Shown: positions 1-32,000 of the stretch, in pieces | How the letters are laid out: the number at the start of each line of letters is the position of its first letter | Numbering within the stretch: the stretch's first letter is position 1 | Assembly: GCA_027460535.1 (NCBI GenBank) | Contig: JAPZAR010000027.1 | Coordinates: 90,001 to 122,000 of the forward strand | Length of the DNA: 32,000 nucleotides | Direction: 5' to 3' | Origin: Candidatus Methanoperedens sp. | Lineage (GTDB): Archaea > Halobacteriota > Methanosarcinia > Methanosarcinales > Methanoperedenaceae | Made by a program: the position numbers and the translations under genes | The notes under the pieces: generated by a model | The model's database searches: none | Told to the model about the DNA's origin: nothing | What the model saw: only the letters and a program-made list of their open reading frames with translations

Positions 1-177
1 AAAAGCAGTACACAGGACCAGGCAGAAGGCAAGATCCACAAAGTGAAGGGTGAGATCAAGGAAATCGCCGGGAAACTCAGCAAGAATCCCGACCTGGAAA
101 CAGAAGGCAAAGACGAAAAGATAGCCGGCAAAGTTCAAGAAAAGATTGGCCAGATCAAGAAGGTCTTTGGGAAGTAA
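1..177 (+). CDS. CsbD-like general stress protein (5' end outside window)
   Basis: The frame is open from base 1 and ends at TAA 175-177. It translates as KSSTQDQAEGKIHKVKGEIKEIAGKLSKNPDLETEGKDEKIAGKVQEKIGQIKKVFGK, the Lys/Gly/Glu-rich repeat pattern typical of the CsbD family. Confidence 0.7.
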   Translation, partial: KSSTQDQAEGKIHKVKGEIKEIAGKLSKNPDLETEGKDEKIAGKVQEKIGQIKKVFGK

Positions 178-211
178 TATTTATGAACTAGTATAATTTT
201 TTGGGAGGAAA

Positions 212-1222
212 ATGGTAATTATGAATAAAGAATCTACTATTTTCAAAAATATAATTGCTGTGCTGCTTATTTTGGGATTGGCGGCAGGAACGGCGAGTGC
301 GACGCAGGCGCCGGTAAATCTTGGAACAGCCGGAAATTTCGTGATTCTGGCAAAAACAGGAATCTCAACCACTGGAACGACCTCGATTGTTGGAGATATC
401 GGAGTGAGCCCAATCGCCAGCACTGCCATAACTGGATTTGGGTTAATAATGGATGCCTCGAATAAATTTTCCACGTCATCTCTAGTGACCGGAAAAGTAT
501 ATGCAGCCAACTATGCGCCCCCAACTCCATCTACAATGACCACGGCCGTAAGCGACATGCAAACCGCGTACACTGATGCATCCGGACGAACATCACCCGA
601 TCATACTGAACTGGGTGCCGGAAATATTGGTGGGATGACACTCACTCCTGGTCTTTATAAATGGGGGACCGGGGTTACAATACCCCCCGGTGGAGTCACT
701 CTATCGGGCGGCGCAAATGATGTCTGGATATTCCAGATAGCGCAAGATCTCACCGTGGCCAACGGTGCTAAAGTTACTCTTAGCGGGGGCGCACAGGCCA
801 GTAACATCTTCTGGCAGGTCGCCGGCAAAACGACCATTGGAACGACTTCTGACTTCAAGGGAATTATCTTGTCTAAAACGCTGATTTCGCTGAACACCGA
901 CGCAACGCTAGACGGCAGAGCGCTGGCACAGACCGCGGTTACATTAATTGCCAATGTTATCACCGCCCCTGGCGTTAACCCGACAAACACCCCGAGGAGC
1001 ACAGGTGTGGTAACAGGAACTCCGGCTAATCCAACAGTTACGGCTACTCCAGCTAAACTAACAGTTACTGCTACTCCCACTAAATTAACAGTTACGGCTA
1101 CTCCAGCTAAGCCAACAGTTACAACTACTCCGGCACCAACAAATAAGGTACCGGGATTTGAATTTGCACTTGCAATAGCCATACTTTCGGTGGCTTATCT
1201 GTTCGGCAAAAAGAGAAGGTAA
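212..1222 (+). CDS. Secreted DUF3494 (ice-binding-like) beta-solenoid protein with Thr/Pro-rich linker and PGF-CTERM archaeal sorting signal
   Basis: GGGAGG lies just upstream of the ATG. There is an N-terminal signal peptide (LLILGLAAGTASA/TQ). The DUF3494-type N-terminus is VNLGTAGNFVILAKTGISTTGTTSIVGDIGVSP, and LDGRALAQTAVTL lies near the domain end. The C-terminus carries TVTATPAKx repeats followed by PGFEFALAIAILSVAYLFGKKRR. Confidence 0.8.
   Translation: MVIMNKESTIFKNIIAVLLILGLAAGTASATQAPVNLGTAGNFVILAKTGISTTGTTSIVGDIGVSPIASTAITGFGLIMDASNKFSTSSLVTGKVYAANYAPPTPSTMTTAVSDMQTAYTDASGRTSPDHTELGAGNIGGMTLTPGLYKWGTGVTIPPGGVTLSGGANDVWIFQIAQDLTVANGAKVTLSGGAQASNIFWQVAGKTTIGTTSDFKGIILSKTLISLNTDATLDGRALAQTAVTLIANVITAPGVNPTNTPRSTGVVTGTPANPTVTATPAKLTVTATPTKLTVTATPAKPTVTTTPAPTNKVPGFEFALAIAILSVAYLFGKKRR
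1034..1141 (+). repeat. 4 x 27-bp in-frame tandem repeat encoding (T-V-T-A-T-P-A/T-K-L/P)n linker
   Basis: The units are 1034-1060, 1061-1087, 1088-1114 and 1115-1141, each starting with acagtta and nearly identical. A degenerate fifth unit precedes them (GTPANP). Confidence 0.9.
1151..1219 (+). other. PGF-CTERM sorting domain (predicted archaeosortase A substrate signal)
   Basis: A PGF tripeptide is followed by a hydrophobic helix (EFALAIAILSVAYLF) and a basic tail (GKKRR) at the extreme C-terminus. Confidence 0.75.
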
Positions 1223-1248
1223 GCCCAAGCACTCCTCTGGAGAGAGCA

Positions 1249-1405
1249 CGTCAACCGTTGCACCAGCTGACTTCCCACAACCGTCAGTTGACGCCGTGCA
1301 CACGTATGCCACCTGGCATATGTGGACGCGTCCTCAAGGGGCGCAACCCTTGACGTATGGCTTACGCCATACGTGGATATCACTGCGCGATATGCCGGCG
1401 GGCAT
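1249..1405. other. GC-rich cluster of at least five consecutive hairpins / inverted repeats in a convergent intergenic region (candidate structured RNA or protein-binding array)
   Basis: The stems are CGTCAAC 1249-1255 / GTTGACG 1287-1293; CACGTATGCCA 1301-1311 / TGGCATATGTG 1314-1324 (one mismatch); CAAGGG 1335-1340 / CCCTTG 1347-1352; ACGTATGGC 1353-1361 / GCCATACGT 1366-1374; and ATGCC 1392-1396 / GGCAT 1401-1405. The strand is undetermined. Confidence 0.4.
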
Positions 1406-1676
1406 CCGTAATAATTATTATCGTCTTTACTTTTTAACATTATTAAAAATTTCCTATAAATTCCAGAAGTTTTAAACTTTGGCCTCAGTTCTGGCAATAT
1501 TAGCAGTATAGAGCAAAAGCTGGCTCATTTAACAGAGCGGTTGAAAACTCGAAAAAACCGTTCTGGAACTGAAATCTGATCTCTCAGAAATACGGAAAGA
1601 GCCTCTCCGGAAGAACGAAACAACTAGAGCAGGATTGTTTTCGGATTAACTTATCCTATCCGATAACCAGAGGACT

Positions 1677-2216
1677 CTATTTTAAACCCATTTCAGACTG
1701 TTTAAGTTCACTTCTCTTTTTCTCAAGGAACTTATAAACCGGACCGTGAGCAGCACCTTCAAGGAGCATATCGATCCCCTTTCTTGCAACCGCGTTCTGT
1801 TCAGGATATCCGATCAAAGATACGGTTTTTCCATACACGGAAATGTCTGTATTGGTCAGGTTCTCAAAAAGATCCCGTGTCTTTCCGCCACTGCCAATGA
1901 TCCTTCCCCTGATGCGCTCCAGGTCTTTTTCTGTCCTGGCGATATTTGAGAGATCCATTGTTTCGAATATGAGATCTTCGTTATCAAACAGCTTCATGGC
2001 TTTCTCAGGACTGAAACCCATGGCTATAGCATGGACAACCTCTCGTGCACGCATTCCCTTCAGTGCATCTTTAGGATCCCGTATCTCCACATTCCCACCA
2101 TCGCTATCGATATTGAGCGTGGCAGTTGATTTTTCTTCGATCAATTCCCTGGTACTCCCTTTCGGACCTACAAGGATCGCTATCCTCTCAAGCGGAACTT
2201 TAACATATTCTGTCAT
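1677..2216 (-). CDS. KH-domain RNA-binding protein (archaeal Dim2/Pno1-like)
   Basis: The 179-aa product has two KH-type GxxG segments (ILVGPKGSTRELIE and IIGSGGKTRDLFE). GAGGAAGG lies upstream of the ATG at 2216. Confidence 0.8.
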   Translation of the reverse strand: MTEYVKVPLERIAILVGPKGSTRELIEEKSTATLNIDSDGGNVEIRDPKDALKGMRAREVVHAIAMGFSPEKAMKLFDNEDLIFETMDLSNIARTEKDLERIRGRIIGSGGKTRDLFENLTNTDISVYGKTVSLIGYPEQNAVARKGIDMLLEGAAHGPVYKFLEKKRSELKQSEMGLK

Positions 2217-2484
2217 TTTCCTTCCTCTTTCTCTTTATGATTGAAATAACCTCATCATTATTTACAGGGATATTTAATTTTCCGAAATGCGAATCTCCTC
2301 TTCACATCTCCTAAACCGGAAAAGCATACCTTCAGTTGTTGAAATGATAGGATGCCTATGAATCGGATGTCTGGCACAAAGCGATAATCTTTTTCTGTGA
2401 GCACGCTGGTGAAGTTCAGCCATACTTTCTGCAAGGTTTTTGATTAATTCAGCGCATCTGTCAGCAAAACTTCTTCTAACATGC

Positions 2485-4122
2485 TTAATCCATTCCTTCC
2501 ATTCCGCCCATGCCTCCGGGTGGCATGCCTCCTGCTGGCGCGGATTTGCTTGAAAGAACATCATCTATCCTCAGGATCATGGTGGCTGCTTCCGTAGCAG
2601 AATCGATAGCCTGTGTCTTTACCCTGAGAGGCTCAAGCACGCCTTCTTTCCACATGTCCACGACTTTTCCTGTGAAAACATTGAGACCTGCGGTATTTTT
2701 GCCCTTCTCATGCTGACTTCGCATCTCCACAAGGATATCAATGGGATCAAGACCTGCATTCTCCGCAAGGGTTCTGGGGATGATTTCAAGCGCATCGGCA
2801 AATTTTGCGACGGCCAGCTGTTCCCTTCCTGTCAATGTGGCTGAATATTCCCGCAGGCGCAATGCCAGTTCAACTTCAGGTGAGCCGCCTCCGGCTACAA
2901 GTGTCTCATCCTCGATCGCAACTCCAACTACACGCAATGCGTCATGAAGTGCACGCTCGGCTTCATCCACAACGTGTTCGGTTCCTCCGCGAAGAATAAT
3001 GGAGACTGCCTTGGGGTTGTGGCACCCGGTAACATATGTCATTGCCTCCTCACCGATCTTTTTCTCTTCTACAAGATCCGCTTTTCCAATATCAGACTCG
3101 CTGATTTCCTTTAGACCTGTCAGTATCTTTGCACCGGTTGCGCGTGCCAGTTTTTCCATGTCGCTCTTCTTCACTCGCCTTGCTGCGTATATGCCGGCTT
3201 TTGCAAGATAATGCTGTGCAATGTCATCTATTCCCTTCTCAACAAAGACCACGTTTGCGCCGCTATCGATCACTTTGCTGACCATGTCATGCAACATCTG
3301 TTCTTCCTGGTCAAGGAATAACTGGAGCTGGTCAGGTGATTTTATTGAGATCTCAGCTTTAACTTCCGTCTTTTTGATCTCGAGAGCTTCGGTGAGAAGA
3401 AGTATTCTGGCATCATGGACATTCTTTGGCATGTTGGTATGGACTCTTTCCTTATCGATTACCATGCCTTCGATCAGCGCTGATGCCTCTACACTGCCAC
3501 CCACTTTCTTCTCAACTTTGATATCTTCAACATCTACTGTATATTTGCCTTTTTCTTTATCAACCACCGCTAGAATGGCATTTACCGCAAGGTCTGCGAA
3601 AACGTCCTTGGACGCTTCAGCTCCTTTTCCGGTGATCGCTGTCACAGCGATTTTCAATAATAGATCCTTATCTTCCAGGGTCACTGGTTTTGCAAGGGTT
3701 TTAAGGATTTCTTTTGCTTTTATCGATGCAAGCCAGTATCCGCTGGCAATGACTGTGGGATGCACACCCTGCTCTAGGAGTTCTTCGGCATTCTTCAGGA
3801 ATTCACCTGCAAGCACTGCTGCCGTTGTTGTGCCATCTCCGACCTCATCATCCTGGGTCTTTGCGACTTCCACGATCATCTTGGCTGCCGGATGCTCGAT
3901 GTCCATTGCCTGAAGAATGGTGGCACCATCATTCGTGATTACGATGTCTCCCGTTGAGTCCACGAGCATTTTATCCATACCCTTTGGTCCCAGGGTCGTC
4001 CTGACCGCTGCGGCTACAGCCCTGGCAGCCATGATATTGTTATGCTGCGCTTCTCTTCCTTTTGTTCTTTGACTGCCTTCTCTTAGAATATAGATTGGCT
4101 GTCCTGCTAATTGTCCTGTCAT
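2485..4122 (-). CDS. ths: Thermosome subunit (group II chaperonin)
   Basis: Matching segments include [52 protein letters not shown] and a C-terminal [15 protein letters not shown] tail. I moved the start to the ATG at 4122 because GGAGGTTATTT immediately precedes it. The 12-codon extension in the ORF track has no SD. Confidence 0.95.
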
Positions 4123-4540
4123 AAATAACCTCCATCTCGATCGTAAACCGGTCTTCAACCTTCGTGCCGGGGCACGAAAATCACAAAGACTGGATGCTTA
4201 AAAGGGATTCAAGCCCGGGCGGGAACCAATCCATAGTTATTCCGCAAGCAGTTTTACCTGCATTTGGCATTTCTATATCATTCTAAACTTACGAGATTAC
4301 CACGGAGGTTTAGATAATGATCACCCGGTTTACTCTCCATGTAATATGTATAACATTAATGGGATTTATAATTTTGGTACGGAACTGATAATTCATGTAA
4401 CGCAATTGGATATGGCAAAGCTTAAGACTCAAAAAGCCTAGGACTGCAGGCTAATTTCGGAATAAGGAGCAGAGATTAAATGCCTTATGGATTTCTTGAG
4501 GACATTGCAACTGGTGATGCAGCCTTAGGAAGAACGAAAA

Positions 4541-4855
4541 TTAGCTTTTCAAAAATCCCTTGCGATCAAGCCAGTTAGCCTGAGGAGGGCTGTATTTCCA
4601 GATAAGATCAGCCTTTTCATTCTGAAAAGACCATGGAACGATAATAATTACGTCCCCCTCACGGATCCATATCCTTTTTTTCATTTTACCCGGAATGCGG
4701 GTGAGCCTTACTACGCCATCCATACACCTTACACGCAGTTTATTTGCCCCCAAAAGACCTTCAACAGTCCCCAGGATTTCGTGAGCACTTTTTTGCGGAA
4801 TGCGAACTCTGGAAAATTCCTCAGGCTGCTGATTACTATTTAAATTTCTATTCAA
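4541..4855 (-). CDS. eif1a: Translation initiation factor aIF-1A
   Basis: The 104-aa product has an S1/OB-fold pattern: RVRIPQKSAHEILGTVEGLLGANKLRVRCMDGVVRLTRIPGKMKKRIWIREGDVIIIVPW. Confidence 0.9.
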   Translation of the reverse strand: MNRNLNSNQQPEEFSRVRIPQKSAHEILGTVEGLLGANKLRVRCMDGVVRLTRIPGKMKKRIWIREGDVIIIVPWSFQNEKADLIWKYSPPQANWLDRKGFLKS

Positions 4856-5132
4856 TTATACCTCATGATAATTGTCTATATGGTCTCAATCATATGTAAA
4901 GTAACTGATTGTTCGGCATCTTACTAAATTTAATAACCTGACATTATCAGATTGGATAATAAAGAATCCCGCTTCCCGTCGGGCCCTTGCTTTTTCCTCT
5001 AAGACCGCGCATAACATGGCACGAGACTTCTCAAAGACAAATCTGGACACTTTCGTCCATGAAAACTGCAATTACTTGCATAAATAATGAATACGGCTGA
5101 TGTCATTATCGGAATGGCTGTTTCAGTGCTCC

Positions 5133-5534
5133 TCATTTTAAATTTACAAGATAACCTGCAAAATTTTGATTAAATAAAGCACCTGGTCTTTTACTCCGGA
5201 TATAATCAACGATCTCCTGACCTCTCATTCCTCTCATCCATAAAATTACACCGTTAAGCAAACTTGCCCGATTAATTCCTTGTTCGCAATGAACCAGAAC
5301 TTTCATCTTCTTTTTATAAGCCAGATCGTATCCGAAAGATGCAACTCTCTTTAAAATGTCTTGATCCGGCAATCCTGCGTCTTCTATCGTCCATTTCAGA
5401 TAAATTTTAAAATCGGCTGCATCCGGGTCTATGCCACCCGCCAGATCGATGCAAACATCAAACATCTTAACCCTTTCCGCATCGTCTATCATGGAACTCT
5501 GATACAAATTTTCGTCTATTTGAAATATTTCCAT
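5133..5534 (-). CDS. Dual-specificity / Cys-based protein phosphatase
   Basis: The CX5R active-site loop is VLVHCEQGINRAS. The first ATG is at 5534, while the ORF-track start at 5543 is a TTG. Confidence 0.7.
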   Translation of the reverse strand: MEIFQIDENLYQSSMIDDAERVKMFDVCIDLAGGIDPDAADFKIYLKWTIEDAGLPDQDILKRVASFGYDLAYKKKMKVLVHCEQGINRASLLNGVILWMRGMRGQEIVDYIRSKRPGALFNQNFAGYLVNLK

Positions 5535-5878
5535 TAACACCAAATTTTACATATGACTTATATATGATTTACGACATTCAAAGGTTATATTAAATCAGGG
5601 GGTTTCTCGTAAACTCCGCTTTGCATTTTTAATAAGCGCCGCACCTGCTTTTGAAAGCATGTCCTGGCAATTCCTAATTTTTTATGTGATATCTTTTAAA
5701 TATGTGCGTATGATAACTACAACAAAATCAATGTCATCTCAGCGCCCAGTAAGCCAGAACTGAATATTTGCTTATCATCCCGGGGCATAAGCGAAACCTT
5801 TATCTGAAATTACATTTAACATATTCATGAGATGGGGTTAGCGAATATACCATTCCTATCTTAAAAAGGGAGAAGAAT

Positions 5879-6313
5879 ATGCCGAAAATAGTTGTGGTCT
5901 ATCTCAGTACATCAGGAAATACAAAAGCAATGGCAGATGCTATTGCAGAAGGAGCTCAGTCAAGAAACGTTGACGCCGTTGCCATGAATTTCCATGAGGC
6001 AAACATCGAAGAATTGAAAGCCGCAGATGCAATCGCCCTGGGGTCTTCAACATTCCACTACAAGATACTGCCCCCCATGGAAAAATTTATTGAAAGCCTC
6101 GGTAAACTCAATGCCAAAGGGAAGATCGGGGCAGCATTCGGCTCCTATGGTTGGAGCGGTGAGGCCCCGGGAATGATCGCGGAAAAGATGCGTGAAATCG
6201 GCATGAAAGTGATCGATCCTGTGCTGCGCGTCCAGTATGCACCTGCTGAAAAAGACCTCGAAGAATGCAAACGGCTTGGGAAAGATCTCGCAAATAAAAT
6301 AAAGAAAGCATAA
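5879..6313 (+). CDS. Short-chain flavodoxin
   Basis: The FMN phosphate-binding loop is IVVVYLSTSGNTKAMA. The product is 144 aa, and GGGAGAAG lies upstream of the ATG. Confidence 0.85.
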   Translation: MPKIVVVYLSTSGNTKAMADAIAEGAQSRNVDAVAMNFHEANIEELKAADAIALGSSTFHYKILPPMEKFIESLGKLNAKGKIGAAFGSYGWSGEAPGMIAEKMREIGMKVIDPVLRVQYAPAEKDLEECKRLGKDLANKIKKA

Positions 6314-6325
6314 GGAGGTGAATAT

Positions 6326-6592
6326 ATGTTATTCGTACTGTGGTTCCAGTGGGATCCTGAAAACACATCAAAACTTCTTGGACTCTGGAGAGAATTCAAA
6401 TATCCAAAAGAAGTGAAGTTGATAGGCCGATATCTCCTGATCGGAAGGCATGTCTCCATGGCAATATTTAATGCCCCGAATGAGGAAGCCATCCTGAAGA
6501 TAACCTACCCGTTCAGAGAATTGGGCGTTGTTCATATAAATCCAGCGTTACCTCTTGATGAATCACTGGAAATGATGGAAAAGATGGATTGA
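6326..6592 (+). CDS. Small conserved protein, DUF3303-like
   Basis: The 88-aa product is preceded by AAGGAGGTG 6-14 nt upstream. The pattern VKLIGRY...[13 protein letters not shown]...[15 protein letters not shown] resembles DUF3303. The gene sits 12 nt after flavodoxin and 10 nt before catalase. Confidence 0.5.
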
Positions 6593-6602
6593 GGGAATTT
6601 TA

Positions 6603-8117
6603 ATGAGTAACAGGAATCAGGAGAAGAAATTAACTACGGCCTTTGGGATACCTGTCGCTGACGATCAGAATAGCCTTACTGCCGGAGAACGGGGGCCTGT
6701 CCTGATGCAGGATGTTCACCTGTTAGAGAAGTTAGCTCACTTTGATCGTGAACGTATCCCGGAACGTGTGGTACATGCAAAGGGGGCAGGTGCAGGAGGA
6801 TACTTTGAGGTCACTGCAGATGTTACCAGGTACACAAAGGCAAAGTTCCTTTCTGAAGTTGGCAAGCGAACCGAGGTATTTGTCAGGTTTTCAACTGTGG
6901 GCGGAGAAAAGGGATCAGCAGATGCCGAGCGTGATCCGCGGGGATTTGCGGTGAAGTTTTATACCGAGGAAGGCAACTATGATCTCGTCGGAAATAATAC
7001 CCCGGTTTTTTTCATACGCGACCCTTTAAAATTCCCGGACTTCATACACACGCAGAAGCGTAACCCGGCCACCAACTGTAAGGATCCGGATATGTTCTGG
7101 GATTTCCTTTCCCTGACGCCTGAATCAATTCACCAGGTAACAATTGTCTTTTCCGATCGCGGCATTCCAGCCACGCATCGGAACATGAATGGCTACGGCA
7201 GTCACACATTCAAGTGGTATAACGAGAAGGATGAATATTTCTGGGTGAAATATCATTTCAAGACCGATCAGGGAATTAAAAATCTTACACGGGAGGTCGC
7301 AGAGATCATGCGCGCAAAGGACCCTGACCATGCTACAAGGGATCTCTATGAGGCTATAAAAAGGGGAGATTACCCATCATGGACTGTCCAGATGCAGATA
7401 ATGACGCCTGAGCAGGCAGAAGATTACCGTTTTGATATCCTTGACGTTACTAAAGTCTGGCCCCATGCCGACTTTCCACCCATCGAAGTAGGCAAGATGG
7501 TTTTGAACCGTAATCCTGAAAATTACTTTGCTGAAGTTGAGCAGGCTGCATTTTCCCCGGGAAACCTTGTGCCAGGTATTGCCGCTTCGCCAGATAAGAT
7601 GCTCCAGGGCCGTCTTTTCTCGTATCATGATACCCATATCCATAGACTGGGACCGAACTACCACCTTTTGCCAGTAAATGCGCCGAAAAATGCACCTGAG
7701 AACAGCTATCAGCGTGATGGATTCATGCGTACCGATTCAAACAGTGGTGGCAGCCCGAATTACTGGCCGAACAGTTTCAACGGGCCGGAGCCTGATATTT
7801 CTGCAAAAGAACCTCCTATCGAAATCTCAGGATGTGCAGATCGTTACCCATATATGCATCCCAACGATGATTTTGTTCAGCCCGGCAATCTGTATCGTGA
7901 TGCGATGACCGAACAAGATCGTGAAAACCTGGCAGGTAATATTATCAGTCATCTTGGTGGAGCGCAAAAGCGTATACAACTGCGCCAGACAGCACTATTT
8001 TTCAAGGCAGACCCGGACTATGGTCGTCGGGTGGCGAAGGGGCTTAAACTGGATATCAAAGAAGTTGAGAGATTGGCTAAGATGTCAAATGATGAACGAG
8101 CGAAAGCGACATCTTAG
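6603..8117 (+). CDS. kat: Monofunctional heme catalase (small-subunit type)
   Basis: The segments [51 protein letters not shown] and [17 protein letters not shown] are canonical catalase signatures, including the proximal Tyr region. The product is 504 aa. Confidence 0.95.
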
Positions 8118-8269
8118 ATAATATTTTGATGCAAAAATAGTGTCGTTTTGTAAATCCTAATTTGAATCTCAAAGAGCAGGGGCGGTAGTAGAGAAATTAT
8201 TACTGGGATGACATTAAGTGAATTTAGTAAAAGTTATGTACTTTTCCGACAATCTCTGTATATTAAATT

Positions 8270-8301
8270 AAAAAAAAATTGAAAGAAGAAATCCCTTCTT
8301 C
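8270..8301 (-). terminator. Hairpin plus oligo-T terminator candidate downstream of the cytochrome gene
   Basis: On the minus strand, the hairpin GAAGAA-GGGAT-TTCTTC (8285-8301) is followed by TTTCAA and a run of nine T (plus-strand A-run 8270-8278). It starts about 25 nt after the stop at 8326. Confidence 0.5.
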
Positions 8302-8325
8302 CATTCTATTTTATATATCTATTTT

Positions 8326-10074
8326 CTACTTGGTTATTACTGCCTGTGCCTCTCCTGAGTTCGCAGTAATCACTGTCACAATATCGCCTATTGCAGCAGC
8401 CGAATTCTTTGCCTTTATCTGGGTATTACTCCAGCTGTTGATACTCGTTGAGACGATCTGGTTTCCTGCGTGTTTGACGCTTACGTAATACTGCGCATTT
8501 GTTGCAGGCTTAGTTCCAAAGTTCGTACCGGTTATGGTTATTACTCCTTTGCTGAGTTTCGCAGAAGTTATCTTTGGATTTGATACAATAGTCAATGTCG
8601 ACAGTTTGCTAAGCGTATTTCCGCCTTTCACAAGTTGCAGTTTATGGACTCCTGCACTGAGTGCCGGTATGTTAACTACTATCTTCATATCTGTTATAGA
8701 TGTGAGTGTATATGTCACTCCATCTACGGTTACTACAGATGTATAGGCATCATTCACGAAGTTCGAACCTGTGATAGTAAGAGTTGTGGCAGTTCCTACG
8801 GCTATTACCGACGGGCTTACAGTGTCCACAGTTGGAATAATGGCTCCAGACGTCCATGAATCTGCTGGCAGCCATGAACTGTGGCAACCAGAGCAATCTG
8901 TGTTATTGTTTATATGCCCAAGTCCTTGCGGACCGTTGTAAGTGTATCCTCCAGAGCCCTGGATATTGTGTAGCGACATTACACCGTGGCATTTTTCGCA
9001 ACCTGTACCATTAACGGTGATATTAGTCGTCCCTGTTTCATACGAATTTATCAATGCGTCTGCTGATTCGATGGTTGAATCCCTGAGTTCCATCGCATTA
9101 ACAAGTATCTGGTTCGGAGTAACGAAAGTATTAGTTAAGGTTAACTCTAATGGACCGCCACTGCCAGACGGGTCGATCACATGGCACACAAAGCAGGCTC
9201 TGCCACCCGGGGCATAGCTGAGATTAAACGGAGTCGCGTTTGTTTGATAACCTGTGCCGCCAATACTTCCGCTTCCAAGTATACTTAAGTGATGGTTGTC
9301 GTAATTGCTGCCAATTTGTTGTGGTATTGCACTATAATTGGACAGATGGCATGAGTAACAACCGCCCCATGTCTTATAGCCACCTGTGGGTGAAACGCCA
9401 ACTGTATGTTTATCACTGATACTAAGAATATTGCCACCCTGGTTACCAAGTCCGTCCGGTTGGGAGACGTTGGTCACCCTAAAGGAAGCGTATGGGGTTA
9501 TCATGAAGTCCGCAGCATACGATCCTTTATAATGACCATCGTTGTAGTCGTCCACGAAACTGCCATGACAGAATTTGCACGTCCTGTTTGCAGCAGGATT
9601 TCCAATATTCGAACTGGCATATGATGTATTGACATGATGAGGTCTGGGAAAATTACATACTTGTGCACCGATGCCATTGCCCCAGAAAGCTGTCCCATTA
9701 TGGCAATCTACACAGCTTCTGTCAAGCAATACTCCTCCTTGCATGGCTGGATTGACTGCATGACAAGACGGACAACCGTATACATTATTAGTGCAGGCAT
9801 TTAATATACCTTGAACCACCAGGGTGTGATGCCTTGTTGCCACTCCGCCAAGTGTGTTATTGTATCCGCCACTGATGTTTGTTCCTGTTGATTGATGGCA
9901 TTGTCTGCACACACTCTGGTCAGTTTGATTGGTCACAAGGAAGTCTATACTTATATCTTGCAAACCAATGGTTTGAGGCACCGGCGGTGGGGGTGGCGGT
10001 GTAAATGCATATCCTATTCCAGCTAATACTGCAAACAGCAGTAAGGCTGACGCTATTTTTCTTAAATTTTTCAT
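8326..10074 (-). CDS. Secreted octaheme c-type cytochrome with two C-terminal IPT/TIG-like beta-sandwich domains
   Basis: There is a signal peptide (MKNLRKIASALLLFAVLAGIGYA) followed by PPPPPPVP. The eight CxxCH motifs are CRQCH, CPSCH, CVDCH, CKFCH, CYSCH, CFVCH, CEKCH and CSGCH. Two IPT-like repeats occupy the C-terminus (VSPSVIAVGTATTLTITGSNF and KGVITITGTNFG). GGAG lies upstream of the ATG at 10074. Confidence 0.9.
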   Translation of the reverse strand: MKNLRKIASALLLFAVLAGIGYAFTPPPPPPVPQTIGLQDISIDFLVTNQTDQSVCRQCHQSTGTNISGGYNNTLGGVATRHHTLVVQGILNACTNNVYGCPSCHAVNPAMQGGVLLDRSCVDCHNGTAFWGNGIGAQVCNFPRPHHVNTSYASSNIGNPAANRTCKFCHGSFVDDYNDGHYKGSYAADFMITPYASFRVTNVSQPDGLGNQGGNILSISDKHTVGVSPTGGYKTWGGCYSCHLSNYSAIPQQIGSNYDNHHLSILGSGSIGGTGYQTNATPFNLSYAPGGRACFVCHVIDPSGSGGPLELTLTNTFVTPNQILVNAMELRDSTIESADALINSYETGTTNITVNGTGCEKCHGVMSLHNIQGSGGYTYNGPQGLGHINNNTDCSGCHSSWLPADSWTSGAIIPTVDTVSPSVIAVGTATTLTITGSNFVNDAYTSVVTVDGVTYTLTSITDMKIVVNIPALSAGVHKLQLVKGGNTLSKLSTLTIVSNPKITSAKLSKGVITITGTNFGTKPATNAQYYVSVKHAGNQIVSTSINSWSNTQIKAKNSAAAIGDIVTVITANSGEAQAVITK

Positions 10075-10664
10075 TTTTCTACTCCTATCTCTCCTATTTT
10101 TTATAATCGCAACAATATGTGATAAAATAATTACTGAAGTCGATTGACTCTCCTATGAAAGAATCAATTTTATCCACCTTATACCATCCACAAATTATTA
10201 CGATATATCCTATTATAGGACATTATATGTTACGTCACGATTCTAATATACTTTTCTATTGTTATGCACATGATGAAAACATAGTGTCAAATGCCCTTGG
10301 ATTTTTTTGATTATATGACATAATAAGTCACATTCATGATTTATTTGATGGGCTCTACGCCAAAATCAAATCTCTGGCTTTTGTTTTGAGATCTTCTTTA
10401 ACAATAATGAAAAAGACCATCTGGTTTTCTGTTTGTCCTTATGTATTTGGAAAAATAACTATAATAAAAATAGACGACAAAGAAAATTTAGAAATGTTTT
10501 AGAAAAAGCTACGCCTGAAATTATTCTCATTCTCCCGGAGACGATAGGAAGCCAGAATGACAAAAACATTAGAAACCTTCATGCACCCGCACTTCACGCC
10601 ACACATGTGTAGAAAAAAAGATAAAGTCGTGCGCCAAATATACATCAAAAGGAGTGGCAACAAA

Positions 10665-11522
10665 ATGTACAGAAAGATAGACAGGATATCAAAGAGCAAA
10701 CCAACACTTGAAGGCGCGGGAGTTCATCTGAAAAGGGCATTCGGTTACAGCGAAGTTCCTTTACTGGATCCTTTCCTGCTTCTGGATGATTTTCATTCTG
10801 ATAATCCCGCCGATTATATAGCGGGATTTCCCTGGCATCCTCACAGGGGTATTGAAACTGTGACCTACATGCTGGAAGGCAGGGTGGAGCACGGCGACAG
10901 CATGGGAAATAAAGGCGTGATCTTTCCGGGCGATGTCCAGTGGATGACCGCGGGAAGTGGAATAATCCATCAGGAAATGCCCAAGGGAGATAATGGACGT
11001 ATGGGAGGATTCCAGCTGTGGGTGAATCTCCCCTCCACGCATAAAATGATGGAACCAAGATACAGGGAAGTAAAAAATGAACAGATACCTGAAGTTTCGA
11101 TAGATGAAAATGTTAAGGTCCGGGTCATTAGCGGGGAAGTAGGGAATACAAAAGGACCAGTCCGGGATATCGTGGTTGACCCGGAATATCTTGATATTAC
11201 AATGGCTCCCAACACAGAATTTGAACACCGTATCAAGAAAGGATACAGAGCTTTTGCTTATGTGGTTAAAGGCAGCGGCAATTTTGACCCGGATAAAAGA
11301 AAATTGACAGATATTGAGAATCTCGTGATCTTCAAAGATGGTGATAATGTTAAGATCTCAACTGACAATAAAAGTCTCCGTTTCCTTCTGATCTCAGGCA
11401 AACCACTTGGCGAGCCAGTAGCCTGGTACGGGCCCATTGTCATGAACACGCAAGAGGAATTGGATATGGCGTTTGAGGAATACCGGAACGGTACCTTTAT
11501 CAAACACATGTCCTCGAAATGA
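10665..11522 (+). CDS. Pirin family protein (bicupin)
   Basis: Matching segments are GAGVHLKRAFG, GFPWHPHRGIETVTYMLEG-VEHGDS and WMTAGSGIIHQEMP. I chose the ATG at 10665 because AAAGGAG lies about 10 nt upstream and it gives the usual 285 aa or so. The ORF-track start at 10557 adds a non-homologous extension. Confidence 0.9.
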   Translation: MYRKIDRISKSKPTLEGAGVHLKRAFGYSEVPLLDPFLLLDDFHSDNPADYIAGFPWHPHRGIETVTYMLEGRVEHGDSMGNKGVIFPGDVQWMTAGSGIIHQEMPKGDNGRMGGFQLWVNLPSTHKMMEPRYREVKNEQIPEVSIDENVKVRVISGEVGNTKGPVRDIVVDPEYLDITMAPNTEFEHRIKKGYRAFAYVVKGSGNFDPDKRKLTDIENLVIFKDGDNVKISTDNKSLRFLLISGKPLGEPVAWYGPIVMNTQEELDMAFEEYRNGTFIKHMSSK

Positions 11523-11573
11523 TCCTGAATTCAGGATTATGTCCGCCCTAAAATTAGGGTGTTAAACGGCGGA
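11522..11573 (+). terminator. Palindrome / hairpin pair directly after the pirin stop codon (terminator candidate)
   Basis: A perfect 16-bp palindrome ATCCTGAATTCAGGAT (11522-11537) overlaps the stop codon. It is followed by TCCGCC (11542-11547) / GGCGGA (11568-11573), which enclose CCCTAA/TTAGGG. There is no long T-run. Confidence 0.3.
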
Positions 11574-11646
11574 AAATTTCTGCAGGACATAAAGCTTATA
11601 TTCACCCAGGATAAATTTCCGTATCGCATAAAGTGGGAGGTTTCGT

Positions 11647-12408
11647 ATGAAAATATTGATGCTGGGATTGCTGATGGCAGCCCTCGTAATTTCAGGTTGC
11701 ACACAAAAGGCGGACCGCGGTTCAACAGAGAGCCAGATACAGAGCGCAACTGTGGATATCGTAAGCGGAAACCTGACTTATCCTGCTTACCTCGCAGCAC
11801 CCACAGCAGAAGGCAAAAAACCTGCTGTGGTGCTTATACACTCTTTCAATGGCCTTGAACCCGGCTACCGCAGCCTGACCGATAATTTTGCAAGTGAAGG
11901 TTATGTTGTGATCTCTCCCGAATGGCAGACTTTCAATAAGACGCCGGCGGATGAAGTTTTGGGAGGACTGATAAAGGACTCTGTGGCTTACCTGCGAACG
12001 AGAAATGATGTTGATACAAATCGCCTGGGGCTCACGGGATTCTGCGCCGGCGGAAGGTACACCATGCTATTCCTGCCGCAGATGCCTGAGTTCAAATCGG
12101 GAGTTGCCTGGTATGGCTTCCCATATTCAGGAGGATTTGCCAACCAATCCAAACCCGCAGATTATATTGACCAGTTGAAAGCGCCCATGCTGATGATCCA
12201 CGGAACTCACGACATGGCAAGCCCGATAGCAGACATATACAGCTACGCGACGGCATTGAATGCTTCAGGCAAGTATTTTGAGCTCAAGGTCTACCAGGGC
12301 CAGCCCCACGGGTTCATGATAGAGAACGGACAGCTTTCACAGAGTTTCGAAGCCAGGGATGCTTACAGGGAGATGGTGACATTCTTTAACCGCACACTGG
12401 GTGAATGA
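11647..12408 (+). CDS. Dienelactone hydrolase family protein, predicted lipoprotein
   Basis: The lipobox-type signal is MKILMLGLLMAALVISGC. The Cys nucleophile elbow is GFCAGG, and the C-terminal catalytic His context is GQPHGF. GGGAGG lies upstream of the ATG. Confidence 0.85.
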   Translation: MKILMLGLLMAALVISGCTQKADRGSTESQIQSATVDIVSGNLTYPAYLAAPTAEGKKPAVVLIHSFNGLEPGYRSLTDNFASEGYVVISPEWQTFNKTPADEVLGGLIKDSVAYLRTRNDVDTNRLGLTGFCAGGRYTMLFLPQMPEFKSGVAWYGFPYSGGFANQSKPADYIDQLKAPMLMIHGTHDMASPIADIYSYATALNASGKYFELKVYQGQPHGFMIENGQLSQSFEARDAYREMVTFFNRTLGE

Positions 12409-12526
12409 TTGAACGGCAAGTGAAATCTAAATACTTCATCGGTTAATAGAAATATTGCGAGGAACACGGATTCCACGGATGATAAAATATCGGTGGATAT
12501 CCGTCAAATCCATCCGTGTCAATTTC

Positions 12527-13267
12527 TCACAATCCCAATGCTTCAATAACCAATTTTGCAGTTGCTTTTCCTGAGTACTGCTGTTGCCCTGTGATCAATC
12601 TTCCATCCCTGATCGCAAATTCTTTCCAGAGGCCAGCACTCACGAAGTTCGCGCCAATTTTCCTGGCTTCATCCTCTATCCTGAAAGGCATCACTTTCTG
12701 TTTCATAAGGTTATCGACAAAATCCTCTTCAATGTTCGAAAACCCGGTCATTGTCTTTCCTTTTATCAAATTGCTGCCATCTGATAATTTCACTTTGAGC
12801 AATGCGCTTACCCCGTGGCATAATGCAGCCGTGATTTTTTCCGATTCGTAAAACTCTGCCAGAATCTTGTGGAGGCTCTTTTCATTCGGAAAAGTGAACA
12901 TCGGGCTTTGTCCGCCGCACACTACAATCGCATCATAATCCTGGTGTTTTACCTCTGAAATTTTCTTTGTGTTTTCTAGCAATCCTGCAAGTGCTGGTGT
13001 ATTCAGGAACCCCATGCTTATCAGGTCATGTGCAGAATAACCGCTTTCATGGCGCGGGTCGCTGAATGCATCCAGTTCGACTTTTCCACCTTTTGGACTT
13101 GCGATCTCAACTTGATAGCCTACTTCCATAAATTCGTAATACGGATGAGTTAATTCAGAAGCCCAGAAACCCACCGGCAATTTAGTGGTGGTGGCTACCG
13201 ATGGATTTGCCACAACCATCAGGATTTTCTTTGGCTCGCTTCTTACAGCATTAACGGTTTTGACCAT
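12527..13267 (-). CDS. DJ-1/PfpI superfamily protein (Hsp31-like class I glutamine amidotransferase-like fold)
   Basis: The nucleophile elbow is AALCHGVSAL, and the N-terminus is KKILMVVANPS. The start is set at the ATG at 13267 because GGAGGTAATATTC immediately precedes it. Confidence 0.8.
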   Translation of the reverse strand: MVKTVNAVRSEPKKILMVVANPSVATTTKLPVGFWASELTHPYYEFMEVGYQVEIASPKGGKVELDAFSDPRHESGYSAHDLISMGFLNTPALAGLLENTKKISEVKHQDYDAIVVCGGQSPMFTFPNEKSLHKILAEFYESEKITAALCHGVSALLKVKLSDGSNLIKGKTMTGFSNIEEDFVDNLMKQKVMPFRIEDEARKIGANFVSAGLWKEFAIRDGRLITGQQQYSGKATAKLVIEALGL

Positions 13268-13317
13268 GAATATTACCTCCAATTTTTCTTAATCTCAAAA
13301 TATGTTCAGGCATTATT

Positions 13318-13881
13318 TTATCTTTTGAATTTATTGCCGATATTCCAGGCTTTCCCGACATAGTTCCCAACAGTCCAGAAACTATTATCCGGCATGGTTA
13401 AAAGCAGTGGATTCATTTTCTTGATATCCAGCTTGCCGTCGGTGAGATATTTTTCTTCCGTGTAGGAAGCCACAATTTCACCGATAAAAAAAATATTGGT
13501 CGGTAATTCAACTTTATCAATAAGCTTGCATTCAAGACACAGCGGACATTCCTTGATCATGGGAGCTGTTTTGAGTTCTCCGTAAAAGAGTTCGAAGACG
13601 TTTGATTTATCGACATTTTTCCCCGAGACAAGTCCACAATAATCAACAGCTTCAACCATGTCTGCAGATGGAAAGTTGACGCTGAAGGTTTTTGTTTCAA
13701 GCATGCCCTTTAAGGTATGATGAACTTTATTGACCCCAACTCCCAAAAAAGGAGGATTCGCATTGACCCGGGACACCCAGCCAAGTGCCATAAAGTTAGC
13801 TTTTCGTCCAACATTAACACCTAATAACGTCACCGGGTTGGGATACACAAAAGTGTTCGCTCCAATATTGATTTTCACCAT
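13318..13881 (-). CDS. Flavin reductase-like (FMN-binding split-barrel) protein
   Basis: The pattern is PNPVTLLGVNVGRKANFMALGWVSRVNANPPFLGVGV...HTLKGM...FSVNFPS. The start is trimmed to the ATG at 13881 (MVKINIG), because the upstream 29 codons look non-coding. Confidence 0.75.
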   Translation of the reverse strand: MVKINIGANTFVYPNPVTLLGVNVGRKANFMALGWVSRVNANPPFLGVGVNKVHHTLKGMLETKTFSVNFPSADMVEAVDYCGLVSGKNVDKSNVFELFYGELKTAPMIKECPLCLECKLIDKVELPTNIFFIGEIVASYTEEKYLTDGKLDIKKMNPLLLTMPDNSFWTVGNYVGKAWNIGNKFKR

Positions 13882-13981
13882 AACATTAACCCCTTGCTGG
13901 ATAATAAGACATTTTGCTATATAATTATATGCCCCGACATGATCAGAAATTCGAATAGGAAGAATCATTTCTAATTTCTAG

Positions 13982-15598
13982 TCACAAGCTCCCCCTCTGG
14001 TTCCTTTTCGCAGCACCTGACAGCACAAGGTCTGCTGCATACCTGCCACTGTATATCGACGTTCCCATCCCGCCGTAGAAAAGATGGCTGAATGACTGCA
14101 ACCCCACCATGAGCAATCCCGGTACTGGAGTGATCGCAAGGCTTCGAGCCCAGGGTTTTGGCTGGTCGACGGATCGCCAGGACCAACCTGCCACGGATCC
14201 TTCGCTGCGGTGTCCCCAGTATCGGTATGTAAGGGGAGTTGCCACCTCCCGAACCACCACAGCGCCGGGAAGTCCGGGCACTACGTTCGCAGCAGCGGCT
14301 ACAAGGGCGTCTGCCATCTCCTCTTTCATCGAGTAATAACGTTCATTATGGCGCCCACGGCCGCCTCCTGAGAAAGGGGCAAAGTGATCGAATGGCGCAT
14401 CCACCTTGATAATGAGGACTTCAAATCCCTGTGGGGCGAACGTTGGGTCGTGCCTCGACCACAGGGAAAGCCAGATCTCGTCCTGAAGGAAGTCCTCCGG
14501 ACGGGGCCGCTTCTGTTCCCAGGGAACGGCCTTCCCTTCCCTGAGTTTTACCATCAGGTGATGTCCGCGGAATGCGGAGAGATCCACATGCTCTCTCTTC
14601 ACGCCAAGAAAGACTGTAAAAGCGGAGGACGTGAGCCGCATACGGGATACTTCCTCCTTCTCATGGGCCGGGATGTTGCCAGGCGGGAGGAGCTCAAGGA
14701 TGGTTTTTCGATAGTCAGCGTCAGAAATGACAAGAGGGGATCTTATCCACTCTCCTCCAGCAAGTTCTACCCCGGCGGCGGCACCATCCTGCACCAATAT
14801 GCGTTTTACCCTTTCACCCAGACGAATCTCTCCGCCGAAGGCGCGCACCCGGCCTGCGAGCAGTTGTGAGACGGTATCTATCCCTCCTTTTACATACCAT
14901 ATCCCCACTTTGGACATGAAGCGCCACATCTCGGCCAGAAGCACTACCGGCATCTCGGTTTCACTTGTTCCCTGGCTGCCCAGGAGATCCTTGAGCCGCT
15001 CATCTTGAAGGTGGCTGTCAAGCAGCTTCTTAGCTGAGATACCCCAGCGCTCAAGCACCAAACGTGCAGCGCTGTTTGTGGTGCGATCTACCATGGTTTC
15101 GATGAGATCCGAAGGTTGAAGAATTTCGAGGGCAGCCATCACCTCCTCCAGAATGTTGATTACCGAAAGGATTCCCTTACGCTCTTTGGGGAAATAATCC
15201 AGTAACTGCTTCGCTAGCTGATCAAGGGGTACAGAGATCACTACGTCCATAGCACCCCTCCTGACCTGAAAGCAGTCCCGGATAAAGCCCGGTGGCTGCT
15301 CCACGCCCAGCTCGCTAAGTGAATCTGAGATGTATGAAGGCATCGTGACTGAATGAGGGCCGGTCGGAAAGGTGAAACCACTGCGTCTGAAGACATGAGC
15401 GGTGCCCCCCAGATGATGGTCTTGCTCCAGCACGATCACTCTGCGTCCCGCGCGGGCAAGATAGGCTGCGGCTGACAGACCACCCATCCCGGCCCCGATA
15501 ACGATGGCGTCGGCGCTATCCATGATGCTGCGGGCATCAGTAATAATATTGGTTTTGCCATTATTACTTTCATTCACCGGCTCGGTTACTTCATTCAT
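13982..15598 (-). CDS. FAD-dependent oxidoreductase of the phytoene desaturase (CrtI)/COG1233-like family
   Basis: The N-terminal dinucleotide-binding motif is DAIVIGAGMGGLSAAAYLARAGRRVIVLEQDHHLGGTA. The product is 538 aa. The gene is clearly GC-richer than its neighbours. Confidence 0.8.
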   Translation of the reverse strand: MNEVTEPVNESNNGKTNIITDARSIMDSADAIVIGAGMGGLSAAAYLARAGRRVIVLEQDHHLGGTAHVFRRSGFTFPTGPHSVTMPSYISDSLSELGVEQPPGFIRDCFQVRRGAMDVVISVPLDQLAKQLLDYFPKERKGILSVINILEEVMAALEILQPSDLIETMVDRTTNSAARLVLERWGISAKKLLDSHLQDERLKDLLGSQGTSETEMPVVLLAEMWRFMSKVGIWYVKGGIDTVSQLLAGRVRAFGGEIRLGERVKRILVQDGAAAGVELAGGEWIRSPLVISDADYRKTILELLPPGNIPAHEKEEVSRMRLTSSAFTVFLGVKREHVDLSAFRGHHLMVKLREGKAVPWEQKRPRPEDFLQDEIWLSLWSRHDPTFAPQGFEVLIIKVDAPFDHFAPFSGGGRGRHNERYYSMKEEMADALVAAAANVVPGLPGAVVVREVATPLTYRYWGHRSEGSVAGWSWRSVDQPKPWARSLAITPVPGLLMVGLQSFSHLFYGGMGTSIYSGRYAADLVLSGAAKRNQRGSL

Positions 15599-15747
15599 AT
15601 ATTTTATTGGATGTTTTCTTTCACGTCATTTTCAGATTGAGGAATCTATCAATGACATCATAGGCATTAAATATTGAAAAGCATATCCTAAATGAAGGCT
15701 AATCCAAAGACTTTTTATAAGTATCAGTCCTGATATAAGGTATTAAT

Positions 15748-16473
15748 ATGATAATCGCATGGGGTATCACCGGCGCAGGCCATTTCCTGAAGGAGAGTTT
15801 CGATATTTTTAAGAATCTCAAAAAAAAAAATAAAGACCTGAGGATCAATTCCTTTGTATCACGCGCAGGTGAGGAAGTGATTGCCATGTACGGCCTCAAG
15901 AACGAGCTTTCCGGTATCTCCTGCGGCGATTACCTTGAGGAGGCATTTTATGAAAGCCAGCAGGGTTCAAGTTTCCCAAAAACCGGAAGGTTCCTGCTGA
16001 AAAGATACGATTGCCTGATCGTCTCTCCTGCCACATCCAATACCACAGCAAAGCTCGCTTACGGGATAGCGGATACCCTCGTGACCAATGCAGTTGCTCA
16101 GGCTGTAAAGGGAAATGTCCCTGTTTTCATTGTGCCTGTGGATATTTCAGGAACCATAGAGTCGAAGATGCCCTACTCTATTGACCGTGAGATATGCATG
16201 AGATGCGAACTCTGCCCTCCCGCTGAAGAATGCCCTGAACATGCGATCACAGACCAGATCCAGCTCTTAAAATGCACCGGATGCGGGCTCTGTGTCAGGC
16301 TTTGCAGCTTCGGAGCCATTCGAGGAGGACTGGCCCGGCTCAAAGTCCGGGATGTGGATTCGAAAAATGTGAGAATATTGCAGGGACTTGAGGGAATAAC
16401 AGTGCTTGACAATCCTGATGGCATTCCTGATGTGATCAAAAATCTAAAATCTATGCAAAAATTGAAGTACTAA
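15748..16473 (+). CDS. Archaeal flavoprotein (AfpA/HFCD-like) fused to a 2x[4Fe-4S] ferredoxin domain; DmrX-like (dihydromethanopterin reductase-type architecture)
   Basis: The flavoprotein part shows IIAWGITGAGHFL and LIVSPATSNTTAKLAYGIADTLVTN. The C-terminal Cys clusters are CMRCELCPPAEECP and CTGCGLCVRLC. Confidence 0.7.
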   Translation: MIIAWGITGAGHFLKESFDIFKNLKKKNKDLRINSFVSRAGEEVIAMYGLKNELSGISCGDYLEEAFYESQQGSSFPKTGRFLLKRYDCLIVSPATSNTTAKLAYGIADTLVTNAVAQAVKGNVPVFIVPVDISGTIESKMPYSIDREICMRCELCPPAEECPEHAITDQIQLLKCTGCGLCVRLCSFGAIRGGLARLKVRDVDSKNVRILQGLEGITVLDNPDGIPDVIKNLKSMQKLKY

Positions 16474-16501
16474 AGGAATAAAATGGAGGGAGGTAATTAT
16501 C

Positions 16502-16726
16502 TTGTTCCCAAATAAGAAAGTCCAAACATTAATAGGTAAACGTGTACAGGTAGAAATGAAAGGCGATAAACATACTCTTGAGGGAAAACTTGAGAGCGCT
16601 GATGATAATCTGAATCTGCATCTTGTAGATACTTTTGAGATCGCAGATGGAGCGAAGTCCCGCTCTCTTGGTTCGGTGGTATTAAGAGGAAATAATATAA
16701 TCCTGCTATGTCCTATCGGGGAGTAG
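16502..16726 (+). CDS. Sm-like (LSm/SmAP) RNA-binding protein
   Basis: The Sm1/Sm2 pattern is LIGKRVQVEMKGDKHTLEGKLESADDNLNLHL...VVLRGNNIILL. The TTG start at 16502 is supported by GGAGGGAGGT at 16485-16494. The nearby ATG at 16483 is out of frame. Confidence 0.85.
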   Translation: MFPNKKVQTLIGKRVQVEMKGDKHTLEGKLESADDNLNLHLVDTFEIADGAKSRSLGSVVLRGNNIILLCPIGE

Positions 16727-16727
16727 A

Positions 16728-17069
16728 ATGGAAATAGAAGAAAAAGTCCTGAAATTGATAAAGTCCAGGAAAAAAGGGATTTTACAGAATGAACTCTGGA
16801 AGAAAGCCGATATAGACCGCCGCAAATGCTCACGGATTCTTGACAAGCTTGAAAAAGAAGGAAAGATAGCAAGGGAGCAGGAATCAACGAAGGGAACAAG
16901 GACGTTCCGCATCAGTTACTTAGAGCCCAAAAAAGAAATAACCAGGAATTTCAAGCTGTTGCTTGTGAGGGATGCGTTCGAACCCTGTACGGGATGCGCG
17001 CTTGAATGCATACCGGAACATTGCATAGCTCTTTCTGAATGGGTTTTATGTCTCGCCAACGAAGAATAG
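16728..17069 (+). CDS. Winged-helix DNA-binding protein with C-terminal Cys/His cluster
   Basis: The wHTH-like segment is VLKLIKSRKKGILQNELWKKADIDRRKCSRILDKLEKEGKI, and the C-terminal cluster is CTGCALECIPEHC. The ATG lies 1 nt after the Sm stop codon. Confidence 0.55.
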   Translation: MEIEEKVLKLIKSRKKGILQNELWKKADIDRRKCSRILDKLEKEGKIAREQESTKGTRTFRISYLEPKKEITRNFKLLLVRDAFEPCTGCALECIPEHCIALSEWVLCLANEE

Positions 17070-17131
17070 GATAAGAGGGTAGAAGCGGTGTTTGGGATTG
17101 GTGTTAAGATGTGAAAAATGAACCCACCTAT

Positions 17132-17155
17132 CTTGTTCGTTATTTAACGAACAAG
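17132..17155. terminator. Bidirectional hairpin between convergent genes
   Basis: CTTGTTCGTTA (17132-17142), TT, then TAACGAACAAG (17145-17155) form a perfect 11-bp-arm palindrome. T5 runs lie within about 20 nt on either strand. Confidence 0.45.
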
Positions 17156-17194
17156 CATATATCCACGAACAATCTAAATAGTTTTTGGCCGTGG

Positions 17195-18211
17195 TTAAAC
17201 CGACACTTTGAATAATCCTGTTTCCAGTTCTTCTATCTTGAATTTTAAATCCAGGAACTCTTCTGTTACCCATATATTGGTCCGGGTGTGAGGTGTTATG
17301 AGCCGGGTTGTGAAAGAACCGTTTCCTGCCAGGGCAATAAAGGGGACTAACTGGTCGGCTAGATAGATATCCACGCCTGCACCGGCTTTCAATTCCGAAA
17401 TCATCGCAGAAGCTGCACTGCTGCCCACCTTCTCAGCTCTTAAGCCCCGTTCTCCCAGGGCGCCTGCGCCGATCGTTCCACACCAGAGGGTTATACCGCT
17501 TCCGATAGATGGATAGTTATTTACCTCGCGTAAAATTTCAGTTCTGTAGCCTTCCGCCTGCAATATTTTTTCTGCAGATGCTGCCTGTCTTTCAGTTACA
17601 TGTCCGGGTAAACCTGATGAATGGGATATTCCTTTCACGATCTCACATGTATTTCTGTCAAAACTCATTTTTCCCAGGACAGATGGATTGATCACAGCTT
17701 CCACACATCCTCCACCACGCGGATAATAGCCTCTGCGAACAAGTTCCAGCTCGCAGTCATATCCCATCCTGGATAAAGCAAATAGCGTCACGAACCTGAG
17801 ATAATCGATCGACGGGGACCATGAGACATCTGTCCCGCCTGTTATCTTTAGCTTAATGGTTCCCTGCGCGTGGCAGGCGGCAGGCATGAGACATTGAAGA
17901 AGAAGAGATATGCTGCCGGCTGTACCTATATCGATATCGTACATCCCGCCTTTAATTCTTCCGGGCCTAAAATTCAGGTGAGTGGAATGCAGATCGCACC
18001 CTTTTACCTCTGCGTTGCAGATGGATGCAGCTCCCTTCACAGCTTTCACATGCTGTGGTGCGAGCCCCGGTTTTGGCCTATTCTTGCGGATATTATCTAT
18101 CTCGACAGGCTTTCCCGTGACAGCCGAAAGCGCAACTGCCGTTCTCAATATCTGACCCCCGCCTTCGCCGTATGACCCATCTATCTTCACAGATGCATCA
18201 TTGTTCTGCAT
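17195..18211 (-). CDS. rtcA: RNA 3'-terminal phosphate cyclase
   Basis: Matching segments are IDGSYGEGGGQILRTAVALSAVTGKPVEIDNIR..RPKPGLAPQHV and GTAGSISLLLQ. The product is 338 aa. Confidence 0.9.
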   Translation of the reverse strand: MQNNDASVKIDGSYGEGGGQILRTAVALSAVTGKPVEIDNIRKNRPKPGLAPQHVKAVKGAASICNAEVKGCDLHSTHLNFRPGRIKGGMYDIDIGTAGSISLLLQCLMPAACHAQGTIKLKITGGTDVSWSPSIDYLRFVTLFALSRMGYDCELELVRRGYYPRGGGCVEAVINPSVLGKMSFDRNTCEIVKGISHSSGLPGHVTERQAASAEKILQAEGYRTEILREVNNYPSIGSGITLWCGTIGAGALGERGLRAEKVGSSAASAMISELKAGAGVDIYLADQLVPFIALAGNGSFTTRLITPHTRTNIWVTEEFLDLKFKIEELETGLFKVSV

Positions 18212-18261
18212 TGGATTAAAGTATTATTGTAAACCATTAAAATGTATGAATATCAACGAGC

Positions 18262-18284
18262 GGGTGGGGGAGTGGGAGTGGGGG
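18262..18284 (+). other. Canonical G-quadruplex-forming motif (C-rich on the coding strand of the flanking genes)
   Basis: The sequence GGG-T-GGGGG-AGT-GGG-AGT-GGGGG has four G-tracts of at least 3 and loops of 1-3 nt. It is embedded in the loop/arm of the 11-bp inverted repeat 18255-18265 / 18306-18316. Confidence 0.5.
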
Positions 18285-18353
18285 TTAGTTAAAAAAGTCG
18301 TACCTACCCGCTCGTTATTTTATCATTATGATTATTATGATATATATAGTTTG

Positions 18354-19598
18354 TCATAGGCTCTTAATTATCGGTCCGTTCCCGGTAATCAGGGTGGAGC
18401 CCCCGTAAGGCATGATGATTATTCGGGCAGTTTCACCCTGTTTTTGAAGCGCAGTGCCCAGTGCATCTTCTAAAGTTGCAGGAATAAAATACGCTTTTCT
18501 GACCATATCATCCTGCAGCGAAGACACGAGATAGAGATCTACCCTCTCCGTTAAAGCCGCAATGAGCGCTGCCTTATGCCCACCCATAACGAATCCTTTT
18601 TTGAACCTCTCTATCACCTCGTCTTTGTCAAAGTTCAGCCAATCTTCGAAAATACGGTTCCCGTACCCCTCCCTGCACTCTGCAACAAGGATGATGGAAC
18701 CTCCTTCTTTTATCGCATTCTTTGCATGCTCAAGCGCCTTATGCGACTGGAATATATCTATATCCCTGGGCCATCCTCCCGGGGAAACGATTATGATATC
18801 CGCAGGCTTGACCTCAATTTTTGAAACCTTATCGAGAAAAGCCGCGCCTCTCCTGTGCGCATCGATGTAATCACCGGCCGCCGCAAAAACTATTTCTTTC
18901 TTTTCGTTCAGCACTACATTCAGGATGAAATCGATACCAACCATTCCCGCCGCCTCTTCAAGGTCTTCCCTCACAGGGCTTTCAAGCCTTCCTGCTGATG
19001 ATTTCGGGTCCAGCATCAGGGCATGGTTCGCATTGATACTTCTCTTTGATGAGACCGCAGGCAGAATTGATTTTGCCCCACCGGAATAGCCCGCATAGTA
19101 ATGGAACTCTATTGTGCCCGTACAAACCACGATATCAGCTTCTGCAACAGGTCTGAAAATCTCCACTGGCGTGCCCCTGGTGGTAGTGCCAACATAAACA
19201 CAATCATTTGTGTCGTGCTCAATGCATTTTACTTTCCCGTTCAATTCCCCCACGATGGCCCTCTTCTCATCTTCCGTTTGTTTCCTGTGGATCCCCAGCC
19301 CGAATACAATGGTAATATCCTCAACCTTGCCGGCCCTTAATTCGGAAATCAGCAAAGGCAGAAGCCTTGAGGTGGGAGTGGGGCGTGTTGTGTCATTGAC
19401 GATAATTATTGCTTTCTTCCCCTGCATGGCAATCTCGCGCAAACGCCTGCAGTTGATTGGATTTTTCAATGCTCTGTCTATCTCTTTCAGCTCGTCGGTG
19501 ACAGCCCCTAAGTATCTTGGTTTTACGACTTCAACCTGGCAATCTGGAGGAATAAGAATAGATAATTCGGTTTGACCGTAAGGCAAATGATACAGCAC
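18354..19598 (-). CDS. LarA-family (nickel-pincer-dependent lactate racemase-like, DUF2088) protein
   Basis: Matching segments are KKAIIIVNDTTRPTPT, FGLGIHRKQT and EFHYYAGYSGGAKSILP. The product is 414 aa. Confidence 0.8.
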   Translation of the reverse strand: MLYHLPYGQTELSILIPPDCQVEVVKPRYLGAVTDELKEIDRALKNPINCRRLREIAMQGKKAIIIVNDTTRPTPTSRLLPLLISELRAGKVEDITIVFGLGIHRKQTEDEKRAIVGELNGKVKCIEHDTNDCVYVGTTTRGTPVEIFRPVAEADIVVCTGTIEFHYYAGYSGGAKSILPAVSSKRSINANHALMLDPKSSAGRLESPVREDLEEAAGMVGIDFILNVVLNEKKEIVFAAAGDYIDAHRRGAAFLDKVSKIEVKPADIIIVSPGGWPRDIDIFQSHKALEHAKNAIKEGGSIILVAECREGYGNRIFEDWLNFDKDEVIERFKKGFVMGGHKAALIAALTERVDLYLVSSLQDDMVRKAYFIPATLEDALGTALQKQGETARIIIMPYGGSTLITGNGPIIKSL

Positions 19599-19685
19599 AT
19601 CTTTCTTGAATGTGCAAAAATAACTTATAAGTTTTGATGAGAAAATTGCATTAGACTTTTATCTTTTACACTCGTAAGTTATAAT

Positions 19686-20639
19686 ATGGTCATTAAAACC
19701 GAGAATCTTACCAAAAGATACGGAAAAATAACAGCCGTAGACTCTCTTGATCTTCACATCGAAGAGGGTGAGATCTTCGGGCTTCTCGGGCCGAATGGCG
19801 CAGGAAAGACCACGCTTATCTCAATGCTCTGCACTATTTTGAAGCCCACATCAGGCAAGGCATGGGTGAATGGTTTTGACATCGTTCGGGAATCGGCAAA
19901 GGTCAGGAAATCTATAGGCATCGTTTTCCAGCAGCCAAGCGTTGACGACCTGCTCACGGGACGAGAGAACCTTGCAATGCACAACCTCCTTTTTGGGGTG
20001 CCCCGTGATATACGAAAGCAGCGCATCGATGAGGTCCTCTCGCTTGTGAACCTGGAAAAGCGGGCGGACGACCTGGTAAACACTTACTCTGGCGGCATGA
20101 GGCGCAGACTTGAACTTGGGCGCGGGGTAATGCACCACCCCAAAATACTTTTCCTGGATGAGCCAACGCTCGGTCTTGACCCGCAGACAAGAGAACACAT
20201 CTGGGAATATATCCAGGACCTTGCGAAAAAGGAATGCATGACCGTCATGCTGACCACGCATTATATGGAAGAGGCTGAACAGTTATGCGACAGGGTCGCA
20301 ATAATTGATTACGGCAGAGTTGTTGCACTTGATTCCCCGCACACACTAAAAAATAGGATTGTCGGAGATGTAGTTAAACTGAAACAGAAGTATCCAGATA
20401 TTGAAACGGTAAGAAAGCTCGATTATGTAAAAAATGTCCAGGAAAAAGATGGTTTGCTGTATCTTTCCATCAAAGATGCAAGCAAGCATCTGCAGGACCT
20501 CCTCAGCCACACGGGCCCCATAGATTTCGTGGAAGTGAGAAGCGGTACGCTCAACGACGTGTTCCTGCATTATACGGGAAGGGAGATACGGGAATCTGAA
20601 GGTGAAGGCGGTTTCTGGGAAAGGGTGATGAAGAAATGA
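19686..20639 (+). CDS. ABC transporter ATP-binding protein (ABC-2/DrrA-type)
   Basis: Walker A is GLLGPNGAGKTT, the signature motif is YSGGMRRRL, and Walker B is ILFLDEPTLGLD. Confidence 0.9.
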   Translation: MVIKTENLTKRYGKITAVDSLDLHIEEGEIFGLLGPNGAGKTTLISMLCTILKPTSGKAWVNGFDIVRESAKVRKSIGIVFQQPSVDDLLTGRENLAMHNLLFGVPRDIRKQRIDEVLSLVNLEKRADDLVNTYSGGMRRRLELGRGVMHHPKILFLDEPTLGLDPQTREHIWEYIQDLAKKECMTVMLTTHYMEEAEQLCDRVAIIDYGRVVALDSPHTLKNRIVGDVVKLKQKYPDIETVRKLDYVKNVQEKDGLLYLSIKDASKHLQDLLSHTGPIDFVEVRSGTLNDVFLHYTGREIRESEGEGGFWERVMKK

Positions 20640-21394
20640 GCCTGCTTATGAATGAACTTGAGGGAATGTACGCAGTCTGGCTTCGTGAGGCTAAGATTTA
20701 TGTCAGGGAAAAGGAACGGCTCATATCTTCGGCAGTCTCACCGCTTCTCTGGATATTCGGTTTCGGAACGGGTATAGGGGCAAACCTGAAATCTATCGAG
20801 GGATTACCATACCAGGTTTTTATCTATCCCGGGATAGTGGTCATGGCGGTATTGTTCACATCACTCTTCTACGGGATATACATAATCTGGGACCGGAAGC
20901 TTGATTTTCTAAAAGAAGTGCTGGTAGCGCCTGTATCAAGAGCCAGTGTGTTCGCGGGAAAGGTGTTGGGCGGAGCAACAGATGCAATGGTGCAGGTGAT
21001 ATTTCTTCTGATAATCGGTCTTCTAATAAGTATCCCATTGACGCCGATCAGAATCATTGAAGCGTTTCTCATGCTCCTTTTAATCTCCATTGCAATGGTA
21101 AGCATTGGTTTAGTGATAGGCGCAAACCTGCAGAGCCCGGAAGGTTTTGGGCTTGTGATTAACTTTGTCATGTGGCCCATGTTCTTCTTTAGCAATGCCC
21201 TGTTTACGTTGGAAAGTACACCCAGATGGCTTAGCACGCTGATATATATCAATCCTTTAACGTATGGAGTGGATGCTGTGCGCGGCATTATCCTTGGTAT
21301 CAATCATTTTCCATTCTATCTTGATGTAGCAGTAATGATGATTTTTGCAGCGATAATGATGGTCCTGGGAGTGTTGAGCTTCAGGAGAATGTAA
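20636..21394 (+). CDS. ABC-2 type transporter permease
   Basis: The 252-aa product has about six hydrophobic spans. Its ATG overlaps the ATPase stop codon (ATGA at 20636-20639). Confidence 0.85.
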   Translation: MSLLMNELEGMYAVWLREAKIYVREKERLISSAVSPLLWIFGFGTGIGANLKSIEGLPYQVFIYPGIVVMAVLFTSLFYGIYIIWDRKLDFLKEVLVAPVSRASVFAGKVLGGATDAMVQVIFLLIIGLLISIPLTPIRIIEAFLMLLLISIAMVSIGLVIGANLQSPEGFGLVINFVMWPMFFFSNALFTLESTPRWLSTLIYINPLTYGVDAVRGIILGINHFPFYLDVAVMMIFAAIMMVLGVLSFRRM

Positions 21395-22611
21395 TGTTGA
21401 AACTTTTTAACACTTTCACACGCAGAAGAGAGAAATTTGAGCCCCTGGGTGATATTGTTGGGATTTACACATGCGGGCCATCGGTGTACCAGTACGCACA
21501 CATAGGGAATTTCAGGACTTTCATATTTGAAGACGTGCTGGTCAGGTACCTCAGGTTCAAAGGTTTCAGGGTTAAGAGAGTAATGAACCTGACCGATATC
21601 GAGGACAAGGCATTGACAACTGCCAGGAAAGAGGGAAAATCCTTGAAGGAATTGACGGAATTTTATTCTAAAGTGTTCTTTGAGGACATGAAAACCTTAA
21701 ATCTCCTGCCTGCAGATGTTTTCCCAAGAGCTACGGAACATGTCCCGGAGATCATCAAAATTATCAAAAAACTAATGGAAAACGGTTATGCTTATTGCGG
21801 AACCGATGGCTCGATATACTACGATGTATCCAAATTCAAGGGCTGGGGAAAACTCTCACATCTGAAGCTTAAACCCGGGAAGAAGAAAATAAAGCGCGAT
21901 GAATGGGGGGAGGAATCGGCAATAATCTCTGATTTCGCGCTATGGAAATCATACGAAAAAGAGGACGGAGATGTTTTCTGGGAAACCGAACTGGGTAAAG
22001 GGCGTCCTGGCTGGCATATCGAGTGTTCAGCAATGTGTTCCAGGCATCTTGGGACACGGTTTGATTTACATATAGGAGGCGTGGACAATATTTTTCCGCA
22101 TCATGAGAACGTGATAGCCCAGAATTTTGGCGCTTTCGGCGAAAACCCATCGCGATACTGGCTCCATTGCAGGCACCTTATGGTTGACGGGAAGAAGATG
22201 TCAAAATCTGCGGGGAATTTCTTTACCACACGTGACCTTCTTGATAAAGGATACAAACCAATGGCAATAAAATATCATCTTTTATCTATGAATTACAGGA
22301 GAAGGCTTAATTTTACATTCCAGGGGCTTGAGGAGGCGGGGAAAAAACTTGAAAGAATCCAGAGCATCATTGAAAGGTTAAAGACGGCCGAAGGTACAGA
22401 AGATGCCGAGAAAATAGCCAGGAGAGCTGGAAAGAAATTTGAGCAGAGTCTGGATGATAACCTGAACACGGGTAAGGCTTTAAAAATATTGGAAGAGTTT
22501 ACCGAAGAGATCGGAACTATCAATCCTGACAAAAGGTCTTTGGAAAAGATCCTTGAGACCTTTAAAACCATGGATTCGATACTGGGATTAGACCTGTTTA
22601 AACCCTCTTGA
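21394..22611 (+). CDS. cysS: Cysteine--tRNA ligase (short form, 405 aa)
   Basis: The HIGH-type motif is CGPSVYQYAHIGNFRTF, and KMSKS appears as GKKMSKSAGNF. Zn/Cys-binding contexts are TCGP, WHIECSAM and HIGGVDNIFPHHEN. The ATG shares one base with the permease stop codon (TAATG). Confidence 0.9.
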   Translation: MLKLFNTFTRRREKFEPLGDIVGIYTCGPSVYQYAHIGNFRTFIFEDVLVRYLRFKGFRVKRVMNLTDIEDKALTTARKEGKSLKELTEFYSKVFFEDMKTLNLLPADVFPRATEHVPEIIKIIKKLMENGYAYCGTDGSIYYDVSKFKGWGKLSHLKLKPGKKKIKRDEWGEESAIISDFALWKSYEKEDGDVFWETELGKGRPGWHIECSAMCSRHLGTRFDLHIGGVDNIFPHHENVIAQNFGAFGENPSRYWLHCRHLMVDGKKMSKSAGNFFTTRDLLDKGYKPMAIKYHLLSMNYRRRLNFTFQGLEEAGKKLERIQSIIERLKTAEGTEDAEKIARRAGKKFEQSLDDNLNTGKALKILEEFTEEIGTINPDKRSLEKILETFKTMDSILGLDLFKPS

Positions 22612-22936
22612 TCTGCATTTCCCTCTTCTTGGGCTGAAGCTGGAGAAGCAGCGCCTTGAGTTTAGCATCGTCTATCTTCGTTGCAAGCCTTCCGCTCTGG
22701 GCAAGGGTGACCAACTGCGCCTCAACGCTTGCCACAAGTTCGGGTTTTGTCATTTTGAGTGTATTTAAACGCTCCCGTGCTTCTGGCGTGAGTATCTGGC
22801 GCATGACAGACTGCTTTTTTGCCTCATACTCGGCACGCGCCGCCTCCTGCTGCGATGCCTGTGCCTGCGCATTATACTGCTGCTGCTGCAGCTGCTCAAG
22901 CTTGCGCTTTCTTAGCTCATCGAGTTCATCGTCCAT
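22598..22936 (-). CDS. PDCD5/TFAR19-like double-stranded DNA-binding protein
   Basis: Matching segment: MDDELDELRKRKLEQLQ...QSVMRQILTPEARERLNTLKMTKPELVASVEAQL. The ATG at 22936 is preferred over the TTG at 22942. The 3' end overlaps cysS convergently by 14 nt. Confidence 0.8.
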   Translation of the reverse strand: MDDELDELRKRKLEQLQQQQYNAQAQASQQEAARAEYEAKKQSVMRQILTPEARERLNTLKMTKPELVASVEAQLVTLAQSGRLATKIDDAKLKALLLQLQPKKREMQIKRV

Positions 22937-22938
22937 AT

Positions 22939-23388
22939 TCAATATTTTGCGATAGCCGGATTGGATTTTATCAGTTCTGTTTTTACATCATTTGCCGCAT
23001 TATCTAAAAACGACTGACCCTGCGGCGAGACTGTCCTGCCGGTTTTCTGCGCTTTTACGAAACCTGCTTTCTCAAGCTGCTGGAGCGCCTCTCTCGCAAC
23101 GGATCCGCTCCCTTTCGAGAAATGATGAGGCTTAACTCCATTCCTGTGCCTTCCGCCGTAGAAACTCCGCAGGCGTGAGACGCCAACGGGCCCATCGATA
23201 TAGATCCGCCTCAATATCGAAGCGCACCTGACGAACCACCAGTCAGGACTATCAGGCGAAAGCTCCTTATGGGCGCCGGTCTTGGCATAGCTGGCCCACT
23301 CCGGGGGGTTGGTTTTCTGTTCATTTTTTAGTTTCTGTGCCACATTTTTTATTAGCATCTCTGCGGGCACGTCATATACTGTTGTCAA
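22939..23388 (-). CDS. rps19e: 30S ribosomal protein S19e
   Basis: Matching segments are TVYDVPAEMLIKNVAQKLK, PEWASYAKTGAHKE, DWWFVRCASILRRIY and GVSRLRSFYGG. The TTG start at 23388 is supported by GGAGGATCAACA immediately upstream. Confidence 0.9.
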   Translation of the reverse strand: MTTVYDVPAEMLIKNVAQKLKNEQKTNPPEWASYAKTGAHKELSPDSPDWWFVRCASILRRIYIDGPVGVSRLRSFYGGRHRNGVKPHHFSKGSGSVAREALQQLEKAGFVKAQKTGRTVSPQGQSFLDNAANDVKTELIKSNPAIAKY

Positions 23389-23522
23389 TGTTGATCCTCC
23401 ATAAAATTATCTTTATGCGTAATAGGATATTAGTCCGTATAAAATCCCCTTAACCTATAGTCCCCTGAAATCCAGAGGTCTTGTTTGGGGGGCTTTCAGT
23501 GGCCTTATTTATCGGATAGTAT

Positions 23523-23777
23523 TTACCCTTTTCGGCGAAATACCGCGGTATTTCCCCTTACTTCTATAAGGTCTGAATTTGTCAGGTCCGCCAGTTTCAC
23601 TGCCATATCCTGCTTATTCCCTTCAGCGATCGCGGATTTAAGGAATTTGACTTTTATCAGCTTTTTTAGCTTTAATTGCTTTTTTAATTCTTCCGCCATG
23701 CTCTCGATACCTGACTTGCCCACCTGAAGGGAGGGTTCAATGAGAGTAGCATCTGCCCTGGATTCCTGCCTTTTCAT
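23523..23777 (-). CDS. YhbY/CRM-domain RNA-binding protein
   Basis: The 84-aa product shows LQVGKSGIESMAEELKKQLKLKKLIKVKF...LIEVRGNTAVFRR. The ATG overlaps the Roadblock stop codon (ATGA). Confidence 0.75.
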   Translation of the reverse strand: MKRQESRADATLIEPSLQVGKSGIESMAEELKKQLKLKKLIKVKFLKSAIAEGNKQDMAVKLADLTNSDLIEVRGNTAVFRRKG

Positions 23778-24142
23778 TTCAATATCTCTTTGAGCTTTTC
23801 CGCAGCCTTGTCCAGCTCGAGAAGGATCAATCCCAGCCCTGTGTCTGTATTTACAATCGCCATTAGAAGAGCCTTGGGCCCGGCACCTACTGCGATAAGG
23901 CGTCCGCGCTCCGATTCCACAATAACCCTGTGGGGCACGCCCTGCCCGAGCTCCGTCGTTGCTGTCTCTGCTGCCCCGAGCATGGTGGCCGACATTGCAG
24001 CGAAGGACTCTGCAAATTGCTCTTTTTGGAGGATCGCACGAATAAGTAACCCGTCACGGCTTGCCGCGGCACAGGCTTCCACGCCCCCGACTTTCTTCAG
24101 GTCTGAAAGTATTTTGTCCACCATGTCAATGGTATCGGGCAT
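23774..24142 (-). CDS. Roadblock/LC7 (MglB-like) domain protein
   Basis: The 122-aa product shows L..VGGVEACAAASRDGLLI......FAAMSATMLGAAE......RVIVESERGRLIAVGAGPKALLMAIV. The start shares a base with the upstream stop codon (TGATG). Confidence 0.8.
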   Translation of the reverse strand: MPDTIDMVDKILSDLKKVGGVEACAAASRDGLLIRAILQKEQFAESFAAMSATMLGAAETATTELGQGVPHRVIVESERGRLIAVGAGPKALLMAIVNTDTGLGLILLELDKAAEKLKEILK

Positions 24143-25311
24143 CAGATTCCTCCTGTAATCTTGTCTATTAACACTTCAAATGCTTCATATACCCCGATTT
24201 TATCTTTTGCAACTGCGGGGACGATAGGCACGTCAGTAGGTAAATTGAACTGCTTTCTTATCTCTTCAGGGGTCAAAGCTCCTGCCAAATCCTGTTTATT
24301 GGCTATGATTACATAAGGCAACCCATAGGATTTCGTGATCTCAAGCATCTGTTTTGCGCGGATAAAATCTGTCGGATTCGTGGAATCCACGACAAGAAAG
24401 ATACCCATGGATTCTCCGCTCAATAGTTTTATGATAGGATCGAACCTCTCCTGGCCCGGTGTGCCGAAGATATCGGCGCTGAAACCCTTATATTCAACAT
24501 GGCCATGGTCAAGGGCGATTGTAGTGCCCAGCCTGTCAACGGAAATAGCCCTGGTTGAAAGTGCATGCACAAACGAGGATTTTCCGGCATCAAATGGCCC
24601 TGTAACAAGGATTTTTGGTATGAATAATTTTATTCCTCCAGGGCGCAATACCCTGAAAAGCATGGATTTCTTCGTTTCTTTTGCCCATGACGATTTAAGT
24701 ATCCCGAAATACTGCCCGAAAATGACGCGTTCCGCTATGCCGCCAATGGATATGACCGCATCGAACAGGTCTGTTCTAATGAGGTCCAGGGTTTCCTGGG
24801 AATACGGCCATGCAGTGAAATTATAGACCATCACATGATCATATAACATTGCCATTTTATTCCAGCCCCTTACAGCTTCGATGGTTTCTTTCTCACCGCA
24901 TAAATCCATTACGGTAGAGAGAGATCCGAACACGATGGTGCTTGGCGGCAATTCTTTTATTACATCCATTATCACATTATTGAAATTCTCAATGTTGTCA
25001 GGATTCGATACAACGTATTTCTCCTTTGAAGGTGCTCCAATCAGTGGATTATAAGCATCCACAAAAAAGAAATTATCTTTGTAAGGATTGAAATCCCAGC
25101 CAAACTCCTTGAACTGTCCCCTGATAATATCAGGTATGGTACTTGAGACAACAAATGCGCAGGTTCCACCAGTTTTTAGTGTGGTGTAAACTGTTTGCAT
25201 CCCGAAAACTTCGCCTTCTACACCTGGCTGGATATAATAAACGAGACTCTTTCCTTTTGGTATACCCCCTCCCAGAAATTCGTCGAGCTTTGGGATACCA
25301 GTCTCCGCCAT
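24142..25311 (-). CDS. Fusion protein: N-terminal KaiC/RecA-like domain lacking Walker A/B plus C-terminal small Ras/Arf-like GTPase (COG2229/MglA-like)
   Basis: The N-terminal domain (about 24619-25311) begins GIPKLDEFLGGGIPKGKSLVYYIQPGVEGEVFG, which is KaiC-like but has no GK[ST]. The C-terminal domain (about 24145-24618) has G1 GPFDAGKS, G3 DIFGTPGQERF and G4 NKQD. The start is set at the ATG at 25311, with GGGAG about 10 nt upstream. The ORF-track start is a TTG five codons earlier. Confidence 0.75.
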   Translation of the reverse strand: MAETGIPKLDEFLGGGIPKGKSLVYYIQPGVEGEVFGMQTVYTTLKTGGTCAFVVSSTIPDIIRGQFKEFGWDFNPYKDNFFFVDAYNPLIGAPSKEKYVVSNPDNIENFNNVIMDVIKELPPSTIVFGSLSTVMDLCGEKETIEAVRGWNKMAMLYDHVMVYNFTAWPYSQETLDLIRTDLFDAVISIGGIAERVIFGQYFGILKSSWAKETKKSMLFRVLRPGGIKLFIPKILVTGPFDAGKSSFVHALSTRAISVDRLGTTIALDHGHVEYKGFSADIFGTPGQERFDPIIKLLSGESMGIFLVVDSTNPTDFIRAKQMLEITKSYGLPYVIIANKQDLAGALTPEEIRKQFNLPTDVPIVPAVAKDKIGVYEAFEVLIDKITGGI

Positions 25312-25312
25312 G

Positions 25313-26017
25313 CTACTTTCTCCCAACTATTTTTATATTAGCTCCTTCTAACTCATATTCAAGCCATGGAGTGGGTTTCGGGGAAAGCCCAACCGCTCTT
25401 ATGAAATTTTTGTCATTTTCTGATTTTATCTCTATCATGCCGTCGAACAGCTGTTTCAATGTCGCGATAGCCTGCTCATCATGCATACCGCTCTCTATTA
25501 CATAGATTCCGAGAGCACCTGCAGCTTTGATGCGTCCGGTAAAAACATGGATGAACCTGAAGACGGTTTGGATATTTGAATACATCAATATTGTAGAAAG
25601 CGAATTAATATGAAGCTGGGTTTTCCGGATATTCTTTTTCATAAAGAAATCCTCGAAGAACTGGCTGATCTTTACCCCTATCCCTGTCAAGTCTACCGGG
25701 CTGCTTGCTATTTTTATATTCTCATTCTCAATAGCTGCCCCACCCAGCGTTTTTGTGACGCAATCAACGATCCCTACCCTGGATAGCGGCAATGCAAGTT
25801 TGTTTTCCTTGAACCATTCCAGAATATGTGTTGCAGATTCACGGGTGGTGACCGTTATCACTGCATTCTCATTCTTTGCGGCGCCGTTATACATTATGTA
25901 ATACAGGATGACTTCCTTTCCGCTCATGGGAGGGCCTATCAGCATGATATTCGAGCCCTTTTTTATACCACCTATTGCAATATCCAGTTCTTTGATACCA
26001 GTTGTATAATCACTCAT
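25313..26017 (-). CDS. Single-domain KaiC/RecA-superfamily (FlaH/GvpD/RAD55-like) protein with deviant Walker motifs
   Basis: The pattern is TGIKELDIAIGGIKKGSNIMLIGPPMSGKEVIL. Walker A is GPPMSGKE, with Glu after Lys. The Walker B position reads QLHINSLS, with Asn where Asp is expected. The stop codon lies 1 nt before the next ATG. Confidence 0.75.
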   Translation of the reverse strand: MSDYTTGIKELDIAIGGIKKGSNIMLIGPPMSGKEVILYYIMYNGAAKNENAVITVTTRESATHILEWFKENKLALPLSRVGIVDCVTKTLGGAAIENENIKIASSPVDLTGIGVKISQFFEDFFMKKNIRKTQLHINSLSTILMYSNIQTVFRFIHVFTGRIKAAGALGIYVIESGMHDEQAIATLKQLFDGMIEIKSENDKNFIRAVGLSPKPTPWLEYELEGANIKIVGRK

Positions 26018-26059
26018 CTTTATGCCTTTAGTACCGATAATACTATTTAAATTTTAGTA

Positions 26060-26067
26060 TATATAAA
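26060..26067 (-). promoter_or_regulatory. Candidate archaeal TATA box for the KaiC-like/GTPase operon
   Basis: The minus strand reads TTTATATA, the methanogen TATA consensus, 43-50 nt upstream of the ATG at 26017. This rests on sequence only, with no TSS data. Confidence 0.3.
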
Positions 26068-26142
26068 TAACTACTATGTGTTATAAAAAAACCGATATAA
26101 CATTGGATTTTTGAAATGCTTGCTTCAAAATTCGAATCATTC

Positions 26143-26544
26143 TTAGACTTTATACAAATAAAATCTAGTTTTTTTATAATTTATTAGCTTATAATTTTTA
26201 AAGAACCTGCTCAGATCAGCCTTTTCATTACCGAATGGTCTGATAAGCAGGTCCGCTCCGACTTCTTCCGCAATTTTGGCCATGGCTTCCTGAAAGTCGA
26301 TGGGCGGTCTTATCGAATAAATAAGGGACGCATTTTTATAAATCCCGATGCTGGGATCGAATACATCATCCCTGAAAAACCTGACCCCAGCATATTCCCG
26401 GTCGATTATGTCTGTTACGACAACTTCGATCGTATCTTTCAGTAAAAGAGCGACCTCGGGTCTGCTACCCACTCCGACCTCCACCACTTTCTCGCTGTAG
26501 TTTTTCAGTATATATTCTGAAAGATCTTCGTAATCTGAAATCAT
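26143..26544 (-). CDS. UPF0146 family protein (Rossmann/SAM-MTase-like fold)
   Basis: The 133-aa product shows KVVEVGVGSRPEVALLL...VVVTDI...DDVFDP...IYKNASLIYSIRPP, typical of archaeal UPF0146. Confidence 0.75.
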   Translation of the reverse strand: MISDYEDLSEYILKNYSEKVVEVGVGSRPEVALLLKDTIEVVVTDIIDREYAGVRFFRDDVFDPSIGIYKNASLIYSIRPPIDFQEAMAKIAEEVGADLLIRPFGNEKADLSRFFKNYKLINYKKTRFYLYKV

Positions 26545-26638
26545 GACCTGATGCTGCCTTTATAAAACTTCCAGAAATAAATAATATTGCTCAATTTTTG
26601 GAAATATTAAAATACACAAATAGCATTATCTCACATAT

Positions 26639-26902
26639 ATGGGTTCAAATAGTGTATTTAGACATCTGATGATCAATCGCACTACCATCTCAAACAGTAT
26701 TGTTTTCCCGGCCTTCCAGGCAAAGGTATCTTCCAGAGACGATCATGTTGCAGAACGGTCTCCAATGATGTATGGGAAAATCGCAGAAAGAGGGTCCTCC
26801 AGTATCAAAGAACTCCTATCTGAATGTAGCAACTACAGAGTCTCCTTATTTTTTGTAAGAGGCGCTGATTCTGCATCCTTCCCTCAAAAGCCGGAGCTTT
26901 AA
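26639..26902 (+). CDS. Hypothetical small protein (weakly supported)
   Basis: The 87-aa ORF fills the gap before the kinase gene exactly. It has no SD. An AT-rich TATA-like element (AAATATTAAAAT, 26602-26613) lies about 30 nt upstream, so a leaderless mRNA is possible. I recognised no family. Confidence 0.2.
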   Translation: MGSNSVFRHLMINRTTISNSIVFPAFQAKVSSRDDHVAERSPMMYGKIAERGSSSIKELLSECSNYRVSLFFVRGADSASFPQKPEL

Positions 26903-26905
26903 AAT

Positions 26906-29020
26906 ATGGAAACAAATGAATCCCCCAAATTAAAAGCTCTATCAGATATCTCGTCAATAGATATTGCTCTTGATTTTAATGAGATCCTTCCAAAAATACT
27001 GAAAATCATGTGCGAAGCGATGAGGGCACATTCAGGAACCATCATGCTTGTCAATGGAAGTAATGATGAACTGAGGATGGTGGCTGCGTATGGATTGCCT
27101 AGCGACTATATCGAAAGGGTATATAATGCTGCAAAAAAAGCAAATGTGCTCATATCCTCAAGCCCTTCAGGGACAGCATTAATCACAAGAAAATATTACT
27201 CTGTTCCGAACGTTTTCGAAGAACCCAAAAATATACCCTGGACACATTTAGCAAGAGAACTTGGTTTTTCAGCCCAGATATTCGCTCCCATGAAAAAGGG
27301 GCAAAAAGTCATTGGTCTCCTGAATGTTTACATGACAGACCCGCATCAGTTTACGGACGAAGAGATCAATTTTGTTACAATTGCAGCATCACAGGCTTCT
27401 TCAGTGGTCCAGAATGCAAGAATATGCGGCCAATTGAAAGATAATGTTCTGGAACTTAATAAATACAAGGAGCAGCTTGAAGAGAAAATAAATGAAACAC
27501 ATAAAAAATTATATAATTCTGAGAGATATCTGAGGGCAATAATTGAATCTTCGCTTGATGGAATAGCAGTGGTGGATGATCAGGGCAGATTTGAGTTCGG
27601 CAATGATTCGCTCTTTGACATCCTAGGCTGGCCGAGAGAAGAAATAATCGGCCAGGTTTTCACAAAGATAATCCCCGAAGATATGCTGGAATTTATGCAG
27701 GAACGCTGGAGTGAGATTCAAAATGGGATCGAGATTCCTTATGAAACTAAAATTAGAACAAAAAAAGGGGAAATAAAATATATATATCTATCCCCTGCGA
27801 AAACAGAATTTGATGGAAAAATAAAATATATAGGGATCAGTAAGGACATCTCAGAAAATAAGAAACTTGAATTGAATCTGAAAGAATCCGAGGTCAGGTA
27901 CAGGGACCTCTTTGAGAACGCCGACGACCCCATGTACACAATGGATACAGAGGGTTACTTCAAAGAAATAAATAATGCGGGACTGGATATATTTGGAGGA
28001 ATAGAGGAAGAAGTTATAGGATCTCATATATCAAGATGGCTGACACCGGAGAGTTCTATAATAGCTCAGGAACTCCTGACAAGACAAATATCAGGCGAAC
28101 CCTGGAACCAACCAATAATCCTTGAAGTGATCCGCAAGAACGGGGAGCACAGGTGGGGTGAGATAAAAACAAGGGTTATTAAGAAGGATGGCAGGGTAAA
28201 TGCAATCCACGGCATTGCAGGGGATATAACTGAAAAAAGGAAGATGGAACAGAAGCTCAAGGAATACAATGAAAAATTAGAAAAATCCTACGAATCTCTC
28301 AAGGAAGCCGATAGAATAAAGACTGAATTCATCTCGAATATAACCCATGAATTATTTACACCTCTGACATCGATTAAAGGATTTGCTGAATTGATCCACG
28401 ATGGGACAGTGGGCAGGATCAATGACCAGCAAAAAAAGAGCCTGGAAGCCATCCTTCGGAACTCAAACAGGCTGATCGGGTTGATCAAAGAATTACTGGA
28501 CACAGCATATCTAGAAAAAAATAAGTTTGGACTTCAATTCGGTCTAACTTCAATAAATGAGATTATCTCAAGATCCATCAAGGACATTCAGCCCCTGGCA
28601 AAAGAGAAGGAAATCTCGATAATCCTTGATATGAAACAGCTTCCGAAAGTCTGGGGGGATGAAGGAAGACTCATCCAGGTGATAATAAACCTGCTTATCA
28701 ATGCGGTAAAATTCACACCGCAAAAAGGAATTATAACAATTACTGCATTTGATGGCCCAAAAGGTATCATTATCCGAATAATAGATACGGGCATCGGTAT
28801 CCCCTCTGATAAACTTGACCGCATATTTGACAGGTTCTACCAGGTAGATGGTTCAACTAGTAGAAAATACGGGGGAGTCGGTCTTGGACTTTCGATATGC
28901 AGGAGCATAATAGAAAAACACTTCGGTTCCATCTGGGCAGAGAGTAATAGCAAGGGAAGCACATTTAATATAACGCTGCCCAAATTGTCACAAAGCAAGA
29001 AAGAAGACTTGGAGGATTGA
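26906..29020 (+). CDS. Cytoplasmic sensor histidine kinase, GAF-PAS-PAS-HisKA-HATPase_c
   Basis: There are no TM segments. The N-terminal GAF-like region is followed by two PAS regions (RAIIESSLDGIAVVD... and YRDLFENADDPMYTMD...). The H-box is FISNITHELFTPLTSI, the N-box is LLINAVKFT, and the G-boxes are IDTGIGI and GGVGLGLSI. Confidence 0.9.
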   Translation: METNESPKLKALSDISSIDIALDFNEILPKILKIMCEAMRAHSGTIMLVNGSNDELRMVAAYGLPSDYIERVYNAAKKANVLISSSPSGTALITRKYYSVPNVFEEPKNIPWTHLARELGFSAQIFAPMKKGQKVIGLLNVYMTDPHQFTDEEINFVTIAASQASSVVQNARICGQLKDNVLELNKYKEQLEEKINETHKKLYNSERYLRAIIESSLDGIAVVDDQGRFEFGNDSLFDILGWPREEIIGQVFTKIIPEDMLEFMQERWSEIQNGIEIPYETKIRTKKGEIKYIYLSPAKTEFDGKIKYIGISKDISENKKLELNLKESEVRYRDLFENADDPMYTMDTEGYFKEINNAGLDIFGGIEEEVIGSHISRWLTPESSIIAQELLTRQISGEPWNQPIILEVIRKNGEHRWGEIKTRVIKKDGRVNAIHGIAGDITEKRKMEQKLKEYNEKLEKSYESLKEADRIKTEFISNITHELFTPLTSIKGFAELIHDGTVGRINDQQKKSLEAILRNSNRLIGLIKELLDTAYLEKNKFGLQFGLTSINEIISRSIKDIQPLAKEKEISIILDMKQLPKVWGDEGRLIQVIINLLINAVKFTPQKGIITITAFDGPKGIIIRIIDTGIGIPSDKLDRIFDRFYQVDGSTSRKYGGVGLGLSICRSIIEKHFGSIWAESNSKGSTFNITLPKLSQSKKEDLED

Positions 29021-29809
29021 ATGTTCGATGCCGGAATTGAGTCGGGCAGGTTTGCCGCTTCTTTTTACAAAAGCTGGATAATGGCTAAAAGGAATTTTTT
29101 TACCATATTTGAAGTCTTATTCTGGCCATTCATAGGCCTTATGTCCATAGGCCTTATGGCTAATTTTTTATCAATGAGCCCCAATGCCATTTCTTTCATC
29201 CTTATAGGTGCGATCGCATTCAGCATTGTTCAGGTATGCCAGATTGATGTCGCGTATGTTATGCTTTTTGATATGTGGAGCAAAAGCATAAAACATACCT
29301 TCATAGCGCCTGTAAGGGGCTATCACCTGATTATCGGTTCACTCCTCTTCGGCATATTAAGAGGGACTATTGTCTCCATTATCCTGGTTATACTCAGCTT
29401 TTATGCGTTCGGTTTTAATTTTTTTGCTGCAGGTGTGATACCCATTATTGTTTTTTTAGCAGGGCTTTTCCTGACCTCTGCAGCTATAGGTATTCTGGTT
29501 TGCATCTCAATCCTCCTGTTCGGCCAGCGCGCTGAAGTGGCCGCATGGACAATGACCGGCATAATGATGTTCATCTGCGGGATTTATTATCCTGTTACAG
29601 TGCTTCCGGAAAGTATCCAGGTGATTGCACGCGCAATCCCGCTTACTTATTTCCTTGAATACATGCGTTCATTTTACGGCTTCGGTGCCGCAAATGTAAC
29701 TCTCGGATTTGCCCTGGCTATATTTTATTTCGCGGCAGGCATTATCGCGCTTGACAGAGCGATCATGAGGGCAAGGCGCTCAGGCATATTGCTGCGGCTC
29801 TCCGAGTGA
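29021..29809 (+). CDS. ABC-2 type permease-like integral membrane protein (no cognate ATPase adjacent)
   Basis: The 262-aa product has about six TM spans and a PLTYFLEYMR motif region typical of ABC-2 permeases. The ATG immediately follows the kinase stop codon (TGAATG). Confidence 0.75.
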   Translation: MFDAGIESGRFAASFYKSWIMAKRNFFTIFEVLFWPFIGLMSIGLMANFLSMSPNAISFILIGAIAFSIVQVCQIDVAYVMLFDMWSKSIKHTFIAPVRGYHLIIGSLLFGILRGTIVSIILVILSFYAFGFNFFAAGVIPIIVFLAGLFLTSAAIGILVCISILLFGQRAEVAAWTMTGIMMFICGIYYPVTVLPESIQVIARAIPLTYFLEYMRSFYGFGAANVTLGFALAIFYFAAGIIALDRAIMRARRSGILLRLSE

Positions 29810-29936
29810 GAAGTCTGGAAAAGACCAAAAAATATCGTGATCCATTCTCCAATTATTTAATGATTTTCATTGTTAGAAAAATAATTTGATTAGCATACCA
29901 TTAACCGCGATATGTTGGATTACTAAGAACTATATG

Positions 29937-31130
29937 TTATTTCATATTTTTTGACAATTCCGTCAGCGATTCCATGTATCTTTTGGATTGTTCCAAACCT
30001 GAGATTTTTCTATCTTCATAATTTTTGATGACTGTCCCTGCAGCCAATCTGATGTGTGGAGTTCCATCATTTACAATCTCGACTGCTACTATGCTGTTCA
30101 ATAATAACAAAATACATACCATAATTGCATATGGCTTCATCAGTTTTTCATTAATTGCGATCAAGCCCCATGGAATTATTGGAATCAGGTAGGGAACCTT
30201 GTACGGAAAAATGAAATAGGATGAAACAAAGATAAACCCCGTCAACCAACAGAAATTCAATAATTGTTTGCGCTCAATGAACTGTCTATTTTTAGGACTG
30301 AATATCACAAAAAAAATGAGAAATATTAAGGCAACTATACCAAATAATTCCATAATCATGTTATTAAATGATACTCCAACGGAAACAGAAAGCATGGATA
30401 TGGGCTTCATGATGGGAGTAGTAGAGAGATATCCGGAGCCGTGAAGAAATTCAAGTTCATATTTGCTGAATACGGGCCAGAACAATAACAATGCTGTAAT
30501 GACAGATATAGACACGAAAGCTAAGGCTTCCCTGATATTTCCTTTTTCCGAAAAAGCCCAAAATAGAATAGGAATTATCATAAATGCTGAGGTGAACCTC
30601 ATTCCAACTGAAAATCCAATGGCAATTCCTGCAATGGAATATTTAGACTTGAATGCAAGATAGCTCCCCAGCAAAATGAACATAAGAGCCCACATATAAT
30701 CCATGGTTATCACGCTATTTATCCATAGAAGAGGGAAAAAGGCAAAAGCAATTACGAGTAATGCTCTATTTTCTATTTTAAAAATGTTCAATATCTTGCC
30801 AAAAACTACTACTGATATAAACGAAACAATCATTGTTGCAGTGTTTGTGGCAATCCAGCCATTCTGAATGAAAAGTGCATTCGCAAATTCGTAAAGTGGG
30901 TATCCTGGGAAGCGTGACACGGTATAAACATGATTATATCTGATAAGAAATGCTGAATTCACCACTGACAGCGTGTCATAATCAGTTTTAGAACTGAAAG
31001 TGCTGAAACCGAGGTTTATGAAAGGGATACGTGAAATGAAAAATATTAAGGCCAGAATAACGACTGAGGGAAAATTCGTTAAATCGTAATTTAATAAATC
31101 TTTTTCAATCCTAGGCAATTTGAACATCAC
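29937..31130 (-). CDS. Polytopic membrane protein, GT-C-type glycosyltransferase-like (PMT_2/ArnT-like; tentative)
   Basis: The 397-aa product has at least 10 hydrophobic spans and a first-loop acidic/aromatic region (KTDYDTLSVVNSAF...RFPGYPLYEF). There is no WWDYG motif, so it is not AglB. Confidence 0.45.
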   Translation of the reverse strand: MMFKLPRIEKDLLNYDLTNFPSVVILALIFFISRIPFINLGFSTFSSKTDYDTLSVVNSAFLIRYNHVYTVSRFPGYPLYEFANALFIQNGWIATNTATMIVSFISVVVFGKILNIFKIENRALLVIAFAFFPLLWINSVITMDYMWALMFILLGSYLAFKSKYSIAGIAIGFSVGMRFTSAFMIIPILFWAFSEKGNIREALAFVSISVITALLLFWPVFSKYELEFLHGSGYLSTTPIMKPISMLSVSVGVSFNNMIMELFGIVALIFLIFFVIFSPKNRQFIERKQLLNFCWLTGFIFVSSYFIFPYKVPYLIPIIPWGLIAINEKLMKPYAIMVCILLLLNSIVAVEIVNDGTPHIRLAAGTVIKNYEDRKISGLEQSKRYMESLTELSKNMK

Positions 31131-31162
31131 TTCAATATTGCATGGTTTATTATTAAAGCAAT

Positions 31163-31196
31163 CTAAAAAAGAAAAGGTGAAGGGATCTCTCCCTTC
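31163..31196 (-). terminator. Hairpin plus T-rich tract terminator candidate after the S-layer gene
   Basis: On the minus strand, GAAGGGA-GAGA-TCCCTTC (31179-31196) starts 13 nt after the stop codon. It is followed by ACCTTTTCTTTTTTAG. Confidence 0.5.
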
Positions 31197-31208
31197 GATT
31201 TTATTTAT

Positions 31209-32000
31209 TTACTTTCTCTGTCTCAACACGAGGTAAGCTACTGCGAGCAATCCTGCGATCGCGAAGACTGCCTGGAATCCAGGCTCTTTTGGAGTCGCTG
31301 TTGCTGCTGCTGGCTTGGCTGTCTCAGTGACCGCCGGTGCCGTTGTTTCAACTACTGTTGCTGCGACGGTAGCATTGCCCGTTGGCTTCATACCTGTTCC
31401 AGTTGGTGTAACAGATCCTGTGACTGTGACTCCCGTGCCTGTTGGTCCTGGACCAGCGCCGATCTGGTAATCTACCACTGGGTAGTACCTCAAATCGGTG
31501 GCGCTGTCTGCCACTCTGAACTTCATTTCACCCATGATGTCAACAGTTCCGTCCTGGGTAAGGTCCACTGATTTATCTTTGTTCTTCAGTACAAGGGTAT
31601 CGGCACCTGCACTTGTTACTTCCATGTTGCCAAATACATCAGCACTCTTAACTTCTGTGACTGACGTACCTATCGCCCATGTATATCTCAACTGCACCAT
31701 ATCGCTTGTGGCACCAGCAAATACGCTGTCGACATAGGTAACGAACAATGGAACATCTGTCTCGCCTGCAAAGCTCTTCTCTATATAGGTATAAACTCCG
31801 CCCTGTGCAATTACCTTATCGTCTTTCTTGACGCCGTCCTTGCTTAGGACAAGCCATGCCTGTCTTGGAGTTGCTTTGGCATCAATGCTCTGGGCTGATA
31901 ATGTCCAGCCATCTCCAATGTCCCAGGTCTCTCCGACCGTCAGTGACTTCTTTTCATTAGTGGCATTGCCCTGCTCGATTATAAGCTTGGCTAATTTCTT
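31209..32000 (-). CDS. S-layer family protein (DUF1608-type domain) with PGF-CTERM anchor; 5' end outside window
   Basis: I extended the frame by hand, and it stays open to base 32000. The extended region reads ...GETWDIGDGWTLSAQSIDAKATPRQAWLVLSKDGVKKDDKVIAQGGVYTYIEKSFAGETDVPLFVTYVDSVFAGATSDMVQLRYTW...KFRVADSATDLRYYP. A Thr/Pro/Gly/Ala linker follows, then PGFQAVFAIAGLLAVAYLVLRQRK. The start at 31748 in the ORF track is an internal TTG. Confidence 0.8.
   Translation of the reverse strand, partial: KKLAKLIIEQGNATNEKKSLTVGETWDIGDGWTLSAQSIDAKATPRQAWLVLSKDGVKKDDKVIAQGGVYTYIEKSFAGETDVPLFVTYVDSVFAGATSDMVQLRYTWAIGTSVTEVKSADVFGNMEVTSAGADTLVLKNKDKSVDLTQDGTVDIMGEMKFRVADSATDLRYYPVVDYQIGAGPGPTGTGVTVTGSVTPTGTGMKPTGNATVAATVVETTAPAVTETAKPAAATATPKEPGFQAVFAIAGLLAVAYLVLRQRK

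What the first reader, a model, noticed from the sequence alone, without database searches (positions are those of the whole stretch)
23523..26017. Tightly coupled operon: KaiC-like protein, KaiC-like::small-GTPase fusion, Roadblock/LC7 and YhbY (candidate uncharacterised archaeal GTPase switch)
Four minus-strand genes are packed with overlapping or abutting stop and start codons. The junctions are TAG-c-ATG at 25311-25315, TGATG at 24140-24144 and ATGA at 23774-23777, which implies co-translation and probably a physical complex. The components are as follows. (1) A 234-aa single-domain KaiC/RecA-superfamily protein. (2) A 389-aa protein whose first 230 aa or so are a second KaiC-like domain and whose last 155 aa or so are a small GTPase, with G1 GPFDAGKS, G3 FGTPGQ and G4 NKQD. 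(3) A Roadblock/LC7 protein. (4) A YhbY/CRM RNA-binding protein. A small Ras-like GTPase paired with a Roadblock protein is the logic of bacterial MglA/MglB (GTPase plus GAP). It is also the logic of eukaryotic Rag/Ragulator-type modules built on Roadblock folds. Covalent fusion of such a GTPase to a KaiC-like platform, paired with a second KaiC-like protein, is not an architecture I can assign to any characterised system. The arrangement would let a RecA-like hetero-oligomer scaffold or gate a GTPase/GAP pair.
Basis: partly seen in the sequence, partly recalled or inferred. Interest (0 to 1): 0.8.

Follow-up and report, generated by a model that had tools for sequence, protein, structure and literature searches.

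The report
KaiC-scaffolded small GTPase–Roadblock operon
A Methanoperedens operon encodes an Arf-like small GTPase fused to a dead KaiC-like domain, a second KaiC-like protein, a Roadblock regulator and a YhbY RNA-binding protein; its three-gene core recurs across many archaeal lineages, no study of its function was found, and it offers a way to learn how archaeal small GTPases are regulated.

Summary
Four minus-strand genes at 23523-26017 have junctions of +1, -1 and -4 nt. Two TATA-box matches lie upstream of the first gene.

- **Domains:** all four domain calls hold by profile search, and both KaiC-like parts also hold by fold.
- **KaiC-like parts:** both are degenerate. The fusion's N-domain has lost Walker A and Walker B. 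KaiC1 reads GKE, RE and N where KaiC has GKT, EE and D.
- **GTPase domain:** it is intact and of the MglA2-5 type (TT in G2, GTPGQ in G3). Its closest solved relatives are Arf-like proteins.
- **Conservation:** the fusion family has roughly 90 full-length clusters at 50% identity. Every named source organism is archaeal. In 35 non-redundant loci, a Roadblock gene lies within 2.6 kb in 33 and a separate KaiC-like gene in 32.
- **Variable partners:** V4R genes occur in 8 of 35 loci. PAS-only sensors are embedded in three modules and adjacent to others.
- **YhbY:** it is confined to the Methanosarcinales clade of the window, but it stays attached there in four different downstream contexts.

Best reading: a KaiC-like platform carrying a GTPase–Roadblock switch. 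No physical complex or output has been shown. I found no functional characterisation, but the key comparative paper (Makarova 2017) could not be read. I rate it a new variant of a known kind, interest about 0.6.

The parts
26044..26067 (-). Putative archaeal promoter. Two perfect TATA-box consensus matches: TTTATATA at 26067-26060 and TTTAAATA at 26051-26044, which lie 50 and 34 nt upstream of the KaiC1 ATG.
   Evidence: These are the only zero-mismatch TTTAWATA matches upstream of any of the four genes. They sit in the 125-nt gap after UPF0146. This is a consensus match only; the transcription start was not mapped.
25313..26017 (-). KaiC1: a 234-aa single-domain KaiC/RecA-fold protein with a degenerate active site. 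Walker A is GPPMSGKE (25913-25936), the catalytic EE is RE, and the Walker B Asp is Asn.
   Evidence: Pfam DUF7504 at 8e-25 and KaiC at 3.7e-10. AF2 model with pLDDT 75 and pTM 0.73. Foldseek matches to FlaH 4yds, SSO2452 and PH0284 with TM 0.70-0.78. Motif alignment to KaiC. Conserved upstream of the fusion.
24628..25311 (-). Fusion protein residues 1-228: an inactivated KaiC-like (iKaiC) domain. QPGVEGEV replaces Walker A (25207-25230) and VFGSLS replaces Walker B.
   Evidence: Pfam KaiC at 64.3 bits. The phmmer alignment to PH0284 pairs GPGTGKT with QPGVEGE and VVVDSV with IVFGSL. Foldseek to 2dr3 gives TMt 0.80 over 226 columns. Walker A is absent in nearly all family members.
24142..24627 (-). 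Fusion protein residues 229-389 plus stop: a small GTPase of the MglA2-5 / Arf-like type. G1 GPFDAGKS is at 24577-24600, G2 TT at 24520-24525, G3 GTPGQ at 24451-24465 and G4 NKQD at 24289-24300.
   Evidence: Pfam Ras and Arf, and NCBIfam small_GTP at 52.2 bits against a cut-off of 42.5. G1, T264 and GTPGQERF are invariant in the 33-sequence alignment A3; the NK of G4 is at least 90% conserved. The best PDB match of the domain profile is Asgard HodArfR1 8OUL at 5e-18. The TT and GTPGQ signature defines MglA groups 2-5 (PMC4316618).
23774..24142 (-). Roadblock/LC7 (MglB-like) protein of 122 aa. Its start overlaps the fusion stop by 1 nt, and an AGGAGGA Shine-Dalgarno sequence lies upstream.
   Evidence: Pfam Robl_LC7 at 50 bits. 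PDB matches: Asgard RB 7f8m at 1e-17, CvnB5 3leq at 1e-5 and MglB at about 0.06. A Roadblock gene is directly adjacent to the fusion in 29 of 35 non-redundant loci and within 2.6 kb in 33 of 35. G31 of the DG pair is 100% conserved.
23523..23777 (-). YhbY/CRM RNA-binding protein of 84 aa. Its start overlaps the Roadblock stop by 4 nt (ATGA). It is a clade-specific fourth gene of the operon.
   Evidence: Pfam CRS1_YhbY at 57.6 bits. It follows Roadblock in all Methanoperedens loci and also in L036, L050-L053, L055 and L058, which have four different downstream neighbours. It is absent from more distant modules.
25309..25315 (-). Junction TAG-c-ATG between KaiC1 and the fusion (gap of 1 nt).
24140..24144 (-). 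Junction TGATG between the fusion and Roadblock (1-nt overlap).
23774..23777 (-). Junction ATGA between Roadblock and YhbY (4-nt overlap).

Best explanation
The operon encodes a small-GTPase switch mounted on a KaiC-like platform.

Shown:
- The 389-aa protein joins a catalytically dead KaiC/RecA-fold domain to a complete Ras-superfamily GTPase of the MglA2-5 / Arf-like type. The linker is short and conserved (PGG...YIPKILVTGP).
- The upstream gene encodes a second KaiC-fold protein. It keeps the P-loop lysine but has lost the Walker A Ser/Thr, one catalytic Glu and the Walker B Asp.
- The downstream gene encodes a full-length Roadblock protein. This is the family of MglB and CvnB, the partners of MglA-type GTPases.
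- These three genes travel together across many archaeal lineages.

Inferred:
- KaiC1 and the dead KaiC domain co-assemble into a RecA-like hetero-oligomer, probably a ring, that displays the GTPase domains.
- A Roadblock dimer docks on the switch regions of the GTP-bound domain and sets its hydrolysis or exchange rate, as MglB does for MglA.
- The state of the KaiC-like platform gates that interaction. In Methanoperedens the relevant state would be nucleotide occupancy only.
- In other lineages it could be ATP turnover or autophosphorylation by Walker-A-intact KaiC paralogues. There the input could come from operon-encoded PAS-only or V4R proteins.

The output is unknown. In the window's clade the translationally coupled YhbY suggests an RNA- or ribosome-linked target.
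For: - Domain identity and motif state.
- MglA2-5 signature: TT in G2 and GTPGQ in G3 are invariant in the 33-sequence alignment and defined in PMC4316618.
- Family size: about 90 full-length clusters at 50% identity.
- Named source organisms: Methanosarcinales, Methanomicrobiales (cultured Methanocalculus), Archaeoglobales, Thermoplasmata, Thermofilaceae, Altiarchaeota, Hydrothermarchaeota, Parvarchaeota and Woesearchaeota.
- Neighbourhood in 35 non-redundant loci: Roadblock adjacent in 29 and within 2.6 kb in 33; a separate KaiC-like gene in 32; one with intact Walker A in 17; V4R in 8.
- PAS-only proteins lie inside the module in L044, L065 and L084, and beside it in L070 and L077. TrmB-type regulators and a Cache-HAMP sensor are also nearby.
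- Pairwise identities of the fusion, Roadblock and KaiC partner co-vary: r = 0.93-0.96 overall, and 0.64-0.65 among pairs below 60% fusion identity.
- Operon structure and candidate promoter.
Against: - No direct evidence exists for any protein-protein contact, ring formation or GAP activity. Multimer modelling was not available.
- The single-chain model gives no confident inter-domain geometry: pTM is 0.58 and the linker pLDDT is below 50.
- MglA2-5 GTPases lack the intrinsic Arg finger of MglA1, and no catalytic residue is known in their Roadblock partners (PMC4316618). 'Roadblock = GAP' is therefore an extrapolation.
- Co-variation of identities mostly reflects co-inheritance, not interaction.
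- In Methanoperedens neither KaiC-like part looks able to hydrolyse ATP, so the platform may be purely structural.
- Two of the 35 loci have no Roadblock gene within 2.6 kb, and three have no separate KaiC-like gene.
Confidence: 0.6

Rival explanations
1. The module is a ribosome-biogenesis or translation-linked GTPase complex. The GTPase and its partners would act on pre-ribosomes or RNA together with YhbY, and the operon would belong functionally with the S19e and PDCD5-like genes downstream.
For: - YhbY is translationally coupled to Roadblock.
- It stays attached in four different downstream contexts within the clade.
- Neighbours in this clade are information-processing genes: S19e, a dsDNA-binding protein and CysRS in the window, and archease-like, TruD-like and RNase HII-like genes in relatives, judged by eye from their sequences.
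Against: - YhbY is absent from 29 of 35 non-redundant modules.
- Elsewhere the recurrent partners are PAS, V4R, TrmB and TPR proteins.
- The GTPase is Ras/Arf-like. Matches to ribosome-assembly GTPase models are far below cut-off, for example EngA at 19.9 bits against 306.7.
- A 134-nt gap separates YhbY from S19e.
Confidence: 0.12
2. The module controls motility, surface structures or cell polarity. It would be an archaeal counterpart of MglA/MglB control of type IV pili combined with an ArlH-like KaiC ATPase.
For: - The top structural match of KaiC1 is FlaH/ArlH, 4yds.
- Small proteins that look like pilins, judged by eye from a class III signal-peptide-like N-terminus, lie 1-4 kb upstream of the module in L066, L083 and L090.
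Against: - No archaellum or pilus genes occur in the window or in most loci.
- L064, of the same subtype, lacks the pilin-like genes.
- The resemblance to FlaH is shared with all single-domain KaiC-like proteins.
Confidence: 0.1
3. The KaiC-like proteins are RadA/Rad55-type recombination mediators, as some database names say ('recombinase RecA', 'RAD55 family ATPase'). The module would then act in DNA repair.
For: Source annotations. KaiC1 gives weak matches to RadA/Sms and DnaB models. SSO2452, a RadA paralogue, is a good structural match.
Against: - The best families are KaiC and DUF7504. The RadA and DnaB scores are far below cut-off (22 against 403 bits).
- The ATPase motifs are degenerate.
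- No DNA-repair genes are conserved near the module; the conserved partners are a GTPase and Roadblock.
Confidence: 0.05
4. The genes share an operon only for co-expression. The products act separately, and the domain fusion has no allosteric meaning.
For: Short overlaps are common in any operon (general knowledge). No interaction has been shown. The model gives no confident inter-domain packing.
Against: The fusion itself is conserved in about 90 clusters at 50% identity, with a conserved short linker. The three gene families stay adjacent through at least four rearranged gene orders and across many archaeal lineages.
Confidence: 0.08

Closest known systems
MglA/MglB GTPase-GAP pair of Myxococcus xanthus and Thermus thermophilus
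   Same: A Ras-superfamily GTPase is encoded next to a Roadblock-fold protein. The Roadblock protein matches MglB structures weakly (E about 0.06). The pairing is conserved, being adjacent in 29 of 35 loci.
   Different: The GTPase is of the MglA2-5 type (GTPGQ, with TT in place of the Arg finger), not group 1 (TVPGQ plus Arg). It is covalently fused to a dead KaiC domain. The Roadblock protein has 122 aa, shorter than the 160-192-residue MglB chains it matches. There is no RomR/RomX or Frz context.
Actinobacterial conservon (CvnA histidine kinase, CvnB Roadblock, CvnC, CvnD MglA-like GTPase)
   Same: It is a multi-gene signalling operon. An MglA2-5-type GTPase and its Roadblock partner are coupled to a nucleotide-using sensor or transducer protein (PMC4316618). 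CvnB5 (3leq) matches the window's Roadblock at 1e-5.
   Different: KaiC-like proteins stand where the histidine kinase stands. No CvnC (DUF742) homologue is present. The GTPase is fused, not free. The system is archaeal, not actinobacterial.
Archaeal single-domain KaiC-like proteins (ArlH/FlaH, PH0284, SSO2452) and inactivated 'iKaiC' domains
   Same: The fold is the same, with TM 0.7-0.8. The concept of inactivated KaiC domains fused to signalling domains is published (cited in PMC5847659).
   Different: Here the fusion partner is a small GTPase. Both KaiC-like proteins of the operon are degenerate. No KaiB-like gene was recognised among the annotated ORFs of the window or among the recurrent neighbour families.
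Rag GTPase-Ragulator, and Asgard Roadblock/longin-GTPase fusions
   Same: Small GTPases work with Roadblock-fold dimers on a scaffold. The nearest solved Roadblock structures are Asgard RB proteins (7f8m at 1e-17). V4R/TRAPPC3-fold proteins are sometimes in the neighbourhood (PMC10933270).
   Different: The GTPase is fused to a KaiC domain rather than to a Roadblock domain. The scaffold would be RecA-like rather than LAMTOR-like. There is no evidence of membrane association.
Elp4/5/6 hetero-hexameric RecA/KaiC-like ring (comparison from my own knowledge)
   Same: It is a precedent for several degenerate KaiC-like paralogues forming one hetero-oligomeric ring. KaiC1 gives a faint match to PAXNEB/Elp4 (E 0.008, below cut-off).
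   Different: There is no sequence-level membership, and Elp456 has no GTPase or Roadblock partner. This is an analogy only.

Membership tests
KaiC/RecA superfamily (KaiC1, 25313-26017) | RecA-like alpha/beta fold and a KaiC family profile match | tested here: met
   PF06745 at 40.0 bits against a cut-off of 26.6, and DUF7504 at 88.8 bits. Foldseek TM 0.70-0.78 to FlaH, SSO2452 and PH0284.
KaiC/RecA superfamily (KaiC1) | Walker A GxxxxGK[ST], catalytic Glu pair and Walker B Asp | tested here: not met
   Aligned to KaiC, GTPGTGKT pairs with GPPMSGKE, FEES with TRES, and VIDS with HINS. The Lys is kept. GKE, RE and N each occur in about half of the 76 adjacent KaiC partners examined, a set dominated by Methanoperedens-clade loci. 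Distant orthologues have GK[ST] and D.
Bona fide circadian KaiC | Tandem CI-CII domains, autophosphorylation sites and a KaiB partner | tested here: not met
   KaiC1 is a single domain of 234 aa. NCBIfam circ_KaiC scores 16.8 bits against a cut-off of 546. No KaiB-like gene was recognised among the annotated ORFs of the window. Phosphorylation is not testable here.
KaiC/RecA superfamily (fusion residues 1-228) | Fold | tested here: met
   PF06745 at 64.3 bits. Foldseek to 2dr3 gives TMt 0.80 and rmsd 3.0 over 226 columns.
KaiC/RecA superfamily (fusion residues 1-228) | Walker A and Walker B | tested here: not met
   PH0284 GPGTGKT aligns with QPGVEGE, and VVVDSV with IVFGSL. Walker A is missing in nearly all of the 89 family members checked.
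Ras superfamily small GTPase | G1 GxxxxGK[ST], G2 Thr, G3 xxxGQ, G4 [NT]KxD | tested here: met
   GPFDAGKS, T263/T264, GTPGQ and NKQD. TIGR00231 scores 52.2 bits against a cut-off of 42.5. The motifs are invariant or near-invariant in the family.
MglA group 1 (bacterial MglA/SofG) | Intrinsic Arg finger next to the G2 Thr, and G3 TVPGQ | tested here: not met
   G2 is TT and G3 is GTPGQ. Criteria are from PMC4316618.
MglA groups 2-5 (MglA2-5) | Thr in place of the Arg finger, G3 GTPGQ, and a coupled MglB/Roadblock gene | tested here: met
   TT and GTPGQ are invariant. Roadblock is adjacent in 29 of 35 loci. No phylogenetic placement was done. The family is defined on single-domain proteins, whereas this one is fused.
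Arf family / ArfR | N-terminal amphipathic helix and a G3 of the WDxGGQ type with the Asp kept | tested here: not met
   The N-terminus is the KaiC-like domain, and G3 lacks the Asp. The best PDB profile matches are nevertheless ArfR, Arl and Arf at 5e-18 to 1e-15. It is therefore similar to Arf proteins but not a member.
Roadblock/LC7 (MglB-like) | Robl_LC7 profile at full length | tested here: met
   PF03259 at 50.0 bits against a cut-off of 23. It aligns end to end with Asgard RB 7f8m (residues 2-121 with 2-120). The conserved Gly of the DG pair is 100% conserved.
MglB (NCBIfam equivalog NF052242) | Score at or above the equivalog cut-off | tested here: not met
   19 bits against a cut-off of 200.
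MglB-type GAP | Stimulates GTP hydrolysis by the partner GTPase | not testable with these tools
   This needs biochemistry or a multimer model.
YhbY/CRM | CRS1_YhbY domain | tested here: met
   PF01985 at 57.6 bits against a cut-off of 27. The YhbY equivalog TIGR00253 scores 45.9 bits against 78.5, so that cut-off is not reached.
Actinobacterial conservon | CvnA histidine kinase and CvnC (DUF742) in the operon | tested here: not met
   Neither is present among the four genes. The GAF-PAS histidine kinase at 26906-29020 is on the other strand, beyond UPF0146.
Known anti-phage defence systems (PADLOC) | A match to a defence-system protein model | tested here: not met
   The only match is a marginal P-loop hit of KaiC1 (mad8, E 6e-4). 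The other three proteins have no match.

The most novel reading that the evidence does not exclude
A hetero-oligomeric ring of pseudo-ATPase KaiC-like subunits carries Arf-like GTPase domains. It would serve as an archaea-wide GTPase signalling platform. Roadblock dimers would be the GAP, and where present V4R/TRAPPC3-fold proteins would be the exchange factor or ligand sensor. That would make it a prokaryotic forerunner of Ragulator/TRAPP-style GTPase regulation. In the Methanoperedens clade it would report to RNA or ribosome metabolism through YhbY.
Probability: 0.12. Interest if true: 0.85.

Novelty: new variant of a known kind. Interest (0 to 1): 0.6.

Why it matters
- **A defined pairing.** In Asgard archaea, GTPase genes are generally not in operons with Roadblock, longin or TRAPPC3 genes, so cognate pairs cannot be read from the genome (PMC10933270). 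This module supplies a conserved, operon-defined set: an MglA2-5 / Arf-like GTPase, its Roadblock partner, a KaiC-like platform, and in some lineages PAS or V4R/TRAPPC3-fold proteins.
- **An open catalytic question.** It makes the regulation and catalytic mechanism of MglA2-5 GTPases directly testable. These lack the known Arg finger.
- **A link between two ideas.** It would connect the proposed KaiC-centred archaeal signalling network with small-GTPase switching.
- **An experimental route.** The family occurs in cultured methanogens such as Methanocalculus.

Tried and rejected
1. I first concluded that YhbY belonged to the S19e cluster rather than to the module, because tblastn found it only in Methanoperedens loci. 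Iterated HMM searches overturned this. YhbY also follows Roadblock in L036, L050-L053, L055 and L058, where S19e is not downstream.
2. The profile search with the diverse alignment A1 still returned mostly Methanoperedens proteins, so it added little diversity for structure prediction.
3. The metagenome scan with A1 failed because no stretch was conserved enough. It worked with A3.
4. Makarova et al. 2017 (mBio, KaiC-like signalling hubs) could not be retrieved by DOI, PMC id or PubMed id. I could not check whether the fusion is already catalogued there.
5. Literature searches found no description of this architecture: KaiC + Roadblock + GTPase, KaiC + small GTPase + fused, and DUF7504/DUF7090/arCOG02603.
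6. Rfam found no RNA family in the window, and PADLOC found no defence system.
7. No V4R, second Roadblock or other small-GTPase gene was found among the annotated ORFs of the window.
8. The full-length Foldseek matches to two-domain KaiC have rmsd of 12-15 Å. They only reflect two P-loop domains in tandem, not homology of the GTPase to KaiC CII.

Full report
**1. Observation**

The window comes from a Candidatus Methanoperedens genome; the fusion protein is 100% identical to a protein named from that genus. The minus strand between 26017 and 23523 carries four ORFs:
- KaiC1, 25313-26017, 234 aa.
- A 389-aa fusion, 24142-25311.
- Roadblock, 23774-24142, 122 aa.
- YhbY, 23523-23777, 84 aa.

The gaps between them are +1, -1 and -4 nt. 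The one correction is that TAG-c-ATG spans 25309-25315.

The ATG start of the fusion is supported by the 389-aa length of nearly all close homologues listed.

The 125-nt region upstream of KaiC1 holds the only two perfect TTTAWATA matches near these genes, 50 and 34 nt before the ATG. A 134-nt gap separates YhbY from S19e, which itself overlaps a PDCD5-like dsDNA-binding gene by 4 nt. The four genes therefore look like one transcription unit. Read-through into S19e is not excluded.

**2. What the proteins are**

All Pfam calls exceed their gathering scores.

*KaiC1.*
- An AF2 model (pLDDT 75, pTM 0.73) matches FlaH/ArlH, SSO2452, PH0284 and KaiC domains at TM 0.70-0.78.
- Its active site is degenerate. 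Aligned to KaiC, it reads GKE for GKT, RE for EE and N for the Walker B Asp.
- The P-loop Lys is kept throughout the orthologues. Distant orthologues have canonical GK[ST] and D.

*Fusion, N-terminal domain (residues 1-228).*
- It matches PH0284 at TMt 0.80.
- It has QPGVEGE where PH0284 has GPGTGKT, and FGS where PH0284 has VDS.
- Loss of Walker A is nearly family-wide.

*Fusion, C-terminal domain.*
- It has all the G motifs.
- TT in G2 and GTPGQ in G3 are invariant in the 33-sequence alignment. These are the features by which Wuichet and Søgaard-Andersen define MglA groups 2-5, as opposed to MglA group 1.
- By profile, the closest solved relatives are the Asgard ArfR protein HodArfR1 (8OUL, 5e-18), Arl8, Arl3, Arf1 and Rabs.

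*Roadblock.*
- It is a full-length Roadblock protein.
- Its nearest solved relatives are Asgard RB structures (1e-17), CvnB5 (1e-5) and, weakly, MglB.

*YhbY.*
- It is a single CRM domain.

**3. Conservation**

- About 90 clusters at 50% identity have the full 360-430-aa fusion architecture.
- Named members come only from archaea: Methanosarcinales including ANME-2c, Methanomicrobiales (cultured Methanocalculus), Archaeoglobales, Thermoplasmata, Thermofilaceae, Altiarchaeota, Hydrothermarchaeota, Parvarchaeota and Woesearchaeota.
- All source names are generic.

I labelled ORFs in 127 loci with iterated HMMs and reduced them to 48 fusion clusters at 70% identity. Of these, 35 had at least 1.2 kb on both flanks:

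| Feature near the fusion | Loci (of 35) |
|---|---|
| Roadblock directly adjacent (under 150 nt) | 29 |
| Roadblock within 2.6 kb | 33 |
| At least one separate KaiC-like gene | 32 |
| Two or more separate KaiC-like genes | 14 |
| A KaiC-like gene with intact Walker A | 17 |
| V4R protein within 3.5 kb | 8 |
| YhbY within 2.6 kb | 6 |

Several gene orders exist:
- KaiC1(WA-)-fusion-Roadblock(-YhbY), the window's type.
- Roadblock-fusion-KaiC(WA+)-KaiC(WA+).
- KaiC(WA+)-fusion-Roadblock-KaiC1(WA-).
- KaiC1-fusion-Roadblock-Roadblock.

Other recurrent neighbours:
- PAS-only proteins lie inside the module in L044, L065 and L084, and beside it in L070 and L077.
- TrmB-type regulators, a Cache-HAMP sensor and TPR proteins also recur.

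Pairwise identities of the three core proteins co-vary. That fits inheritance as a unit.

**4. YhbY**

YhbY is confined to the clade with roughly 62% or more identity to the window's fusion. Within that clade it follows Roadblock regardless of what lies downstream:
- S19e in Methanoperedens.
- An archease-like gene in L053 and L058.
- A convergent EndoIII-like gene in L036 and L055.
- Unrelated genes in L050-L052.

The archease-like and EndoIII-like labels are by-eye readings of the sequences. YhbY is therefore a genuine but lineage-specific fourth member of the operon.

**5. Mechanism**

*Shown.* A dead KaiC domain is linked to an intact MglA2-5-type GTPase by a short conserved linker. A second KaiC-fold protein and a Roadblock protein are obligately co-encoded with it.

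*Inferred.*
- The two KaiC-fold parts form a hetero-oligomeric platform.
- Roadblock dimers regulate the nucleotide cycle of the tethered GTPase.
- The state of the platform gates this regulation. In Methanoperedens this would be nucleotide binding only. Elsewhere it could be ATP turnover by intact paralogues, with PAS or V4R inputs.
- The output is unknown. YhbY hints at RNA or ribosomes in this clade.

I put 0.6 on this class of explanation. The rivals are a ribosome-biogenesis role (0.12), motility or pilus control (0.10), recombination mediators (0.05) and mere co-expression (0.08).

**6. Comparison and novelty**

- The logic resembles MglA/MglB and the actinobacterial conservon. In the conservon, a histidine kinase accompanies an MglA2-5 GTPase and a Roadblock protein.
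- It also resembles the published idea of inactivated KaiC domains as archaeal signalling parts.
- It is not a member of MglA group 1, the Arf family, circadian KaiC or the conservon, because defining features were tested and not met.
- For archaeal group 4 MglA, the 2014 survey reported no conserved neighbours. That survey considered single-domain GTPases, so this fusion would have fallen outside it.
- I found no paper describing the fusion.

Verdict: a real, conserved module with no functional study found. It is a new variant of known kinds, with interest of about 0.6.

Noticed in passing
window 22598-23388 (-): The ribosomal protein S19e gene and a PDCD5-like dsDNA-binding protein gene overlap by 4 nt. 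They lie 134 nt downstream of YhbY on the same strand. This pair follows the operon in nearly all Methanoperedens-clade loci examined, but not in more distant relatives.
   Followed up: partly
window 21394-22611 (+) and 22598-22942 (-): The CysRS gene starts on the stop codon of the preceding ABC-2 permease gene, after an ABC ATPase and permease pair at 19686-21394. Its 3' end overlaps the 3' end of the convergent dsDNA-binding protein gene by 14 nt.
   Followed up: no
window 26143-26544 (-): A UPF0146 protein gene lies directly upstream of the operon. It is detected at the same position in only a subset of Methanoperedens loci (15 HMM hits), so it is probably not part of the module.
   Followed up: partly
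window 26906-29809 (+): A GAF-PAS-PAS-HisKA-HATPase histidine kinase gene has a stop that abuts the start of an ABC-2 permease gene (29020/29021). It is divergent from the operon region. A GAF-PAS protein also lies upstream of the module in L050, but no link was established.
   Followed up: partly
L045:4923-5663 and L046:4899-5654: Some Methanoperedens genomes carry a stand-alone paralogue of the fusion's dead KaiC domain (246-251 aa, 65-67% identical). It has a different N-terminus and no GTPase or Roadblock gene beside it.
   Followed up: partly
L038:3814-5451, L039:3404-4024 and 6539-7186, L042:6507-7097: V4R-domain (TRAPPC3/Bet3-fold family) proteins are encoded immediately after the Roadblock gene in several distant modules. 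L038 and L039 carry two fusion modules with extra Roadblock genes between them. TRAPP is a Rab exchange factor in eukaryotes, which makes this association worth testing.
   Followed up: partly
L066:905-1883, L083:981-1978, L090:3130-4228: Small proteins that look like type IV pilins lie 1-4 kb upstream of Roadblock-fusion-KaiC-KaiC modules. They have a class III signal-peptide-like N-terminus, for example ...KGQLPIEFLMIMG.... These modules also have a conserved TPR protein downstream.
   Followed up: partly
window 13982-15598 (-): An FAD amine-oxidase-like gene sits in the most GC-rich stretch of the window: 0.57 against 0.36-0.50 in the other 1-kb bins. It may have been acquired by horizontal transfer.
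   Followed up: no
window 8326-10074 (-) and 29937-31748 (-): There is a multihaem cytochrome with a TIG domain. Separately, a 397-aa ORF with no Pfam match lies next to an S-layer/PGF-CTERM fragment. Both are cell-surface features.
   Followed up: no
window 1677-2216 (-) and 17195-18211 (-): A KH-domain protein of the Krr1/Pno1 type and an RNA 3'-phosphate cyclase (RtcA) are encoded in the window. They add to the RNA- and ribosome-related gene content of the region.
   Followed up: no
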